Positions 1 through 64,000 of a stretch of 64,000 nt of DNA are shown here, one piece after another. Numbering within the stretch: the first letter of the stretch is position 1; each line of letters opens with the position of its first letter. Below the pieces are notes generated by a model. The model was not told the DNA's origin and ran no database searches. It saw only the letters and a program-made list of their open reading frames with translations. The stretch comes from Gammaproteobacteria bacterium (lineage in GTDB: Bacteria > Pseudomonadota > Gammaproteobacteria > SZUA-140): positions 5,695 to 69,694 of the forward strand of contig JAKISP010000010.1 in NCBI GenBank assembly GCA_021648525.1, read 5' to 3'. The translations under genes were made by a program, and so were the position numbers.

Positions 1-1397
1 ACCCTGTCCAGGGTGAACAGGTTGTACTCCCGCAGGCGCTATCCCCGGAAAGAACCACTCAATTGCTGATTGATCTTGGACGTATTCGTGAATTGGTGGC
101 GGAATGTATTGTTTCACCGTCAGATTGCAAAGAGGCGTTGATCTGTCGGCAAATTAGAGAGGTGAGTTTGCCGCTGTATAATTTGTCGCTTGCACGAGTT
201 GTTGAGGTGCTCAATAGCGGTACTCAGTGTGCGGATGAGCAGGGGGTAGCTGTTTCGACGCGACGATTAAAGGCTTATGCAGCGGTGGTGGATGATGTGG
301 TCTGCTATATCGAAAATTTACGCGATGGTTATCAGGGGGATGATGGTTTTCTTGAGAACATTGAAGATAAGATGGCGCTGAGTGATGCTTCGTTAACCCA
401 TTATGCTAAACCTTGCCTGCAGAATTGTCCGGTGGATGTGATGGCTGAATTTCTGGATGGTGTGGGTGCTTCATTACGAGATATTCGCTCTGTGCTTTCT
501 CAGTGGGAGGCGGTGCCGAATCACCCCCCATTAGCAAGTGAGTTTTTACGCCATTTGCACGCGCTCAAAGGGGCTGTACTGGTGTATGGGGTTGAGGAAC
601 TGGTGAGTAATATTCAGTACCTGGAATCATGTGCGGTGGCTTTTTTGAAAGGTGAATTGAAGGCGAGTGAAAGGCTATTTGAATTGATGAATCGCTATGT
701 TGCCCGTATGAATGTGGTGACGGATTTGCTGGAACAGCAGGCCGAGACCGTATTAATGACGAATGAAGCGGTGCTACCGATGTCGGGTGTCTTACCTGAG
801 CGTGTTGAACCATTGCAGGATGCGGCTCAACCTGAGCCAGGTCTGCCATTAGCGCAAAAATTACCTCGTTTACGGTTTCTGGTTGAGCGCGCGAGTATCA
901 TGCTGGGTAAGTCCGTTCGATTGATGGTGACGGGTGAGGATGTGGTGCTGCCTGCCGAACTTATCGGTAAATTGATCGCACCACTGGAGTTGTTGTTGTG
1001 GAATGCGATTGACCATGGAATTGAGACACCGACGGTGAGGGCGGAGGCAGGTAAATCAAAAGATGGTGTGATAACGCTCTCTTTAACGCTCGACCAGGAT
1101 CGCTCAATGGGCGTGATCACGGTTGCTGATGATGGGGCGGGTATTGATGAAGAGGCGGTACGTGAAAAGGCGTTGCTGAGTGGTTACGTAACGTCGAATC
1201 AGGAGGCACAGCAAGCGGCGCTGTCGGAGATGATTTTTCACCCTGGGCTCAGTACTTCACTGGTGGTTTCACCTGTCTCAGGCAGAGGAATGGGGCTGGA
1301 TGTGGTGAATACCGAGGTGAGTCGTCTCGGTGGCCATGTGGAGGTGCAGACGGCGCGTGGACAAGGTGCTAGTTTTACGCTTTCTGTGCCGCTCTAG
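1..1397 (+). CDS. CheA-family / Hpt-containing histidine kinase, C-terminal part (Hpt + HATPase_c); the 5' end lies outside the window
   Basis: The frame stays open back to nt 3 with no upstream stop. It has an HxLKG-type Hpt motif (HLHALKGA) and a C-terminal ATP-lid region (GMGLDVV...GQGASFTLSVPL) typical of HATPase_c. Confidence 0.6.
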   Translation, partial: PVQGEQVVLPQALSPERTTQLLIDLGRIRELVAECIVSPSDCKEALICRQIREVSLPLYNLSLARVVEVLNSGTQCADEQGVAVSTRRLKAYAAVVDDVVCYIENLRDGYQGDDGFLENIEDKMALSDASLTHYAKPCLQNCPVDVMAEFLDGVGASLRDIRSVLSQWEAVPNHPPLASEFLRHLHALKGAVLVYGVEELVSNIQYLESCAVAFLKGELKASERLFELMNRYVARMNVVTDLLEQQAETVLMTNEAVLPMSGVLPERVEPLQDAAQPEPGLPLAQKLPRLRFLVERASIMLGKSVRLMVTGEDVVLPAELIGKLIAPLELLLWNAIDHGIETPTVRAEAGKSKDGVITLSLTLDQDRSMGVITVADDGAGIDEEAVREKALLSGYVTSNQEAQQAALSEMIFHPGLSTSLVVSPVSGRGMGLDVVNTEVSRLGGHVEVQTARGQGASFTLSVPL

Positions 1398-1418
1398 CGG
1401 TCTGCAGACTCGCTATCA

Positions 1419-2147
1419 TTACCCCAGGTCGCCCCAGTATGTTTGCAGTGCGGCTAATGCCGCGATGCTGGCCGTTTCAGTGCGTAAGATACGAGGGCCA
1501 AACTGAATGCCCTGAAATCCGCTTTGAGAGGCGCGCTCGATCTCGTTTTCACTAAGTCCCCCTTCTGGGCCGATTAACAGTGATATTGGCCCGGAGGGGC
1601 GCGCTAGTTGGCGTAAAGAGTGTGTTGCTCGATGATGCAGCACGAATGGTTGTGTTTCAGCGTGATTGCCGCCAAGCCAATGCGCTAGTGAGGTGACGGG
1701 CTGGATTTCAGGGATGCGATTACGGCCGCATTGCTCGCAGGCGCTGATGATAACCCTCTGCCAGTGCAGCAATCGTTTGCCTGAGCGCTTCTCATCCAGT
1801 TTGACGCCGCAGCGTTCGGTGGTAAGGGGAATGATGCGATTAACGCCAAGTTCAACGGATTTTTGCAAGGTATAGTCCATTCGTTCACTGCGCGAAATTC
1901 CCTGGGCGAGTGTTATCTGTAGCGGCGATTCAGATTCACGTGGATTGAATTCGCCGACTTGTGCATGAATTACCTGTCGTTTAATCGAGGTGAGCGTTGC
2001 ACTGTATTCGCCACCGTTACCATTAAACAGCGTGATCTCGTGACCGCTTTTGAGGCGCAATACTCGCCCGATATGGTTGGCTGCACTGCCTTCGATTATG
2101 ATTTCTGAATCGGTCGTAATCGACGTTGTAATGTATATGCGGGGCAT
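1419..2147 (-). CDS. rsmE: 16S rRNA (uracil1498-N3)-methyltransferase RsmE
   Basis: It is 242 aa. The N-terminal PUA-like region (HIGRVLRLKSGHEITLFNGNGGEY) and the C-terminal SPOUT motifs (LLIGPEGGLSENEI, GPRILRTETASIAAL) are characteristic of RsmE. Confidence 0.85.
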   Translation of the reverse strand: MPRIYITTSITTDSEIIIEGSAANHIGRVLRLKSGHEITLFNGNGGEYSATLTSIKRQVIHAQVGEFNPRESESPLQITLAQGISRSERMDYTLQKSVELGVNRIIPLTTERCGVKLDEKRSGKRLLHWQRVIISACEQCGRNRIPEIQPVTSLAHWLGGNHAETQPFVLHHRATHSLRQLARPSGPISLLIGPEGGLSENEIERASQSGFQGIQFGPRILRTETASIAALAALQTYWGDLG

Positions 2148-2366
2148 CTGCTGGCAGAGAGTCTATGTATAATGGTATCTGTAGGGGGATTGTAACACTT
2201 CGTCAGTATGCCTGTGATGTGTGCGGCGATTGTCCTTATGAAATCAGGGTTGTAGTGGCCAGGAAAAACGCTAAACTCTAGTCCCAATGAATAGCTATTT
2301 GGGCATGCTTGACCTGAAGGGTTGTTTCAGCTGAATTTGATAAGTTTTGTTTAAGGAGATCGAAAA

Positions 2367-2966
2367 ATGAGTGTATTGGTAACCAGAGAAGCCCCAGATT
2401 TTACCGCGGTAGCGGCAATGCCTGATGGCAGCTTTAACGAGGAATACAAACTTTCTGATTCGCGTGGTAAGTACGTTGTCCTGTTCTTCTATCCACTGGA
2501 TTTCACCTTTGTCTGTCCGTCTGAGTTGATTGCATTTGATCACAGAATTGCTGAATTTGAAAAACGTAACGTACAGGTAATTGGCTGTTCTGTGGACTCA
2601 CACTTTTCCCATCATGCATGGAAAAATACGCCAATAGACCAGGGTGGCATTGGCAATGTGAAATACCCGCTAGTGGCTGATCTGACCAAAAACATCGCGC
2701 GTGATTATGATGTGTTACTGGATGAGGCCGTGGCCTTGCGTGGTTCATTTCTGATTGATAAAGAAGGTGTGGTGCGTCACCAGGTTGTGAATGACCTGCC
2801 GCTGGGCCGCAACATTGATGAAATGCTACGTACCATCGATGCGCTACAGTTCACCGAAGAGCATGGTGAAGTGTGTCCTGCTGGCTGGAAAGAGGGTGAT
2901 AAAGGAATGAACCCAACGGCAGAAGGTGTGGCTTCATATCTTTCAAGTGAGTCTGACAAGTTGTAA
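2367..2966 (+). CDS. 2-Cys peroxiredoxin (AhpC/TSA family)
   Basis: It is 199 aa. It has the peroxidatic-Cys motif FTFVCPSE and the resolving-Cys motif GEVCPAGW. An RBS (AAGGAG) lies upstream of the ATG. Confidence 0.9.
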   Translation: MSVLVTREAPDFTAVAAMPDGSFNEEYKLSDSRGKYVVLFFYPLDFTFVCPSELIAFDHRIAEFEKRNVQVIGCSVDSHFSHHAWKNTPIDQGGIGNVKYPLVADLTKNIARDYDVLLDEAVALRGSFLIDKEGVVRHQVVNDLPLGRNIDEMLRTIDALQFTEEHGEVCPAGWKEGDKGMNPTAEGVASYLSSESDKL

Positions 2967-2990
2967 TAGCGGGTATAGACATGCTTTGAA

Positions 2991-3017
2991 AAAGCGGCCA
3001 TCTGGCCGCTTTTTTTA
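2991..3017. terminator. rho-independent terminator, possibly bidirectional, between the peroxiredoxin and the convergent gene
   Basis: There is a GC hairpin (gcggcca tct ggccgc) followed by a T7 run. Confidence 0.5.
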
Positions 3018-4403
3018 TGCTTGTTTGCTCGTTTTTTCGACTTCCTTTTTGTCGTTAGGCACTGCGCTTGCGGTTGTAATATCGATATCTTCAAGAATAG
3101 CATCGATGTCATCGGCATCAATATTAAGCTCTCCTTCGGGCGGTGAGATTTGGGATGGTTCTCTGGTCGATGTGTTAGCTGTCAGCAGGGCATCGATGTC
3201 ATCTGTCTCGACTGCTTTTTCTGTGATCTCCTTTTCAGTGTCAGATGCTGGTTTTTCTGGCGCTTTATTCACACTTGTTGCTAGTAGAGCGTCGATGTCA
3301 TCAGGGTCAAGTGCTTCATCACTGCTTTTTGTCTCTGGAGTTGATGGTGTCTCATTCGTGTTGGCGGCGAGTAGTGCATCAATATCGTCGGCTGCTGACG
3401 CGTCTATTTTTTCGGTCATTTCTGTTGGGGGTTGTGGTGTCGGAGTAATATTCAGGTCAAGATCGATATCCAGATCGTTCTCATCTGTTGCGGTCTCACT
3501 GGGGGCCTCGGATGATTCAGTGTCATTGCCCGTTATGGCATCACTATCGATACTAAGAAAAGGGTTGCCCTCTTCTTTTTTGGGTTCTTCCTGCTCGGCG
3601 AGGGGCGCTTTATTGGTTTCTGGTATGTCAGATAGTTCATTAAGGGGCTCGTCAACGGCTGCTGATATTTCATCAGCTGGCGCTTTAGCGGCAGGCTTCT
3701 CTGCGTGGTGACTGCTTGCTATGAGTTCTTCATCTATTGCTATTGGGGATTTATTCGGTAGTTTAGATGCCTCTTCCTGTGCTGCAGCATTTTCCTTTTC
3801 TTTTTTTGCAAGCATTTCCTCTGCGGCATCACGCCCACCGCTGAATGCAGAGATGAATTCGGCTACTGTTTCACGCATCTCTTTTTTGGCAGCATCGAGT
3901 TCTTTTTCCAGGCGGTCATTTGTTTGTTGAGTGGCGCTCAGTTCGTGTTGTAAGCGGGAATTTTCATTTTTGAGTTCATTGAGCTCTTCACCATTGGCTG
4001 TGTCAGTAGCGGACGTGTTCCTGTCGACGCTAATGGTGCCAGGTCTGGTATTGGACTCTGTCAGTGCGATGATGTTTTTGTCGAGTTCTTTTAGTGCCTC
4101 ACTGTCTCTATCAGCATAGATATTCATCATGGTGATGTAGAATTCTATTTCTATGTCGCGAATTTTTTTTGCGGTGGCGCTGAGTGCATCGCTATCCAGA
4201 TCGTGAGTTTCTTTGAGCTTGATCGATAGCACATTGAGACGTTCTTCTTTGTTCTCTTTTATCTTTTCAGTCAGCGCTAGCAGCGCTTTTTTATCTTTTC
4301 GCTGTTCTTTTACCTTTAAAAAAATAAGGATGCCGCATATGATTAATAAAAACAGAATGACTTCTGCGAGGATGAGTGATAGTGATGCATATAGACTATT
4401 CAT
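3015..4403 (-). CDS. membrane-anchored coiled-coil protein with an acidic C-terminal 'DDIDALL' repeat region (FimV/HubP-like tail), hypothetical
   Basis: The probable start is MNSLYAS at 4403, 4 nt after the upstream VWA gene stop. It has an N-terminal TM helix and a Lys/Glu-rich coiled coil. It has at least 5 copies of D(D)IDALL/DIDAIL in a very acidic tail. Confidence 0.5.
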   Translation of the reverse strand: MNSLYASLSLILAEVILFLLIICGILIFLKVKEQRKDKKALLALTEKIKENKEERLNVLSIKLKETHDLDSDALSATAKKIRDIEIEFYITMMNIYADRDSEALKELDKNIIALTESNTRPGTISVDRNTSATDTANGEELNELKNENSRLQHELSATQQTNDRLEKELDAAKKEMRETVAEFISAFSGGRDAAEEMLAKKEKENAAAQEEASKLPNKSPIAIDEELIASSHHAEKPAAKAPADEISAAVDEPLNELSDIPETNKAPLAEQEEPKKEEGNPFLSIDSDAITGNDTESSEAPSETATDENDLDIDLDLNITPTPQPPTEMTEKIDASAADDIDALLAANTNETPSTPETKSSDEALDPDDIDALLATSVNKAPEKPASDTEKEITEKAVETDDIDALLTANTSTREPSQISPPEGELNIDADDIDAILEDIDITTASAVPNDKKEVEKTSKQA

Positions 4404-6240
4404 GAGCGAGTGCTTCCCACGGTTTTTCCTGCGCCGACTTTGGCCGGGCTTTCCATTTTTTATATCCAAAGAAGATGCCGCCACCTAGTAGGAGGTTGAA
4501 CATGACAAATGGAATTGAGATGGCTATCCAGTTAACTTCGTTGTCACTTGTTACTTCGGCTGCTGCGATAGGTGTTAATTCGTTGGTATCGGGTGTTCTA
4601 ATTACTTCGGCTGGTTGTGTTTGTGCACCAAATGAGATGGGGCCTACGCGGCTTTCGACTGGGCGGCCATTGGGGCGTATTCCTGTGATCTTAATGGTAA
4701 CGCTATGTTGCTGGTCGGAAGAGAAGTTACCTAAAGGTAGTTTCCATTCATTATGACTGCTGCGTGGAATATCGATGCGTTGAACTTCACCGGCACTATC
4801 TGAGATGATTGCCATCATATTGATTGAATCTGGGTTGATCATATCAGCTCGAGGAATGACGAATAGCGTTTCTATCTCGGCATCAAGGATCTTTTCGGGT
4901 TTGATTTTGGTGATCACCGGTGAGGCGTAGACATTGATCAGGTGCCTTTTTTCACGTTTAAAAGTAACCCCGTCAACCTGAGTGATAAGCTCGTGTTGAC
5001 CTTCTGTGAGTGCATCACTAAGGTTGATGCTATAGGTGCCATCTTTTGCTTTTTGATCAACGACATCGCCGTCATCTTTTAGTTTGTGTCGCGTCTGGTT
5101 CTCTTTGTGTGTCTGTTGTAGTTTAATGTCAACAAAGCGATGAAAGGCTGGTTTGGTGATGACCTTGTTTTCGTTGGCGAGCGAAGCGAAATAGTATTGT
5201 TCATCATCCAGGTAGATATTGTTGGGGAATGAAGTGGTAACAAGTTTCAGGTCGGTCACTACCATTACGCGATTATCAGGATCGGTGTCGGCATCCACAT
5301 ACCAGGTACCACTAGCTGGGTTGGTGATGGTGATGAGATCGTAACGTGATTGATGGTGCCAGCTAACATTCTGCGGTGGGCTATTACGCCCAAAGACCTT
5401 GTCTTCAGGGGTTGTGACCATGGGTGGTTGCGCATCATTGCGGTTAAAAATTAATAATGTCATCTCATTGATGCTGCTATCGACGATGACTTTGTTTTCG
5501 ATCAATGGCAGTGTGTCTGGTTGGGTTGTTTTTTCAAACATACGAAAGAAAATACGCTCAAGCCCTTCAGCGTCTTTTGCTTTTTCATACCAGCCATTAG
5601 ATGAGGCGGCGAGTTGCTGTAGGAGAAGCTCATCCGCCTCACCTGAGAGTGCAATGGTGTGTACTGTTGCGCCAGATCTGGCGAGTCGCGGCACAATATT
5701 GTTAATGATGTTATCTCGAGACGCACGGTTTTTATTAGCGTCTTTGTCGATGTCGACGAGCCCATCGGTTAGCAGAATAATGGTGCGTTCAATTTCTGGG
5801 TTATCCTGCTTCCAGTCCCAGGTCGATTTCTGAAGGGTCTCCTCAATATTGGTAAACAATCCATTGGAGCGGATTGTGCCCGCTGCTTTGGTGGCACGTC
5901 GTTTCCATTGTTTATCAACGGGGGAGAGTGGTACTAGCATGTTGACGTGGCGCCCAAATGTCCAGACACCTGCCTGTGCATTGCTGGGTAGCAGGTTGGC
6001 AAGCAAGCGCAGGGCTGGGATGCGAAGGTTGCCGGGGTCGTTCCGTTTCATGCTGCCTGAAACGTCGATAAGGATTCTTATGTCGTGTGCAGCGGTGGCA
6101 GGTTTTGTTTTGGCGAGCACATGCGTATGCCAGCCAAGAAATAGAAAGGCTGTAATGACTGCAATCTTAAGTCCATTTTTTTTCAAAGCGCACCTGGTGA
6201 AAGAACGGTTCTTACATAACGACCATATCGGTGTAACCAT
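4396..6240 (-). CDS. von Willebrand factor type A (VWA) domain protein with a signal peptide and a C-terminal TM anchor
   Basis: It has a MIDAS motif (ILIDVSGSM ... ILLTDG) after a signal-like N-terminus. A C-terminal hydrophobic helix is followed by basic residues (YKKWKARPK). The start could be an internal TTG (MKKNGLK...). Confidence 0.7.
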   Translation of the reverse strand: MVTPIWSLCKNRSFTRCALKKNGLKIAVITAFLFLGWHTHVLAKTKPATAAHDIRILIDVSGSMKRNDPGNLRIPALRLLANLLPSNAQAGVWTFGRHVNMLVPLSPVDKQWKRRATKAAGTIRSNGLFTNIEETLQKSTWDWKQDNPEIERTIILLTDGLVDIDKDANKNRASRDNIINNIVPRLARSGATVHTIALSGEADELLLQQLAASSNGWYEKAKDAEGLERIFFRMFEKTTQPDTLPLIENKVIVDSSINEMTLLIFNRNDAQPPMVTTPEDKVFGRNSPPQNVSWHHQSRYDLITITNPASGTWYVDADTDPDNRVMVVTDLKLVTTSFPNNIYLDDEQYYFASLANENKVITKPAFHRFVDIKLQQTHKENQTRHKLKDDGDVVDQKAKDGTYSINLSDALTEGQHELITQVDGVTFKREKRHLINVYASPVITKIKPEKILDAEIETLFVIPRADMINPDSINMMAIISDSAGEVQRIDIPRSSHNEWKLPLGNFSSDQQHSVTIKITGIRPNGRPVESRVGPISFGAQTQPAEVIRTPDTNELTPIAAAEVTSDNEVNWIAISIPFVMFNLLLGGGIFFGYKKWKARPKSAQEKPWEALAHE

Positions 6241-6582
6241 TTGATTCTTTAAAAGTGGTGTTTAGCTGGTTGTGTTACATGTAGCTGTGACTGTAGTGCT
6301 GGTGTTTGTTGGTCGTCCGGTTGTGTGCTGCTATTATTTTGAATGCATTATTGCCATGCGGTTTGTATGTTATTTTTTCTGACGGTATACCTTCATTACT
6401 CGTAAAAACCATAATTATAAGGTGGTCATTACTGCTATAACACTATAATAAATATGTTATTTTCTTTGAAATAATACTTGCAAATTTGTTGAGTGATTTG
6501 CTATGTTACTTGTTGAAGGGGGATGCAGTGGCAAGGCATTTCTGACATACATACAGAGTTTGATTTTGAGGAGATGAGAATA

Positions 6583-6678
6583 ATGTCTGATGCGAATATT
6601 TCGAAGACGGATGGCCTTTTTGTTATTGCTATTGCAGCAATTATTACTGTTCTAGGGCTGGTTGGCACTAACATCTAA
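6583..6678 (+). CDS. small hydrophobic peptide (31 aa; MSDANISKTDGLFVIAIAAIITVLGLVGTNI), candidate small membrane protein
   Basis: An ATG sits 10 nt after a GGAG. It has a single predicted TM helix. It is a paralog of the ORF at 7300 and sits in a 1.3 kb AT-rich intergenic region. Confidence 0.35.
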   Translation: MSDANISKTDGLFVIAIAAIITVLGLVGTNI

Positions 6679-7299
6679 TATTTTGTTCGTGAGAGAGCCT
6701 CGGCTTTATTCACGAGAGATGATGTTTTAAGTAGTAAAGATTATCATTCGCTTACCCATTTGAACGATGTGGGTAGGCAAATCTCGGCGGTGGTTAGCGT
6801 TGAATTTCTGGCAGGTTGCTGAATGCCTTATCTGGGAGTTAACACCGCCGCTTTTTTATTCCCTTCTGTATAGTCTTTTTCCTGTTATTTTCTAAATTTT
6901 TTGTGTGCTCTCGCATCGCTTCCACACGGCATGTGTGGTGGGTGTTGTTATTCAATGAGATTGTCTGGATGCCCCACTATATGCTGACTTTGTGTACTAA
7001 GCGAGGCGCCTTGCACTTCCATGGCAATTTTCAGGGCAATTATAAAATAGCTGCGGGTGCTATTCAGTGCACGCTAAAAAATATTTCTGTGATTTAGGGT
7101 GTGTAGGGTACGCTGTCACTACAATGTAGGGCATTCACTTGTTTGTTGCTGCGAATTTAGGCTTGATTCTATTTCCTTCTTTATGTATGGTTTAAATACC
7201 TTTTAATAAAGAAGGGTACTATTTCCGGTTTAGCAGGTTAATTTGCTAATAAACGGGTCAATAAATACTTAAGTTCAATGTCGAATTAGGAGTGCTTTT

Positions 7300-7401
7300 A
7301 TGTCAACGGCAGTTAATGTTAATAAAAATGATTCACTGATTGTTATCGCAACTACCGCTATCGTGCTTGGCCTGTGGGCGGTTGCGATTGCTATTGGCTA
7401 G
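7300..7401 (+). CDS. small hydrophobic peptide (33 aa; MSTAVNVNKNDSLIVIATTAIVLGLWAVAIAIG), paralog of 6583..6678
   Basis: An AGGAG RBS lies 7 nt upstream of the ATG. It has the same polar-head plus single-TM architecture. A terminator hairpin lies downstream. Confidence 0.35.
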   Translation: MSTAVNVNKNDSLIVIATTAIVLGLWAVAIAIG

Positions 7402-7450
7402 TACAGTAACAGTGTAGATCTATTTGCAGTTGCTCATAGATTAACGAATA

Positions 7451-7485
7451 GCCAGTGTGATATTAATCGCACTGGCTTTTTTTTG
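7451..7485. terminator. rho-independent terminator after the second small peptide ORF
   Basis: The stem is ccagtg ... cactgg and is followed by a T8 run. Confidence 0.45.
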
Positions 7486-7549
7486 CCTGTTATTGTTTAA
7501 GTATTTGTTGCTATGGGCGTGGTGTGGTTGATTCAGTTACACTTGCGCG

Positions 7550-8536
7550 ATGCAGACTCGATTCAAGCTACTTAACACACTGTCGGATGGCAATTTTCAC
7601 TCTGGGGATGCGTTAGGTGCGGAGCTGGGCGTTGGGCGGAGTGCTATCTGGCGGCATGTTCAAACGCTGCGTGGCTATGGACTCGATATTTATGCCGTGA
7701 CAGGTCGGGGTTATCGGCTCAGAACGCCTCTGGAGTTGCTATGTGAATCACGAATTATTGATGGTCTGCCGCAGACGGCACGCTCTTTGATTGCTGATAT
7801 TGATCTCCACCCGCTGCTGGATTCTACTAATAGTCATTTGATGCGTCCTGAGGCGATGGCGTTGCCTGGTGGTAGCGTTTGTCTGGTTGAGTATCAGACA
7901 GCGGGTCGTGGTCGTCAGGGACGTCGCTGGGTCTCTTCTTTTGGTGCTAATCTTTGCTTTTCACTGGTGTGGCATTTTAATGGTGGACCGGACGCGCTTT
8001 CTGGTTTGTCGCTTGCGGTGGCCGTGGCGCTGGCGGAAGGTTTGTCGTCTCTAGGGCTTTCGCGGCCAGGGTTGAAGTGGCCGAATGACCTGTATATAGA
8101 TGGGCGGAAGCTGGCAGGTATTCTGCTGGAGATGAGTGGTGAGTTTTCTGGCACGAGCCGGGTTGTAATTGGGGTGGGGGTGAATATGAGAGCGCCATCG
8201 GCGATTGATGAATCAATCGACCAGCCGTGGATTGCGCTGGATGAGCTGTTGCCAGCGCCGGTGTCGAGAAATCAGGCGGCATCGATCTTGATTGCGGCGA
8301 TTGCGGTGGCGATGTCTGAGTTCCAGAAAGAAGGTTTCGCGCCGTTTATGGCACGCTGGCAGCAGTGGGATGTGATGGCGGGTAAATCCATAACATTGCA
8401 GCAGACTCAAGGTGTTATTGAAGGGAGGGCGCGTGGGATCGACACGACGGGTGCGTTATTAATTGAGCGTGAGGGTGAAATTAGTCGTTATCATTCGGGT
8501 GATGTTTTTTTGTTACGCGAAGTGGCACCATCGTAA
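7550..8536 (+). CDS. birA: bifunctional biotin--[acetyl-CoA-carboxylase] ligase / biotin operon repressor BirA
   Basis: It is 328 aa. It has an N-terminal HTH and the GRGRQGRRW biotin-binding motif. It is followed by coaX, as in many gammaproteobacteria. Confidence 0.9.
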   Translation: MQTRFKLLNTLSDGNFHSGDALGAELGVGRSAIWRHVQTLRGYGLDIYAVTGRGYRLRTPLELLCESRIIDGLPQTARSLIADIDLHPLLDSTNSHLMRPEAMALPGGSVCLVEYQTAGRGRQGRRWVSSFGANLCFSLVWHFNGGPDALSGLSLAVAVALAEGLSSLGLSRPGLKWPNDLYIDGRKLAGILLEMSGEFSGTSRVVIGVGVNMRAPSAIDESIDQPWIALDELLPAPVSRNQAASILIAAIAVAMSEFQKEGFAPFMARWQQWDVMAGKSITLQQTQGVIEGRARGIDTTGALLIEREGEISRYHSGDVFLLREVAPS

Positions 8537-8559
8537 ATGGCATTAACGCTGGAATTGTT

Positions 8560-9318
8560 ATGATTTTATTGTTGGATATCGGTAATACCCGGATTAAATG
8601 GGGCTGTCTGATTGGTGGTGAGTTTCAGCCGGGTGGTGCGCAGTCGCGCGGCGCAGGTGATGTCGCAAGCATGGTTGCAGCGGTGCAGGCGAGGCACTGT
8701 CACCCTTTGCACGTGGTTATTTCAAATGTGGCCGATGATGCTTATCGTGAGCAGCTGTGCCGTGTGGTCAGTGAAACCTGGGGTTGCCAGGTTGAAGTTG
8801 CTGCGACGGAGGCTGCTGCTTTTGGTGTTGTAAATGGGTACGATGAGCCGCATCGTCTTGGCGTTGATCGCTGGTTGGCATTGATTGCAGCGCGACAGTT
8901 ATGTGATGGTGCGCTGTGTCTTGTTGATTGTGGCACCGCTTTGACGGTTGATTTGCTAACGGCAGAGGGCTTTCATCTTGGCGGAATGATTGTTCCCGGT
9001 GTGTCGTTACTGCAGGATACATTAGTGAAAAATACAGAGGGACTGGATGTGATAAGCGGTTGCTGGGCGGGTGGCGAGGTGCGCTTTATGGCACGAAATA
9101 CGGTAGATGCACTGTTGGCTGGCGCATGTTATTCGTCGGTGGCGTTGATTGATCGAGTGTTTGTGGATGCGCAACAATCGCTTGGTGAAGGTGTTTCATT
9201 GGTGTTGACAGGTGGTGATGCCAGTATGTTGAGGCCGCATTTGCAATGTGAAGGGGTGTTTGAGCCTGATTTGGTGTTAAAGGGAGTGGCGATGATTGCG
9301 GGAGCGGCGAGTCAATGA
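8560..9318 (+). CDS. coaX: type III pantothenate kinase
   Basis: It is 252 aa. It has the DIGNTRIKWG N-terminal motif and ASKHA-fold motifs (DCGTALTVD). Confidence 0.85.
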   Translation: MILLLDIGNTRIKWGCLIGGEFQPGGAQSRGAGDVASMVAAVQARHCHPLHVVISNVADDAYREQLCRVVSETWGCQVEVAATEAAAFGVVNGYDEPHRLGVDRWLALIAARQLCDGALCLVDCGTALTVDLLTAEGFHLGGMIVPGVSLLQDTLVKNTEGLDVISGCWAGGEVRFMARNTVDALLAGACYSSVALIDRVFVDAQQSLGEGVSLVLTGGDASMLRPHLQCEGVFEPDLVLKGVAMIAGAASQ

Positions 9319-10115
9319 GGGCATTTGTACTGATGGTACTGGCGCTTAACGTGGCTTTTTTTGCGTGGCAATTTCTGGTGAAAGATGAGGTGGAGCCAGC
9401 GGTGTCAGAAGAGGTATTGACGCCATCTGCTGGCGTGAGTGGTGCAGCAACGTTGGCGTTAGTCAGTGAAGTGTCGTCAATTGCCATTGATGTGATTCCT
9501 GTTCAGCCAGTGGCGTTGGTCGAAGCGCCAGTGGTGGTACCAGACCCAGACCCCGTGGACCTTACTGATGCTGCAATACCATCTGTTACTAATGCAGAGG
9601 TTGACGAAGAGCTTGTTGCCCCTGCGTTAGTGGCACTTTGTTACAAAGCGGGGCCGTTTAAGCAGCGTGCGCAGCCTCAGGAATTGGTGGTGATGGCGGA
9701 ACAGTATGGTTTTGATGTTGCGGTTACTGCGCGTGAGGTTGAAAGCCTGTTGGGTGAGTGGATTTATCTAACGGAGTACGCGTCGGTTAAATCGGCACGG
9801 GATGATGTGACGGCGCTTAAGGCTCAGGGGATTGTAGATGTTGCCGTGACGCGGCTGGAGAATGGTCAGTTGATTATTTCATTAGGAATCTTTGGGCAAA
9901 AAGAGACGCGAAAACGGCGCTTGCGTGAGCTGAGGGCGTTGGGTTATGTGAATTATCAAACTAAAAAGCGGTATCGTAAAAAAGAAGAGTTTTGGCTGGT
10001 GCTTTCAGGATTTGAGGGCGAGCAGCAGCGTATTATGGCCGATGAACTGGGTGTGACGCTTTCGGATCGTTTTCCGACCGCACAACTGATGCCAGTTGGT
10101 TGCATTAAATTGTAA
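9315..10115 (+). CDS. SPOR domain-containing protein (peptidoglycan-binding, divisome-associated)
   Basis: It overlaps the coaX stop by 4 nt. It has an N-terminal TM helix, a Pro/Val-rich linker and a C-terminal SPOR-like fold (YLTEY...ALKAQGIVDVAV...QLIISLGIFGQKE...LRALGY). Confidence 0.6.
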   Translation: MRAFVLMVLALNVAFFAWQFLVKDEVEPAVSEEVLTPSAGVSGAATLALVSEVSSIAIDVIPVQPVALVEAPVVVPDPDPVDLTDAAIPSVTNAEVDEELVAPALVALCYKAGPFKQRAQPQELVVMAEQYGFDVAVTAREVESLLGEWIYLTEYASVKSARDDVTALKAQGIVDVAVTRLENGQLIISLGIFGQKETRKRRLRELRALGYVNYQTKKRYRKKEEFWLVLSGFEGEQQRIMADELGVTLSDRFPTAQLMPVGCIKL

Positions 10116-10133
10116 ACCCAGATCTCCCAACGC

Positions 10134-10496
10134 TCAATTCCCAGTATAATTAGCCGCAATATAATGCCCATCTAAACTAAAAAACAGATACAGGGTCTGT
10201 TTGCTGGCGTCACTCATTTTTTTGTTATTAAAAGTGATCACCCACTCAGGGCCATTTTTGTAACTCTTCTGTTCAATTGTGGCGGCTTCAAGGCCTGACC
10301 AGCTGTTATCTATTTTTCCTTTTTTTGCGAGTTGTTCAACTTTCATTGCGGCGCGGGTGGTGGCTTCTTCACTGTTGATTGTTTTGTGTGCGTGGCTATG
10401 GCCGCCATCTTTGTCGTGTTCATGACCGCTGCCTGCGATTGCTGGTGTGCCTAATAGTAGTGATGATAAAAAGAGTACTGTGATGATATTTTTCAT
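10134..10496 (-). CDS. periplasmic His-rich small protein (hypothetical; metal-binding candidate)
   Basis: The start is MKNIIT at 10496 with a GGAGA RBS. It has a signal peptide followed by GSGHEHDKDGGHSHAHK. It is directly downstream of the HupE/UreJ-like gene. Confidence 0.5.
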   Translation of the reverse strand: MKNIITVLFLSSLLLGTPAIAGSGHEHDKDGGHSHAHKTINSEEATTRAAMKVEQLAKKGKIDNSWSGLEAATIEQKSYKNGPEWVITFNNKKMSDASKQTLYLFFSLDGHYIAANYTGN

Positions 10497-10609
10497 GATT
10501 TCTCCATAATTTTTTAATTTGTCTACCCCAGTGTAGACCGAGGCCTGGCAGTGTTCTGTTAAAACTTGACCCGACACCCGAGGCTGTATTCCTTTAATTC
10601 TCAATTCCG

Positions 10610-11410
10610 TTAGTCGAGGGAGTCGTGGGTATTTTCCTTAATCAACTTCGCGGCGCGTGCTTCATCCATTTTAATATGTTCGTGTGCATGGTTATCTGCA
10701 CTAAAGCCAAATTCATCCGGGTGCGTGGTGTGAGAATAGCCGTGCATCTGCATCATGAAAAGATAGATGCCAGCAAAGATTAAACCATAGTTTGAGATAC
10801 GACTAAATAGCTGAAATGATGGTCGCTTGCGCCATCCAGCGAGTACGATCAGCATCACGGTTAGTGCGAGTATCTGCCCGGCCTCGATGCCGATATTGAA
10901 AGAGATGATATTCATCAATAGATCATCTTCACTGAGTGGCAGTTGTTGCAGGCGAGTTGATAGTCCAAGGCCATGAATTAAACCGAGTGAGGTGATCATC
11001 AATAAAAGATTCGGTGGTCTGACCTCAAGGTACTTACGAAAGCCATCGATATTGGCAAAGGCGATGTAGCAGACACTGAGGGCGATAATGGCATCGATCA
11101 AAAAATAGTTCACCTGAATGCCATTAAAGGTGGCGAAGATTAGCGTGACGCTATGTCCTAATGTAAACGCGGTGATGTACTTAACGATGTCTTTAAAACG
11201 GGTGAGAAGGAAGACGATGCCAAAGACAAAAAAGAGATGGTCGTACCCCGAGAGCATATGTGTGGCACCAATCCACATGTAGCGTAGATTACCACCTTCG
11301 ATGATCGACTGCTTTTCAGCCTCGGACATGCCGTGGCCAAAGGCGGCTGTGGCAGCGAGCGTTAAGGTAATGGCAAGCAGCCATCGTGATTGTTTAAGTA
11401 GCGCTAGCAT
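10610..11410 (-). CDS. HupE/UreJ-family membrane protein (putative Ni/Co/Zn uptake) with a His-rich C-terminal tail
   Basis: It has a signal peptide followed by ...FGHG..., a GYDHLFFVFG motif as in HupE/UreJ, about 6 TM helices and the tail HGYSHTTHPDEF...HAHEH. Confidence 0.55.
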   Translation of the reverse strand: MLALLKQSRWLLAITLTLAATAAFGHGMSEAEKQSIIEGGNLRYMWIGATHMLSGYDHLFFVFGIVFLLTRFKDIVKYITAFTLGHSVTLIFATFNGIQVNYFLIDAIIALSVCYIAFANIDGFRKYLEVRPPNLLLMITSLGLIHGLGLSTRLQQLPLSEDDLLMNIISFNIGIEAGQILALTVMLIVLAGWRKRPSFQLFSRISNYGLIFAGIYLFMMQMHGYSHTTHPDEFGFSADNHAHEHIKMDEARAAKLIKENTHDSLD

Positions 11411-11547
11411 TGAAGCCTCTTTTTTAGTGTTTTTAAAGCAGTGATGAGTATCAATAGCAACGAATGAGGTGAGTGTCGGGTTAACAGTGTCATTGATGAT
11501 GAAAAAAAGTATAACGAACCGGATGAGCTGATACTACCCTTACATTT

Positions 11548-12552
11548 TTATTTGCCAACACTGATGTCACTGGCGTGGTGTTTTAACCAGCCGACGATGC
11601 GCTTACTGAGTACCCGTTCCTGGCCCCTGAATGAGTGGTTGGCGCCAGTGATCTGAAATTTGCGATAGGCGATAAATTCACCTGTTTTACTGAGGGCCCC
11701 GCTGTTGGTCGCGGCGCGATTGAAGTCAGTGAGCGGTCTGTTTTTTGAGGTCCTGAGACCACTGCGACGGGCGGCGAGGGTACGTTTTTCTGAATTGTCG
11801 ATGACGCTGTCGAGGTCGTTGCTGCCGTAGACATCGAGCATTGGCAGGTTTAATTTTTCAATTGACCGGGTCAGATCCATCCACTCTTCTTCACCTCGAT
11901 AATAAGGCATGCTGATGCCAACGAAGGCAGTAATACCGCTATCTGGGGTGTTGGCGAGGAATGCCGCGCCCATTGTTGAGCCGAGGCCGTGCCCTAGTAG
12001 CACAATATTGCTGTTGCCGATGCTACGAAAATGCTCAATAGCGGCCTTGATACGCTCGGTGACACTGTTGAACGTATCCGCATAGTCGGCGGGTTGTCCA
12101 CCTTTTTCAAAGACGGGTAGTTGAATCGAGAGTGTCGCCCAGCCATTTTTTGGTAGCGAGCGGCGCAGTGGCGAGATCACATCGGGCCAGTCGGGGTGAC
12201 CGCCCATGCCGTGAAGTAAAATCACTCCGCCGCGCAAGGTTGCGGTGAAATTATCGTTGTAGAGGGCGATGAATTTTTCGCTGGGTGTTTGTAACCATCT
12301 AATTTCATTCGGGTTTGATGATTTCATCAGCACCTGTTCCCAGCTAATTTCCTGTGTTTCAGGTGAGTTTGCCGCATGTGCCCACGGTGTTAAAAGGTGT
12401 ATTAACAGGAGCGTGAACAGTAAAAATGATGGGATAAGGCACGATAATAGCCTCCGTTGACCGCTATTTGCGCTGTCAGCGTGGTGATCGAATGTGGATG
12501 ATAAACAGGCCATATCACTGAAATATATCGGTAACACCAGGAAAAACCGCAC
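11548..12552 (-). CDS. alpha/beta-hydrolase-fold protein (secreted; nucleophile elbow degenerate, GHGLG)
   Basis: It has a signal-like hydrophobic N-terminus, LLHGMGGHPDW, and LLGHGLGS where GxSxG is expected. The exact start is uncertain. Confidence 0.55.
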   Translation of the reverse strand: MRFFLVLPIYFSDMACLSSTFDHHADSANSGQRRLLSCLIPSFLLFTLLLIHLLTPWAHAANSPETQEISWEQVLMKSSNPNEIRWLQTPSEKFIALYNDNFTATLRGGVILLHGMGGHPDWPDVISPLRRSLPKNGWATLSIQLPVFEKGGQPADYADTFNSVTERIKAAIEHFRSIGNSNIVLLGHGLGSTMGAAFLANTPDSGITAFVGISMPYYRGEEEWMDLTRSIEKLNLPMLDVYGSNDLDSVIDNSEKRTLAARRSGLRTSKNRPLTDFNRAATNSGALSKTGEFIAYRKFQITGANHSFRGQERVLSKRIVGWLKHHASDISVGK

Positions 12553-12671
12553 GATTATTCAGTCTGAAGAGTGAAAACAGGCGCGTTTTCGGGTAGAATT
12601 TCGGGTTCGTTTTTTGAGCTCAATCCATCTGTGGGATCAACCCCGTGGAATATATAAAAAAGAGGAACACC

Positions 12672-13361
12672 ATGAAAGACTTCCTGATTGCCCCATCTAT
12701 CCTGTCTGCTGATTTTGCGCGCCTTGGAGAAGAGGTGGATAACGTACTGGCTTCTGGTGCTGATGTTGTCCATTTCGACGTGATGGACAATCACTATGTG
12801 CCAAATCTGACCATCGGGCCATTGGTTTGTGATGCGCTGCGTAAGCATGGTGTGACCGCTGAGATTGATGTGCATCTAATGGTGAAGCCAGTTGATCGCA
12901 TCATCCCTGATTTTGCCGCCGCGGGTGCGAGCTACATCACCTTTCATCCAGAAGCGAGTGAACATATCGACCGCTCATTGCAGTTGATCCGCGGTGAAGG
13001 GTGTAAGTCTGGCCTGGTATTCAATCCTGCTACCTCGCTTGATTGCCTGAAATATGTGATGGATAAGGTAGACATGATTCTGCTGATGTCGGTTAACCCT
13101 GGCTTCGGTGGGCAGAGTTTCATCCCTGCAACACTGGATAAGCTGCGTGAAGCGCGACAGCTGATCGACGACAGCGGTTATGACATCCGCCTTGAAATTG
13201 ATGGTGGTGTGAAGGTTGATAACATTCGTGAAATCGCTGCAGCAGGTGCGGATACCTTTGTTGCCGGTTCTGCCATCTTTAATGCGGCCAATGAGTCTGA
13301 TGCCAGCGATTACAATAGTGTGCTGGCTGCGCTGCGTGCAGAGTTAGCAAAGGCGCGTTAA
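12672..13361 (+). CDS. rpe: ribulose-phosphate 3-epimerase
   Basis: The start is [22 protein letters not shown]. It has a complete TIM-barrel Rpe signature ([24 protein letters not shown]). Confidence 0.9.
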
Positions 13362-13363
13362 AC

Positions 13364-14038
13364 GTGAGTTTGAGCCGACAACCAACGCTGGTACTGATCG
13401 ATCTCGACGGCACCCTGGTTGATAGTGTGCCAGACCTCGCTTACTGTCTGGATGAGATGATGAAAGCCCTTGGCCTTGCGCCGTGGGGCATTGAAAAGGC
13501 ACGCGGCTGGGTCGGTAACGGGGTAGACCGGCTGGTGATGCGCGCGCTGACCAATACCTTATGGGAAGATCCGACGGAGGCGCTGTTCGCCAGGGCGCAG
13601 CCGATTTTTATGGCACTTTATGCGGACAATACCAGTGGCCGTAGCCGTCTTTATGATGGTGTGGTTGAGGGGCTGGATTTCCTGAAATCGGCGGGCTTTA
13701 AGGTGGGGTGTGTTACCAATAAGGCAGAGGCCTTCACGGTGCCGTTGCTAAAAGAGGTGGGTATTCATGACTACTTTGAGATCATCGTCAGTGGGGATAC
13801 TACTGCGAAGAAAAAGCCGGATCCGATGCCGTTGTTGTATGCGGCAGAGAAAATGGGCGAAGCGGCTGAAGACTGCTTGATGATTGGAGACTCAATGCAT
13901 GATGTTGAAGCGGCGCGTCATGCAAAGTTTCAGGTGGTAAGTGTGCCATACGGTTATAATCACGGTGTTGATATTCGTGACGCAAAGCCCGATGTGGTGA
14001 TTGAATCGCTGGCAGAATTAAAGACGTTACTGAGTTAA
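13364..14038 (+). CDS. gph: phosphoglycolate phosphatase (HAD family)
   Basis: It has the HAD motif I (LIDLDGTLVDS), motif II and motif IV (IGDSMHDVEAA). It is in the classical rpe-gph arrangement. Confidence 0.8.
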   Translation: MSLSRQPTLVLIDLDGTLVDSVPDLAYCLDEMMKALGLAPWGIEKARGWVGNGVDRLVMRALTNTLWEDPTEALFARAQPIFMALYADNTSGRSRLYDGVVEGLDFLKSAGFKVGCVTNKAEAFTVPLLKEVGIHDYFEIIVSGDTTAKKKPDPMPLLYAAEKMGEAAEDCLMIGDSMHDVEAARHAKFQVVSVPYGYNHGVDIRDAKPDVVIESLAELKTLLS

Positions 14039-14170
14039 TTAAACGTTCAGGATTAAGTTGATGAAATTTGAAACACTAATGAAAATGATGCCGAAGAGCG
14101 GTGGCATACGATGGCGTGGCTAACAAACCACGACACCGTAACCCCAGTCTTTTGATATTAACGTTGATTA

Positions 14171-15682
14171 GTGATGCAGATGAAACATGAACAATTTGAA
14201 AAATTAAGTGCACAGGGATACTCCCGTATCCCGGTGATGCGCGAAGTGCTAGCGGATCTTGATACGCCGCTCAGTACCTATCTTAAACTGGCCAACGCCC
14301 CTTACACCTATCTATTTGAATCGGTGCAGGGTGGTGAGACCTGGGGCCGTTATTCTATGATTGGCCTGCCTGCGCGTACCTTGATGCGGGTGTTTGGGCA
14401 TGAAATTTGTGTTGAGCACGATGGCAACGAGATTGAGAAGGTGACGGTGGCGGATCCGCTGGCATGGATCGAATCGTATCAGGCACGTTATCACGTGCCT
14501 GAACTCGATGGCCTGCCGCGTTTTACTGGCGGCCTGGTGGGGTACTTTGGTTATGACACGATTCGTTATATCGAACCGCGCCTGGTTAAATGCCCGAATC
14601 CCGATGAACTGGGTACGCCAGATATCCTGTTGATGGTCTCCGATGAGGTGGTGGTGTTCGATAACCTCGGCGGCAAGCTCTATATCATCGTGCATGCAGA
14701 CCCAGCTCAGAGCGATGCACTGGTGCAGGCAGAGCAACGCCTTGATGAATTGCAGGGGCAGCTGGCGTGCGAGATTCCACGTAAAAATATCTATAGTGGT
14801 GAACCATCAATGAGCGAGTCAGACTTTATTTCTGGCTTTACTCAGGAAGGGTTTGAGTCGGCGGTTAATCGAGCTAAAAAATATATCGTTGAAGGGGATG
14901 TGATGCAGGTGGTGCTGTCGCAGCGTCTGTCGGTGCCGTATCAAGCAGAGCCACTTGATCTTTATCGGGTGTTGCGTAACCTGAATCCATCGCCCTATAT
15001 GTATTTTTTGAATCTTGGTGAATTCCAGATTGTCGGTTCATCGCCTGAGATTTTGACGCGCCTTGAAGAAGGTGTGGTAGAAGTGCGGCCAATCGCAGGC
15101 ACGCGTCCACGCGGTGAAACACCCGAGGCAGATCATCAGCTTGAAGTCGAGCTGCTGGCTGACCCAAAAGAGCTGGCGGAGCATCTGATGTTGATCGACC
15201 TGGGGCGTAACGATGTCGGCCGTGTCGCGGAAACTGGTTCGGTTAAGTTGACCGAGAAGATGTTGATCGAACGCTATTCGCATGTGATGCATATCGTCTC
15301 TAATGTGAAGGGCAAGCTAAAAGAAAACCTGTCGGCGATGGATGTTTTGCGTGCCACTTTTCCAGCCGGTACGGTGAGCGGTGCACCAAAGATTCGCGCG
15401 ATGCAGATCATCGATGAGCTGGAGCCGACTAAGCGTGGCATCTATTCCGGTGCGGTTGGTTACCTCGGCTGGAACGGTAATATGGATACCGCGATTGCGA
15501 TTCGTACGGCGGTGATCAAAGATAACAAACTCTATATTCAGGTGGGTGCCGGTATCGTTGCCGATTCTGTGCCGCGCAATGAGTGGGATGAGACGATGAA
15601 CAAGGGACGCGCGATGTTCCGAGCGGTTGCCATGGTGAGTGGACCAGGGGTGAGCGACGAAGGAGACCAGTCATGTTGTTGA
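14171..15682 (+). CDS. trpE: anthranilate synthase component I
   Basis: It is 503 aa. It has chorismate-binding enzyme motifs ([33 protein letters not shown]). Confidence 0.9.
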
Positions 15683-16257
15683 TGATCGATAACTACGATT
15701 CGTTTACCTATAACCTGGTGCAGTATTTTGGTGAACTCGGTGTGCAGGTGGAAGTGCATCGTAATGACCAGATCACGCTTGAACAGATTGAAGCGTTGAA
15801 GCCAGAGCGTATCGTGATCTCACCGGGGCCCTGCACGCCGAATGAAGCGGGGGTATCGCTGGCAGTGGTTGATCACTTTGCTGGCAAGTTGCCGCTGTTC
15901 GGGGTTTGTCTTGGCTATCAAAGTATTGGCCAGGCCTTTGGTGCAAAGGTGGTGCACGCCAGGACCATCATGCACGGCAAGACCTCGATGGTGCGGCATC
16001 ATGATGTTGGTGTTTTTAAAGGGTTGAAAAACCCGCTAGAAGCGACCCGTTACCATTCTCTGGTGCTGGCGGCTGATAGCCTGCCGGATTGCCTGGAAGT
16101 GACCGCATGGACCGAAGATGAAAATGGCGAACTGGATGAGATCATGGGTGTGCGCCATAAAACACTCGCGATTGAAGGGGTGCAGTTTCATCCCGAATCG
16201 ATCCTCACCGAATGTGGGCATGAGATGTTGAAGAATTTTTTAGAGGCGTCTGTTTAA
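15673..16257 (+). CDS. trpG: anthranilate synthase component II (glutamine amidotransferase)
   Basis: It is 194 aa. It has a GATase class-I triad (GVCLGYQ, ...H...E). Its start overlaps the trpE stop by 10 nt. Confidence 0.9.
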
Positions 16258-16270
16258 GCATTAAAATGTA

Positions 16271-16348
16271 GCCCGGGCTGAGTTTCAGGCGAAACCCGGG
16301 GATGCGTGGCGTTGTTCTCCCGGGTTTCGCCTGAAGCTCAGCCCGGGC
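16271..16348. repeat. long imperfect palindrome (30-nt arms with 1 mismatch and an 18-nt loop), REP-like or hairpin element between trpG and trpD
   Basis: The left arm is gcccgggctgagtttcaggcgaaacccggg. The right arm is cccgggtttcgcctgaagctcagcccgggc. There is no downstream T-run. Confidence 0.6.
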
Positions 16349-16379
16349 TACGTTGGTAGGTTTAATGGGAGAGAAAAGT

Positions 16380-17396
16380 ATGGACATGCAGGCGGCAATT
16401 GGTGCGGTGACAGAAAGGCGTGATCTCTCCGAGGGTGAGATGAGTGATGTGATGCGCACCATCATGACCGGTGATGCAACGCAGGCACAGATCGGTGGTT
16501 TTCTGATTGGCCTGCGTATGAAGGGGGAAACGGTTGATGAGATCACTGCTGCGGCGAAGATCATGCGTGAACTGGCAACGCCGGTGACGGTCTCTGGCCC
16601 TCATCTCGTTGATACCTGCGGTACCGGTGGTGATGGAGCGAGCACCTTTAACATCTCAACGGCGAGTGCTTTTGTGGTGGCGGCAGTGGGCGGCAAAGTC
16701 GCGAAACATGGCAATCGTTCTATCTCCAGTAAATCAGGCAGTGCCGATGTGCTGGAGGCGGCGGGTGTGCGCCTTGATCTGAATGCGAATCAGGTCACGC
16801 AGTGTGTCAATCAGGTTGATGTCGGTTTTATGTTTTCGCCGCAACATCACGGTGCGATGAAGCATGCGATCGGCCCGCGTAAAGAGATGGGCGTGCGTAC
16901 GCTGTTTAACCTATTGGGGCCACTGACTAACCCAGCCAATGCACCGAATCAGGTAATGGGGGTGTTTAGTGGCGAGTGGGTTGAACCGTTGGCCGAGGTG
17001 TTGGGTAAGCTGGGCAGCGAGCATGTGATGGTGGTTCACGCCGATGACGGTATGGATGAGATCAGTATCGGTTCGGCCACGCAGGTGGCTGAGTTGAAAG
17101 ATGGCAAGGTAACGACTTATAAAATCTCTCCAGAAAATTTTGGTATGACGATGGGTGATTGCAGCACACTTGCAGTGGTGGATGCCAATGAAAGCCTGCA
17201 GGTGATTCGTTCGGTATTGAATGGTGAGAAGGGTGCTGCGCATGACATTGTGGCACTCAATGCCGGCGCAGCAATCTATGTGGCAGGCCTCGCCGATTCA
17301 CTTGAAGTGGGTGTTAAAAAAGCGCAGGCGGTGATGAATGATGGCAGCGCCAATGCAAAGCTGGACCAACTGATTAGTTTTACCAAAGCGCTATAG
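16380..17396 (+). CDS. trpD: anthranilate phosphoribosyltransferase
   Basis: The start is MDMQAAIG after GGGAGAG. It has the GTGGDG and HGNRS motifs. Confidence 0.9.
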
Positions 17397-17428
17397 ATAT
17401 TAGCAATACAAAGATAGGGTGTTAAACA

Positions 17429-18223
17429 ATGGCGCAGGCGGATATTCTAAAAAAGATTCTGGCACGTAAGCGTGAAGAGATCACTGAGCGTAGTGCGTTG
17501 GTTTCAGTCAATGCGCTTAAACAGCAGATTGAAACGGCGTCACCTGTGCGTGATTTTACGGGGGCGATGCAGGCAAAGCTTGGTGCTGGAAAGTCTGCTG
17601 TGATCGCTGAAATTAAAAAGGCATCGCCAAGCAAGGGCGTGCTGCGTGAAGACTTCCACCCTGCCGAGATTGCAGTGTCTTATGAAAAAGGTGGTGCGGC
17701 CTGTTTGTCAATTTTGACTGATCGTGATTTTTTTCAGGGCAGTGAAGCGTATCTGCAGCAGGCACGTGCAGCGTGTAGCCTGCCGGTAATTCGTAAAGAT
17801 TTTATTATTGATGAATATCAGGTCTATGAGGCGCGTGCGATTGGTGCGGACTGTATTCTGCTGATCGTTGCCGCACTGGATGACGCGCAGCTGATATTGC
17901 TAGCAAACCTTGCCAAGCAACTTGGCATGTCGGTATTGGTTGAGGTGCATGATGCGGAAGAACTTGAGCGTGCCAAAGTGTTGAAAACGCCATTGTTTGG
18001 GGTGAATAATCGTAATCTTAAGACCTTTGAAGTCTCATTGCAAAATACCATTGAGCTGTTGGTTGCGATGCCTGATGGATGTATCGTGATCACAGAGAGC
18101 GGAATTCGCGTACACGCAGATGTGGAATTGATGCGTAAAAATCATGTCAATAGCTTTCTGGTTGGTGAGGCGTTTATGCGTTGTGAAGATCCCGGTAGGC
18201 GTCTGGCGGAGCTTTTTGTGTAG
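17429..18223 (+). CDS. trpC: indole-3-glycerol phosphate synthase
   Basis: It is 264 aa. It has a TIM-barrel IGPS signature ([26 protein letters not shown]). Confidence 0.9.
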
Positions 18224-18358
18224 TTGTTTATATTTGTGACTAAAGCCGCGCAATATCGCGTCGATAAGTGATAAATATAATCAGGTAACAGGGAGGATGG
18301 CTCTTTAAACCAGGGATAGCCGCTCTGTTTTTCTTTGACTAACAAAAAGGAAGACGTG

Positions 18359-19657
18359 ATGCCTAAGGGAATCCTACAGGCCACGATGTGTGGCGTTTTG
18401 TTTGCGGCGACAGGTTCCGTGGTTGCGGCCCCATTTAGCTCTTTTGATCCTCGTTCATATGGCATGGGTGGTACGGGTGTCGCTTCTGGCACTAGCGCCA
18501 ATGCTGGTTTTTTTAACCCCTCATTATTAGCGACAGCGGACGAAGACGAGGACTTTAGTCTTGAGTTTCCGATTATTGGTGGGCGTGCAGCAGATCCTGG
18601 TGATTTGATAGATGCGATTGATGATTTTGATAGCAGCAATTATATCGATCAATTTGATACCGCGCGCCAGGCAATAGATGCTGCGATTACTACAAATGAT
18701 GTGGCGGCTCTTGATAATGCTCGGCAGCCTATGGTTGATGCGACTAATAATCTGATTACAGGGCTGGATGCACTTAATAATAAGGCGTTGATCGCAGAAC
18801 TTGAGGCTGGATTAGTGGTGGGCATCCCGAGCAAAAAATTTGGAGCATCACTCTATGTTCGTGGTTGGGTGGTTGGGGGAGCGCAGGCGGTTATTTCGTC
18901 AGCGGATCTCGCGGTTCTTCAAACCATTTCTGATTCACTGGCAACGTTAACTATTGCTGATTCTTTAACGGGTGACCCGATTCTTACTTCTGCGATTGAT
19001 GTTCGTTTTGCTGGTATCAGTGAAGTGGGGTTGTCGTTGGCGCGTGAATTCAATATTGCTGGGCATGATATTGCGATCGGTATCACGCCCAAATATGTCA
19101 GTATTGAGACCTATGATTTTCGTATCGGTGACGAATCGGATCCGACAACGATCAGCCTGGATGAGGCTGAAATTGATCTGGATAGTGGCCAACTCGATGA
19201 TTCTGGTGTTGATCTGGATGTTGGTATTGCGAGAGACTTTGGTAATGGCTGGAAGGCCGGCCTGGTGGTGAAAAATTTAATCGGGCAGGAATTTAAGACC
19301 GTTCGGGGCAATATATTTGAGCTTAAGACCCAGGCCCGGGTGGGTGTTTCTCACCAGACTGAGTGGACGACAGTCGCGTTTGACCTGGATCTTATTGAGA
19401 ATGATCCTGTTATTAAAGATAAGGATACCGGTCTGGGGTTCGATAAAGAGACCCAGTATGCAGCCATTGGTGCTGAATTTGATATGTGGGATGTCGTTCA
19501 GTTTCGCGCTGGCTATCGTCATAACATGAGTGATAGTGATACCAGTATTATGACGGCCGGGTTTGGATTGTCACCATTTGGGGTACATATCGACGTGGCA
19601 GTAGCGGGTAACGATGATGAACTGGGCGGCTCGTTACAGTTAGGCTTTCGCTTCTAG
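18359..19657 (+). CDS. outer-membrane beta-barrel protein (TraF_2/FadL-like family, putative)
   Basis: It has a signal peptide. The motif YGMGGTGVASG...NPSLLA lies near the N-terminus. The C-terminus ends ...LQLGFRF with an aromatic terminal residue typical of OMPs. Confidence 0.45.
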   Translation: MPKGILQATMCGVLFAATGSVVAAPFSSFDPRSYGMGGTGVASGTSANAGFFNPSLLATADEDEDFSLEFPIIGGRAADPGDLIDAIDDFDSSNYIDQFDTARQAIDAAITTNDVAALDNARQPMVDATNNLITGLDALNNKALIAELEAGLVVGIPSKKFGASLYVRGWVVGGAQAVISSADLAVLQTISDSLATLTIADSLTGDPILTSAIDVRFAGISEVGLSLAREFNIAGHDIAIGITPKYVSIETYDFRIGDESDPTTISLDEAEIDLDSGQLDDSGVDLDVGIARDFGNGWKAGLVVKNLIGQEFKTVRGNIFELKTQARVGVSHQTEWTTVAFDLDLIENDPVIKDKDTGLGFDKETQYAAIGAEFDMWDVVQFRAGYRHNMSDSDTSIMTAGFGLSPFGVHIDVAVAGNDDELGGSLQLGFRF

Positions 19658-19682
19658 CGCTAATTGCAGATTCCAGGAGCAG

Positions 19683-19720
19683 AAACGGCGCAGTTGATGA
19701 ATTAACCGCGCCGTTTTTAT
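19683..19720. terminator. rho-independent terminator, possibly bidirectional, between the OMP gene and the convergent crp/vfr
   Basis: The stem is aacggcgc ... gcgccgtt and is followed by a TTTTTAT run. Confidence 0.4.
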
Positions 19721-19735
19721 GTTTATCGACTGGCT

Positions 19736-20380
19736 TTAGCGAGTGCCAAAGACGACGATCGTTTTGCCCTGAGCCGTGAGCAGATTTTGTTCTTCCATGC
19801 TTTTCAGAACGCGGCCGGCCATTTCGCGAGAGCAGCCCACGATGCGGCCAATCTCCTGGCGGGTGATCTTGATCTGCATCCCGTCTGGGTGGGTGATGGC
19901 ATCGGGTTCCTTGCAGAGATCAAGCAATGTGCCAGCGATGCGCCCTGCGACATCCATAAAGGCGAGTCTTCCCACCATGCCGCTGGTGCGGCGCAGGCGA
20001 AGCGCCATCTGTGAGGAGAGTGCAAAGAGGATATCAGGATATTCGGAGGCGAGGCTGCGGAATTTACTGTAGTTGATTTCGGCTAGTTCGCATTGGCTTT
20101 TGGCGCGCACCCAGGCACTGCGCTTTTTCTGATCGTCGAATAGCCCCATCTCGCCGAAAAAATCACCCGCATTGAGATAAGCGAGCACGATTTCATTGCC
20201 GTCATCTTCATCCTCAATCAGCACGGTCACAGACCCCTCAACTATGTAGTAGAGAGAGTCTGGTGCATCACCCGCATAGATGATCACGCTTTTGGCAGGA
20301 TAACGCCGACGGTGGCAGTGTTGTAAAAAGCGATCAATGGTTGTTGCGAGCTTGTCAGGTTTCTTTTCGATCATAGCCAT
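19736..20380 (-). CDS. vfr: cAMP-receptor-protein family global regulator (Crp/Vfr)
   Basis: The start is MAMIEKK. It has a cNMP-binding domain ([37 protein letters not shown]) and a C-terminal HTH ([20 protein letters not shown]). It lies in the Pseudomonas-like trpC-vfr-osmC synteny. Confidence 0.85.
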
Positions 20381-20514
20381 AGCCTTACTTCGCCTTTGCA
20401 TCAAGTTGGAATTCGGTGTTGAACAGCAATCTGTCATTACGTATCAATATTGGGTCTCTCAAGGTGTATCATACATCCTTATCGGTAGATTGCGTTATTT
20501 GAAGAGGGTTATTG

Positions 20515-20934
20515 ATGAAGGTTAGTGTGAAGTGGGTGCAGGATATGATGTTCCTGGGGGAGTCTGGCAGTGGTCACACGGTGGTGATGGATGGCCCGCC
20601 TGAGGCGGGAGGGCGTAATATGGGGATTCGCCCGATGGAGATGTTGTTGCTTGGTACGGGTGGTTGTACTTCATTTGATGTGATGAGTATTTTGAAGAAA
20701 TCGCGTCAGGCGGTGACTGATTGCATCGCTGAAGTAACGGCAGAGCGTGCCGAGACGGTACCGCAGGTCTTTACTAAGATTCACATCCATTTTGTGGTGA
20801 CTGGTAAGGGGCTTTCTGAGAAATCGGTGGCACGGGCGGTCTCATTGACTGCAGAAAAATACTGTTCTGCATCGATTATGCTAGCTCAAGTGGCTCAAGT
20901 AACGCATGATTTTGAAATTATTGAAACCAAATGA
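20515..20934 (+). CDS. OsmC/Ohr-family peroxiredoxin-like protein
   Basis: It is about 139 aa. It has the motifs LLLGTGGCTSFDV and AEKYCSAS of the OsmC family. Confidence 0.75.
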   Translation: MKVSVKWVQDMMFLGESGSGHTVVMDGPPEAGGRNMGIRPMEMLLLGTGGCTSFDVMSILKKSRQAVTDCIAEVTAERAETVPQVFTKIHIHFVVTGKGLSEKSVARAVSLTAEKYCSASIMLAQVAQVTHDFEIIETK

Positions 20935-20971
20935 AGCTTTTATGCGAACCGTTGATTAGAAGGGCAGTAAG

Positions 20972-21379
20972 ATGAAAAAACCAGCCGCAACAGGTGGCAT
21001 GCGTCATGTGGCGCTCTATGTGAGTGACCTTGATGCGTGTGTCCATTTTTATACGCAGATTCTGGACATGGCAGTGGAATGGCAGCCGGATCCCGATAAT
21101 ATCTATCTCTGCTCCGGGTGCGACAACCTTGCATTGCACCGTGCGCCGGAGGGATTTGACCCGCAAGAAGGGCAGCAGCAACTTGACCACATCGGTTTTA
21201 TTCTAAAAACAGCGGACGATGTCGATGCCTGGTTTGAGTATATGAATCGCTTTGAGGTGAAGATGAAGGCGATGCCGCGTACCCATCGAGATGGCGCGCG
21301 GAGTTTCTATTGTTACGATCCGGGCGGCAATCTGGTGCAGATGATCTATCATCCACCTATTTCGGGTAAGTGTGGCTGA
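20972..21379 (+). CDS. VOC (glyoxalase/bleomycin-resistance/dioxygenase) family protein
   Basis: It is 135 aa. It has HVALYVSDLDACVHFYTQILDM ... GGNLVQM, typical of the glyoxalase fold. Confidence 0.7.
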   Translation: MKKPAATGGMRHVALYVSDLDACVHFYTQILDMAVEWQPDPDNIYLCSGCDNLALHRAPEGFDPQEGQQQLDHIGFILKTADDVDAWFEYMNRFEVKMKAMPRTHRDGARSFYCYDPGGNLVQMIYHPPISGKCG

Positions 21380-21436
21380 TTAGGGTTAGCATCTAATTTA
21401 TTGTTGATTCCGCTGTTTTTAGGTATCTTTAGATTT

Positions 21437-22081
21437 ATGACTAATAGAAACTATACCCCGTTTGATCGTCTGGTGATGAATTTTGATCACGGCGTCCGTA
21501 CCGTTTTTGGCAAGCCAGAAGTGACCGAACGTCCCAATCCTGCAGAAGGGATTGCCGAGGCTGAGCTGACGGCTGCTGAAACGCAGTTAGCGATTCGTTT
21601 GATGCGAATCAATCACGCTGGTGAGGTTTCGGCGCAGGCGCTGTATCAGGGGCAGGCGATGACCGCTAAATTGCCAGAAGTACGTGAAAAGATGAAGCGG
21701 GCGGCGCAGGAAGAGAATGATCACCTTGAGTGGTGTGAACGGCGCGTGACTGAGCTGGGGAGTCACACCAGTCTGCTGAACCCGCTTTGGTATGGCGGAT
21801 CATTGGCGATCGGTGCGTTGGCGGGTAAGGTGGGTGATAAATGGAGTCTCGGTTTTGTTGCCGAGACCGAGCGTCAGGTGATCAGTCATCTCGAAGAGCA
21901 TCTGGAACAAATTCCTGAGAAAGACCTCAAAAGCCGCAAAATTCTTGAGCAGATGAAAGAAGATGAGGTGCATCATGGTAATATGGCGGTTGAGGCGGGT
22001 GGCGCGGAGTTACCTGCGCCGGTGAAGGGGTTTATGCAGTTGACCTCGAAGTTGATGACCCGGTCGGCTTACTGGCTTTGA
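21437..22081 (+). CDS. coq7: 2-polyprenyl-3-methyl-6-methoxy-1,4-benzoquinol hydroxylase (di-iron Coq7)
   Basis: The start is MTNRNY. It has two ExxH di-iron motifs of the ferritin-like COQ7 family (INHAGEVSAQALYQGQ, EENDHLEW, EEHLEQ, EDEVHH). Confidence 0.8.
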   Translation: MTNRNYTPFDRLVMNFDHGVRTVFGKPEVTERPNPAEGIAEAELTAAETQLAIRLMRINHAGEVSAQALYQGQAMTAKLPEVREKMKRAAQEENDHLEWCERRVTELGSHTSLLNPLWYGGSLAIGALAGKVGDKWSLGFVAETERQVISHLEEHLEQIPEKDLKSRKILEQMKEDEVHHGNMAVEAGGAELPAPVKGFMQLTSKLMTRSAYWL

Positions 22082-22217
22082 TTTGCACTTTTAGGTGGCC
22101 CGGACTGAGCTTCCAGCGCGCCTGAAGGAAGTGCCCCTGGGGTAAAATCCGGGAGGGCAGTGCCATATATCCCCATGTTTCACTGAAAATTCAGCACGGG
22201 CTACTCGTCATCTGTTT

Positions 22218-23435
22218 TTATGGTAGCTGCCGCGCCAGCAACGTTACCGGATGAATTACCTCGATTTTTAAACCAGCATCGCGTATCCCTGCTGCAATAT
22301 GCAGCGCGCAACCAATATTCGAACTCACTAAAATAGCTGGGCGCATGGTATCCAGCTGACGCAGCTTGTTATCACGTAGTTCATCTGCGATTGCTGGGTG
22401 GCGAATCATATAGTCACCAGCGGCACCGCAGCAGTTCTGGTTATCGGGCAGTGGCACCAATGTTATGTCGGGGATTCTGGATAGCAGTGCTGCTGGGGTG
22501 TGGCCCTGCTTTAATACATGGTTAAGGCTGCACGGTAGATGAATCGCGATCTGTTTGCTGAGTGGGCGTAGTGCCAGTGTTTTTGGCCATTCAATTTGTG
22601 CAAGGAATTGACCGATTTCCATGATAGGTGCATCGTTACACCCCATTTTTTCCAGTTTTTGTAATGTGCTACCGCAACCGCTGGCACAATAAATGAGTGC
22701 GTCGATGTTGAGATCGCCAAAGGCGTCGCAGTTTTCTTTGGCTAACAGGTCTGCCTGCTTTAAATCGCCACGGTGCAGGTGTAGTGCGCCACAGCAATTT
22801 TGTCTGGCTGGCAGGTGAACACCGTAGCCGAGGTGAGTGAGTAGTCTAATCGCCGCATGAATGGTGGTGGTGTCGAGGCTATCGCCCATGCAGCCAACAA
22901 ACAGTCCAATCTCCCCTTTTTGCTCGCCAATCGGTGGATGGTAGCTGAGTGTTGGCAGCGCAGAACCTAATTCTGGCAGTATGCCTTCAAGGCGTTGTAG
23001 GCCTAATGGGCGAAGTAAGCCGCTGTGGCGGGTTAGCCAACCGAGGCCACTGCGCTGGTAAATGCGTAGCAGGCGGCTGAGGTTGCGGCGGTGAGTCGGG
23101 GCTGTAACAAAACGCTGCATCATTTTAGCCGTGCGTCCGCTGGGCACGGTGGTTTCATTGATAATGGTGGCACGAGTCGCTTCGATCAGCTCGCCATATT
23201 TGACCTCGGAGGGGCACATCGCTTCACAGGCGCGACACACCAAGCAGCGATCGAGGTGAGCGATCAGTTTTTCATTCAGCGGTAGTTTTTTTTGCGCAAG
23301 CCCCTGCATCAATGCGATGCGACCGCGTGGCGAGTCCCCTTCGTCCTGCCATTGTTGATAAGTGGGGCAGTGCGGTAGACAGAGGCCGCATTTTACGCAG
23401 CGGTCTGCTTCTTTTATAAAGGTGGATTTGTCCAT
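22218..23435 (-). CDS. GlcF/LutA-like Fe-S oxidoreductase subunit (two 4Fe-4S ferredoxin motifs + two CCG domains)
   Basis: The start is MDKSTFIKEADRCVKCGLCLPHCPTYQ. It has a second cluster (CLVCRACEAMCP) and CCG motifs (NCCGA..., CCGAAGDY). The longer ORF call to 23879 is an N-terminal over-extension. Confidence 0.65.
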   Translation of the reverse strand: MDKSTFIKEADRCVKCGLCLPHCPTYQQWQDEGDSPRGRIALMQGLAQKKLPLNEKLIAHLDRCLVCRACEAMCPSEVKYGELIEATRATIINETTVPSGRTAKMMQRFVTAPTHRRNLSRLLRIYQRSGLGWLTRHSGLLRPLGLQRLEGILPELGSALPTLSYHPPIGEQKGEIGLFVGCMGDSLDTTTIHAAIRLLTHLGYGVHLPARQNCCGALHLHRGDLKQADLLAKENCDAFGDLNIDALIYCASGCGSTLQKLEKMGCNDAPIMEIGQFLAQIEWPKTLALRPLSKQIAIHLPCSLNHVLKQGHTPAALLSRIPDITLVPLPDNQNCCGAAGDYMIRHPAIADELRDNKLRQLDTMRPAILVSSNIGCALHIAAGIRDAGLKIEVIHPVTLLARQLP

Positions 23436-23537
23436 GCTGTGCAGGGTAAAGGGTTGCGCAGGAAGATCAAAGAAAAAGATTGAGTGAGAGGCCGTTTCCC
23501 TTTGCGCTTTACTCATTTCCCTTGTATCGTCGCGCTT

Positions 23538-23843
23538 ATGTATTTTAAACGCCATGTTTTTTTTTGTACTAACCAGCGCGATGATGGTCGTGACTGTTGT
23601 CAGCGTTTTGGCGCGTCCGAGGTTCGTGATTATGCGAAGCAGCGGGTAAAGGCATTGGGCCTCTCTGGCAAGGATGGGGTGCGGGTTAATTCTGCCGGTT
23701 GTCTTGACCGTTGTACTGATGGCCCAGTGTTGGTGGTCTACCCTGAAGGGGTCTGGTATAACTATGTCGATAAAGACGATGTCGATGAGATCATTGACGA
23801 GCATCTGGCCCATGGCCGCGTGGTGGAGCGTCTCAAAATCTAA
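23538..23843 (+). CDS. thioredoxin-like [2Fe-2S] ferredoxin family protein
   Basis: The start is MYFKRHVFFCTNQR. It has four Cys in the NuoE/Trx-like Fd pattern (C..., CC, C...C). It is divergent from the GlcF-like gene. Confidence 0.6.
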   Translation: MYFKRHVFFCTNQRDDGRDCCQRFGASEVRDYAKQRVKALGLSGKDGVRVNSAGCLDRCTDGPVLVVYPEGVWYNYVDKDDVDEIIDEHLAHGRVVERLKI

Positions 23844-23989
23844 TTTTGTCCGCTCATTTGTATTGATAAGCCAGAACATCCCTTGTGTCCGGTCGTCAAT
23901 TTCTGTAGAATTCCCGCTCTTTACAGATTCTAGGGTTCTTCGGCAAAGGTCGGGGAAAGGCCGGATACCCGATTTGGAGTTGGAAATAG

Positions 23990-24418
23990 ATGAAGACTTT
24001 CAGTGCAAAAGCAGAGAGCGTAAGACGCGATTGGTACGTTGTGGATGCCGAAGATAAGACCCTGGGTCGTTTTGCGTCCGAGATCGCGCTGCGTCTGCGT
24101 GGCAAACATAAAGCGGAATACACCCCGCATGTGGACACTGGCGACTATATTGTGGTTGTGAATGCAGAAAAAGTGCGCGTGACCGGTAATAAAACAACCG
24201 ATAAGATTTACCATCGTCATACAGGCTATATTGGTAGCCTGAAATCGATCAGCTTTGAAAAGCTTCAGGCAGAAAAGCCTGAGCGGATCATCGAACTGGC
24301 CGTAAAAGGAATGTTGCCAAAGAACCCATTGGGTCGTGCAATGTTCAGAAAGCTGAAAGTGTATGCAGGTGCCGAGCATGGCCACGCTGCACAGCAGCCT
24401 AAACCACTCGATATTTAA
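23990..24418 (+). CDS. rplM: 50S ribosomal protein L13
   Basis: It is 142 aa. The start [20 protein letters not shown]... is highly characteristic of L13. Confidence 0.95.
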
Positions 24419-24436
24419 GTAGTCAGGAATTAAGAA

Positions 24437-24832
24437 ATGACAGATAAGGTACTTTGCACCACCGGGCGTCGCAAGAGTTCAAGTGCACGCGTATTCATGA
24501 CGCCTGGCGGAACAGGTCAGATCACTGTTAACAAGCGCACGTTAGAAGAATACTTCGGTCGTGAAACCTCTCGTATGGTTGTACGTCAGCCACTGGAGAC
24601 TGTTGATATGCTGAATAGTGTTGATCTTAATATTACTGTTGTGGGTGGTGGTAATACTGGTCAGGCCGGTGCGATTCGTCACGGCATTGCACGTGCACTA
24701 CTTGCTTACAATGAAGAGCTACGTAGCCCACTACGTCGCGCAGGATTTTTGACGCGTGATGCGCGTGAAGTTGAGCGTAAGAAAGTGGGTCTGCACAAGG
24801 CGCGTAAGCGTCCTCAGTTCTCGAAACGCTAA
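24437..24832 (+). CDS. rpsI: 30S ribosomal protein S9
   Basis: It is 131 aa. It ends ...[11 protein letters not shown]. It forms the rplM-rpsI operon. Confidence 0.95.
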
Positions 24833-24842
24833 TAAAAGCGCT

Positions 24843-24866
24843 CTGCGCTATTTTTTATTAGCGCAG
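24843..24866. terminator. hairpin after rpsI (putative terminator with a U-rich loop, weak)
   Basis: The stem is ctgcgcta / tagcgcag with the loop ttttttat. There is no T-run after the stem. Confidence 0.3.
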
Positions 24867-24901
24867 GGGAAAAAGAAAAGATACAAAAGGAAAGGGAAGG
24901 C

Positions 24902-25247
24902 ATGGACGCCTTTGAAAAATTAGAAGTCTGGAAGCGCAGTTGTCGTTTATCAGTTGAGTTGTATACGCAGTTTCGAGATTGCAGAAATTTTGGGTTTCGA
25001 GATCAGATAACCCGTTCTGGATTATCAGTTCCCTCCAATATTGCTGAAGGCTATGAGCGTAATTCTCGAAAAGAGTATTTACGTTTCTTAAAGTATAGCT
25101 AAAGGTTCTAGTGGTGAGTTGCGTACGCAGCTTTATATAGGGCGAGAAGCGGATCTTTTGCCAAAAGAAGTTTTTGAGTCTTTTCATCAAGAGGCGGTAG
25201 AGATTTCAAGAATGCTGCAAGGCATTATCACAAAGTTGCAGGAGTAG
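24902..25247 (+). pseudogene. four-helix-bundle protein (Avd / 'S23 ribosomal protein'-like, TIGR02436 family) disrupted by a 1-nt frameshift near nt 25097
   Basis: Frame 1 reads ...NIAEGYERNSRKEYLRFLKYS* and stops at 25102. The frame from 25098 continues AKGSSGELRTQLYIGREADLL...ITKLQE*, matching the second half of this family. A single-base insertion in 'tat a gct' explains the frameshift. Confidence 0.5.
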
Positions 25248-25296
25248 TCGAGGCTTTTCCTTTCCCCTTTTATCTTGTGCCTTTACCCTGAATTAT

Positions 25297-25370
25297 TGGG
25301 AGATCGTCCAACGGTAGGACTACGGACTCTGACTCCGTCAATCCAGGTTCGAATCCTGGTTTCCCAGCCA
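25297..25370 (+). tRNA. tRNA-Gln (anticodon CUG)
   Basis: It is a 74-nt cloverleaf. The acceptor is TGGGAGA/TTTCCCA and the D arm is GTCC/GGAC. The anticodon stem ACGGA/TCCGT carries the loop CTCTGAC. It has a T arm CCAGG-TTCGAAT-CCTGG and an encoded CCA. Confidence 0.9.
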
Positions 25371-25378
25371 AATATATA

Positions 25379-25405
25379 AGCCCGCGAAAGCGGGTTTTTT
25401 ATTTT
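25379..25405. terminator. rho-independent terminator after the tRNA-Gln
   Basis: The hairpin is cccgc gaaa gcggg and is followed by a T6 run and ATTTT. Confidence 0.6.
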
Positions 25406-25569
25406 CATCGCTTTATACCCTTTTTTATTGTGAGTCTTTTGAGTATAGTATTGCCAGCTTTGGAGTGCGGTGAATTAAACAGGAATGTTGCTAATTTACA
25501 ACAAACATTAGCTATGCGTTGTAAATTGTGATTATTTATGCAAAAAAACGTTGCATTTCTGTTTTTATC

Positions 25570-25645
25570 GTTGTATATAAACAAACTGTTGTTTAACGTT
25601 AACCAACATTAAAGGGTTTAGCGACCCGAAATATCTATAGGGGAG
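25570..25645 (+). promoter_or_regulatory. conserved promoter/5' leader of OMP paralog 1 (shared with paralog 2 at 26835..26910)
   Basis: Both genes are preceded by about 75 nt with near-identical blocks. The blocks are tgtatataaac, ctgttgtt, aacattaa, gggttta and cgacc, followed by the RBS taggggaga. Confidence 0.4.
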
Positions 25646-25654
25646 AATTATAAA

Positions 25655-26650
25655 ATGAATAAAAAATTAATTGCTTTGGCAGTTGCAGGTGCATTTGCAA
25701 GTTATGGTTCTGTGGCAACAGCCGCGAGTGCTACCATAAGTGGTTTTGCAGATATCATCTATACTGCTGCTGATGATGCTGCAGGCCCAGCTGTGGGTGT
25801 AGCCGGCAAAAATACCTCGGAAGGTAAATTTGCTGCGGATGCTGAAATTGATGTGATTGCAACAACAGGTGCGGTAACAGCGCGTATTGATGTTGATTTG
25901 GATCTTACTGGTGTGGGTGATTCCGGTACGCTTGAGCAAGCCATGTTTGCATGGGATCTTGGTGCGGTTACCCTGATCGGTGGTGTGTTCAATAACCCAA
26001 TCGGCGCTGATGCAGAAGATGCACCAGACATGGATTTCACCACGCATAGTGTTGTTTACAGTGTTCTCGACAGTCAAACTCAGAGAGACGGTAATAACAT
26101 TACTGGTGTGGCGCTTGCTGGTGCTGTGGGCCCCGTTACCTTAACGGGTGCTTTCCTGAATGATATTGGCGGCGCTAATGAGGAGAATTCTCTTGCATTT
26201 GTTGCTAACTATTCGCCAATTTCAGATCTTGATCTTGAGCTGGGTTTTGTGACCCAGGACGATCAAGTGGTTGGAGCAGCGGCTACAACCGCCGGTGATG
26301 TAGCTAACTTCAATGTAACCTACGGCATTAGCGGTTTTGTTGTAGGCCTGGATTACTTGACTGCATCGAATGTTGTTGATAGTGCCTATACTATCTGGGG
26401 TGGTTATACCCACGGTGATTTCAACTTTAAACTACGTGCCGAAAGTGTTGGCTGGGAAGCGACTGGTATGGAAGATCACGATGCAATCACTTTCTATGCT
26501 TCATATGCAGCAAACGAAAACCTGAGCATCGCGCTGGAATATAAAGATGGTGATCAAGGTGCTACCACTGCGCCTGGTAATACCGCTAATGCCATTAGTG
26601 GTATTGCACAGGATGGTCTGGCTACACTGGAATTCATCGCAACGTTTTAA
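25655..26650 (+). CDS. secreted outer-membrane porin-like protein, paralog 1 (unknown family)
   Basis: It is 331 aa. It has a signal peptide (MNKKLIALAVAGAFASYGSVATA) and a Gly/Asp/Thr-rich beta-rich composition. It ends ...LEFIATF with a C-terminal Phe. Confidence 0.6.
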   Translation: MNKKLIALAVAGAFASYGSVATAASATISGFADIIYTAADDAAGPAVGVAGKNTSEGKFAADAEIDVIATTGAVTARIDVDLDLTGVGDSGTLEQAMFAWDLGAVTLIGGVFNNPIGADAEDAPDMDFTTHSVVYSVLDSQTQRDGNNITGVALAGAVGPVTLTGAFLNDIGGANEENSLAFVANYSPISDLDLELGFVTQDDQVVGAAATTAGDVANFNVTYGISGFVVGLDYLTASNVVDSAYTIWGGYTHGDFNFKLRAESVGWEATGMEDHDAITFYASYAANENLSIALEYKDGDQGATTAPGNTANAISGIAQDGLATLEFIATF

Positions 26651-26677
26651 TTGCGGCTGAAATTTAAAGTGGCTTAA

Positions 26678-26707
26678 AAAGCCGAGCCTGATGGCTCGGC
26701 TTTTTTA
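26678..26707. terminator. rho-independent terminator
   Basis: The hairpin is gccgagcc tgat ggctcggc and is followed by a T6 run. Confidence 0.6.
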
Positions 26708-26834
26708 TGCCTGAAAGAGATAAGATTGATTGGGAAAAACCTGCAAGTAAAGCGCGGCAATAATTACTGTGGTTATTTTACAACGGTAAACGATAAGTTT
26801 TTTAGTGGGAAATATTGTTTTTTTGTTCTAACCG

Positions 26835-26910
26835 CTGTATATAAACGATCTGTTGTTGAGTGTTGACTAACATTAACGGGTTTAACGACCTTGTGATTTT
26901 CTAGGGGAGA
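26835..26910 (+). promoter_or_regulatory. conserved promoter/5' leader of OMP paralog 2
   Basis: See 25570..25645. The same conserved blocks and RBS are present. Confidence 0.4.
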
Positions 26911-26920
26911 GGGTGTCATA

Positions 26921-27976
26921 ATGAATAAAAAGCTTATTGCTTTGGCAGTAGCGGGTGTGATTTCGGCCTATGGGACGGCTGCAAACGCAGTGGAAGTGAG
27001 TGGTTTTGCCAATATTAAATACACTATTACAAATGATAGTGCAGTTAAGAATGAGGGAACTGCAACCGAATATAACAGCAAAGAAGATAAATTTGCGGTA
27101 GATGGTGAAATTGATGTGATTTCTACAGTAGGCGCGGTCACGACGCGTGTTGATGTTGATCTTAACCTTACTGGTAATGGTGATTCTGGTACGCTTGAGC
27201 AAGCCATGTTTGCCTGGGATCTCGATGCGGTTACTTTGATTGGTGGTGTTTTTAATAACCCAATCGGCTATGAAGCTGAAGATGTGCCGGATATAATCTT
27301 TAATGTTCATGGTGCGGTTTATACTGCGTTGGACAGCCAGACTGAGCGAGATGGTGACAATGTCACTGGTTTGGCGGTTGTGGGCGCGCTTGGCCCTGTG
27401 ACACTGACAGGTGCTTTTTTAAATGATTTACAGGATGTTAACGAAGAAAACAGCATTGCATTTATTGCAAACTACTCGCCAATAGCGGGTCTTGATCTGG
27501 AGCTTGGTTTTGCTACGCAAGCGGGTAATGCTGGGCTTGGCGATACTGCTGGATTAAATACTTCCGTGGGTGATATAACCAACTTCAATGTGGCTTATAC
27601 CGGCGTGAAAAACCTGACGGTTGGTCTAGATTACCTTATGGGTGATGTGGTGCTGGATTCTGCTTATGATCTCTGGGCAGGGTACTATTTTGGTGGTGGT
27701 TTTTCTGCGAATGTGCGTCTCTCAGAGGTTGAATACAGCAATAGCGATGTCGCGACATTGAATGCTGGCCTGGGGGGGGCAGCGGCAGTGAGTAGTGCAC
27801 TGGAAGGTGTTGGCCTCCCTGCGGGCGATTCAGAAACAACTACGCTAAATCTGACGTATAAAGTTTCGAAAAACCTGAAGGCGGCGCTTGAATTTTCAAG
27901 TACAGATGTCACTTTGTTATCAAGCCCTACAACTAATAATGATTTAGTCACGCTGAAGCTGCTAGCAACATTCTAA
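26921..27976 (+). CDS. secreted outer-membrane porin-like protein, paralog 2
   Basis: It is 351 aa. It is about 55% identical to paralog 1 over the N-terminal 200 aa (GDSGTLEQAMFAWDL...LIGGVFNNPIG). It ends ...LKLLATF. Confidence 0.6.
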   Translation: MNKKLIALAVAGVISAYGTAANAVEVSGFANIKYTITNDSAVKNEGTATEYNSKEDKFAVDGEIDVISTVGAVTTRVDVDLNLTGNGDSGTLEQAMFAWDLDAVTLIGGVFNNPIGYEAEDVPDIIFNVHGAVYTALDSQTERDGDNVTGLAVVGALGPVTLTGAFLNDLQDVNEENSIAFIANYSPIAGLDLELGFATQAGNAGLGDTAGLNTSVGDITNFNVAYTGVKNLTVGLDYLMGDVVLDSAYDLWAGYYFGGGFSANVRLSEVEYSNSDVATLNAGLGGAAAVSSALEGVGLPAGDSETTTLNLTYKVSKNLKAALEFSSTDVTLLSSPTTNNDLVTLKLLATF

Positions 27977-28000
27977 TAGCATTTTAAAAATAGGTGGTTT

Positions 28001-28030
28001 AAAAACCGGGCTCAATAGCCCGGTTTTTTT
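28001..28030. terminator. rho-independent terminator
   Basis: The hairpin is ccgggc tcaata gcccgg and is followed by a T7 run. Confidence 0.6.
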
Positions 28031-28216
28031 GTAAAGCGAGGGTGGAAATCGGATGGCGATGGTTGCTATTGGTTCGTGAATTTCTGTAAACTGCATCAGT
28101 TTTTCCTGGCGCTGGTTTTGAGGCTATATCGAGTCGTCGTTGCTGAATATGATTTCTTTATGCTGTTGCCATTGAAGCGTGATGGCGTCTATTTTTTGAA
28201 TAAGAGGGTCAATAGA

Positions 28217-29329
28217 GTGAATAAGAAAAAAATAGCGGTATTGGTGGCGACTGGCATGTTGGCGGCACCGCTGATAGTGCAGGCGGAGGATGTTGAGGTT
28301 TATGGTGATGTTCGCCTGTCGATAGATATGTCGCAGAATGAGCAAGACCCAGTGACTGGAGGAAAAGACGATAGTGCGCTGTCAGTGAACAGTAACACTT
28401 CCAAGCTCGGTTTTAAGGGGAGCGAGAAGCTGAGCGATAACCTCTCTGTTATCTGGCAGTATGAGACCGAGGTTGAACTCGACAATGGTGATCTGAGCGT
28501 CAAGGGGCGTGATACTTATGGTGGCCTGAAAGGGAGTTGGGGGTTGTTAAAGGCAGGAAAGTTGAGTAACCCAATGAAACAGTCTTCTAGCAAAATCGAT
28601 ATCTTTACTAATACACGTGCCGATCATAATATGATTGTTGGCTATGTTAATGGTGTTAACACCTTTGATAACCGTTTTGACAATACCATTTGGTACTCCA
28701 CGCCAAAATTTGGCGGGGTGAAGCTGGATCTGTCGTATACAACGGATAGTGCGGGCAGCAAAGAGGATGCGCTGCCTGGTAAGCTGATTTCTCCGCAAAA
28801 AAACGTGACCAGTTTTAGCCTGAACTATGACAAGGGGCCGCTCTATGTGGCAATCGCGACAGAGGCTCGGAATGACGCCAAACTTAAAGACAATGGGCAG
28901 TATGAAGATGTGGCCGCAACCAAATTAGTGGGACGCTGGGATTTTGGCCAGGGTACGACCGTGGGATTCATCTATGAAGATGCTGAAAATTCAGCGGGCG
29001 CAGAGACTTCTACAATGACCCTCGCCTCCGCATCAGGACAGGCGCGTACTGCGTTTTACCTGAATGCAGCTCATAAGATCGGTAACACGACGTTGAAAGC
29101 CGCCTACAGTCAGGCGGATGATCTTGATAACATGGCGGGTACGGGTGCTACCCACTATGCGCTAGGTGTATTTAAGTCGTATTCTAAAAATACAGAGCTC
29201 TACCTGCTTTACACGGCGACCAACAATGATGCTAATGCGAAATATGGCTTGAAAGACATGGCGGGTGTTGAGGGCAATACAATTTCTGCCCTGTCATTTG
29301 GCCTGAATAAGCGATTCAGTAGTAAATAA
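28217..29329 (+). CDS. Gram-negative general porin (Porin_4 / Neisseria-Burkholderia type)
   Basis: It has a GTG start after AAGAGGG. It has a signal peptide followed by AEDVEVYGDVRLSIDM...SKLGFKGSEKLSDNLSVIWQYE...YGGLKGSWGLLKAGKL, typical of 16-strand trimeric porins. It ends ...GLNKRFSSK. Confidence 0.7.
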   Translation: MNKKKIAVLVATGMLAAPLIVQAEDVEVYGDVRLSIDMSQNEQDPVTGGKDDSALSVNSNTSKLGFKGSEKLSDNLSVIWQYETEVELDNGDLSVKGRDTYGGLKGSWGLLKAGKLSNPMKQSSSKIDIFTNTRADHNMIVGYVNGVNTFDNRFDNTIWYSTPKFGGVKLDLSYTTDSAGSKEDALPGKLISPQKNVTSFSLNYDKGPLYVAIATEARNDAKLKDNGQYEDVAATKLVGRWDFGQGTTVGFIYEDAENSAGAETSTMTLASASGQARTAFYLNAAHKIGNTTLKAAYSQADDLDNMAGTGATHYALGVFKSYSKNTELYLLYTATNNDANAKYGLKDMAGVEGNTISALSFGLNKRFSSK

Positions 29330-29355
29330 CCGATACGCTGTTTATTGTCTAGTTG

Positions 29356-29386
29356 AGCGGGCACCTTTGGGTGCCCGTTTTTTTTG
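29356..29386. terminator. rho-independent terminator
   Basis: The hairpin is cgggcacc tttg ggtgcccg and is followed by a T8 run. Confidence 0.6.
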
Positions 29387-29519
29387 TGCGGAAATTAAGG
29401 GGTTAGCGCTGTTGGCACAAAATAGAGGTGCACTGGAATGCCCTGTTGTGCTATAAATTACTTCTTGTATCAATGGCTTTTTCTGCGTTGATGCAGGCTC
29501 GGGGGAGATAATAAAAAAT

Positions 29520-30359
29520 ATGACAAGACGTGGTGGGAGAGCTCGTTTAATCGGGCATTTGCTGGGGGGCGTTTTGGTGGGCATGTTATTGCCTGCTATG
29601 AGTGCTGTTGCCGGCGTCTACAACACCAAACACAATCTTGGCAGTAGCGGCCTGAATGCGGCCAGTAATTTTAGTGGTACAGAAGAGATCTGTGTCTTTT
29701 GCCATACCCCGCATGGTGGTGATGCGTCGGCGGCGGTACCCATCTGGAATCGTCAGCTGGATGCGGGCGGTTTTCAAACCTATGATCAGATGGGGACCAC
29801 CACGCTAGATGCGAATGTTGAGCCGATAGGCTCTGTCTCCATTGCCTGCCTCTCCTGTCATGATGGCTCACAGGCGATGGATGCAGTCATTAATGAGCCA
29901 GGTTCGCTGGCTGATAACCCCTCTTTTTCTGCGGGTGACTGGAGCGGCCAGGCGGCGGCAGTTCAGGGGCGAATTGGGCCGGTTGATGTGGTGACAAATT
30001 TAGGTAAGGATCTAACGAACGACCACCCTGTCGGGATTCAATATGCAGGTGGCGGCTATTCAGAGAGCTACCCGGAGGGGCGACCAAGAGTCGATATTGA
30101 CTTTAATCCGCCAACCTCAGAAGTGCTGAGTACGGGGCGGGTGTGGTGGGTAGATAGCCGTGAGCATCCCGAGTCTTCTTTTAGTAAACGAGATTTAAAG
30201 CTTTATTCTCGCGTAGGGACACGCGGTACCAATGTTGGTGAGCTGCAGCCTTATGTGGAATGTGCATCGTGTCATGATCCGCATGTGGACTACAATCCGA
30301 CCTTTTTAAGGATTGACCCCGCTGGAAGCGCGGTTTGCCTGACTTGTCACGCGAAGTAA
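29520..30359 (+). CDS. tetraheme c-type cytochrome with doubled-CXXCH domains (paired_CXXCH family)
   Basis: It has a GGGGGAG RBS and a signal peptide. It has 4 CXXCH motifs (CVFCHTPH, CLSCHDG, CASCHDPH, CLTCHAK). The CHDPH...FLR...CxxCH spacing matches the doubled-CXXCH motif. Confidence 0.8.
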   Translation: MTRRGGRARLIGHLLGGVLVGMLLPAMSAVAGVYNTKHNLGSSGLNAASNFSGTEEICVFCHTPHGGDASAAVPIWNRQLDAGGFQTYDQMGTTTLDANVEPIGSVSIACLSCHDGSQAMDAVINEPGSLADNPSFSAGDWSGQAAAVQGRIGPVDVVTNLGKDLTNDHPVGIQYAGGGYSESYPEGRPRVDIDFNPPTSEVLSTGRVWWVDSREHPESSFSKRDLKLYSRVGTRGTNVGELQPYVECASCHDPHVDYNPTFLRIDPAGSAVCLTCHAK

Positions 30360-31361
30360 GTGATGGTGATGAAGTTGACTGCGCTGTGGATGCTACTGGG
30401 TTTAATGGCTGTGCCAGCCCTGGCCGAGCAAGTGGTGCTTGAACAGCGCCAGTCGGCGCTTGCTGCGGATGTATTTGCGGTGGTGGACGGAAAGGTCATT
30501 ACACAGCAGACATTTGATACCTTTTTGCACGTGGGAAAACGACAGCGGTTTTACCATGGTGATATCCCTGAAGCGGAAGAGGCTGCATTTCGAAAGGAGG
30601 TGGCGCAGCGCTTGATTGATCAGGTGTTGATGCGCTCCGCGGTGAAAGAAAGAGGGGTAGTAGCAGAGCCAGAGCAGGTGAAGGTTCAGTTGGCGGCCAT
30701 TGAGGCGCGCTATGAGTCGCGGCCGCATTGGCGGGCACAGCGAGAAGGATTCCTTGCAGAGTTATTGCCGCAGGTGGAAGAACAGAGTCAGTTCGAGCAG
30801 CTTGAGACGCAGGTGCGGAACGTGGTTGAGGTGAGTGAAACGGCGGTGGTGGCCTATTATCAGGCCAATTCCGAACAATTTACGACGCCGGAGCGACTGC
30901 GTGTTTCGCTGATTTTGTTAGGTGTCGAACCCTGGGCGCAGGCAGCCCAGTGGCAGGCGGCAATGGATGAGGGTGAGCGCTTAATTAAGCGACTGCGACA
31001 GGGCGGAGATTTTGCAGAGATGGCTCGCTTGCATTCAAGTGATGGCTCAGGGCTTAAAGGCGGTGATTTAGGTTACGTTCACAAAGGAATGTTGGCGGAA
31101 GAGGCGCAGCAGGTGCTGGATAAAATGATGCCGGGGGAGGTGTCGTCTGCCATTCGTTTGCTGAAAGGTGTCGCGATATTCAGGGTTGATGAGCGGGTTT
31201 CACCGGTGTTGAATCTGTTTGAACGGGTTGCACCACGCGCACGCGATTTGTATGTGCGTGAGCAGAGCGAAAAGAACTGGCGTGAGTTTATGAGTGAGAT
31301 GCGCAGTAGTGCGGATGTACAGGTAAGAGATCCGTTGCTGTTACCAATTAGCGATGAGTAG
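30360..31361 (+). CDS. periplasmic PpiC-type peptidyl-prolyl cis-trans isomerase (parvulin; SurA/PpiD-like chaperone)
   Basis: It has a signal peptide and a parvulin domain (SLILLGVEPW...GGDFAEMARLHSSDGSGLKGGDLGYVHKGMLAEEAQ). Confidence 0.7.
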   Translation: MMVMKLTALWMLLGLMAVPALAEQVVLEQRQSALAADVFAVVDGKVITQQTFDTFLHVGKRQRFYHGDIPEAEEAAFRKEVAQRLIDQVLMRSAVKERGVVAEPEQVKVQLAAIEARYESRPHWRAQREGFLAELLPQVEEQSQFEQLETQVRNVVEVSETAVVAYYQANSEQFTTPERLRVSLILLGVEPWAQAAQWQAAMDEGERLIKRLRQGGDFAEMARLHSSDGSGLKGGDLGYVHKGMLAEEAQQVLDKMMPGEVSSAIRLLKGVAIFRVDERVSPVLNLFERVAPRARDLYVREQSEKNWREFMSEMRSSADVQVRDPLLLPISDE

Positions 31362-31422
31362 TAGGGGGTTGTTCTGATTATCATGCGGTCGTTGCAAGTC
31401 GTATTTGTGACGTTAGATCAAT

Positions 31423-33231
31423 GTGGGCTGGATGGCTAGGGAGATAGCATCCCGGCGTTTATACCTGTTAGCCTCGGTTGCGATGTTGTGCCCGCTCGCC
31501 GCGCCATTAGCCGCGCCTGTTGATCTGTCGGGTGATGTTGGGTATGCCTACCGTTTGATGAAAGGTGATAATAGTGAAACCGTGAGTAACCAGCTACGAG
31601 GTTCGATACGCGGCAGGTCTTACTTGGGGCAGCCGTGGATTGCGACTGTGGATGTCGGTTTGCGATTTACCGAGGATAGAGCCAATTACAGCCTCACTTC
31701 GAGTGCGCATGTTGATGGTAGTGATACTAAATTGGTGACCGGTGACCTGAGCCTGAATGTGATTCCGCAGAGCCGTTTTCCTATTTCAATCTCCTATCAG
31801 GCCAATGATAGCCGCGTTGATGCTACGCTGAATACCATCACCAGCCCACTCACGGCGGCGGGTAATCGTGAATTCAAGACCCGGCGTTTTTCGATTAGGC
31901 AGAATATTACGGCAGACAGCGCCAGCCGTTTTAAGTGGAACCTGGATTCCAATCAGTGGGATTCCAGTAATAGTGAAAAATACAGTGACTGGTTATTAGG
32001 TGGCAGTGCTGATTTTGGTTTTGATGACCACCGGTTACAGTTGCGAGGGAGTTATAAGTCTATTGACCGGGCCGCTTTAAGTCAGGAGACAACGAATACT
32101 ACGCTGAGTGGTGATCATTTTTATCATAGCCCGACGCGGGCGCTCAGAGTGGACTCTTCTGTGGATTACTACCAGTATCAAACAGAAGGGGTAGCGTCCG
32201 ATATTGTCTTTAGTAACGGTGAGCTTGATACGACCAGTTATCAGGCGTCGAGCTTTGTATTCTGGCGCCCCGTTGACCGTAAGCTGAGCGCGAGTGCAGG
32301 TGTGCGGGTGTTTAATCTGACCAGTGATGCTATTTCAACTAACACCGCAGAGACGACAATTAGTAATGAAACTGAGCTGCTGAGTCTGAATGCGAGTGCG
32401 GCTGGGTTGTATCAATATACAAAAAATGTCCGCTTTGATGGGAATGTGAACTTTTCCGTTAATGATAACGGTGTAGAAGAGAATAATGCGTACCTTGGGC
32501 GATTGGGCGCACTGTTACAGTCCGATATTCATGAAATTCCTTTGGGGATGATGTATCAGTGGCGTGCATCGGCTGCGGCACAGACACAGGGGATAGAAAG
32601 GAATAAGCAGTACCAGACATTGAGTGTTAATCTGGGGCACGATGCGAACCGTAGCTGGCTGAATGATGATAAAAGTTCTGCATTACGGTTTGGTTGGAGT
32701 CAGGCGGTTAATGCTTCGCTTGAAAGTGGTGATGAGGACGCGAACTCACAGCGGTTTGATCATTCGGTCAATGTCGGCTGGGATCGTTATGGTGATCGTG
32801 ACAGTACTTATTCTCAGCTTACTATCTCGGATGCGCGCACCCTGGGTGATCGTGAAAGTGATCAGCAGTTGGTGAATCTACAGCTCACTCGAACGCAAAA
32901 TATGACCCGACGTAGCACGTTAACGGGCAATATTACCGCGCAAAGTGTGCGCCAGAATTTTGCTGGTCAGGATGCGAGTGAGATATCAACAACCACGACT
33001 GGAGCGATAAATTATCAGCTTTCCAGCGTGTTTGGTATTCCTCGTTTTCGTTATGGGTTTGATGTTCGCGTGTCACGAGCATCTCAGGATTCGGGAGTTG
33101 ATCGTGCCGAATGGGAACACCGACTGGATTATAGTGTCGGTCTAGTAGATACTAGGGCCAGTTGGCGCCTGATTGATGCTGGGGAGCAGAATTACACTTT
33201 GGTGTATTTTCAGGTTACACGACGTTTTTGA
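31423..33231 (+). CDS. large outer-membrane beta-barrel protein (602 aa, no heme motifs), a candidate porin component of a porin-cytochrome complex
   Basis: It has a signal peptide (…AMLCPLAAPLAAP). It is rich in alternating polar/aromatic beta-strand segments. It has a C-terminal aromatic end (...YFQVTRRF). It has no CXXCH. Confidence 0.55.
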   Translation: MGWMAREIASRRLYLLASVAMLCPLAAPLAAPVDLSGDVGYAYRLMKGDNSETVSNQLRGSIRGRSYLGQPWIATVDVGLRFTEDRANYSLTSSAHVDGSDTKLVTGDLSLNVIPQSRFPISISYQANDSRVDATLNTITSPLTAAGNREFKTRRFSIRQNITADSASRFKWNLDSNQWDSSNSEKYSDWLLGGSADFGFDDHRLQLRGSYKSIDRAALSQETTNTTLSGDHFYHSPTRALRVDSSVDYYQYQTEGVASDIVFSNGELDTTSYQASSFVFWRPVDRKLSASAGVRVFNLTSDAISTNTAETTISNETELLSLNASAAGLYQYTKNVRFDGNVNFSVNDNGVEENNAYLGRLGALLQSDIHEIPLGMMYQWRASAAAQTQGIERNKQYQTLSVNLGHDANRSWLNDDKSSALRFGWSQAVNASLESGDEDANSQRFDHSVNVGWDRYGDRDSTYSQLTISDARTLGDRESDQQLVNLQLTRTQNMTRRSTLTGNITAQSVRQNFAGQDASEISTTTTGAINYQLSSVFGIPRFRYGFDVRVSRASQDSGVDRAEWEHRLDYSVGLVDTRASWRLIDAGEQNYTLVYFQVTRRF

Positions 33232-33284
33232 CAGGCGTTGTAGGCCTCATATAATAAGAGTAAATTACGAGGAGAGAGTTTGAT

Positions 33285-33722
33285 ATGTCATCTAAGATCA
33301 AGCGTAATGTGTTGAAATCGATGATCATAGGGGTATTAGCGTATATGGGGGCTCTGGGGGCCCCGCAGCCTGCGCAAGCAGAGTATGCTGATATCGTGAT
33401 CAATAACTATGCTGATGCAGCAGGAATGCGCCCTGCCGTTTTTCCGCATTGGTTCCACCGAATTCGTTTCCGTTGCAAGGTTTGTCATACAGACCTGGGT
33501 TTTGCGTTTAAAGCGGGTGGTAATAAAATCGATATGGCTAAAATTATCGATGGCAAGTTCTGCGGAGCCTGTCATAACGGTGAAATTTCATGGTCGGTAG
33601 AAAACTGTGCCATGTGCCATTCCGGGATACCGGGGCAACCAACCCATTTTCACGGCAGTACGGTGCAGCGTCTGATCGCCCCGGCGTATAAGCCACTTCA
33701 AGCCAACGACGCTAAGAAATAA
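33285..33722 (+). CDS. periplasmic triheme cytochrome c7/c3-type (PpcA-like)
   Basis: It is 145 aa with a signal peptide. Heme 1 is FPHWFHRIRFRCKVCH, as in c7 cytochromes, plus CGACHNG and CAMCHSG. Confidence 0.75.
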   Translation: MSSKIKRNVLKSMIIGVLAYMGALGAPQPAQAEYADIVINNYADAAGMRPAVFPHWFHRIRFRCKVCHTDLGFAFKAGGNKIDMAKIIDGKFCGACHNGEISWSVENCAMCHSGIPGQPTHFHGSTVQRLIAPAYKPLQANDAKK

Positions 33723-33736
33723 GAGGAAGGCAAGCA

Positions 33737-34408
33737 ATGAATCATAAAACTAAAGCTGTTTCCTTATCTCTGGCGATGCTGGTGTCTGCCTTTGCGTGGA
33801 ATGCGCAGAGCCATGCAGATGAAGCGACCGGGGTGAAACAATCACCATTGATGTTGGCTGAGGTTTCGTCTGCCAACACCTTTAACGTTAACTTGAAGAA
33901 GCCTAAATCACGCAATCTTCCGCCTGCGGAAGACGGCATTCATGATCCAGAAAATGAAGCAACTCACTCGTTGCAGCATCCACTTGATGCCTATAAAGGG
34001 CTGCCAACAAGTGAATTTGGTAACTATGTTGACTGGGTGAAGGCGCTTGATGAGGGTAAATTGCGTCCGCGTTGGGATCGTTCCGATCCAAACGAAGAGC
34101 CATTTGTGCTCGATCTTGATATTGTACGTCCAGTGAAGGCGTCTGTGCCTGATGTGGTTTTTCCACATCGTCAGCACACCGAGTGGCTTTACTGCTCAAA
34201 TTGCCATCCTGCAATCTTTATTCCTCAGAAGAATGCGAATCAGATCAGTATGTCCGCAATTCTTCTGGGTCAAAAATGTGGCGTCTGCCACGGAAAGGTT
34301 TCTTTTCCAATTGAGACCAAAACCTGTCGTAAGTGTCATTCTAAGCCTAAACCGGCTGGTTGGACGCCTCCTTTGAGTGAAGCAACACTGAAGAATCCCT
34401 GGAAATAA
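33737..34408 (+). CDS. periplasmic c7-type triheme cytochrome with an ~120-aa N-terminal extension (paralog A)
   Basis: It has a signal peptide. It has a DGIHDP motif in the extension. The c7 module is VVFPHRQHTEWLYCSNCHP...IPQK...CGVCHGKVSFP...CRKCH. Confidence 0.75.
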   Translation: MNHKTKAVSLSLAMLVSAFAWNAQSHADEATGVKQSPLMLAEVSSANTFNVNLKKPKSRNLPPAEDGIHDPENEATHSLQHPLDAYKGLPTSEFGNYVDWVKALDEGKLRPRWDRSDPNEEPFVLDLDIVRPVKASVPDVVFPHRQHTEWLYCSNCHPAIFIPQKNANQISMSAILLGQKCGVCHGKVSFPIETKTCRKCHSKPKPAGWTPPLSEATLKNPWK

Positions 34409-34542
34409 CCGACACATTAATCAGAGCTATAGCATATTCTAAGGATTGATAATTAACGCCGGACGAACTCTTCGCCCGGCGTTCCCTATAATGTGTTTCA
34501 GGCAAGATTAATTGTTCAGTTAATTTTAAGGAAGTTGAAACC

Positions 34543-35874
34543 ATGAAAACACCATTTCAAATGCGTTCTCCAGTGCGAGCAGGGATAACCTCTATTCTGC
34601 TTGGCCTGGCAATGCCCAGTTATGCCTTCGATGATGATTGGGGCGATGGCGGAACGCTTGAAATTGAGCGTATTTTTGTGGTCACTGCTCAGGATAAACC
34701 AGATACCCATCCGTTTTATGGTGTCGGCCATAAACGTGGCATGGAGGTGGATGGTGTACCCGGAAAGGAATTAGTGCTGACGCGTGGCAAGAGTTATGCC
34801 TTTCGAGTGGATACAGATATAAAGCATGATTTCTATCTGTCAACCGAGTCGGTAGGCTGGGGAGCCTCAGTGCTGGCAGAGGGGGTTGAAGGTAATTTTA
34901 CCTATGACGGTATTGTTACCATCGAAACGGATAACAAAACACCCAAAGAATTTTTTTATGCTTGTCGTAACCATAAATACATGGGCGGCAAGATTCATAT
35001 TGCGAATGCAGGTGAAGAAGATAAGGTAGAGCTTGGCAAGATCGATATCTCGAAATTGCCACCAACAAAGCCACCTAAACCTGTTTCAGAACGTACGGTT
35101 AAGCAAAAAATTAGCTTTGCAGACATGTTTGTTAGCCTGTCATCAGCGGCGAAACGCGTCGCTAATAGTGATAATGATAAGGCAAAAATCGCTTACACCG
35201 ATGCACATGATCGCCTCAATAAAGCGAAAATAGCGCTGGATGCGGATGATCTTGTGCTGGCGCTGTTCGAAGTGGATGAATCACTGCGCTCGATGAGTAC
35301 TGCGGCACGTCTGGTGCCAACGCCCGAGCAGCTAGAAGAGCAGAAACGTATATTTGTAGCCTTACTGGAAGAGGTGAGGTCATTTGAGAAGTCATATAAA
35401 CGGAATGTTGAGCGTCTGGAGAAGAGTGGCCGAACCGATGTGCGTGATGACCTGAGTTATGCTGAATTAGAGAGTACGATAGAAGCTGCGGAAAGCCTTT
35501 ATGAAATGAAGGAAATTGTTGCTGCGAATCGTTTGATGAAAAATTTACAGAAAGCGATTACATCAGCATTGGGTAAGATGCTTGACAACACCACAGTGGT
35601 ATATGATAAAAACTTTGAGACGCCACTGGAGGAGTTTGAATACGAGCTTGCGCGCTACCTTAGCTATGAAGAGTTGATCCCGCTAGCGATCGAGCAGAAA
35701 CGTCCTTCTAAACGAGCGATAGAGTTGATGGATCAGTTTGTTGTTAAAGGTAAGGACATTTATCTACAATCGAAACCGGTGATTGAAGGAAAGGATTATA
35801 AAAACGCGATTTTGATGTTGCAAGGCGCAACATTTCAGTTGAAACGTGCATTACGGATGGTAGGAGTGAGATAG
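34543..35874 (+). CDS. cupredoxin (amicyanin-like type-1 copper) domain fused to a long alpha-helical C-terminal domain, novel fusion
   Basis: It has a signal peptide. Its copper-ligand pattern YACRNHKYMGGKIHI (C-x2-H-x2-M-G-K) closely mirrors amicyanin HCTPHPFMRGKVVV, with a candidate upstream His (KHDFYL). A Pro/Lys linker is followed by about 280 aa of helical heptad-like sequence. Confidence 0.6.
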   Translation: MKTPFQMRSPVRAGITSILLGLAMPSYAFDDDWGDGGTLEIERIFVVTAQDKPDTHPFYGVGHKRGMEVDGVPGKELVLTRGKSYAFRVDTDIKHDFYLSTESVGWGASVLAEGVEGNFTYDGIVTIETDNKTPKEFFYACRNHKYMGGKIHIANAGEEDKVELGKIDISKLPPTKPPKPVSERTVKQKISFADMFVSLSSAAKRVANSDNDKAKIAYTDAHDRLNKAKIALDADDLVLALFEVDESLRSMSTAARLVPTPEQLEEQKRIFVALLEEVRSFEKSYKRNVERLEKSGRTDVRDDLSYAELESTIEAAESLYEMKEIVAANRLMKNLQKAITSALGKMLDNTTVVYDKNFETPLEEFEYELARYLSYEELIPLAIEQKRPSKRAIELMDQFVVKGKDIYLQSKPVIEGKDYKNAILMLQGATFQLKRALRMVGVR

Positions 35875-35875
35875 C

Positions 35876-36526
35876 ATGACGCAAGCTATGAGCGAACGAT
35901 CACAAAAAATGCTGCCAATGAATGGTTGGTGGTGTGTGCTCGTGCTGATGGCCTGTTTTTGTTTTAGTACGTCGAGCCATGCGGCTGAGTCAGCGTTTAC
36001 GGATGCTGCTAACCCTTCGGAACCAGGCATCACGGCCGTCTGGTCTCGCGGCCTGCATTTTCAGACTGAAGGTGAAGTGGTGCCACTGGCTGAAGATGGT
36101 ATTCACGATCCTACTAATGATGCGGTCAAATTGTTACAGGAACCCTATGAAGCGATGGCTGAATTTCCACGGGATTCTCAGGGCATCATTGACTGGGTGC
36201 AGACACTACGCCAGGGATTGATTGATCCGCGGATGAGCCTGACTGGTGAAGAAGAGATGTTTCCGGTCGATTTTGATATTATTTTTAAAAATACGGGTTC
36301 AATGCCTCATGTCCGCTTTCCGCATTTAGAACATACTGAGTGGCTGACCTGTGCTAACTGTCATCCATTGATCTTTATTCCTCAAAAAGGCGGAAATCCT
36401 GTCTCCATGTCGGCAATTATTCAGGGTGAATATTGCGGTGTGTGTCATGGTAAGGTCGCCTTTCCACCAACGATGAATTGCGGCCGATGTCACTCCGTTC
36501 CAAATCAAGCCAACTTGCGGCGCTAA
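35876..36526 (+). CDS. periplasmic c7-type triheme cytochrome with an N-terminal extension (paralog B of 33737..34408)
   Basis: It has the same architecture as paralog A. It has LAEDGIHDPTND and the c7 module VRFPHLEHTEWLTCANCHP...IPQK...CGVCHGKVAFP...CGRCH. Confidence 0.75.
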   Translation: MTQAMSERSQKMLPMNGWWCVLVLMACFCFSTSSHAAESAFTDAANPSEPGITAVWSRGLHFQTEGEVVPLAEDGIHDPTNDAVKLLQEPYEAMAEFPRDSQGIIDWVQTLRQGLIDPRMSLTGEEEMFPVDFDIIFKNTGSMPHVRFPHLEHTEWLTCANCHPLIFIPQKGGNPVSMSAIIQGEYCGVCHGKVAFPPTMNCGRCHSVPNQANLRR

Positions 36527-37746
36527 TCGCACTGACATCCTCCCTTCTAATTGGGGGGTGTTCAATGCTGTCAAAAGACCCGGCTTCGAGCGCCACTCAT
36601 GCATCAGTGCAACAGTCACTCTATGGCTGGCGAGAGATTGAAGGTGGGGTCGAGTCAGCATGGACAGATAATTCGGCTTTATCAGCTATTACTGGTCAGC
36701 GATACGTTCGTTTTGTTCGGCCGGTGCAGGTGGCGGCGCGCGGAAACTTTGTCTTTGTTGTTGATGCTGGCCCAGAATTGCTTTATCGCTATGATCTTAG
36801 CCGTAATGAGTTGAAGGTTGTATTGAATCTCAAGGGGGTTATGGCTGGTGAAGTCACGGATCTTTATGTCTACCCGGATCACTCATTTCTCCTGGTAGAC
36901 CCTGATTCCGCACGTGTGCTGCACTTTAGTCGCAATGGGCGTCTAATTCGTATTTTCCAGGATGGTTTAAATCTGATTCGCCCTGTTGCTGTCACCTATG
37001 ACGAGGAGATGGGGCGCGTATTGATTGCCGATGGCTCCAGTGATGACGTGCTGGTGTTTTCTACAACAGGGCAATTACAGGGCGTGATTGGCACACGTGG
37101 TGTTCAGGAAGGGCAGTTTTTAAATATTACGGCGATGACTTCTGGCGCTGACGGTATTTATGTCACGGCACGCCTTGGTCATCGATTACAGGTAATGGGG
37201 CGTGATGGTTCACATGTGAAATCATTTCAGTCTGATGCAGTGGTGTTTCCGTTGGCTGTTGCAGTCGATAGAAGCGGCAATACATTTGTGAGTGACTATC
37301 TTGATAACTCGATTAAGGTTTTTCAGGATGGCCTGTTTCTTGAGAGTATTGCTGGATCTGGTTTTTCACCTGGTCGTTTTAAGCGGATTAGCGACTTGTG
37401 GTACGACGAAGGTTTTCTCTATGCTGTCGATAGCCTTAACGGGCGGATTCAGGTATTAAGAGTTGAGGTGATTGAACCTGAAATAGAAACGTTTGTTGAA
37501 GATGAAATTGACCTGGAAACAGCACCTCCTGCAGCTGCTGAGGTGTTACCGTTAGGGGAGCCAGGTGAAGAGCTGGAACTGGAAACTGCGCAGAATGAAC
37601 TGGAGGAATTGCAGGAGGAACTTGAAGCTGCTCGCTTAGAATTAGACGCTGAAGCTGACAGGCAGCCGGCCGAAGCCCCGCTTACTTCCGAGCCTCTTCC
37701 TGTTGAACCTGGTCAAGTGATTGATTCACCTGGTAGCGAAATTTAG
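36478..37746 (+). CDS. NHL-repeat beta-propeller lipoprotein with an acidic C-terminal tail
   Basis: It has a lipobox (LLIGGC). Multiple NHL-like blades are present (VFVVDAG...LYRYD, VLIADGSSDDVLVF, IYVTARLGHRLQV, TFVSDYLDNSIKVF, LYAVDSLNGRIQVL). The C-terminus is an E/L-rich acidic tail. Confidence 0.65.
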   Translation: MRPMSLRSKSSQLAALIALTSSLLIGGCSMLSKDPASSATHASVQQSLYGWREIEGGVESAWTDNSALSAITGQRYVRFVRPVQVAARGNFVFVVDAGPELLYRYDLSRNELKVVLNLKGVMAGEVTDLYVYPDHSFLLVDPDSARVLHFSRNGRLIRIFQDGLNLIRPVAVTYDEEMGRVLIADGSSDDVLVFSTTGQLQGVIGTRGVQEGQFLNITAMTSGADGIYVTARLGHRLQVMGRDGSHVKSFQSDAVVFPLAVAVDRSGNTFVSDYLDNSIKVFQDGLFLESIAGSGFSPGRFKRISDLWYDEGFLYAVDSLNGRIQVLRVEVIEPEIETFVEDEIDLETAPPAAAEVLPLGEPGEELELETAQNELEELQEELEAARLELDAEADRQPAEAPLTSEPLPVEPGQVIDSPGSEI

Positions 37747-37760
37747 AAATAAACATAATC

Positions 37761-38837
37761 ATGATGCTTAACTCTCGCCAAGGGCTGGTTGTGCTGTTAT
37801 GCCTGATTTTTTCAGGCTGCGCCTCCGCACCTGCTGTTCTGAAATATGACCTTGAAGAGGCGGCTGGGACAGTCTGGCCAGCCACCCCGGAGGTGGCACG
37901 TTATCAATACGTGGGGCAGCTAACCGGTGAAGAAAATTTCATCCATTCGAGTGATGATGTCTCAATGGGGCGTAAGGTTTTTGAATGGATTGTGGGTGTT
38001 GTGACCGGAGAAGAAGCCCCAACGGTTTTACAGCGTCCGCAATCTGGTACGGTAGATCGCGATGGACGTATTTATGTCACGGATGTGAGTCGTGCGGCAG
38101 TATATGTGTTTGATGGGCAAGGCGGTCGACTGGATGTGTGGGAGATGGCGGGTGAGGCGTTGCGATTTAAAACACCGATCGGCATAGCGGTGGTTGAAAA
38201 AGCGGAAGGTGTACGTGAAATTCTGGTCGTTGATGCGGATCTTAAACGTGTGGTGGTACTAGATCAGAAAGGTATCCCGCAGCGCCACTTTGGTAGTGAT
38301 GTATTGACGCGGCCAACTGGACTGGCGCGGGATCCAGAGAGCGGCCAGCTCTATGTGGCGGATACTCACGGGCATGACATCAAGGTGTTTAGCGCAGATG
38401 GTGTATTGCTTAAAACGCTTGGAGTCAGTGCGAGGGGAGAAGGTCCGGGGCAATTTAACTCACCTACTCATCTTACTTTTGCGGCTGGCCAACTGTATGT
38501 GACCGATACACTTAATTCACGAGTGAAGATTTTTAGCGCGGATGGAGAGCTTGTGCGTATTTTTGGACGGCGCGGGATTTTTGTGGGTGACCTGCCGCGC
38601 CCCAAAGGGCTGGCGGTTGATAAAGACGGCAATATCTATGTGGTGGAATCCTATTATGATCATCTGTTAGTATTCAATGGTGAAGGGAACCTGCTTTTGC
38701 CGATTGGCGGCTCGGGTAGCGGCGTAGGGCAGTTTTACCTGCCCGCAGGTGTCTGGACTGACCACCGTGACAGGATATATGTGGCTGATAGTTTCAATGG
38801 TCGGGTCGTGATATTACAATATTTGGGGGGGGCATGA
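37761..38837 (+). CDS. NHL-repeat six-bladed beta-propeller lipoprotein
   Basis: It has a lipobox (IFSGCAS). It has six NHL blades (RIYVTDVSRAAVYVFD, LYVADTHGHDIKVF, LYVTDTLNSRVKIF, IYVVESYYDHLLVF, IYVADSFNGRVVIL...). Confidence 0.7.
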   Translation: MMLNSRQGLVVLLCLIFSGCASAPAVLKYDLEEAAGTVWPATPEVARYQYVGQLTGEENFIHSSDDVSMGRKVFEWIVGVVTGEEAPTVLQRPQSGTVDRDGRIYVTDVSRAAVYVFDGQGGRLDVWEMAGEALRFKTPIGIAVVEKAEGVREILVVDADLKRVVVLDQKGIPQRHFGSDVLTRPTGLARDPESGQLYVADTHGHDIKVFSADGVLLKTLGVSARGEGPGQFNSPTHLTFAAGQLYVTDTLNSRVKIFSADGELVRIFGRRGIFVGDLPRPKGLAVDKDGNIYVVESYYDHLLVFNGEGNLLLPIGGSGSGVGQFYLPAGVWTDHRDRIYVADSFNGRVVILQYLGGA

Positions 38838-41509
38838 GAGGTCATTTTACAGGCACGTTATTGATCCTGTTTGCTGTTGTATCAATGGCAGAGTCAGCTT
38901 ATGCTGCACGCATCTCAGATATCGCGAACACAAAACATAACTTTTCGGCGACAGTTCCACCGAGTGAGACGTCTCGTACGGTTCAGGCAGTCTCTGAATC
39001 TCAAATTTGTGCGTTTTGCCATACACCGCATGGGGCGACTAACGAAGCGCGTACGCCACTTTGGAATCGCACGCTTTCGACCGCAACTTATGCACCCTAC
39101 AACTCAAGCTCGTTGGATGCAATAGATCTGGGGCAGCCAGAGGGAAAGTCTAAACTCTGTTTGTCATGCCATGACGGTACGCTGGCGATCGGATCTGTTA
39201 ATGTATTAAATCGGGTAGAACTCAAAAAAGAGGGACGTGACATTCCTTTTCAGGGGACACGCCCTGATGGCAGTATTCCAGATGGACATGGTGAGTCAAC
39301 TGGATTTACGCGCCGCATTGGTGTCGACTTAACCAATGATCACCCGATTTCATTTACTTTTGATAGTGCTCAGGCCGCGCGTGATGGTGAGCTCTATAAC
39401 CCAGAAGTTGAATTGCATATTAGAGAACGTTCGCCAGGAAGCGGCCCGCCTTTCCCGCAGTCACAACATACAGGTGTAGCGGGTTATTTACCGTTGGAAG
39501 ATGGCCAGGTGGAGTGTATCACCTGTCATGACCCGCATATTCGTTCAGATGATCCGAACGAAGGTAACATTAAATTCTTACGTGTTAACCGAATGCAACG
39601 CCACGCGGAGCCTGTTGACGGTCAGTTTAATGCGGACAACGATATTATCTGTATTTCTTGCCATGATAAAGAAGGATGGGTTGGGTCTGCGCATGCTAAT
39701 CGTCTCGCGGCAGATGAAACTTATCAACTGCCTGCTGGTAATCTACGCGAATTCCCGCGAGATACTCAGGTGTGGCAAGCGGCATGTTTGAATTGTCATG
39801 ACCCGCACACGGTTGAAGGTTCACGCCGGATTTTACGTGAGGGAACCGATGGGCCGACCAGGATTGATCCCGTGACCGGCGGTAAGTTTAAACAGGGCGG
39901 TAATCACGCAATTGAAGAAGTCTGTTTTGCCTGCCACTCACCCGATGGTGATGTGTTAGTTGGGCAGGGTAGTGTTGGTTTCCAGGTGCCGGATGTTAAG
40001 ACTGATTTTGTGACACCAGGCAACACCCATATGCCACTGCAGAGTGCAGATCAACGCGCTGGTCGTGAAGTGCATTCGATTGGTAGCGGCAGAGATGGTG
40101 TGGAAGGAAAAACGCGAGGCCAGGATTTTGTTGAATCCCCAGAGATGATGGGTAAGGGGAATTTGATGAATCGTCACGTAGAATGTACCGACTGCCATAA
40201 TCCTCATCGTGTCGCTAAAAATCGCATGTTCAATGCAAACAACGCGATTCCAGATGTAGAGGGTACGCATCCACATACACCCACTGATATTGCGGCTAAT
40301 GGTTTAACCATGCACACCAACCTTGCTTCAGGGGTGTTAAGGGGGATTACTGGCGTTGAGCCTGTGTATGGATCCACTGCTTTTGGTAGCGAGCCTGTGA
40401 GTTTTACCCTTAAACGTGGAGACCCCGGAACGGGTGGGAGTACTGAGGTTGGCGCCCCTTATGTCACGCGTGAATATCAAGTCTGTCTTAAGTGTCATTC
40501 AAACTATACTTACGATACACCGCCCCCTTTAGGTTTGCACGGTGGGAGTACCGCGCCGGGTACGAATGCGATGTTTGAATACACCAATCAGGCGATGGAG
40601 TATCAAGCGCCTCCTTCCCATATGGGCGAGGTGAGTTCATTTCCAGCACCGGGATGGGGGCCATTTGTTGGTGTCGATGGCGAGGGAAACAGCGTTGATT
40701 TTGAAAATAACAATCATCGCTCATGGCACCCTGTGATGGATAGAACTGGACGTACTGCGACAGAACGGCTTGCCGACCCTGATGTCTGGCGTTCACCGTT
40801 TAATATCCCTGGCGCATTAGGGGAGCAAACGATGTACTGCACCGACTGCCACGGCAATAACACCGCGAGTGATACCGTTATTCCAAATGGTGGCGTTAAT
40901 GGTGAAGTCTGGGGGCCTCATGGCTCGCAAAATAATTTTCTATTAAAAGGACCCTGGGATGATAATACCGGGCGGCAGCAGCCTGAGGGGCTGTGTTTCA
41001 GGTGTCACGAATTTGATCAATATGGCCGAGACTCAGGAATCGCGACCTCCTTAACCCCGCCCGTGCTTGCTAGTGGATTTAAAGTAATCAATAACGTGGC
41101 TTTTGGTTGTATTAATTTTAAGCTGGTTAATCTGCACATTGGACATAATAAATCCATTGCCCCGGGCGTGACTAATTTCCGTTGCACGCTTTGTCATATT
41201 GCGGTGCCTCATGGTTGGAAAAATAAAGTATTCCTCGCGAATCTAAATGATGTTGGGCTAGAGGCGAGCCTCGCGCCTGGCACGCAGGTGAGATATTTAG
41301 GGTTTGCGGGTAATACGAATAAAGCGAATGGAACCGGACGCTACTACGCTGGCCCGTACTACAATGGTGCCGCATTAAAAGTCAATACCTTTTCACGCAG
41401 TGGCGCCTGGCTTGAGACAGGTTGTGGCTCATCTGGAAACCCTGGTAATGGTGAACTTGGGTTTGGCTGGATGACGAGTCTTGACGAAACATGCGCATCA
41501 TTACCATAA
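38834..41509 (+). CDS. large multiheme c-type cytochrome (891 aa, 11 CXXCH), doubled-CXXCH family, candidate outer-membrane or extracellular cytochrome
   Basis: Its start overlaps the NHL gene stop (ATGA). It has a signal peptide. There are 11 CXXCH motifs (CAFCHTPH, CLSCHDG, CITCHDPH, CISCHDK, CLNCHDPH, CFACHSPD, CTDCHNPH, CLKCHSN, CTDCHGNN, CFRCHEF, CTLCHIA). The N-terminal module TKHNFS...ICAFCHTPHG...PLWNR parallels the tetraheme protein at 29520. Confidence 0.8.
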   Translation: MRGHFTGTLLILFAVVSMAESAYAARISDIANTKHNFSATVPPSETSRTVQAVSESQICAFCHTPHGATNEARTPLWNRTLSTATYAPYNSSSLDAIDLGQPEGKSKLCLSCHDGTLAIGSVNVLNRVELKKEGRDIPFQGTRPDGSIPDGHGESTGFTRRIGVDLTNDHPISFTFDSAQAARDGELYNPEVELHIRERSPGSGPPFPQSQHTGVAGYLPLEDGQVECITCHDPHIRSDDPNEGNIKFLRVNRMQRHAEPVDGQFNADNDIICISCHDKEGWVGSAHANRLAADETYQLPAGNLREFPRDTQVWQAACLNCHDPHTVEGSRRILREGTDGPTRIDPVTGGKFKQGGNHAIEEVCFACHSPDGDVLVGQGSVGFQVPDVKTDFVTPGNTHMPLQSADQRAGREVHSIGSGRDGVEGKTRGQDFVESPEMMGKGNLMNRHVECTDCHNPHRVAKNRMFNANNAIPDVEGTHPHTPTDIAANGLTMHTNLASGVLRGITGVEPVYGSTAFGSEPVSFTLKRGDPGTGGSTEVGAPYVTREYQVCLKCHSNYTYDTPPPLGLHGGSTAPGTNAMFEYTNQAMEYQAPPSHMGEVSSFPAPGWGPFVGVDGEGNSVDFENNNHRSWHPVMDRTGRTATERLADPDVWRSPFNIPGALGEQTMYCTDCHGNNTASDTVIPNGGVNGEVWGPHGSQNNFLLKGPWDDNTGRQQPEGLCFRCHEFDQYGRDSGIATSLTPPVLASGFKVINNVAFGCINFKLVNLHIGHNKSIAPGVTNFRCTLCHIAVPHGWKNKVFLANLNDVGLEASLAPGTQVRYLGFAGNTNKANGTGRYYAGPYYNGAALKVNTFSRSGAWLETGCGSSGNPGNGELGFGWMTSLDETCASLP

Positions 41510-42543
41510 GCGGAGTGCTGCGCCGTCTGGCATCAACAAAGCTAACATTATTATGGATGTTACTGTTAGCCGTTGGTGCAGCGCTGAGTTACGATAATCC
41601 TGAGGATACTTCGATCTGGGTCTTGATCGTACCGATGTCACTGCTGGCGCTTAACCTGATCGCTGCAATTATCAGTAACCCCCGCATCAATCGACGTGGC
41701 GGTCTGCTAGTATTCCATCTGGGCTTGTTAAGTATTGTTGTGCTGGCTGCGATTGGTCGCCTGACCCATATGGATGGACGTGTTGAAATTATCTCTGGCG
41801 CTGAGTTCTCACCTGAAATAGTCACCGATATACATAGCGGTCCGCTGCATAGCGGTGCACTGGCTGATGTGAATTTTGTACAGGGGCCATTTACAGTTGA
41901 GTATCGTCCTCAGATGATGCGAGGCCTTACCTATAGTCAGGTTGCCCTGCCTGATAATAAAGGTGGGTGGCGAGAAGCAGTGGTGGGTGATGACCGCCCG
42001 CTCCTGGTTGAGGGATACCGTTTCTATACCACTTTCAATAAAGGGTTCGCGCCAATATTAAGCTGGACGAGTCATGATGGACGGGTGGCTGAAACTGGCG
42101 CTGTTCATATGCCCTCATACCCCTTGTTTGATTTTAAACAGTCAAATAGCTGGACACCTCAGGGAGGCGATGAAATTAAATTCTGGTTGCAGTTAGAAAC
42201 CGGCCTTACCACTGAAGAGGCGTGGGTGCTCGATGGACGACGTGCGACAGGTACGCTGGTAGTTAATGTATCGGGTGAACGTACGGAATTATTACCGGGA
42301 GAGAGTGTCAAAATGGCGGGTGGTACATTACGTTACGAGCAGCTTACGACCTGGATGGGCTACAAATTATTTTATGACCCCACATTACAGTGGATGTTTC
42401 TCGCCGCATTTATCACGATTGCTGGGCTTGCCGCCCATTTTTGGCAAAAACTGGCGGCAGAACCACTGGGACTGGATGATGCGCTACGACATGAAAAACA
42501 GCATGCAAAAGGATCGGTGCCTGCATCGCGTTCGGCAGCGTAG
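41491..42543 (+). CDS. System II cytochrome c biogenesis protein ResB/Ccs1 (CcsB) family
   Basis: It has an N-terminal TM pair, a large periplasmic domain and a C-terminal TM (WMGYKLFYDPTLQWMFLAAFITIAGL). It lies immediately upstream of a CcsA/ResC gene. It is shorter (350 aa) than canonical ResB. Confidence 0.6.
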   Translation: MRIITISGVLRRLASTKLTLLWMLLLAVGAALSYDNPEDTSIWVLIVPMSLLALNLIAAIISNPRINRRGGLLVFHLGLLSIVVLAAIGRLTHMDGRVEIISGAEFSPEIVTDIHSGPLHSGALADVNFVQGPFTVEYRPQMMRGLTYSQVALPDNKGGWREAVVGDDRPLLVEGYRFYTTFNKGFAPILSWTSHDGRVAETGAVHMPSYPLFDFKQSNSWTPQGGDEIKFWLQLETGLTTEEAWVLDGRRATGTLVVNVSGERTELLPGESVKMAGGTLRYEQLTTWMGYKLFYDPTLQWMFLAAFITIAGLAAHFWQKLAAEPLGLDDALRHEKQHAKGSVPASRSAA

Positions 42544-42564
42544 CGGTGTAAGGAGATTGGAACG

Positions 42565-43425
42565 ATGACAGAATTACCATGGTTATACGCAGGCATCGCA
42601 GCCTATGCATTTGCAGCTATCGCAGCGCTGGTGGGTGTGGCACGATTAGGCACAACGATGGCGACTGTTGGCGGGGTCAGTAGCGTCAGTGAAAGCCAGC
42701 GCAATAATGAAAGACTGGTGCTTTTATTGATGACCACGAGTGTGATTTTACTGACGATCACGCTAGCTGATCGCTGGCTGCGCATTGGCCATGGCCCGTT
42801 TGTAAACCTGTTTGAGTTATTAATCAGCCAGCTCTTTAGCCTTGGTCTGGTTTATACCATCGCTTACTGGCGCATCCCTGTATTGCGTACCACATCCGTG
42901 GTGGTGTTGCCGCTGATGGGTGTGTTAGCTGTGTGGGTCATGGTGCTTGAACCGTCAGATAGTGTATTCCCGCCCACTTATCACAACCCATGGCTATGGG
43001 CACATGTTGGCTTTGGTAAATTTTTCCTCGCCTTTTGTTTAATCGGCACCGGGTTAGCTGGCGTGATCTTACTACGTAGTTATGGCTTTTTTAAAAACCT
43101 GTTTCGTCATCTGCCTGATAATGTCATCCTCGATAAACTGGCGTGGCGATTTATGTTGCTTGCGCTGGTGTTTGATAGCCTGATGTTATGTGCCGGTGCG
43201 GTTTGGGCACAGGATGCATGGGGACGCTACTGGGCATGGGATGCGCTGGAAACATCATCATTCCTTAACTGGCTGCTATTAGGTGCCTCAATACATGCGC
43301 GCACAACCTATAATGTTCCTATCCGGTTAGGTGCAGTTCTGATTATCAGTGTTCTTGTTTTTGCATTTGTCACCTACTTTGGCACCCCTTTCTATAGCGA
43401 AGCGGCACACAAAGGGGTGATATAG
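42565..43425 (+). CDS. cytochrome c-type biogenesis protein CcsA/ResC (heme-handling WWD-domain protein)
   Basis: It is 286 aa with multiple TM helices. It has the Trp-rich WWD motif WGRYWAWDALETSSFLNWLLL and conserved His residues. Confidence 0.8.
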   Translation: MTELPWLYAGIAAYAFAAIAALVGVARLGTTMATVGGVSSVSESQRNNERLVLLLMTTSVILLTITLADRWLRIGHGPFVNLFELLISQLFSLGLVYTIAYWRIPVLRTTSVVVLPLMGVLAVWVMVLEPSDSVFPPTYHNPWLWAHVGFGKFFLAFCLIGTGLAGVILLRSYGFFKNLFRHLPDNVILDKLAWRFMLLALVFDSLMLCAGAVWAQDAWGRYWAWDALETSSFLNWLLLGASIHARTTYNVPIRLGAVLIISVLVFAFVTYFGTPFYSEAAHKGVI

Positions 43426-43433
43426 CGGAGTAG

Positions 43434-44219
43434 ATGGTGGACGTGGATAAGAAAAAAAATAGTAATGAAACGATAGTTACAACCCTTTCACTGTTAATGG
43501 TTGGAATTGTCAGTGCTGCGATTGTGATGTTGATGATGCAGGACGACCCAGGCAAGACGGGGGCATCAATCACACTGGAAGCACTACAGGGATCATCGGT
43601 CGCTCAACTACCCCCGCCCCCCGTAAATAACGCAATGTCTTCGGTCGAAATAGCAATACCCGCACTACAAACGCCAGTGCCGCAAGTGGCCGCACCTCAA
43701 ACAGAAGAAGCGAAACGCATGGCTGAAATAACCACGCGTTTTGAACAGGCGGTGGTGATGCTACATGCCAGACAATATGAACATGCCGCAACCGCACTGC
43801 ATCGAGTGATGACATTGGCGCCCAGAATGCCTGAAGTCTATGTGAATATGGGGTATGCAAAGTTAGGCCAGGCATTACCCAATGAAGCGCTGGTCTTTTT
43901 TGAAACTGCGACACAGCTAAAACCAGAGCAGGCGAATGCCTACTGGGGAATGGCTGTTGCGCTGGAAAATAGTGGTGACCTTGCGGGTGCTTTAGGTGCG
44001 ATGCGTACTTTCCTGCACCTCTCATCCGGTGATGACAACTTCGCACGACGCGCACGCTCAGCACTGTGGGAGTGGGAAGAGGCACTCGCTCGCGGGCCGT
44101 TGCCGGAAGAAGAAAAAGAATTTCTTGAACGTGGGGCGTTGCAGTGGGAATCTCGCAATACGCCGCGTGATGATGCCGATAGTGGAGAGCAAACACTACA
44201 GGTGCAACCGCTTCAATAA
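43434..44219 (+). CDS. membrane-anchored TPR-repeat protein (CcmI/NrfG-like apocytochrome chaperone candidate)
   Basis: It has an N-terminal TM helix, then a Pro-rich linker. It has TPR-like repeats (YEHAATALHRVMTLAP, EVYVNMGYAKLGQ, ANAYWGMAVALENSGDLAGA). Confidence 0.55.
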   Translation: MVDVDKKKNSNETIVTTLSLLMVGIVSAAIVMLMMQDDPGKTGASITLEALQGSSVAQLPPPPVNNAMSSVEIAIPALQTPVPQVAAPQTEEAKRMAEITTRFEQAVVMLHARQYEHAATALHRVMTLAPRMPEVYVNMGYAKLGQALPNEALVFFETATQLKPEQANAYWGMAVALENSGDLAGALGAMRTFLHLSSGDDNFARRARSALWEWEEALARGPLPEEEKEFLERGALQWESRNTPRDDADSGEQTLQVQPLQ

Positions 44220-44233
44220 TAGAGTACTACTGA

Positions 44234-44884
44234 ATGAAACACCTGACGACAATATTATTAACGCTTATGTTTGTAGGCTTTGCTGCTCAGGCAACCGCTG
44301 CACCGTTGCAGCCGTCCTTTCAAAAGGATCGGCACTATAAAGAAATTAATGGCGCACAATCGACTTACCAGGGTGAGAAGGTCGAAGTGCTGGAGCTGTT
44401 ATGGTACGGTTGTCAAACCTGTTATGTCATCCAGGAGGGCCTTGAAAATTGGCTGGCAGGCACGGGTAAAGTAATTAATTACCGTCGTATGCCTGCAGTC
44501 GTACACGATAATATGATGCTGCTAGCGCGAGCCTTTTATGCGGCTGAAGTGTTAGGGATCATGAGTAAAATACATAAACCGCTATTTTCTGCGATTCATG
44601 AATCGCGTCGCCAGCTGATAACAGAAGCGGCCGTAGCCGAATTTTTTGCTGAGCAAGGCGTTGCAGAAAAAGACTTTACACGCGCGTTGAATAGCGCATA
44701 CGTCAATGGAAAAATTCGACGTTCACGGATGATGAGTCAACGCTATGGGATCCAGGGAGCGCCATCGATTATCGTTGATAGTCGGTATCTGGTTGATCCT
44801 TCCCTGGTGCGTAGTCCAGAAGAATTTATTGATGTGGTTGATTTTCTGGTGAATAAAGTCAGGATGACTGTAAGAGAAAAGTGA
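44234..44884 (+). CDS. DsbA-family periplasmic thiol:disulfide oxidoreductase (CQTC active site)
   Basis: It has a signal peptide. Its thioredoxin-fold active site is LWYGCQTCY. It has a DsbA-like helical insertion and the C-terminal cis-Pro region GAPSIIVD. Confidence 0.65.
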   Translation: MKHLTTILLTLMFVGFAAQATAAPLQPSFQKDRHYKEINGAQSTYQGEKVEVLELLWYGCQTCYVIQEGLENWLAGTGKVINYRRMPAVVHDNMMLLARAFYAAEVLGIMSKIHKPLFSAIHESRRQLITEAAVAEFFAEQGVAEKDFTRALNSAYVNGKIRRSRMMSQRYGIQGAPSIIVDSRYLVDPSLVRSPEEFIDVVDFLVNKVRMTVREK

Positions 44885-45071
44885 CCTTGTTCTGAGACGA
44901 AGCGCTTATTAATTTACAAAAGTGTTATCGAAATATCCTTACTCACAGAGAAAAAGAGCGACCACCGATCCCGCCTGGCCAGGCCGCAACCGGTGATGCC
45001 TCTGAAGAACGCCCTGATTGATCATATGCATTTTTTCTAAAGTCGATACTTTTCTATCCGATATTGAAATT

Positions 45072-46925
45072 ATGAGAAAAAACAATCGGAAAAGCGAAGA
45101 GGTGAAGCCGCGGGTTGTATTGCAATATAATGCGTTTGACCGTATTTGTGGCATCCACCCCTTCAAATCCGCAGTTCCTGATGGCTTTGTTGAGTATGCA
45201 GTGAAGACTCGTAGTGGCGGCGAGGTGTTCTATTTTAATTTTGAACTGGCCCTGGAGATGGGGCTTCTATCTGAAAATAATCCTCAATCGTTAAATAAAA
45301 AATTAAGCCAAAAGCTGCTTGATACTTTTAGTATCGAAATAATTAATGAATATGAGATCGAAAATGGTGCACAGGTTCCTGTTGCTGATATTCGTTCTGA
45401 AAAATATATGGCGACGCGTTATCTACAGCTTCAACATCCAGGTCGATCAGGTTTGACCTCTGGCGATGGTCGTAGTTTATGGAATGGCTGTTTTACTGGA
45501 AAAGGAGTGACGTGGGATATTTCAAGTTGTGGTACCGGTGTTACCTGCTTAAGTCCGGCGGCTGCACATGAAGGGCGAAACGTTAAAACGGGTGATAAGA
45601 ATGTATCGTATGGCAGTGGCCGTGGTGATCTACTTGATGGCGTTGGTGCCGCGTTGATGAGTGATATTTTTCACCGCAGTAAGATTGCCACTGAACGTAC
45701 CCTGTTATTAATTGGTTATCCTGATGGCACCTCGGTGAATGTACGTGCTGCAAAGAATCTTTTAAGGCCTGCTCACTTCTTTCATCATTTAAAGCAAGGT
45801 CAGTATGAGCGATTAAAAGGGGCGGTTGATTACTATATTGATCGACAGGTTAGCAATGGTGAATGGCCAGTAGTACGAGGTGATGCACGTTATGCAGCAA
45901 TGCTTGATCATGTGGCGAGATTATTTGGCAAGATGGCTGCTCGTCTGGAAAGTGATTATATTTTTTGCTGGATGGACTGGGATGGCGATAATATTCTGTG
46001 TGATGGCGGGATTATTGATTATGGTTCTCTGCGTCAATTTGGTCTGTTTCATCATGAGTATCGTTACGATGATGCAGAACGTATGTCTACTTCAATTACG
46101 GAGCAGAAAAATAAAGCAAAATATATTATTCAAACCTTTGCACAGCTCATTGATTATTTGATTTTTGGTAACAAAAGGCCGATTAAATTATTTGCTAAGT
46201 CTTCTGCCGTTAAGCTGTTTCTTGATGTGTTTTCACAGACGAAAAATGAGTTGTTACTGAACAAAATGGGGTTCACTGATAAAGCTGTACAGTTATTTTT
46301 ACTCGATAAAAAAAATATTGGTGTGATTGAGGAATTTAGTCGTGTTTATTCAACATTTGAGCGGACTAAATCTATTCGTGGGCTTTATGCTGTGGGTGAT
46401 GGTGTCAGTTGGGACGCGGTATTTTGTATGCGAGATATCCTTCGTGAATTGCCCGCCTGGTATCAGGCAGATGGTGACTGGATGACAGCAGAAAGTTTTG
46501 TTCAGATTATGCGTTCAGATTATGCTGAAGAGAAAGATGTTGAAATATCATCATACCGACGACGGCAGGTGCGCTGTTTTCAGCGCCTGTACTGGCGGAT
46601 TGTGGAGAGCGTCGCTTCACTTTCCGCCCAGACTGAAGATGAGTTGATTGATGATATAGTGCTGCGTTCGGCGGTGATCAATCGATATGAACGTGTGACG
46701 GGTGATGCCTTAATTTATGTTGCGAAGCAGCTAATTAAGCTGAATAGCAGCGTCAGTAAAAATGTCCTGCACCAGATGTTTGAGGGGTTTGTTGGGCAGC
46801 AGGTGTTGATCCCCGGTAAGCTAACACCATTTCCATTGCCACACCCGGCAGGCAAGCCAACCACTGCATATTCCGGATATCAAAAACTATTTAAGGTCAT
46901 TCGGGAGTGTCGAGAAGGTATTTAA
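45072..46925 (+). CDS. SelO/YdiU-family protein (protein adenylyltransferase-like pseudokinase fold), divergent
   Basis: There are blocks alignable to E. coli YdiU. [9 protein letters not shown] matches [40 protein letters not shown] matches [40 protein letters not shown] matches [37 protein letters not shown] matches [20 protein letters not shown]. Confidence 0.5.
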   Translation: [617 protein letters not shown]

Positions 46926-46943
46926 AGTCTGCGATGCTGGGGG

Positions 46944-47207
46944 TTAATCGCTGGCTAATGAGCGCTTTTTTTTACTGGAAAATTTTTTTATCTGCATTTC
47001 TCTCTTGAGTGCGGCTGAGCGGCTATCCACCTGTTCATAATAATGAAGTTTTACCGGCCGGCGTGAACGTGTGTAGCGCGCCCCGAGGGTGCTGTTATTA
47101 TGCTCATTTATGCGCCGTTCGATATCGGTAGTAATGCCGGTGTAGAGAGTGTTGTCGCGGCACTTAACGATGTAGACATGCCATAACCGTTGGCTGGTGG
47201 CTAGCAT
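46944..47207 (-). CDS. GIY-YIG nuclease family protein (UPF0213/YhbQ-like)
   Basis: It is 87 aa. It has the GIY-YIG motif (WHVYIVKC...LYTGITTDIERRINEHN). Confidence 0.75.
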   Translation of the reverse strand: MLATSQRLWHVYIVKCRDNTLYTGITTDIERRINEHNNSTLGARYTRSRRPVKLHYYEQVDSRSAALKREMQIKKFSSKKKRSLASD

Positions 47208-47222
47208 TGGATTGGCATTGGC

Positions 47223-47432
47223 TCAGGCATTAAGGTCAGGGATAAGTTGACTCTCTAGTTTTGATATTATGTCTTTGAGCCATAGTTTTCGTTTTTTCAT
47301 ACGCTTCAATAGTAATTGGTCTGCTTTGGTTTGTGATGAGAGTTGCGTGATGACCGCGTCAAGATCTCGGTGTTCAAGGCGAAGGGTGTTAAGACGAAGC
47401 GTAATGGCCTCTTTTTCATCGGTCTGTTGCAT
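47223..47432 (-). CDS. DUF465 (YdcH-like) small protein
   Basis: It is 69 aa. It has LRLEHRDLDAVI...LKRMKKRKLWLKDII...LIPD, characteristic of DUF465. Confidence 0.65.
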   Translation of the reverse strand: MQQTDEKEAITLRLNTLRLEHRDLDAVITQLSSQTKADQLLLKRMKKRKLWLKDIISKLESQLIPDLNA

Positions 47433-47514
47433 GGTTTAATTGTAATTGAATTTAGGAATAAAGAAATCGTTTGTTATCAAGTTTATCAAATCAGTGCGTG
47501 GTTGATGTCTGTGC

Positions 47515-49794
47515 TTAGCTGGCAATTGCCTGCCCATCAGTACCATCTAAATCTGAATGGTTGTCCTGGTTATTGCAATAGTCTATTTCGAGTATTTTGT
47601 TATTCCTGGCTGGTAGTGAAATACTGAACAGGCTGCCTTCTCCTGGTGTTGACTGGCAGTTGAGTGAACCGCCCAGGCGGCGTGTCAGGTACATGACGTA
47701 GGCAAGCCCAATGCTGTCATGCGTTAGCGTCTCTTTATCCTGTTTTTGAAACGGATTGAAGACCTGAGGTATTTCATCATCAGCGAGTGCCTTTCCATTA
47801 TCGCGAATATAGAATAAACAGCAATCATCATGGGTTTCTGCGTTGATTTCAATGATGCCAGGACGACCGGGTAGTAAATGTTTAATGGCGTTGTCCAGTA
47901 AACTCGAAATGATCTGCTCAACTGCTTTTCGATCAGTTGATATGACTGGAAGGGAACCAATATTAATATGTGCATTTTTATTTTTAAGTTCAGGTCCAGC
48001 TATTTTTTTTAAATTATGGGCAATAATTTCCATATCTACATATTCTGGTTGTAGTTTTTGCAAGCCAGCATGTGAGAGTTTAATGAGTGCTTCAATCTCC
48101 CATTCAAGCTGGTTACTCGCCTGAATGATGGTGTTTACTCTTGTAATGGTCTCCTCGATGACAGCCTGGACTGTTTTATCTGGTGGTGTGTTTTTATTGC
48201 GGAAGAGGGCGGCTAGTTTTTCTGAGTTTTCTTTTATGACTGGGATCTGAATCATTAAATCATGTGATGCAATATGAGTGAACTGTTTTAGCTCATCATG
48301 CAGTGTATTTAATTCTATTGTTCTATCTTCAACCAGAAATTCAAGATGGTTTTTGTACTGCATGAGCTCTAATTCAATTGCTTTATGAGCGCTAATGTCA
48401 TGAATGGTGCCGGTGAAAATACGCTCTCCTTTGTGAGGTGCTTCACTGACGCTTAGCTCAATCGGAAATAAGGTGCCATTTTTTCGCATCCCTTCAGTTT
48501 CTCGTCCAATACCGATCATCTTGCGTTTACCAGTGCCGAGATAGCGGCTGAGGTAGCTATCATGGCCGGACTGGTGTGGTTCGGACATCAGCATATCTAA
48601 ATTATTGCCGACCATTTCAGGGACGTTATAACCAAAGAGTTTTTCTGCAGCTGAATTGGCACTTAAAATAATACCTCTCTGGTTGATGGTGATAATGCCA
48701 TCGACTGAATGGTTGATGATGGCTCTATTTTTAGCCTCACTGTCATACAGCGAGTCAATGGAGCTTTGTAGTTCTTTAAAGGCTGTAGTATTTTTTCGGT
48801 AAAAAAGAATGATGAAAAATGCCATTGTCAAAATGGCGGTTAACTCGCCGCCTACTGTTAAATAGATACTTGTCTGTATCTTTGACAGGCGAGCCTGGAG
48901 TCGTTTATTCAATAGTTTTTCTGAATCAGCATAGAGTCGCATTGATTGTTCAATTGCTCGGCTGCCTTCAGAAAAATAGCCTTGAGCGGTGATCTGAAGT
49001 TTTTCACCATTTAATAACTTCTCACTTTTAGTGATGAATTTGTCGCTGATCTGGAAAAGTAGACTCATTAAGTGGATGATACGTTTTTCATCGTCAGCGA
49101 CAGTGTCGACTGCGCGCATGGTACTGCGGTGGGCAATGTTGAGGTTGTTTTTTAATGTATGTAGTTCCTGTGTGAATTGACGGCTATTACCGAGTCTTTC
49201 GTTAAGAATAAAGCCCCCACCAATGCCACGTACGCGACCGAGCGATTCGCTAAGGTCGCTGATTTGATAGATGATCAGCTTGGTTAAAAAGTAGATATTG
49301 GGGTCATCATCAAACGCGAGCATTGAATTTTCGGCTGATTTTTTGATGATGTCCAGAGAATGGTTGACCAATGCACTGTGGCTAAGAAAAATTTCCTGTG
49401 GTGTATTGATTTCCGAAGCATCAAGGGTATATTTTGTCTGTAAATCGAGCTGTTTCAGCTCTTCATCAATGCCAAGTTCGATGCTGCGAGGTGAGTTTTT
49501 CAGTGTATTGATCTGGTTGCTTAGCTGTTTTTTTAATTGAGCTATTTCACTGTTCAGGTTTCCTTCACCATGGCGTTGTAGCTGTGTGATGCCGCGTATT
49601 TTCTGCAGTGTCATACTGAGATCAAACAGTGGCGTGAGATGTGATAGTCCGCTGAGTTCTGTTTGTGTATTTTTTAACTGTTGGTAATCTCTGATGTTAT
49701 TGAGACCCAGTGCAATGATCATGACCAGCGCTGGAATTGCAATCGCGACCAGGTAATGCCATGTGCGCGGAGGATTGCTGACAATGGTATTCAT
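47515..49794 (-). CDS. sensor histidine kinase with a large periplasmic sensing domain, PAS domain, HisKA and HATPase_c
   Basis: The start is MNTIVSNPP. It has a TM helix, about 290 aa of periplasmic helical region, then a second TM. It has a PAS domain (IINHSVDGIITINQRGIILSANSAAEKLFGY). The H-box is FTHIASHDLM. The N, G1 and G2 boxes are LLDNAIKH, IRDNG and GLGL. Confidence 0.8.
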   Translation of the reverse strand: MNTIVSNPPRTWHYLVAIAIPALVMIIALGLNNIRDYQQLKNTQTELSGLSHLTPLFDLSMTLQKIRGITQLQRHGEGNLNSEIAQLKKQLSNQINTLKNSPRSIELGIDEELKQLDLQTKYTLDASEINTPQEIFLSHSALVNHSLDIIKKSAENSMLAFDDDPNIYFLTKLIIYQISDLSESLGRVRGIGGGFILNERLGNSRQFTQELHTLKNNLNIAHRSTMRAVDTVADDEKRIIHLMSLLFQISDKFITKSEKLLNGEKLQITAQGYFSEGSRAIEQSMRLYADSEKLLNKRLQARLSKIQTSIYLTVGGELTAILTMAFFIILFYRKNTTAFKELQSSIDSLYDSEAKNRAIINHSVDGIITINQRGIILSANSAAEKLFGYNVPEMVGNNLDMLMSEPHQSGHDSYLSRYLGTGKRKMIGIGRETEGMRKNGTLFPIELSVSEAPHKGERIFTGTIHDISAHKAIELELMQYKNHLEFLVEDRTIELNTLHDELKQFTHIASHDLMIQIPVIKENSEKLAALFRNKNTPPDKTVQAVIEETITRVNTIIQASNQLEWEIEALIKLSHAGLQKLQPEYVDMEIIAHNLKKIAGPELKNKNAHINIGSLPVISTDRKAVEQIISSLLDNAIKHLLPGRPGIIEINAETHDDCCLFYIRDNGKALADDEIPQVFNPFQKQDKETLTHDSIGLAYVMYLTRRLGGSLNCQSTPGEGSLFSISLPARNNKILEIDYCNNQDNHSDLDGTDGQAIAS

Positions 49795-50083
49795 GCGGCT
49801 ATCAGACTGGATAAAATGGGCGTTGGGATATTGGGTTGGCACCTGTTATCCGCTGAAGATAGCTAGTGCCTGATATGGGTGCGTATGCTTGTTGTGACGA
49901 CCTTTTCATCGAATCCATCCTTACGAAGCTCTGTCCCTGGACGTGGGTGGTGTTCAGGCATTACAATTCGCGCCCTGTGATTACATTTAATGTAACGGGA
50001 TAGCAAATTTAAACTTTAGTGATTTGCAGATGGATTGTGATTTAACGCCAGGTTTATCTTAAGCTGTTTTGTTGTGCTTAGAT

Positions 50084-50722
50084 TCAGGGGTTATTGTTGA
50101 GGTGGGGATTGTGTTGCCGCTCGTTGCCAAAGGTAGACATTGGGCCGTGTCCGGGGATGAACTGAACGTGGTCGCCAAGTGGTAAAAGGCGCTCTTTAAT
50201 TGAGTTGATGAGTGTGTCGTGATCACCTTTTGGGAAGTCTGAGCGGCCAATGGATCCCTGAAAAAGCACGTCGCCAACAATCGCGAGGCCGTCATCTTTG
50301 TGAAAAAAGACCACATGCCCCGGGGTGTGACCAGGGCAGTGCAGTACATCCAGTGTGATATTGCCAAATGTGACCTGGTCACCGTGCTTTAACCAGCGAT
50401 CAGGGGTGAAGCCTTCTAGTGGTGGGAAATTGAACATTTCACACTGTTGTGGAATGGCGTCGATCCAGAACTGATCCTCTTTATGCGGGCCTTCAATTGG
50501 CAGCTGGAGTTGTCTGGCTAATTCAGCAACACCGCCAATGTGATCCAGATGAGGATGGGTTACCAGAATTTTTTCGATCTCGACTCCCGCTTCGTTGACA
50601 ACTGCCAAAATACGTTCAATTTCACCACCAGGGTCTACCACGGCTGCCCGCATTGTCTGCTCACAGTAAAGCAGCGAGCAGTTTTGTTGTAGTGGTGTTA
50701 CGGGGATGATCTGGTATTTCAT
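50084..50722 (-). CDS. MBL-fold metallo-hydrolase (glyoxalase II / YcbL-like)
   Basis: The start is MKYQIIPV. It has the motifs THPHLDHIGG, HCPGHTPGH and GDVLFQGSIGRSDFPKGD. Confidence 0.75.
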   Translation of the reverse strand: MKYQIIPVTPLQQNCSLLYCEQTMRAAVVDPGGEIERILAVVNEAGVEIEKILVTHPHLDHIGGVAELARQLQLPIEGPHKEDQFWIDAIPQQCEMFNFPPLEGFTPDRWLKHGDQVTFGNITLDVLHCPGHTPGHVVFFHKDDGLAIVGDVLFQGSIGRSDFPKGDHDTLINSIKERLLPLGDHVQFIPGHGPMSTFGNERQHNPHLNNNP

Positions 50723-50948
50723 GATTAGTGTCTTTTGTCTGCTATTAATTGTATTGATATGAAAATGCATATTGTCTGAGCAATCGGCAAGATGCAACTT
50801 TAAGTCGCCAGGATGCCAGGATGCCAGGGTGGGGTTCAAGGAATGTGTGCGTGTTCCGACACAATAAGGGTATTCCGGTGGGCGTTTTATCTGGTTGTTT
50901 TGAACGTTCACCCGGTTGATCAACTAAGACAATATCTTTACTGGAGGG

Positions 50949-51980
50949 GTGATGGGCCTAATAGATGGATTGACGCGGCAGCTACGCTCGGTGATCGAAT
51001 GGCAGGATACTGATCCTGATCAGCTCTTTTATAAATGGAGTGATAATGGCGATGAAATTAAAAATGCCTCCCAGCTGATCATTGGCCCCGGGCAGGGGTG
51101 TATTTTTGTCTATGAAGGGGTGCCAAAGGCGATGATCGTCAAGAGTGGCATTATCAACCTTGAAACGGATAATGTGCCGTTCTGGACCACCATCAAAAAG
51201 GTGATGAACTTCTTTGAGAGTGAGCATAAGGTCGGTATCTACTATTTTAAGACTACGCGCGTGCTGGATCAGAAGTGGGGCACTAACGCGGTCGTCAAAT
51301 ATGAAGACCCGAAATATCACTTCCCGGTGGGTTTGCGCGCCTTTGGTAATTACAGTTTTCGGATTCGTAAACCGGGCCATTTCTTTATTAATTTTGTTGG
51401 TAGCAATAGCGAGTTTACCGTCAGTCAGTTTCGTGAGGTGATGAACGCACGCATGGTGCAGCCGCTGACTGACCACCTCGCGCAAGCGCAATTTACCTAT
51501 GTTGATATCGATGCCAATCGTGATGCGCTCGCTGATAGTCTGCTAGAGAAGTTGAAACCCAGCTTCACCAAACTTGGCTTTATGTTGACTGACCTGCGCA
51601 TCGAAGGGACTAATTTTGATGAGGAGACGATGGATCGGATTAACCGCATCGCTAATATTACTGCCGAACAGCATGCGGCAGCGGCGGCGGGTATGGATTA
51701 TGCGAGTCTGCAAAAACTGGAAGCGATGCGTGAAGCAGCCCGTAATGAAGGTGGTGGTGCGGGTGTTGGCATGGGTATCGGTGCGGGGATGGGGTTTGGA
51801 CAGATGATGGCGAATGAGATGGGTGATTCGCTGGTGCCGAAGCAGAATGGTGCAGCGGAGCCTGTCAGCAGTGAAGACCCAGTCGCCAAATTGTCGCAGC
51901 TTAAGCAGATGCTGGATGCCGATTTAATTACGCAGGATGACTATGATCAGAAGAAAAATGAAATCATGAGTCGTTTTTAG
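50949..51980 (+). CDS. SPFH/Band-7 domain protein with a Gly/Met-rich segment and a C-terminal SHOCT-like motif
   Basis: It is 343 aa. It has an SPFH-like N-terminal domain. It has GGGAGVGMGIGAGMGFGQMM. The C-terminus is LSQLKQMLDADLITQDDYDQKKNEIMSRF. Confidence 0.6.
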   Translation: MMGLIDGLTRQLRSVIEWQDTDPDQLFYKWSDNGDEIKNASQLIIGPGQGCIFVYEGVPKAMIVKSGIINLETDNVPFWTTIKKVMNFFESEHKVGIYYFKTTRVLDQKWGTNAVVKYEDPKYHFPVGLRAFGNYSFRIRKPGHFFINFVGSNSEFTVSQFREVMNARMVQPLTDHLAQAQFTYVDIDANRDALADSLLEKLKPSFTKLGFMLTDLRIEGTNFDEETMDRINRIANITAEQHAAAAAGMDYASLQKLEAMREAARNEGGGAGVGMGIGAGMGFGQMMANEMGDSLVPKQNGAAEPVSSEDPVAKLSQLKQMLDADLITQDDYDQKKNEIMSRF

Positions 51981-51995
51981 GTTTGCAGAAAAATT

Positions 51996-52691
51996 ATGGC
52001 TAACTGTATTAGTTGTTCTGCAGCCCTGCCTGCGCCGAGTAATGTCTGTGAATATTGCGGCCGTCGCAATGATGTTGATCTGCATGGGGTGCATCGATAC
52101 ACCGTGGTAAAGCCGAATGGTGAGCGCAGTTGTCCGCGCTGCGAGGTTGGATTGCATACCATTAACCTTAAGCATGATGGTAAATTCTTCATCGAACGCT
52201 GTGATCAGTGTATGGGGCTATTTTTCGATGTGAATGAGCTGGAGGCATTACTAGAGCAGTCGGTATCGAATGTTTTTGAAATTAACCAGCAGCGACTGAG
52301 CGCGATCAATAAGGAGCTATATCAGCGGGACAGTGCAAATAAGCCATCGAAACAGCAGGCCTTTTATGTGAAATGTCCGGTCTGCCGTGATTTTATGCAG
52401 CGCAAAAATTTTGGTGCGCGCAGTGGTGTGATCATTGATCGTTGCCATCAGCACGGGGTGTGGCTCGATGGCGGTGAGCTGAAGCGTTTGATGGAGTGGA
52501 AAAAAGCAGGCGGTCAGTTGCTGCACGAGAAGATGGCACAGGAGAGAAGCGCTGCGAAGGCGAAGCGCTATGAATCAGTAGCAGGAAGGGCTGAAGCGAT
52601 AATTGATACGCGCGAAAATAAGCCGATTTGGGGCACTTCGGATGATGATTTTCTCTCCTCTGTTTTTAAAATAGTAGGAAAGCTCTTTTAA
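51996..52691 (+). CDS. zinc-ribbon (zf-TFIIB-like) domain protein
   Basis: It has two CxxC...CxxC pairs (CISC...CEYC, CPRC...C.QC, CPVC...CHQH). It lies in a same-strand pair with the SPFH protein. Confidence 0.55.
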   Translation: MANCISCSAALPAPSNVCEYCGRRNDVDLHGVHRYTVVKPNGERSCPRCEVGLHTINLKHDGKFFIERCDQCMGLFFDVNELEALLEQSVSNVFEINQQRLSAINKELYQRDSANKPSKQQAFYVKCPVCRDFMQRKNFGARSGVIIDRCHQHGVWLDGGELKRLMEWKKAGGQLLHEKMAQERSAAKAKRYESVAGRAEAIIDTRENKPIWGTSDDDFLSSVFKIVGKLF

Positions 52692-52951
52692 ATGCGGGCT
52701 ACTGCTATCTAAGTGTTTGAATTTTCGTTGTTATTTTTATTATTTATGACGCCGTTCTCAGTGCGCTCCAGGGAGTATCCCACGCTGTAAATACTGTGTT
52801 ACGATTGTGTAACTATAGGTTAATTAATAGATTTCCGTCTAGTAGGGGATTAATAAAACCACATGCGTGAGGCCGGCGGAAGGAAGGCCTGCGTTATCGT
52901 GATCTGTCCAGCAGCCTACAAAATTCGGGTATCGCTGTGAAGGGGGAAGCA

Positions 52952-55171
52952 ATGATCAAAGCTGGCAATGCTGTCAGGGGTGTACGCACTCCTGTATTGC
53001 TGCTGATGGTGGCATCACTGGCGGCGTGTGGTGGTGATTCCGCTACAGAGTCTAGTGGTAGTGGACCATATACGGTGGGTGGTACAGTCACTGGCGTGGC
53101 GAGTGGCAGCATGATATCGATCAGTAATCGAGTTAATCAGCAACTTGCGAATCAAAAGAATCGCATGAGTCTGAGGATCAATACGGCCTATATTTTTCCT
53201 GAAACAGTCGCCAGCGGTGATACTTATCAGGTGGTTGTTGAGGATGATCCACTGAATCAACGCTGTACTGTTAGTAATGGCTCGGGTCTGGTAAGCGGAG
53301 ATGTTAATAATGTGAACATTCATTGCGTGTCCCCGCCGCAATATAGTATTGGCGGGAATGTGAGTGGTCTTAGTGGCTCGCTGATGTTGAAAATTAATGG
53401 CGCTGAAGCGATTACCCTGTTAGCGGATAGCCCTTATACCTTTCCGACACGTTTGATGAGTGGTACCGAGTACCAGGTCGCTGTCTATAATGAGCCAGCT
53501 AATCAAGATTGTACTGTCTCAAACGGGACTGGCACACTGAATAGTCATGTAGCGAATGTTAGTGTGAACTGTGTTTCAGATAGTTGGGTTCACCCTGCTC
53601 ATCTGGCGGTGAATATTAGCCCTGATGGTGAAAATGCGATGTCTCCTCAGGTCGCGATGGATGATAATGGTAATACCGTTGTGGTCTGGTATCAGTTTGA
53701 CGGGGTTCCCCTTCCCCCTAATGTCCTGCCCAGGACTCAGATTTACATGAGCGATTATAATATTACGACTCCAGATGCATGGACGCATCCTGCCGATTTA
53801 ACTGATCATATTAGTTTCACGGGACAAAGTGCCATTAACCCGCAGGTGGCGATCGGACGTGATCAGACGAATACATTTGATGAGGTGGTTATTGTATGGT
53901 CACAGAAGGATACTGTCGGTAATAATTCTCAGCTGTTTATGAGTGAGTATCGAGCGAATAGTTGGAGTCATCCTGCAGGGTTAACATCGGGGTCTTATAT
54001 AAACCCACTGGGTTCGTTCATTTATGATAATCCTCAGGTGGCAATGGATGATCGCGGGAACGCCATTATTGCCTGGACGCAGGATTCTGGTGTGGGGATT
54101 GATGTTGATAAGCCTCAGCTTTATGTGAGTGAATATCGAGGGGGTATCTGGAGTCATCCAGGGTCACGTTCGGCTGATACCTTTAGTCAGACGGGGCGTC
54201 CAGTGCGATTCACGCCGGCCGTGGCGATGGGCAGAAATCCCGCTACGGGGAGTGATGATGCAGTGGTTGTGTGGCGGCAACACTCGGGGGGCGCTTCTGG
54301 TGCATTTTTAATTCATCGGCGAGAGTATCGCGGTGGTGCCTGGTCCGCAGTACCTGATCCTCAATTTTCGTCTGGTGATGCGATTACACCATTTCAATCG
54401 GACAACCTGTCGAGTCCCAGAGTTGCGATGGATAACAATGGCAATGCGATTATTGTCTGGGAACAGGCAGTGCAGGAGACTCAACCGCATCCTTATTTCC
54501 CCGGCGCTTCCCCCGTTGATATTACCCATGTCTTTAAAAGTGAGTACAGAGAGAGGCTGGTGCCTGATCCACCCGGCCCTGATATTCTTGTCTGGTCCTG
54601 GCTTGGCCCTGTTGACCAGTTCGACAACATTAGCCAGAGTGGTTTAAGTGTGCAGAGTCCTGATGTTGTAATGAATGAGAGTGGTGAGGCAATGATTACC
54701 TGGCGACAGGAGGACAATTCAAGAAAACAGCGCATCTTTAAGAGTGAATATCGCGCCAGTGAATGGACACATCCGATAAGCCTTGCTGATAACATTAGCC
54801 TGGGTGATGAATATGGGGTTGCTGGTTATGATGTGGCGATGGCGGATAATGGCGATGCGATTATTGCCTGGCGGCAGTTTGATGGTTTTAAATATTCAGT
54901 TTATAAAAGTGAATACCGCGTTAGCGAAGGGGTATGGCGGAACCCAAAAGGGGTGATGGACGCGATTAGCTCTGAGGTTTCATCACCAATAGACTGTGAT
55001 GAAAGAGGTGTGGATTGTTTCCCTGCATCTGTATCTTCAGATCCGATGATTGCAATGGATAATTCTGCCGCGCCGGGAGATGCTCTGATCTTATGGTCTC
55101 AGTCGGATATTGAAGCGACAACGCTTCCTGCTGCTGTTACGCAAAAAATATTTAAGAGTGAGCTGCGTTAA
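52952..55171 (+). CDS. large secreted lipoprotein with two Ig-like 'CTVSNG' modules and ~8 tandem 'PxVAMDxxGNAIIxW' repeats (beta-propeller-like), hypothetical
   Basis: It has a lipobox (LAACGG). Duplicated modules are YTVGGTVTGVASGSM...RCTVSNGSG and YSIGGNVSGLSGSL...DCTVSNGTG. Eight repeats each contain WSHP/WTHP...PQVAMDDxGNAIIAW. Confidence 0.6.
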   Translation: MIKAGNAVRGVRTPVLLLMVASLAACGGDSATESSGSGPYTVGGTVTGVASGSMISISNRVNQQLANQKNRMSLRINTAYIFPETVASGDTYQVVVEDDPLNQRCTVSNGSGLVSGDVNNVNIHCVSPPQYSIGGNVSGLSGSLMLKINGAEAITLLADSPYTFPTRLMSGTEYQVAVYNEPANQDCTVSNGTGTLNSHVANVSVNCVSDSWVHPAHLAVNISPDGENAMSPQVAMDDNGNTVVVWYQFDGVPLPPNVLPRTQIYMSDYNITTPDAWTHPADLTDHISFTGQSAINPQVAIGRDQTNTFDEVVIVWSQKDTVGNNSQLFMSEYRANSWSHPAGLTSGSYINPLGSFIYDNPQVAMDDRGNAIIAWTQDSGVGIDVDKPQLYVSEYRGGIWSHPGSRSADTFSQTGRPVRFTPAVAMGRNPATGSDDAVVVWRQHSGGASGAFLIHRREYRGGAWSAVPDPQFSSGDAITPFQSDNLSSPRVAMDNNGNAIIVWEQAVQETQPHPYFPGASPVDITHVFKSEYRERLVPDPPGPDILVWSWLGPVDQFDNISQSGLSVQSPDVVMNESGEAMITWRQEDNSRKQRIFKSEYRASEWTHPISLADNISLGDEYGVAGYDVAMADNGDAIIAWRQFDGFKYSVYKSEYRVSEGVWRNPKGVMDAISSEVSSPIDCDERGVDCFPASVSSDPMIAMDNSAAPGDALILWSQSDIEATTLPAAVTQKIFKSELR

Positions 55172-55428
55172 GGTGTTCATTTAAATTGCTGACAACATTG
55201 TATCGGGTTCAGTTGATCTGTCAGTATTAAGGGCAGGGCACGTCCTGTCGCAGAACATGACAGGAACGCTGAACCCGATAATCAGTGTATGACGATGTAC
55301 CAGGGCTGATGCTGGGCACCTTTCTTCCTTTGATGTATCCGCTTCCTTCAAATCACCTGTTTAATGAGCTGTCGTTCGATTTACCCTGTTGTGTGGCTAA
55401 GGGTATTTGACGATATAATAAAAATCCA

Positions 55429-55713
55429 ATGGAAATAGACGTGAATATCGACCCGGATGTCTCATGCTCAAAATGTGAAGCGGTCTGTTGTCGTCTGGAG
55501 GTGCTGCTGCTTGCTGATACGGGTGTGCCGGAGCAGTTTGTCGAGTTTGACCCGTGGGGTGGTGGCAGAATGCGTCGCCTTGATGATGGCTGGTGTGCGG
55601 CGTTAGATCGAAATACCCTGCATTGCACGATTTATGATCGTCGGCCTTTCATCTGCCGTGAACTGGATATGGGGGGTGATGAGTGTGTCTCTATTCGTAA
55701 GGATCATGCTTGA
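55429..55713 (+). CDS. YkgJ-family cysteine-cluster protein (UPF0153)
   Basis: It is 94 aa. It has CSKCEAVCC ... CTIYDRRPFICRE, the typical CxxCxxCC plus second-cluster pattern. Confidence 0.65.
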   Translation: MEIDVNIDPDVSCSKCEAVCCRLEVLLLADTGVPEQFVEFDPWGGGRMRRLDDGWCAALDRNTLHCTIYDRRPFICRELDMGGDECVSIRKDHA

Positions 55714-55785
55714 CTGGTGAGAAGAAACATAAAGTCGACATGCGATACCTGTGTTATTTTACGCCGCTAATTAGCGATATTTTAT

Positions 55786-56925
55786 GTGATGAATGAGATG
55801 AATATATTGGTGGTATGCACCTCGGGCGGACGAGGTGGGCTTGAACTTCATGCACGGCGCGAGGCTCGCTTTCTGGCAGATGAGGCCGGCATTAATTGTC
55901 ATCTGGTTGCTCAGAAGAATAGCTGCATTGCAGAATGCGTGGCAGGTGGTGGCGTGACAGCGCTCTATTTGAACTGGCACTTTAAGGCCTTGCCACTGTT
56001 TAGTGCGATTAAGCTGGCGCGCTATATCGACGACAATGAAATTGATCTTGTTCACTTTCACTGGGGTAACGATCAGCCTTTTGTGGCAATGGCCAAATAT
56101 TTCGCAAAGCGAAAACCGACGCTAGTCTATACCCGCCACATGGCGATTACGCGCCATAAAAAAGATCGTTACCACCGTTTTATTTATGGCCAGTTAGATC
56201 TGGTTTTAACGGTTAGTAACCAGGTTCGGCAAGAGGCGATGATGTATTTCCCATTAGAGCCGTCGCAGGTCAAACTGCTTTATTCAGGTGTGGCGGTAGC
56301 CAATGCTGAAAAGGCAGCTGAGCGTCGCGCACAGTTTAAAGGGGTCGCCAACAATCACGTCTTTAATATCGGTATGTTTGGGCGGGTTGAATATGGCAAA
56401 GGTCAGCATCTACTGGTTGAGGCGGTGGCAGTATTGGCCGAACGTGGGCTGGATGTCAGCGCAACAATTATCGGCCACGTGATGGATCAGAACTATGCTG
56501 ATCAGTTAAAGCAGACGATCGAAGAAAAGAAGCTATCAGATCGATTCGAGTTTGTTGACTTCATTCATCACCCGATGGAGGTCATGCCCTGTTTTGATGC
56601 CATCACTTTATTGACCTATTGCGAAACGTTTGGTCTGGTACTGGTGGAGGCGATGCGGGCAGGTGTGGCGGTGATTGGTACCAATGCGGGTGGTGTGCCC
56701 GAAATCATTATTGATAATGAAACCGGTCTGTTAATTCCACCTGGTGACGCGGCTGCGTTGGCGGAGTCGCTTACTCGTTTATATGATGACGAGACGTTTA
56801 AAAAATCGTTGGCGCAGTATGGTCAGCAGCGCGCTGATACCTTGTTTGATGAAACGAATAACTTTAATGCCTTGATGGCAGTGCTTAAGGATGTGGATGG
56901 CACCATCAAGTCAAATAATGAATAG
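55786..56925 (+). CDS. glycosyltransferase family 4 (GT-B, group 1)
   Basis: It is 379 aa. It has the C-terminal EX7E-type motif region (TYCETFGLVLVEAMRAGVAVIGTNAGGVPEII). Confidence 0.75.
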   Translation: MMNEMNILVVCTSGGRGGLELHARREARFLADEAGINCHLVAQKNSCIAECVAGGGVTALYLNWHFKALPLFSAIKLARYIDDNEIDLVHFHWGNDQPFVAMAKYFAKRKPTLVYTRHMAITRHKKDRYHRFIYGQLDLVLTVSNQVRQEAMMYFPLEPSQVKLLYSGVAVANAEKAAERRAQFKGVANNHVFNIGMFGRVEYGKGQHLLVEAVAVLAERGLDVSATIIGHVMDQNYADQLKQTIEEKKLSDRFEFVDFIHHPMEVMPCFDAITLLTYCETFGLVLVEAMRAGVAVIGTNAGGVPEIIIDNETGLLIPPGDAAALAESLTRLYDDETFKKSLAQYGQQRADTLFDETNNFNALMAVLKDVDGTIKSNNE

Positions 56926-57067
56926 CCATGGTTAAGGTTATGAATCAATTTTATTTAACCCTTTTCTGTACTCAGGAGCCAGGGGGGTGCTGTCGTTGGA
57001 TTTGAAAAACAGTTCAGCGGGAGACTAAATTCCCATCTATTTCAATCGATATATTTTCCTCTGACAA

Positions 57068-58498
57068 TCACCCATTGTAGCTTTGCCCCTCGGGGTTGGG
57101 TGAAGGGATGGATAAATTTACAAAACCAGGCAGGGTGATCCTGAACTCTGTGATCCTCTCATCAGAGCGGGCCACAATGGTACCGTCATGTGATTCGACA
57201 ATTGATTTAACGATGGCCAAACCCAGTCCGGCGCCTTCGCCACTGCGTTGACGTGATGGATCGGTGCGGTAGAAACGGTCGAAAATTTTACCGAGGTGTT
57301 CAACAGGGATGGGTATGCCGGGGTTCTGCACCACAACCAGGGCATCTCCATCTGAGTAGCCGAGTGTTACCGAGACGCTGCCACCTTTCGGTGTGTAGCG
57401 GACGGCATTGGAAAGTAAGTTGCTGAGTGCGCGGCGTAGCATCAGGCGATCTCCCTTTACGTGAGCATCGCCATCCAGTAGGAGTGAAACATCACACTCT
57501 TCAGCCCAGGCACTGTAATAATCGAACAAATTGCGCAGTTCACTTTTCAGATCAACCGCTTCTGTATTGGGTGGATTAAGACCGTTATCAGCCTTCGCTA
57601 AAAAGAGCATATCGCCGATCATTTGCGCCATGCGTTCGTATTCTTCCATATTGGAATAGAGAATTTCCTTATATTCGTCGGTATCACGTGTCTGGGACAG
57701 TGCAACCTGAGTCTGAGTCATCAAGTTGGTGACTGGGGTGCGCAGCTCGTGGGCGATGTCAGCAGAGAAATGGGAAAGATGGCTAAAAGCCTCTTCCATG
57801 CGTTGCAGCAGTTCATTGAACGACACGGCTAGTTCGGTGAGTTCAGCCGGAACCGCTTTAGGATTAAGGCGACTGTTTAACTCGTTGGCACTGATGCGGC
57901 TGAGCTGGTCAACCATATTGTGAAGTGGTTTGTGGCCATGCCGTACAGCAACCCAGCCCATCATGCCCATCACGATGACGCCGCAGGCCACCATCAGCCA
58001 GAGTGTGAGGCGAAACTGGGTGAGGAACTGAAGGTGGAAGTCGATAGCAACAGCGATCACAATGGTGTAAACGACGTTATTTTTTCCACTGACTTGCTGG
58101 GTTAAAACCCGGTAGTGATGCCTGTCGTTGCTCCACTGCCGTATGTTGCTGTGTGAAAGGTGGTTATTGTAAGGCAACGGAACTTGAGACAGGTCTGATT
58201 CGGTGCTGCTATACAGGGGTTTTTCTGAGCCATTACTAATATATAGCAGCGGGTTGTGATGACCGACGAGCATGTCGTCAAAACGCTGTTTAATGGGGCC
58301 CAGGTCATCATCGACATGCAGCGTGGCGAGTGACTGTTTTACCGCCTGGGCGACGACCTCAAGCTCTTTGCTGTCCTGGGTGATAAAATGTTCATTAATA
58401 GAGCGCTCGATAATCCAGCCAAAAGCGAGAAAAACCACCGTGGCAACAGCGCTGAACAGCAGGGTTAGCCGCAGTGTTAGCGAGGTGGGTCGTATCAT
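57068..58498 (-). CDS. cusS: heavy-metal sensor histidine kinase (CusS/CopS family)
   Basis: It is 476 aa. It has two TM helices flanking a periplasmic domain, then a HAMP domain. The H-box is FSADIAHELRTP. The N, G1 and G2 boxes are LSNAVRYT, VQNPG and GLGLAIV. It is in an operon with an OmpR-family regulator, divergent from an RND efflux system. Confidence 0.8.
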   Translation of the reverse strand: MIRPTSLTLRLTLLFSAVATVVFLAFGWIIERSINEHFITQDSKELEVVAQAVKQSLATLHVDDDLGPIKQRFDDMLVGHHNPLLYISNGSEKPLYSSTESDLSQVPLPYNNHLSHSNIRQWSNDRHHYRVLTQQVSGKNNVVYTIVIAVAIDFHLQFLTQFRLTLWLMVACGVIVMGMMGWVAVRHGHKPLHNMVDQLSRISANELNSRLNPKAVPAELTELAVSFNELLQRMEEAFSHLSHFSADIAHELRTPVTNLMTQTQVALSQTRDTDEYKEILYSNMEEYERMAQMIGDMLFLAKADNGLNPPNTEAVDLKSELRNLFDYYSAWAEECDVSLLLDGDAHVKGDRLMLRRALSNLLSNAVRYTPKGGSVSVTLGYSDGDALVVVQNPGIPIPVEHLGKIFDRFYRTDPSRQRSGEGAGLGLAIVKSIVESHDGTIVARSDERITEFRITLPGFVNLSIPSPNPEGQSYNG

Positions 58499-58504
58499 CT
58501 TATT

Positions 58505-59191
58505 CTATGCCTCTTCGTCCGGCAGGTCGATCATATAACCCATGCCGCGTACTGTCTGAATCAGTTTGAGTTCAAAATTGTCGTCAATCTTGCCACGTAG
58601 ACGGCGAATGGCAACATCAATGACATTGGTGTCGCTATCGAAATTCATATCCCAGACCTGAGAGGCAATCAAGGAGCGAGGCAGCACTTCACCCTGGCGA
58701 CGCACCAGCAGCTCCAGGAGGGAGAATTCCTTGGCGGTCAGGTGAATGCGCTTGTTGCCGCGACGGGCACGATGACGCGCCAGATCCAGTTCCAGGTCGG
58801 CAATGCTGAGGCTTAACTCTGTGGCTGGATTGGCGCTACGGCGTAACAATGTGCGCACACGGGCCAGTAGTTCAGCGAAGACGAAGGGTTTGACAAGGTA
58901 GTCGTCCGCGCCCAGCTCTAGCCCCTTAACTCGGTCATCAATACTTTCACGGGCAGTCAGGTATAAAACGGTCACCTCTTTACCAGCCTCGCGCAATGAT
59001 TGCAAAATCTGCCAGCCATCGATATCCGGCAGCATGACATCTAGAATCAGTAGATCGTAATCTCCTGTCATGGCCAGGTGGTGGCCATCCAGCCCGTTGT
59101 GGCTTAGGTCGACAATAAATCCGGCCTCGCTCAATCCCTGCCTGAGATATTCTCCGGTTTTAGCTTCATCTTCGACAATTAAGAGTTTCAT
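58505..59191 (-). CDS. cusR: heavy-metal response regulator (OmpR family; CusR/CopR-like)
   Basis: It is 228 aa. Its receiver domain has the D-D-K residues ([13 protein letters not shown]). It has a winged-helix C-terminus ([20 protein letters not shown]...MGYMI). Confidence 0.85.
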
Positions 59192-59295
59192 GGGGCACCT
59201 CCATTAATTCTGGGCAAAACAGATTGAATTCAAAATTTGTCACATCAAGGCATGAATCGCAGGTAATGCCGAAAGGGGCACGTTGTAGCGAGTCT

Positions 59296-59430
59296 GTTAC
59301 CAAAAATTGTAACGTCGATGGGATGGGCTCTGGATCAACAGGCTCGTTCTGAATTGCGGTATCCCACCTTCAAACAGCCTGGTCCATCACGCCTGTCATG
59401 AGTATGACAGTAACATTACAAAATTGTAAT
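59296..59430. promoter_or_regulatory. divergent cusRS / cusCBA promoter region with two palindromic cop-box-like sites
   Basis: GTTACcaaaaattGTAAC lies at about 59296-59313. The perfect palindrome ATTACAaaatTGTAAT lies at about 59415-59430, about 95 nt upstream of the cusC start. Confidence 0.5.
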
Positions 59431-59523
59431 GCAGATGTCACCTCAGTGACAGTGTTACCCCTATACTCTTACTGCATCAGATTTTAGCCATATTAATATT
59501 AGAGATATCCGAGGAGTAATTCA

Positions 59524-60831
59524 TTGTATTTTCGATTTCGATTTCGATATGGGTCTGGCTTACTCGTACATTTGTTGTTTGTCAGCGTGTTGATGCCAGG
59601 CGTGGCCACTGCTCAGGCAGTAGAGCCGCTCTTTCTGGACAGGGCCATTGCTGAGGCTTTGTCCAGCAACCCTGGCCTGGCCGCGATTGAGGCAAGAGCT
59701 CAGGCGCTAGCTGAGATGCCGGATCAGGTCGAGGCACTGCCCGATCCGGTGTTGTCGGTCAATCTTCTCAATCTGCCTCTGGATAGTTTTTCCTTTACGC
59801 AGGAGGCTATGACGCAGTTTCAGGTGGGTATTGCTCAAGCACTGCCTTATCCCGGCAAGCTGGCTTTGCACGCCCGGGTTGCTCGACATGAGGCTGGAGC
59901 GGCTGAGGCTGATCTGGAAGAGAAACGGCTACAACTGATACGTGATGTCAAAACCGTGTGGTGGAATATTTTTTACCTGGACCGGGCGCTGGAGGTGATT
60001 GCACGTAACCAGATTCTACTTGCGCAATTTGTCAATGTCACCGAGACGCGTTATACGGTTGGCCGTGGTTTACAACAGGACATCCTGCTGGCACAACTGG
60101 AACTATCCAGGTTGAGCGATAGCGCGATTCGTGTAGAGAACATGCGTGAAAACGAAGCGGTGCGCCTGAATGTGTTGATGGATCATCCGGCGGCAGAGAC
60201 TATCCAGTTACCTGTTTCTGTCGATGAGGTTTTATTAACATTAAATAGTGCGGAAATCATACAGCAGCAGGCGGTCAACAGCCGACCAGAATTAGCCGCG
60301 CAGACGGAGCGATTAGGGGCTGCACGCAGCCGAGTTGATCTGGCGAAAGAGGATTATGCGCCCGATTTTAAAGTGGGTGCGGTGTATGGCCTGCGCAATG
60401 GTAATAACCCCAATGGCGGCAGTCGTGCTGACTTCGGCTCTCTCCTGTTCAGCATGAACCTGCCTCTTTATACCGGCAGTAAACAGGATCGCGCTGTTGA
60501 TCAGCGGAATGCCGAGTGGATGCAGAAAAAATATCAGCTTCATGACCAGCGTAACCAGGTGGCCGCACAAGTACAGCAGGCGATGACCGATTACCGCCGT
60601 TCTGGTGAGCAAGCGCAGTTGTTCCAGCAGGAGATCATCCCGCAGGCACGCCAGACAGTTGACGCCATGCTGGCTGGTTATCAGGTGGGGAAGGTCGATT
60701 TTCTCAATCTGGTGCGCAGTCAGACCACGCTTTACAATTATGAGACCGAATACTGGAGTGCCCTGAGTGCAGCCAATCAGGCGATGGCGCGGTTGATCGC
60801 GGCGGTGGGTGAGGAGAATGTTTATGAATAA
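59524..60831 (+). CDS. cusC: outer-membrane efflux protein (TolC/CusC family)
   Basis: It is 435 aa with a signal peptide. It has the typical OEP repeats. It is followed by adaptor and RND genes. Confidence 0.8.
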   Translation: MYFRFRFRYGSGLLVHLLFVSVLMPGVATAQAVEPLFLDRAIAEALSSNPGLAAIEARAQALAEMPDQVEALPDPVLSVNLLNLPLDSFSFTQEAMTQFQVGIAQALPYPGKLALHARVARHEAGAAEADLEEKRLQLIRDVKTVWWNIFYLDRALEVIARNQILLAQFVNVTETRYTVGRGLQQDILLAQLELSRLSDSAIRVENMRENEAVRLNVLMDHPAAETIQLPVSVDEVLLTLNSAEIIQQQAVNSRPELAAQTERLGAARSRVDLAKEDYAPDFKVGAVYGLRNGNNPNGGSRADFGSLLFSMNLPLYTGSKQDRAVDQRNAEWMQKKYQLHDQRNQVAAQVQQAMTDYRRSGEQAQLFQQEIIPQARQTVDAMLAGYQVGKVDFLNLVRSQTTLYNYETEYWSALSAANQAMARLIAAVGEENVYE

Positions 60832-62179
60832 AATAACGGGTAGTATTGTGTTGGTAGCAACGTTTTCTATGGGGTTTGCTGGTAGTCATTTTTTGACAGA
60901 ATTCACTGCTTCCCCCGTTAAAAATACAGAAAAGCAATCGACAGAACGCAAGGCGCTGTATTATCGCAATCCGATGAATCCTGCCATTACTTCGCCTGTA
61001 TTTATGCAAGATGATATGGGCATGGACTATATTGCAGTCTATGCCGATGGTGGTGGTCGCGGTGATGCACCCGCAGGCACGGTTACCATTGATCCGGTGA
61101 CCGTGCAGAACATCGGTGTACGCACGACATTAGCTGAAACGCGTGATCTCTCTCGGGCACTGAGCGGCCTGGGGCGTGTTGATTTCAACGAGGAACATCT
61201 GGCTCGTCTGCACCCCAAAACTTCTGGCTGGATCGAGGAGTTGAAGATTAATGAAACCGGTAAGAAGGTAAGCAAAGGCACTATCCTGCTCAGTATCTAC
61301 TCGCCCGAACTAGTGGCCGCACAGCAGGAATACCTGGTGGCACTGAATAACTGGGAAACTGTGAGCAGTAGTGGCGTTTCGCAAATGAAAAGAAGCGCTA
61401 AGACCATACTTGATAGCGCTAAAGAACGCTTGCAGTTGTTCGACGTGCCAGTTCACCAGATCAAAGAGCTGGAACAGAGCCGCAAGATCAAGAAACAGCT
61501 GCATATCCACTCCCCTTTTGAAGGCCGGGTGATGAATATTGGCGCACGGGAGGGACAATATGTTACCCCTAAAAATGAACTCTATTTGATTGCCGACCTG
61601 AGCCGCATCTGGGTCAACGTCGATATCTTTGAAGATGAGCTGAGTTGGCTTAAAGAGGGGGATCGTGCCGAGATGCGAGTACGAGCTGAACCGGGTCGAA
61701 CCTATAAAGGCAAGATCACCTTTATTCACCCAATTTTAAATCCGAAGAGCCGCACAGTACAGGTGAGGCTGGAGTTTGATAACGCCGACCTGTCACTTAA
61801 ACCGGGCATGTTTGCTAATGTGACGCTTTACGTTGATACACAACCCAGTGCAGTGGTGGTACCCAGTGAAGCAATTGTGCGTTCTGGTAGCCGTGAACAG
61901 CTGTTTGTGGTGCGTGAACCGGGTAAGTTTGAACCGAGAGAAGTGACCCTGGGTGTGAGTGCCGAAGGGATGACTCAAATTTTGTCTGGTCTGGAAGCGG
62001 GTGAACAGGTGGTCACCTCCAGTCAGTTCCTCATCGATTCTGAATCCAAGTTGCGCGAAGCCACGGCCAAGATGATGGCAGTGATGGCGGGAGAAAGCAT
62101 TGAATATAACATGGGTGATATGAATATGTCGATGGATGATATGGATATGGGTGACATGGAAATGGAGGAGTCTAACTAA
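60824..62179 (+). CDS. cusB: efflux RND periplasmic adaptor subunit (CusB-like) with a Met/Asp-rich C-terminal tail
   Basis: The start is MNKITG after GAGGAG and overlaps the cusC stop. It has HlyD-like beta-barrel and lipoyl segments. The tail is [22 protein letters not shown]. Confidence 0.8.
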
Positions 62180-64000
62180 TGATCGTCAGTATCATTGAAG
62201 CCTCGCTGCGCAACCGTTTTTTGATCATTATTGCCACGATAATGATTGTGGTGGCTGGCCTGTGGTCGATGAAAAATACGCCGCTGGATGCGATTCCCGA
62301 TCTCTCCGATGTGCAGGTGATCGTTTTTACCGAATACCCCGGCCAGGCACCACAGGTGGTTGAAGACCAGGTCACCTATCCACTCACCACGGCTATGTTG
62401 GCAGTACCCAGCGCCAAAGTGGTACGTGGCTACTCCTTTTTTGGTTACTCCTTTGTCTATATTATTTTTGATGATGGCACGGATATGTACTGGGCGCGCT
62501 CGCGAGTGCTGGAGTATCTTAACTATGTCAGCGGTCGCTTGCCGGATGGACTAACGCCATCACTGGGGCCGGATGCGACCGGTGTTGGTTGGGTCTATGA
62601 ATATGCACTGGTCGATAAAACAGGTAATACTGATCTGGCCGAACTGCGCTCTATTCAGGACTGGTATCTGCGTTACCCCTTACAGACCGTTGAGGGAATC
62701 TCTGAGGTGGCCTCCATTGGTGGTCATGTTAAACAGTATCAGGTTGAAGTTGACCCCAATGCACTGCTGGCCTACAACATTCCGCTATCGAAAATTAAAC
62801 ACGCTATTCAACGTTCCAACAACGATGTCGGCGGTAAATTGATCGAGATGGCCGAGACCGAATATATGGTGCGCGGTCTGGGTTATATCCAGTCGATTGA
62901 TGATCTGAACGTCATCCCTGTTGGTGTTGATGACAACGGCACCCCGATTCGATTACAGGATGTTGCGCATATACATCTCGGGCCAGAACTGCGCCGTGGT
63001 GTGGCTGAATTGAATGGTGAAGGTGAAGTGGCGGGTGGCGTGGTGATTATGCGTTATGGTGAAAATGCAATGGCTGTGATCGAGCGGGTGCGCGCTAAAC
63101 TGGAAGAGCTTAAACCAGGCCTGCCCGAAGGGGTAGAAATTGTACCAGTCTATGATCGCGGTGATTTGATCACCCGTGCGGTGGATAATCTTAAAGAAAA
63201 ACTGATCGAAGAGATTATCGTTGTCAGCCTTATCTGCATCCTGTTTTTACTTCATGCCCGTTCCGCGCTGGTGGCCATTGTTTCGCTGCCGATCGGGATT
63301 CTGCTGGCGTTCGTTTTCATGAAATGGCAAGGTATCAACGCCAACATCATGTCCCTCGGCGGCATCGCCATCGCCATCGGTGCGATGGTGGATGGGGCGA
63401 TTGTGATGATCGAAAATGGTCACAAACACCTTGAAAAGATGGTGAAAGAGAAAGGACGAGAACTGACCTCGCCTGAACGATGGCAAGCAGTAACTGAGGC
63501 GTCGCGAGAAGTTGGCCCGGCACTTTTCTTTTCTCTGTTGATTATCACGGTCTCCTTTCTGCCAGTCTTTACCCTGCAGGCGCAGGAGGGACGACTCTTT
63601 GCACCCCTCGCGTTTACTAAAACCTATGCGATGGCTGCGGCAGCGATTTTAGCGATCACCCTCGTACCGGTGTTAATGGGTTATTTTATTCGTGGCAAAA
63701 TCCCTGCAGAAGCAAAAAACCCGGTGAACCGGTTTCTCCATTTTGTCCATAGACCAACCCTGAGTCTGGCCATTCACTGGCGCTGGATAACGTTGGCGCT
63801 ATCGCTTGTTTTGCTGGCTGTCACCTGGTATCCACTGAGCAAACTGGGTAGTGAGTTCATGCCACCGCTGAATGAAGGTGACATTCTCTATATGCCGACC
63901 ACCTACCCTGGCATCTCCATCACCAAGGCCAAAGAGCTGTTGCAACAGACGGATAAGATCATTAAATCGTTCCCGGAAGTACACCACGTGTTTGGCAAAG
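62179..64000 (+). CDS. cusA: heavy-metal efflux RND permease (CusA/CzcA, HME family), N-terminal ~607 aa; the 3' end lies outside the window
   Basis: The start is [24 protein letters not shown] after GGAGGA. The frame is open to the window end. It has typical HME-RND TM1 and periplasmic loop sequences ([32 protein letters not shown]). Confidence 0.85.

Follow-up and report, generated by a model that had tools for sequence, protein, structure and literature searches.

What is a 443-aa protein with a cupredoxin-like copper site and a long helical tail doing between two multiheme cytochromes, and does this combination represent something new? The question was raised for a 64,000-nt stretch of gammaproteobacterial DNA (the window) by an original prediction that regarded the protein as a fusion not known from described proteins and its surroundings as a copper/heme relay built from new parts. 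The fusion is real and well conserved, and it is already known, so that there is no novelty in it as a fusion: the protein was published in 2022 as "Cupredoxin UetF", encoded between the trihemes UetE and UetG (bioRxiv 10.1101/2022.05.06.490989), and the UetF of "Candidatus Tenderia electrophaga" is ALP54627.1 or Tel_16525 (Eddie et al. 2017 mSystems; 2022 bioRxiv/mSphere; PMC5371394). Nor are the parts new, as the window contains the complete uetABCDEFGHIJ-ccsBA cluster, with the 443-aa protein as UetF ortholog and UetE and UetG as its neighbors.

A complete uet cluster around the cupredoxin gene

The region comprises the following features:

29520..30359, + strand: uetA, tetraheme c-type cytochrome, 279 aa, four CXXCH; first in the conserved order, corresponding to the published "Tetraheme cytochrome UetA"
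30360..31361, + strand: uetB, SurA-like peptidyl-prolyl isomerase, 333 aa; Pfam Rotamase and SurA_N, conserved position
31423..33231, + strand: uetC, putative outer-membrane beta-barrel, 602 aa; position conserved in related loci, barrel assignment from bioRxiv 10.1101/2022.05.06.490989
33228..33255, + strand: promoter-like site TTGACA-16-TATAAT; sigma-70 consensus match only, 12/12 hexamer positions
33285..33722, + strand: uetD, c7-type triheme cytochrome, 145 aa, three CXXCH, without N-terminal extension; Cytochrome_C7 54 bits, TIGR04257 63 bits
33737..34408, + strand: uetE, extended c7-type triheme cytochrome, 223 aa; Pfam, NCBIfam, paralogy to uetG
34455..34483, + strand: inverted repeat AACGCCGG-N13-CCGGCGTT in the uetE-uetF spacer, read from the sequence, without a T-run after it
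34543..35874, + strand: uetF, predicted exported cupredoxin-helical protein, 443 aa, stop codon included
34543..34626, + strand: putative UetF signal peptide, residues 1-28 (…AMPSYA|FDDD), without lipobox; assigned from the sequence
34657..35040, + strand: UetF cupredoxin domain, residues 39-166, eight beta-strands
34825..34983, + strand: putative type-1 copper ligand codons, His95 (34825-34827), Cys141 (34963-34965), His144 (34972-34974), Met147 (34981-34983)
35041..35088, + strand: UetF interdomain linker, residues 167-182, containing PPTKPPKP; lowest pLDDT in the mature protein, variable among homologs
35089..35871, + strand: UetF C-terminal helical domain, residues 183-443, ten helices in about three 3-helix bundles
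35876..36526, + strand: uetG, extended c7-type triheme cytochrome, 216 aa, paralog of uetE; starts 1 nt past the uetF stop codon
36478..37746, + strand: uetH, NHL/beta-propeller-like, 422 aa as called; conserved position, lipobox-like LIGGC
37761..38837, + strand: uetI, NHL-repeat beta-propeller protein, 358 aa; NHL 90 bits, conserved position
38834..41509, + strand: uetJ, undecaheme c-type cytochrome, 891 aa, 11 CXXCH
41491..44219, + strand: ResB/CcsB-like (41491-42543), CcsA-like (42565-43425) and NrfG-like TPR (43434-44219) genes; Pfam ResB, Cytochrom_C_asm, TPR

The three reading frames on which the original prediction was built (uetE, uetF and uetG) are thus confirmed. From uetA onwards, the 13 genes code for a tetraheme cytochrome, a PPIase, the 602-aa outer-membrane protein, two trihemes, the 443-aa protein, a further triheme, two NHL proteins, the 11-heme cytochrome and the ResB-like, CcsA-like and TPR proteins, and since this order agrees gene for gene with the published legend uetA-J, ccsAB, nrfG, including an identical downstream set of ResB/CcsB-like, CcsA-like and TPR genes (bioRxiv 10.1101/2022.05.06.490989), the cluster can be identified as uet. 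The CXXCH counts (4 in UetA, 3 each in UetD, UetE and UetG, 11 in UetJ) are those expected of such a cluster. About 55 of 68 related metagenome-genome loci, among them the Ca. Tenderia sp. MAGs L045 and L050, repeat this order, and the position of uetF between uetE and uetG is kept in all 41 complete cupredoxin-bearing loci. The name uet, for "undecaheme electron transfer", was first given in cathode-oxidizing "Ca. Tenderia electrophaga", and the system was described there and in related uncultured Gammaproteobacteria (bioRxiv 10.1101/2022.05.06.490989). The cluster is known from bacteria that oxidize electrodes and iron. Tel_16525 had already been described in 2017 as cotranscribed with three trihemes, and these genes were among the most highly expressed on biocathodes, with peptides detected (PMC5371394). 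In the literature of 2026, Uet is still termed "predicted", and in the literature searched we found no experiment on UetF or any other Uet protein up to that year.

Some details of the cluster deserve mention. The uetC product has no family match in Pfam or NCBIfam. The promoter-like site lies 30 nt upstream of uetD; CTGACA-16-TATAAT (11/12) is retained there in three related loci (L001, L002, L004), and the exact 12/12 sequence is absent from all related loci examined. The real start of uetH is probably a few codons downstream of the called one.

The two cytochromes next to UetF are, as originally predicted, triheme paralogs. UetE and UetG, with three CXXCH each, score 44.1 and 44.0 bits with Pfam Cytochrome_C7 (PF14522; cut-off 24.8) and 62.1 and 63.3 bits with NCBIfam TIGR04257 nanowire_3heme (cut-off 40), and are 42% identical over 196 aa (E 2e-52). 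In UetE, the signal peptide is followed by the extension and by a c7 domain at residues ~136-202. The conserved N-terminal extension of ~75 aa, "EDGIHDP…DWV…PR" (with AEDGIHDP in both), is common to both and has no relative in Pfam or PDB. UetE and UetG appear to be anciently duplicated c7-type triheme cytochromes. The symmetric bracket that had been read into this arrangement is not retained, as it ignores the third triheme gene uetD, which directly adjoins uetE upstream; the real order is cytochrome-cytochrome-cupredoxin-cytochrome.

The predicted copper site and its wider family

UetF is composed of a signal peptide, a cupredoxin domain, a Pro/Lys linker and three 3-helix bundles. The full AF2 model (pLDDT 86) has a beta-sandwich at residues 41-154 and helices at residues 183-439, in line with the originally proposed PPTKPPKP linker and helical C-terminal part; residues 1-38 are below pLDDT 50, and linker residues 171-180, which differ in length and sequence among homologs, reach 65. 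A model of the cupredoxin domain (pLDDT 95.1, pTM 0.89) shows the predicted Greek-key beta-sandwich. DSSP gives a strand at 136-141, a loop at 142-148 and a strand at 149-154, so that in the model Cys141 closes the first of these strands, with His144 and Met147 in the loop ahead of the second; these are the canonical places for the ligands. As sequence models and a PDB profile search gave no match, we base this fold assignment on the predicted structure and on alignments of profile pairs. Pfam Copper-bind and Cupredoxin_1 did not match UetF even at E up to 10, NCBIfam did not match the window UetF, and the PDB profile search with the N-domain returned nothing significant, with noise such as TEV-site tags and antibodies, and pseudoazurin as best cupredoxin (E 0.99).

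The amicyanin-like Cys-x2-His-x2-Met site is found in YACRNHKYMGGK, i.e. Cys141-x2-His144-x2-Met147, and is completed by His95. In an 80-sequence alignment with identities down to about 40%, these four residues are invariant in all sequences and belong to only 42 invariant columns; C..H..M is retained in all 120 homologs among the matches listed. With hhalign, His95/Cys141/His144/Met147 fall on His53/Cys92/His95/Met98 of amicyanin and His85/Cys138/His143/Met148 of rusticyanin, at modest probabilities of 42% and 2.6%. The reference sequences were verified against PDB, and the ligand numbering of both proteins is that of the established structures. The N-domain of UetF thus carries a complete predicted type-1 ligand set and would be expected to bind copper.

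This domain also appears to belong to a much larger family. PF25489, the "At5g54830-like domain", is matched by 59 of 80 UetF homologs (E <= 0.01; best E 1.8e-8), though not by the window UetF itself, which stays below every Pfam threshold (gathering score for PF25489, 27 bits). A profile of UetF N-domains found 4750 representative proteins at E ≤ 0.001 and picked up PF25489 proteins with E values as low as 1e-105; 6 of 9 non-UetF representatives scanned match PF25489, and C..H..M is kept in 134 of the 143 top representatives. On the basis of these profiles, the UetF copper domain probably belongs to the PF25489 family, a link that we did not find in the uet literature.

The helical domain and the possible roles of UetF

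The most striking invariant motif of UetF, TP.EEYEYELARY.SYEELIPLAIEQK.P, is located in the helical domain. In four betaproteobacterial uet clusters (L059, L061, L063, L068), UetF lacks the cupredoxin domain, and each of these clusters has an extra UetD-like triheme after uetG, which all 41 complete loci with a cupredoxin lack. Such cupredoxin-less forms are 30-33% identical and retain EEYEYELARY.SYEELIPLAIEQK.P. If Uet works in Betaproteobacteria, it does so without the cupredoxin domain, and the helical domain therefore appears to be the conserved core of UetF. This loss of the cupredoxin domain together with a fourth triheme cytochrome was not found in the uet literature. The same holds for the observation that about two thirds of the UetF orthologs look like lipoproteins on ~100-aa tethers, as 79 of 120 among the matches listed have a lipobox-like signal and such a tether. 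UetF homologs also occur away from uet genes (L026, L046, L057, L060), in two cases (L026, L060) among unrelated housekeeping-type genes.

As to the nature of the helical tail, Tel_16525 was annotated as a tetratricopeptide repeat protein in 2017 (PMC5371394). We found neither a match to a TPR HMM nor a helix-hairpin superhelix, and the tail is not a TPR domain, a point that we did not find in the uet literature. The tail was also compared with YfdX (PF10938) and with repeats of a generic three-helix-bundle or spectrin-like type, EzrA being an example. A YfdX identity was rejected: the best UetF homolog reaches 25.3 bits and thus stays below the gathering score of 26.6 bits. The window UetF has no match to this family, 23 of 80 homologs match at E < 0.01, and YfdX PDB chains score E about 1.

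How could such a protein function in the Uet system? The cluster is predicted to encode an outer-membrane porin-cytochrome system that takes electrons from solid or extracellular donors. The present analysis shows the gene identities, the fold, the conservation of the ligands and the synteny; copper binding, redox role, partners and direction of electron flow are proposed. Electrons would enter via UetJ and UetA at the UetC barrel, and the trihemes UetD, UetE and UetG in the periplasm would receive them next. UetF would be Sec-exported to the periplasm, its copper centre could serve as one-electron carrier between the trihemes and inner-membrane acceptors, and its helical domain may dock or organize the partners. 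We consider it likely that this joint reading is correct, i.e. that uetE-uetF-uetG, in the middle of the complete uet cluster, encodes a one-electron copper carrier with a docking or organizing helical domain between its trihemes. The originally suggested copper/heme relay, put forward in the literature likewise as an inference, is plausible.

What alternatives exist for a redox function of UetF? The protein could mainly serve the Uet cytochromes of the periplasm as a structural scaffold or in their assembly, with the helical rod as functional part and the cupredoxin domain as a lineage-specific accessory that is dispensable for electron flow. The betaproteobacterial clusters in which the helical domain alone occupies the place of UetF are in favor of such a role, as are the conservation of the helical motif in these forms, the lipobox-like signals and tethers, which suit an anchored organizer, and the 2017 proposal of a protein-protein interaction role in aligning cytochromes (PMC5371394). 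However, all 80 aligned homologs with a cupredoxin domain keep the four copper ligands unchanged, which speaks for selection on metal binding, and the domain loss coincides with the gain of another redox protein, a pattern more in keeping with a redox than with a passive module. Structural and redox roles are not mutually exclusive, and we regard a mainly structural UetF as rather unlikely. Somewhat more doubtful still is a far-reaching combination, in which UetF, beyond a soluble copper shuttle, would be a periplasmic organizer of a new type: its rod, built from three 3-helix bundles and held by a lipid tether in most lineages, would line up UetD, UetE and UetG, perhaps via the acidic EDGIHDP extensions, the type-1 copper would contribute one redox step to a fixed heme/copper wire across the periplasm, and the copper module and a fourth triheme would be interchangeable in evolution. 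When the UetF domains were compared with the trihemes for electrostatic complementarity, no clear pattern emerged.

The N-domain could also handle copper as a chaperone or by sequestration, like CupA, CopC or the cupredoxin-like domains of EfeO type, and thereby supply or buffer copper. A CusS-type copper sensor kinase is indeed encoded in the window, albeit ~21 kb away, but His/Cys/His/Met, of which Cys-x2-His-x2-Met is placed in the loop that joins the last two strands, is a type-1 electron-transfer signature, unlike the Met-rich or Cys/Met pattern of chaperones, and the gene lies inside a heme electron-transfer operon, which makes copper handling very improbable. That a frameshift or misassembly has joined two genes, or that the fusion is unique to this genome, can practically be dismissed, as there are at least 393 homologs, of which those among the matches listed cover at least 84% of the protein and many are on contigs >100 kb, the two-domain architecture recurs in about 55 independent MAG loci, and one continuous high-confidence model spans both domains.

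Uet is of interest as one of few candidate routes by which neutrophilic bacteria may take up electrons from electrodes and minerals; many uncultured Gammaproteobacteria of hydrothermal, sediment and groundwater habitats have it, as do some Gallionella. Within the cluster, no protein without heme other than UetF is a redox candidate. Should the copper centre of UetF be confirmed, its potential would mark the branch point between the oxidase and reverse electron flow, as with rusticyanin in Acidithiobacillus. The value of the present analysis is mainly in the correct labeling of the region as a described system instead of a new fusion; experimental handles are the cupredoxin-less UetF with its fourth triheme, the tethered lipoprotein forms, and the probable membership in the very large PF25489 family with its Cys-x2-His-x2-Met signature.

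Comparison with known systems

Among known cupredoxins, amicyanin (PDB 1AAC) shares the Cys-x2-His-x2-Met spacing of the ligand loop and all four aligned ligands with UetF (hhalign pairwise E 2.6e-4, 24% identity). However, it consists of one domain of 105 aa and has methylamine dehydrogenase and cytochrome c551i as partners, with no genomic or functional link to UetF. Rusticyanin of Acidithiobacillus ferrooxidans (PDB 1RCY, 1CUR) is only 15-18% identical, its loop is Cys-x4-His-x4-Met, Ser86 follows the first His where UetF has Asp96, and it is a single domain without helical tail. As regards auracyanins and other membrane-tethered cupredoxins, the window UetF has no lipobox, and auracyanins have no helical domain; a partnership of UetF with alternative complex III is speculation. 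Apart from UetF, PF25489 comprises for the most part large secreted proteins, in which the domain is present in tandem copies or fused to DOMON, CHRD, GSDH or T9SS sorting domains, whereas UetF is a cytochrome-operon protein.

For the trihemes, the closest comparison is GSU1996 of Geobacter sulfurreducens (PDB 3OV0), which is matched by the UetE c7 domain with E 2.9e-26; of the four stretches matched, the third (chain residues 173-246) gives the best fit. UetE shares the three CXXCH and the FPHxxH distal histidines with the c7 domains of GSU1996 and PpcA, and it has a conserved Met172 in place of the distal His47 of PpcA. GSU1996 is a four-domain polymer, whereas UetE and UetG combine a single c7 domain with the extension. 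The domains of GSU1996 offer an analogy for one His/Met heme, and as Met172 is invariant and a third distal His is absent, one such heme per UetE c7 domain is suggested.

The known system to which the window corresponds is the uet cluster of "Ca. Tenderia electrophaga", which has UetF between two extended trihemes, the 13-gene order, and a cupredoxin with a long C-terminal part. Homologs in three Ca. Tenderia sp. loci (L045, L048, L050), on which this homology was judged, have ~39% identity to the window UetF over residues 45-442 and the same neighborhood. The window protein is shorter, with 443 aa versus about 505 aa in Tenderia sp. (L045), and has a plain signal peptide, whereas the Tenderia form has a lipobox and a Pro/Ala-rich tether of ~100 aa. 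Past the TPR gene, the window continues with DsbA-like and SelO-like genes, and Tenderia with bat genes.

Identity and recurrence of the locus

The locus at 29520-44219 corresponds in every gene to the uetABCDEFGHIJ-ccsAB-nrfG cluster (undecaheme electron transfer), a name given by Eddie et al. (bioRxiv 10.1101/2022.05.06.490989). It starts with a tetraheme cytochrome, a SurA-like prolyl isomerase and a 602-aa protein without family match, continues with three triheme cytochromes, with UetF placed between the second and the third, and is completed by two NHL-type propeller proteins, an 891-aa cytochrome with 11 CXXCH motifs, ResB-like and CcsA-like cytochrome maturation proteins and a TPR protein. 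The features that concern us here are the following:

33285-33722, + strand: uetD, 145 aa, c7-type triheme cytochrome without extension, immediately upstream of uetE
33737-34408, + strand: uetE, ORF of 223 aa
33920-34140, + strand: UetE extension, residues ~62-135, conserved sequence
34543-35874, + strand: uetF, ORF of 443 aa
34657-35040, + strand: UetF copper domain, member of a PF25489-type family
35876-36526, + strand: uetG, ORF of 216 aa
36083-36295, + strand: UetG extension, residues ~70-140, conserved sequence

The three reading frames uetE, uetF and uetG lie where they had originally been placed, and both trihemes that bracket UetF are present, but the original prediction did not mention uetD, the third triheme gene further upstream. 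It had also not recognised the fusion from described proteins and had spoken of new parts, which is not borne out, as gene 6 of the cluster has been published as 'Cupredoxin UetF', between 'triheme cytochrome c(7) UetE' and 'UetG' (bioRxiv 10.1101/2022.05.06.490989). For cotranscription and expression we rely on the 2017 metatranscriptome paper (PMC5371394), in which the same gene, Tel_16525, was labelled as TPR protein, a label that we reject; it is reported to be cotranscribed with the three trihemes, its peptides were detected, and expression of the three trihemes on the cathode is among the highest of all genes. The arrangement is thus already published and named, and the present additions refine a known system. 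In the uet papers, we found no mention of a ligand-level check, a rejection of the TPR label, tethered forms, cupredoxin-less variants with a fourth triheme, or the link to PF25489, and the literature searched, which extends to 2026, yielded neither experimental work on UetF nor later discussion of it.

When each species was represented by one genome, relatives were detected at 68 loci, all in metagenome-assembled genomes. The majority belong to uncultured Gammaproteobacteria, among them Ca. Tenderia sp. and SZUA isolates, and some to Gallionellaceae, Nitrosomonadales or Burkholderiales. The gene order is shared by about 55 of these loci, and two trihemes upstream and one downstream of UetF are found in all 41 complete loci with the copper motif. 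An artefactual origin of the 443-aa fusion is rejected by this recurrence, and together with the published uet cluster it excludes both an artefact and an undescribed status. Gene identity and synteny are shown by these data.

Several regulatory-type elements accompany the cluster. A strong terminator-like hairpin (29355-29380, + strand; 11 pairs, 7 of them GC, with a T-run) lies 3' of the general porin gene at 28076-29329 and appears to mark the upstream cluster boundary, before uetA. A promoter-like sigma-70 site of perfect consensus, TTGACA-16-TATAAT (33228-33255, + strand), is located 30 nt ahead of the uetD start, and CTGACA-16-TATAAT is kept in three related loci (L001, L002, L004), where it lies within a 95% identical intergenic spacer. 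This putative site would provide the cluster with an internal promoter, in keeping with the cotranscription and very strong expression that have been published for uetDEFG. The 134-nt uetE-uetF spacer contains an 8-bp inverted repeat, AACGCCGG-N13-CCGGCGTT (34455-34483, + strand), with no T-run thereafter; this repeat may function in RNA processing or stability. Some 21 kb downstream of uetF, there is a putative copper-sensing system, with a gene for a CusS-type copper/silver sensor histidine kinase (57068-59191, - strand; CusS sensor domain, E 1e-43) that is adjoined by a 228-aa ORF.

The putative copper domain of UetF

UetF is predicted to begin with a Sec signal peptide without lipobox that is cleaved between AMPSYA and FDDD. 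The sequence contains the previously noted PPTKPPKP stretch and the motif Cys141-x2-His144-x2-Met147. In an AlphaFold2 model based on an 80-sequence alignment (mean pLDDT 86), the N-terminal domain forms a beta-sandwich (residues 41-154), followed by a linker of lower confidence (160-182) and ten helices (183-439). Rusticyanin is the top Foldseek match of the full model (E 7e-5), and CuA domains and laccases, nitrosocyanin and azurin were also named in the fold comparison. In profile-to-sequence alignments, His95, Cys141, His144 and Met147 fall on His53/Cys92/His95/Met98 of amicyanin, in agreement with the amicyanin-like copper site that had been suggested, and on His85/Cys138/His143/Met148 of rusticyanin; the two reference sequences were verified against the PDB, and their ligand numbering is taken to be that of the established structures. 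In the model, the penultimate strand ends with Cys141, and the loop from there to the last strand contains His144 and Met147, a predicted placement that corresponds to the canonical cupredoxin layout. The 80 aligned homologs, which reach down to ~40% identity, show no exception at any of the four putative ligands, and C..H..M is kept in all 120 listed homologs. Classical cupredoxin sequence models did not match UetF, and a profile search of PDB sequences came back empty, both of which count against the cupredoxin call. Fold and ligand conservation are shown by this analysis, and we infer copper binding.

Two further residues are invariant. His56 (34708-34710), a fifth invariant histidine, is part of K-x3-H-P-x-[FY]-G-x-G and conserved across the wider family, and Asp96 (34828-34830) directly follows His95, at a position that is occupied by Asn in most cupredoxins and by Ser in rusticyanin.

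The Pfam model PF25489 'At5g54830-like domain' matched 59 of 80 UetF homologs, and a profile of the N-terminal domain detected 4750 representative proteins or clusters at E ≤ 0.001 in a library of 1.84 billion proteins; the UetF copper domain therefore comes from a large, little-studied cupredoxin-like family. The matches comprise stand-alone proteins of ~150 aa as well as large secreted proteins in which as many as ten stretches match, and C..H..M is kept in 134 of the 143 top representatives, often once per repeat. Partner domains in nine scanned non-UetF representatives include DOMON, CHRD, PQQ-type GSDH, MopE copper motifs and T9SS sorting domains, and tandem copies occur in T9SS-secreted giants (among the wider-family proteins P0121-P0263). 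In the literature on the Arabidopsis gene At5g54830, no experimental characterisation of PF25489 as a copper site was found.

Triheme cytochromes and UetF variants

UetE and UetG each contain three CXXCH motifs and score above the curated thresholds for both Pfam Cytochrome_C7 and the NCBIfam model TIGR04257 'c(7)-type cytochrome triheme domain', which identifies them as c7-type triheme cytochromes; their alignment (42% identity over 196 residues, E 2e-52) confirms their paralogy. The common N-terminal DGIHDP extension that had been noted is indeed present in both, as 'AEDGIHDP…', and conserved in orthologs of other genomes. It amounts to ~75 aa preceding the c7 domain ('EDGIHDP…LQ.P…DWV..L..G.I.PR'), is acidic (pI 4.1-5.0) and is absent from UetD. 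No Pfam or PDB relative of it was found; its invariant His may serve in heme ligation or in docking.

For the Tenderia trihemes, domain C of the Geobacter dodecaheme GSU1996 is reported as the best match (bioRxiv 10.1101/2022.05.06.490989). The UetE c7 domain matches GSU1996 (3OV0; E 2.9e-26), best at the third of four matched stretches. This domain has only two conserved non-motif histidines (FPHxxH), and Met172 is invariant. Met172 presumably takes the place of the third distal His of PpcA, and one UetE heme is therefore probably His/Met-ligated, as known from GSU1996 domains.

UetF itself varies considerably. About two thirds of the orthologs (79 of 120) have a lipobox-like signal followed by a Pro/Ala-rich low-complexity tether of ~100 residues (e.g. 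residues 1-150 of P0034, one of the homologs P0018-P0120), whereas the UetF of the window and its closest relatives are soluble forms without lipobox and tether. Four uet clusters of Betaproteobacteria (L059, L061, L063, L068) have a shorter protein in place of UetF, which consists of a signal peptide and a helical domain with 30-33% identity to that of the window protein and lacks the cupredoxin domain. All four have an additional UetD-like triheme gene after uetG, which occurs in none of the 41 complete cupredoxin-bearing loci. It looks like the copper module has been swapped for a heme module in these clusters, and among the comparative data this is the strongest hint at a redox module in the cupredoxin of UetF. 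It also shows the helical domain to be the conserved core. Some homologs are encoded outside any uet cluster, in uninformative neighbourhoods. Gallionellaceae BIN13 has three such paralogs (L026 7875-10798; L046 7875-9197), two of them in tandem, and in the L046 paralog the Met ligand is replaced (CRNHKYAGG) and His56 is changed to Arg.

Proposed electron relay

In the best-supported reading, UetJ and UetA would take up electrons at the cell surface by way of the UetC barrel, and these would then reach the periplasmic trihemes. The type-1 copper centre of UetF would carry single electrons between the trihemes and acceptors in the inner membrane, and its helical rod may dock or organise partners; the identity of these partners and the direction of electron flow are what we infer. 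In the main rival reading, UetF would serve mostly as a scaffold, and the copper domain would be accessory. The retention of the helical domain where the cupredoxin is missing speaks for a scaffold role, and the apparent exchange for a heme module points to a redox role of the cupredoxin; the two roles are compatible.

In Acidithiobacillus, rusticyanin acts between Cyc2 and Cyc1/CycA1. The role that we propose for UetF as a copper carrier would be functionally analogous to that of rusticyanin.

Follow-up and report, generated by a model that had tools for sequence, protein, structure and literature searches.

The DNA analyzed here (a stretch of 64 kb, referred to as the window) carries a complete uetABCDEFGHIJ cluster at positions 29520-41509 with a four-gene module at its end (Table 1). 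The module consists of four tightly packed ORFs at 41491-44884, all on the + strand and directly 3' of the 11-heme cytochrome gene uetJ, exactly where a sequence-only reading of this DNA had placed them. Gaps between successive module genes are 21, 8 and 14 nt, and the ATG of the ResB gene (41491) precedes the uetJ stop codon (41507-41509), giving a 19 nt overlap. There is an alternative in-frame GTG start at 41515, and coupling to uetJ is tight in both cases. The ORFs, the Pfam matches and the overlap bear out the claim of the sequence-only reading that four co-oriented genes for ResB, CcsA, TPR and DsbA-fold proteins follow and overlap the 11-heme gene, and that System II (CcsB/CcsA-type) genes and their TPR and DsbA-fold companions are physically tied to a multiheme cluster.

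Table 1. Genes of the uet cluster and the adjoining module, in window coordinates
Gene	Product	Position	Strand	Basis
uetA	tetraheme c-type cytochrome, signal peptide	29520..30359	+	Paired_CXXCH_1, E 2.5e-12; 4 CXXCH; order matches UetA (Tenderiales)
uetB	SurA-like peptidyl-prolyl isomerase	30360..31361	+	Pfam Rotamase, SurA_N; order matches UetB
uetC	putative outer-membrane beta-barrel, 602 aa	31423..33231	+	position relative to published cluster
uetD	small c7-type triheme cytochrome, 145 aa	33285..33722	+	CKVCH, CGACH, CAMCH in translation
uetE	c7-type triheme cytochrome	33737..34408	+	Pfam Cytochrome_C7; NCBIfam nanowire_3heme TIGR04257
uetF	putative cupredoxin-like protein (per bioRxiv 10.1101/2022.05.06.490989), 443 aa	34543..35874	+	conserved synteny
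uetG	c7-type triheme cytochrome	35876..36526	+	Pfam Cytochrome_C7; TIGR04257
uetH	NHL-repeat beta-propeller, lipoprotein-like N-terminus	36478..37746	+	weak NHL and DUF5128 matches; synteny
uetI	NHL-repeat beta-propeller	37761..38837	+	Pfam NHL, E 3.9e-26
uetJ	undecaheme extracellular cytochrome, 891 aa, 11 CXXCH	38834..41509	+	motif count
ResB/CcsB	System II cytochrome c synthase subunit, 350 aa	41491..42543	+	Pfam ResB; homologue lengths; AF2; Foldseek
CcsA	CcsA subunit, 286 aa, WWD domain	42565..43425	+	Pfam PF01578; histidine alignment
TPR	membrane-anchored periplasmic TPR protein, 261 aa, putative apocytochrome adaptor/chaperone	43434..44219	+	TPR Pfam matches
DsbA paralog	DsbA-fold paralog, 216 aa, CQTC, signal peptide, retained cis-Pro loop (GAP)	44234..44884	+	Pfam DSBA

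The Tenderiales, including 'Ca. Tenderia electrophaga', carry the arrangement uetABCDEFGHIJ-ccsAB-nrfG-batABD, with uet standing for undecaheme electron transfer (bioRxiv 10.1101/2022.05.06.490989). Common to that cluster and the one in the window are the tetraheme cytochrome, the PPIase, the barrel, three c7 trihemes, UetF, two NHL propellers and the undecaheme cytochrome, followed by ResB/CcsB, CcsA and the TPR protein in that order. The two differ past the TPR gene, where the window has the DsbA paralog and then a SelO-like gene in place of batABD. Its CcsA is only ~61% identical to the versions in Tenderia MAGs; by CcsA comparison the nearest to the window's lineage is the hydrothermal MAG SZUA-128 (94%). 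The cluster has also been reported in Gallionella (PMC10734462) and Leptothrix (PMC13386937). The module is therefore real and coherent, yet mostly not new, and belongs to the described uet electron-uptake cluster: the 2022 uet paper had described ccsAB and the TPR gene as conserved members of it and proposed that they mature the Uet cytochromes alongside System I (bioRxiv 10.1101/2022.05.06.490989).

Within the cluster, UetC was not matched by any family in a Pfam search, nor UetF by any in Pfam and NCBIfam searches; uetC is collinear in related loci at 36-96% identity. The ORF overview used a cut of 150 aa, below which uetD falls. A motif scan found no atypical heme motif in the cluster, with all 24 sites being canonical CXXCH. 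Those of UetJ begin at residues 59, 109, 228, 273, 318, 364, 451, 551, 669, 721 and 784, at least 45 residues apart, so the closely spaced doubled CXXCH units that had been offered as the rationale for a special maturation system did not hold up. All 22 heme cysteines of UetJ are conserved among 63 homologues, as is, in 100% of them, a C-terminal cysteine pair (C864/C887). This invariant pair is apparently new. No CcdA/DsbD reductant supply was found in the uet cluster. Neither the GC content of the region, which shows no anomaly, nor its flanks, which consist of core genes, point to the horizontal origin suggested by the sequence-only reading.

The ResB and CcsA subunits

The ResB ORF was matched by the Pfam ResB family (PF05140, E 4e-12, 46 bits, cutoff 24.6) only over positions 150-449 of the 486-position model, and the sequence-only reading had allowed that it might be a fragment of a disrupted gene. 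This was ruled out: 120 homologues range from 324 to 393 aa, making the short length a family trait, the AF2 model is complete (pLDDT 84), with four TM helices and a beta-rich periplasmic domain, and a Foldseek search of that model against the PDB gave CcsBA (7S9Y) as the top match (E 1.6e-5, probability 1.00). His76, which is a transmembrane histidine, and His316 are invariant in the family alignment.

CcsA was matched by Cytochrom_C_asm (PF01578, E 1.5e-21), and the WGRYWAWD motif of its WWD domain lies at residues 219-226 (nt 43219-43242). Alignment by phmmer to the CcsBA protein of H. hepaticus placed H147, H244 and H282 on H761, H858 and H897, respectively. All three are invariant across the family, H147 and H282 being the periplasmic histidines that flank the WWD domain and H244 the transmembrane histidine. 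By these features, the ResB-like protein and CcsA were shown to hold the parts of a predicted split CcsBA-type (System II) holocytochrome c synthase. Because CcsA scores 100.5 bits on TIGR03144, below the cutoff of 187.6, it is not of the standard housekeeping type, and the ResB/CcsA pair is a divergent paralog family.

The pair thus shares with canonical System II (CcsBA 7S9Y; ResBC/CcsB-CcsA) the WWD domain, P-His1, P-His2 and TM-His2, the ResB Pfam domain, the fold of the B subunit and the split two-gene arrangement. Unlike the canonical systems with their CcdA/DsbD and ResA/CcsX components, the module has a CcsA far under the TIGR03144 cutoff, a short ResB, a redox partner of DsbA fold where they have a ResA/CcsX-type thioredoxin, no neighboring CcdA/DsbD, and a dedicated TPR subunit. 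We know of no canonical System II with such a subunit. With a System II core and a TPR partner, the architecture is mixed.

Linkage to UetJ and coexistence with System I

The order UetC-E-F-G-H-I-J-ResB-CcsA-TPR is kept in nearly all of the 80 related genome loci compared, and since the module order recurs there and in distant metagenomic relatives, it is far beyond chance. A UetJ-like cytochrome, a short ResB, CcsA and the TPR protein are kept together down to 40-44% CcsA identity, including in a Myxococcota MAG that has the four (its cytochrome with 11 hemes) without the other uet genes. Among representatives at this identity, only L087 breaks the adjacency, with ~4 kb between its ResB and CcsA. 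At 34% CcsA identity, the representative combines a short ResB and CcsA with a cytochrome of 7 hemes, and no TPR gene adjoins them. In the reverse test, with loci picked by UetJ alone, both ResB and CcsA were present in 39 of 54 assessable loci (and in all of those with at least 53% UetJ identity), a ResB-like gene was present in 9 more, and 6 were without the module within 6 kb. These comparisons show that the ResB/CcsA family travels with UetJ-like undecaheme cytochromes. The linkage is not absolute: ResB-CcsA-TPR follows UetI with UetJ missing at four loci (L071, L072, L075 and L080), and at five others the module is present with no uet genes upstream (L069, L070, L076, L078 and L079).

Nine metagenome loci have a ResB-like gene after UetJ but no CcsA, as might be expected had the pair lost synthase activity and served only to export heme or to store it for the periplasm or cell surface. 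CcsBA proteins reportedly export heme (Frawley and Kranz, 2009). Against this, neither the WWD motif nor any of the heme-ligand histidines that attachment requires varies, and the genes as a rule adjoin those for c-type cytochromes, leaving this explanation extremely improbable.

No ccm (System I) genes were found within the 64-kb window. Several relatives have a full ccm operon and the System II set on one contig: CcmC, CcmE and CcmF scored above their NCBIfam cutoffs 3-6 kb downstream in L071, L072, L074, L076 and L078, the same ccm motifs were detected in L075 by pattern scan only, and L022 and L025 have a partial CcmC at their ends. System I occurs in most genomes carrying the uet cluster, and the same coexistence is seen in Tenderiales (bioRxiv 10.1101/2022.05.06.490989). 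The lack of ccm genes in the window, together with substrate motifs that any general system could manage, would also fit a module that is the organism's only general-purpose System II and adjoins the cytochrome cluster by chance. We consider this very unlikely given that CcsA falls well under the housekeeping cutoff, inheritance of the synthase family follows that of UetJ-like genes across phyla, the module is without the reducing arm (CcdA/ResA) that a general System II has, and System I is present both on the same contigs in relatives and, according to the literature, in most carriers. Given System I in relatives and in most carriers, a dedicated second synthase beside it is the best reading. 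The proposal of a private System II set in the sequence-only reading is supported in part, its rationale of closely spaced CXXCH units excepted.

The TPR and DsbA-fold proteins

Near its N-terminus, after a Lys-rich start, the TPR protein carries a hydrophobic anchor (about residues 15-35). An alignment of 24 members shows that the anchor is kept along with ~3 TPR repeats and the motifs NAYWG and GAMRTYxHL, and the gene is placed after that for CcsA in almost every locus. The protein and its 23 homologues were matched by generic TPR models only, with no NrfG/CcmI model among the matches listed. The membrane-anchored TPR protein of the sequence-only reading was accordingly confirmed, and its label 'NrfG/CcmI-like' holds as an analogy only, there being no specific sequence relation to these proteins.

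The last ORF of the module was matched by Pfam DSBA (PF01323, E 1.5e-12), and its best PDB match was DsbA 4K2D, a CPHC DsbA (E 8e-36). It shares with classical DsbA, the CPHC periplasmic dithiol oxidase, the fold with its helical insertion, the cis-Pro loop and the signal peptide. It differs in having CQTC (residues 60-63, nt 44411-44422), in reaching only 61 of the 290 bits required by the DsbA equivalog model, and in its fixed place after the uet TPR gene. The XX dipeptide of the active site sets the redox potential of DsbA, so with CQTC for CPHC the redox role of the paralog may differ. A DsbA partner that is a cluster-specific paralog with C[QRKE]TC in place of CPHC is apparently new, as is its replacement in another clade by a TlpA-like CxPC lipoprotein in the slot after the TPR gene.

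Is the DsbA-like gene part of the maturation set at all? Both the published cluster and the Tenderia-like clade lack it, the latter having no thiol-redox gene after the TPR gene; the UetJ cysteine pair is conserved with or without it, and no terminator or promoter signals decisively separate or join it. A thiol-redox partner is therefore either dispensable or supplied from elsewhere in that clade, and the gene could be an unrelated neighbor or the cell's general DsbA. This is doubtful, because the gene begins 14 nt past the TPR gene, every C[QRKE]TC orthologue examined lies directly 3' of a TPR gene, and CPHC, kept by the next relatives of these paralogs and by all more distant ones, has been lost from the active site. 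In addition, the slot is taken by a non-homologous thioredoxin-fold protein both in the clade with the lipoprotein and in L087.

Possible roles in Uet cytochrome maturation

Dedicated lyases provide precedents for a second synthase that is encoded beside its client cytochrome while a general system is also present. They are NrfI and CcsA1 of W. succinogenes (System II) and NrfEFG of E. coli and SirEFG of S. oneidensis (System I type), the lyase genes of the last two being accompanied by those for the TPR-type chaperones NrfG and SirG (PMC6976685). Their sites are atypical (CXXCK, CX15CH and CX12NKGCH; PMC6976685), in contrast to the 24 of 24 CXXCH sites here. The characterized dedicated lyases all serve atypical motifs (PMC6976685). 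Counting against a special synthase, no such motif is present here to explain the need for one.

That absence would also suit a synthase that is not substrate-specific and acts as portable 'insurance' or a capacity booster, so that the 24-heme load matures in any host. The module was seen in Gammaproteobacteria and in a Myxococcota MAG, and the literature adds Betaproteobacteria; it lies beside ccm instead of uet in some genomes, and co-transfer of maturation systems with EET modules is cited in the uet paper (bioRxiv 10.1101/2022.05.06.490989). The conserved TPR partner with its family-specific invariant motifs and the tight translational coupling to uetJ point instead to a specific client. 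We therefore regard the portable role as unlikely, although the two readings are not mutually exclusive.

In the preferred reading, the four genes are probably the maturation arm that ends the complete uetABCDEFGHIJ cluster, a private System II for its cytochromes. Alongside the general System I of the cell, the ResB/CcsA pair would export heme and attach it to the CXXCH motifs of Sec-exported Uet apocytochromes, chiefly UetJ. The TPR protein would serve as a substrate adaptor or chaperone delivering apocytochrome to the synthase, in a role analogous, not homologous, to that of CcmI, NrfG and SirG. For the same substrate, the DsbA paralog would supply thiol-disulfide chemistry: it could introduce the C864-C887 disulfide into UetJ or set the redox state of the cysteines in the CXXCH motifs. 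The spread of the module to other phyla suggests old transfers.

The four-gene set at the 3' end of the uet cluster

The feature belongs to the known undecaheme electron transfer (uet) cluster with its known ccsBA-TPR arm, from a SZUA-128-like lineage, and does not represent a novel type of system. Upstream of the maturation module, ten genes encode a tetraheme cytochrome, a SurA-like PPIase, a 602-aa protein, three c7-type triheme cytochromes, a 443-aa protein, two NHL propellers and an undecaheme cytochrome; family searches with the 602-aa and 443-aa proteins gave no match. Their order is that of uetA-J, UetJ carries 11 CXXCH motifs, and the set is collinear with 80 related loci, including those of Ca. 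Tenderia MAGs. The ccsAB and TPR genes lie immediately 3' of uetJ, as in uet clusters of the Tenderiales type. Since uetA-J with ccsAB-TPR has already been published with this proposed role (bioRxiv 10.1101/2022.05.06.490989), the central idea of the sequence-only reading, a System II cytochrome c maturation set dedicated to the cluster, is already in the literature, as a hypothesis. The four ORFs named in that reading were recovered at exactly the same coordinates, all on the forward strand (see table). They are tightly packed: the uetJ stop codon reaches past the ResB ATG, giving a 19-nt overlap, and the gaps between the four module genes are 21, 8 and 14 nt. The small uetD ORF is easily overlooked under a length cut; counting it, the window holds all ten uet genes.

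Features of the module, the uet cluster and their surroundings (positions in the window)
Feature	Position	Strand	Description
ResB/CcsB-like protein	41491-42543	+	350 aa; Pfam ResB PF05140, 46.1 bits (cutoff 24.6)
CcsA	42565-43425	+	286 aa; Pfam PF01578, 77.4 bits (cutoff 29.9)
TPR protein	43434-44219	+	261 aa; N-terminal hydrophobic anchor
DsbA-fold protein	44234-44884	+	216 aa; CQTC at residues 60-63; Pfam DSBA PF01323
uetJ	38834-41509	+	undecaheme cytochrome, 11 CXXCH
UetJ C-terminal Cys motif	41423-41506	+	residues 864-891
UetJ C759 region	41108-41146	+	third non-heme cysteine
uetA	29520-30359	+	tetraheme cytochrome
uetD	33285-33722	+	c7-type triheme cytochrome, 145 aa
SelO-like gene	45018-46925		635 aa; TTG start uncertain
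Porin gene	28076-29329		classical porin, just upstream of uetA
331- and 351-aa ORFs	25655-27976		no Pfam match; precede the porin gene
744-aa ORF	52937-55171		no Pfam match
VWA-domain protein	4396-6240	-	distant from the uet cluster
VWA-domain protein and adjoining 489-aa protein	3015-6240	-	489-aa protein without family match

Outside these genes the window carries ordinary chromosomal genes (trpEGDC, rpe, gph, birA, coaX, crp, coq7 and those of a cus-like efflux system), and no ccm, ccdA or dsbD genes were found in its 64 kb. Downstream of the TPR gene are the DsbA paralog, then a SelO-like gene, a small ORF that is putatively GIY-YIG-like, judging by its translation, and a PAS histidine kinase. 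The batABD adhesion genes are absent after the TPR gene in the window; a BatD/VWA gene follows the DsbA gene in the related loci L089 to L093. The match of the SelO-like protein to SelO (protein adenylyltransferase/pseudokinase) is weak (E 1e-5), and the gene is kept only in the closest relative, L001 (90%). A promoter and terminator scan for the operon end returned nothing exceeding shuffled expectation. GC skew is positive in all 2-kb bins of the window (1-64000) and the forward strand holds most genes, which would fit a position of the entire window on one replichore's leading strand.

Sequence and structural features of the module proteins

The WWD motif of CcsA, WGRYWAWD, occupies residues 219-226 and is kept across all 80 related loci. 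Aligned with phmmer to the Helicobacter hepaticus CcsBA structure (7S9Y), H147 falls on H761 (P-His1), H244 on H858 (TM-His2) and H282 on H897 (P-His2), and these three histidines are invariant in 19 homologs. Against TIGR03144, the model for housekeeping CcsA, the protein scores 100.5 bits, so far under the cutoff of 187.6 that it is assigned to a divergent paralog family.

The ResB/CcsB-like partner is short, and the sequence-only reading had allowed that it might be a fragment of a disrupted gene. The evidence went against a fragment: the best 120 homologs span 324-393 aa, so the small size characterizes the family and does not reflect truncation. The AlphaFold (AF2) model (pLDDT 84, pTM 0.73) has four TM helices (16-35, 43-62, 70-92 and 299-323) and a beta-rich periplasmic domain (94-295), which matches the ResB layout, in which TM helices at the N-terminus and one at the C-terminus flank a large periplasmic domain. 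With this model, the top Foldseek match in the PDB was CcsBA 7S9Y (E 1.6e-5, probability 1.00), followed by CcmF. Two histidines, H76 in the third TM helix and H316 in the last, are invariant in 26 homologs. The connection to CcsB comes only from the Pfam match and the fold search. Because searches of PDB sequences with ResB, as a single protein and as a 26-sequence profile, returned no CcsBA match and no residue-level alignment to H77, we only infer that His76 corresponds to TM-His1 of CcsBA. Judged from their sequences, ResB and CcsA together bear all the hallmarks of a CcsBA-type synthase.

The TPR gene adjoins CcsA in almost every locus compared. In an alignment of 24 family members, an N-terminal anchor precedes about three TPR repeats, and some motifs, among them NAYWG and GAMRTYxHL, are invariant. 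The sequence-only reading had called this protein NrfG/CcmI-like, and of that the architecture stands: like those chaperones, it is a periplasmic TPR protein that is anchored in the membrane and whose gene accompanies that of a heme lyase. The likeness is an architectural analogy, with no specific sequence relationship. An NCBIfam scan of the 24 members gave generic models only (MamA, PrsT, LcrH, PilW, NlpI), a PDB profile search gave generic TPR proteins only, and we therefore rejected its identification as NrfG or CcmI.

The fourth protein has the DsbA fold but differs from DsbA in its active site. It aligns over its full length with classical DsbA 4K2D (E 8e-36), and the cis-Pro loop is kept, with GAP aligned to GVP; CQTC replaces CPHC, and on the DsbA equivalog models the protein reaches 61 and 47 bits, where the cutoffs are 290 and 279. 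In a database search, C[QRKE]TC was carried by nearly all homologs as far as about 44% identity, and the hits at about 45% identity and below were classical CPHC DsbAs. Wherever the context of a C[QRKE]TC homolog was examined, the gene lay directly after a TPR gene. Among the 80 loci, a DsbA-like gene directly 3' of the TPR gene was seen in about 27, which form the clade of the window, with the motif C[QRE][TNS]C, mostly CQTC. A clade further removed (CcsA 53-62% identical) has an AhpC-TSA/Redoxin (TlpA/ResA-like) lipoprotein with CxPC in the same slot, and the still more divergent locus L087 also carries a TlpA-like CxPC lipoprotein; in the Tenderia-like clade neither a DsbA paralog nor a TlpA-like gene was found in the slot after the TPR gene. 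That two unrelated thioredoxin-fold proteins recur in one slot argues that thiol chemistry is part of the module's job. The module differs from a complete System II pathway, in that the thiol-reducing arm (CcdA/DsbD plus a ResA/CcsX thioredoxin) was not found among window ORFs of at least 150 aa and a DsbA-fold protein is present instead. This thiol-redox partner appears to be new, going beyond the published description of uet clusters.

Linkage to UetJ and coexistence with System I in relatives

A CcsA alignment scan of species-representative genomes found a relative in 185 genomes, of which 80 were examined. All 80 are MAGs, nearly all labelled Gammaproteobacteria. Among these 80 of 185, the nearest CcsA is from the hydrothermal MAG SZUA-128 (94%), and those of Ca. 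Tenderia MAGs are about 61% identical. Searches of the 80 loci with the window proteins (tblastn) showed UetC-E-F-G-H-I-J-ResB-CcsA-TPR to be collinear in nearly all loci with sufficient flanks. In an exhaustive search of representatives clustered at 50% identity, the CcsA family graded down to about 30% identity; around relatives with about 29-32% CcsA identity, the contigs were too short to show gene context. Each of five distant representatives (CcsA 34-44%) encodes CcsA, a short ResB and a multiheme cytochrome resembling UetJ, with a TPR gene in four of the five. The genes are adjacent in four; in the fifth, L087, some 4 kb separate ResB from CcsA. A Myxococcota MAG is among the five, with no other uet gene adjacent.

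Because those loci had been picked through CcsA, we also ran the reverse test on 80 metagenome loci picked by UetJ similarity only, 54 of which had at least 2.2 kb of downstream sequence and were assessed. Both ResB and CcsA were present in 39 of the 54, a ResB-like gene without a WWD protein in 9, and neither within 6 kb in 6. Where UetJ was at least 53% identical, both genes were present in every locus. Conversely, the module follows UetI without UetJ in L071, L072, L075 and L080, and has no uet genes upstream in L069, L070, L076, L078 and L079. The association of UetJ with the module is thus strong but not absolute.

Several variants of the arrangement were observed. In L135, L144, L146-L148, L150, L151, L153 and L154, a ResB-like gene (31-36% identical) comes after UetJ (about 48-50% identical) with no WWD/CcsA within 4-6 kb; in L148 it is followed by a thioredoxin-like gene in convergent orientation and by a copper P-type ATPase. 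One clade has a lactonase-type seven-bladed propeller of 715-788 aa between UetJ and ResB (L074 1319-3466, L077 6792-8963, L122 8680-11046), and in L122 a second UetJ-like cytochrome (11192-13810) follows the propeller. Genes of the formylglycine-generating enzyme family (FGE-sulfatase; L081 9391-10326, L087 3646-5516) lie within or beside the UetJ-ResB-CcsA-TPR module in distant clades, which include the Myxococcota MAG.

Since uet clusters are also known from the Betaproteobacteria Gallionella (PMC10734462) and Leptothrix (PMC13386937), the module's presence there and in the Myxococcota MAG suggests old transfers. With GC at 0.49-0.50 in the cluster and 0.43-0.52 in its flanks, there is no compositional signal of horizontal transfer, and no mobile-element genes were found at the cluster borders in the window. 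One explanation that remains for a private synthase is that it is a portable capacity module moving with the cluster.

In relatives, the module shares a contig with System I genes. CcmC, CcmE and CcmF scored above their NCBIfam cutoffs 3-6 kb 3' of the module in L071, L072, L074, L076 and L078; L075 shows the same ccm motifs by pattern scan only, unscored, and two loci of the DsbA-carrying clade, L022 and L025, have a partial CcmC at their ends. In L071, L072, L074-L076 and L078 the module and a TlpA-like gene lie directly upstream of a complete ccm operon (about 3-9 kb after CcsA), which places the two maturation systems in a single gene block. Systems I and II therefore coexist in relatives, matching the uet paper, which described System II beside System I as unusual for Gammaproteobacteria (bioRxiv 10.1101/2022.05.06.490989). 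The ResB/CcsA pair constitutes a paralog family of its own; it is inherited together with UetJ-like cytochromes and, in relatives, occurs alongside System I. To this extent the interpretation of the sequence-only reading holds: a System II set is tied to the cytochrome cluster. Its rationale, ligation of closely spaced, doubled CXXCH units, does not, because the UetJ motifs are at least 45 residues apart.

Possible client recognition by the synthase

The known dedicated lyases NrfEFG, NrfI, CcsA1 and SirEFG all serve atypical sites (PMC6976685), with client motifs such as CXXCK, CX15CH and CX12NKGCH; the proposed uet clients, in contrast, have only CXXCH. All c-type cytochrome ORFs of the window are uet members, with 24 hemes in total, and we rejected a special motif as the rationale for a private synthase given that all 24 sites are CXXCH. 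Atypical motifs (CXXCK, CX3-4CH, CX10-20CH) were sought in UetJ and its distant homologs, with none in the window proteins; the sole exception of the motif scans was an overlapping CWCFNCH string in a 7-heme protein of L084.

The other explanation that remains is client recognition via a protein feature. The uet paper describes UetJ as having no conserved feature apart from its hemes (bioRxiv 10.1101/2022.05.06.490989). We found a C-terminal motif, W..xCGSxGxPGNG...WM...C..xP, containing the non-heme cysteines C864 and C887, which are 100% conserved in 63 UetJ homologs, including ones of other phyla at about 50% identity, and in all metagenome groups. This motif might serve as a disulfide loop, as a recognition tag or as a sorting tag. 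That the cysteine pair is the client feature of the redox partner is only a suggestion, because the pair is present with or without a partner gene nearby. Likewise, a correlation of the DsbA paralog with extra cysteines in UetJ was considered and rejected, the pair being universal whatever the partner. Besides this pair, UetJ has a third non-heme cysteine, C759, located 9 and 12 residues ahead of the invariant H768 and H771; it is conserved in 90% of UetJ homologs, is missing from distant ones, and may act as a free thiol or as a heme ligand. Directly after the signal peptide, UetA and UetJ have an N-terminal motif in common (NTKHNL and NTKHNF), and the two proteins cross-match at 24-36% identity, as if UetA were a shortened UetJ.

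In the mechanism we propose, the ResB/CcsA pair would export heme and attach it to Uet apocytochromes, chiefly UetJ; the TPR protein would bring the substrate, and the DsbA paralog would handle substrate cysteines. A broader reading, which we offer tentatively and regard as somewhat doubtful, is that the module represents a distinct System II lineage. Such a lineage would combine a compact CcsB, a System-I-style membrane TPR adaptor and a lineage-variable thiol-redox partner (a C[QRKE]TC DsbA paralog or a TlpA-like CxPC lipoprotein), would have co-evolved with UetJ-type extracellular undecahemes across phyla, and would recognize its client via a protein feature and not an atypical heme motif. 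The C-terminal Cys loop of UetJ is a candidate for that feature. If true, this would be the first dedicated cytochrome c synthase made specific by client recognition and not by an unusual heme-binding site. The details that appear to be new are the CQTC DsbA paralog with its TlpA-like counterpart, the cross-phylum co-inheritance with UetJ and the invariant C-terminal Cys loop.

The module would be a naturally occurring example of a dedicated System II enzyme with ordinary CXXCH clients, which prompts one to ask how such an enzyme selects them. It also offers a clean genetic handle, because its deletion should remove Uet cytochromes only, and co-expressing the four genes is a practical route to UetJ in a heterologous host. 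The uet cluster itself is a leading candidate for electron uptake from minerals and cathodes by uncultivated chemolithoautotrophs.
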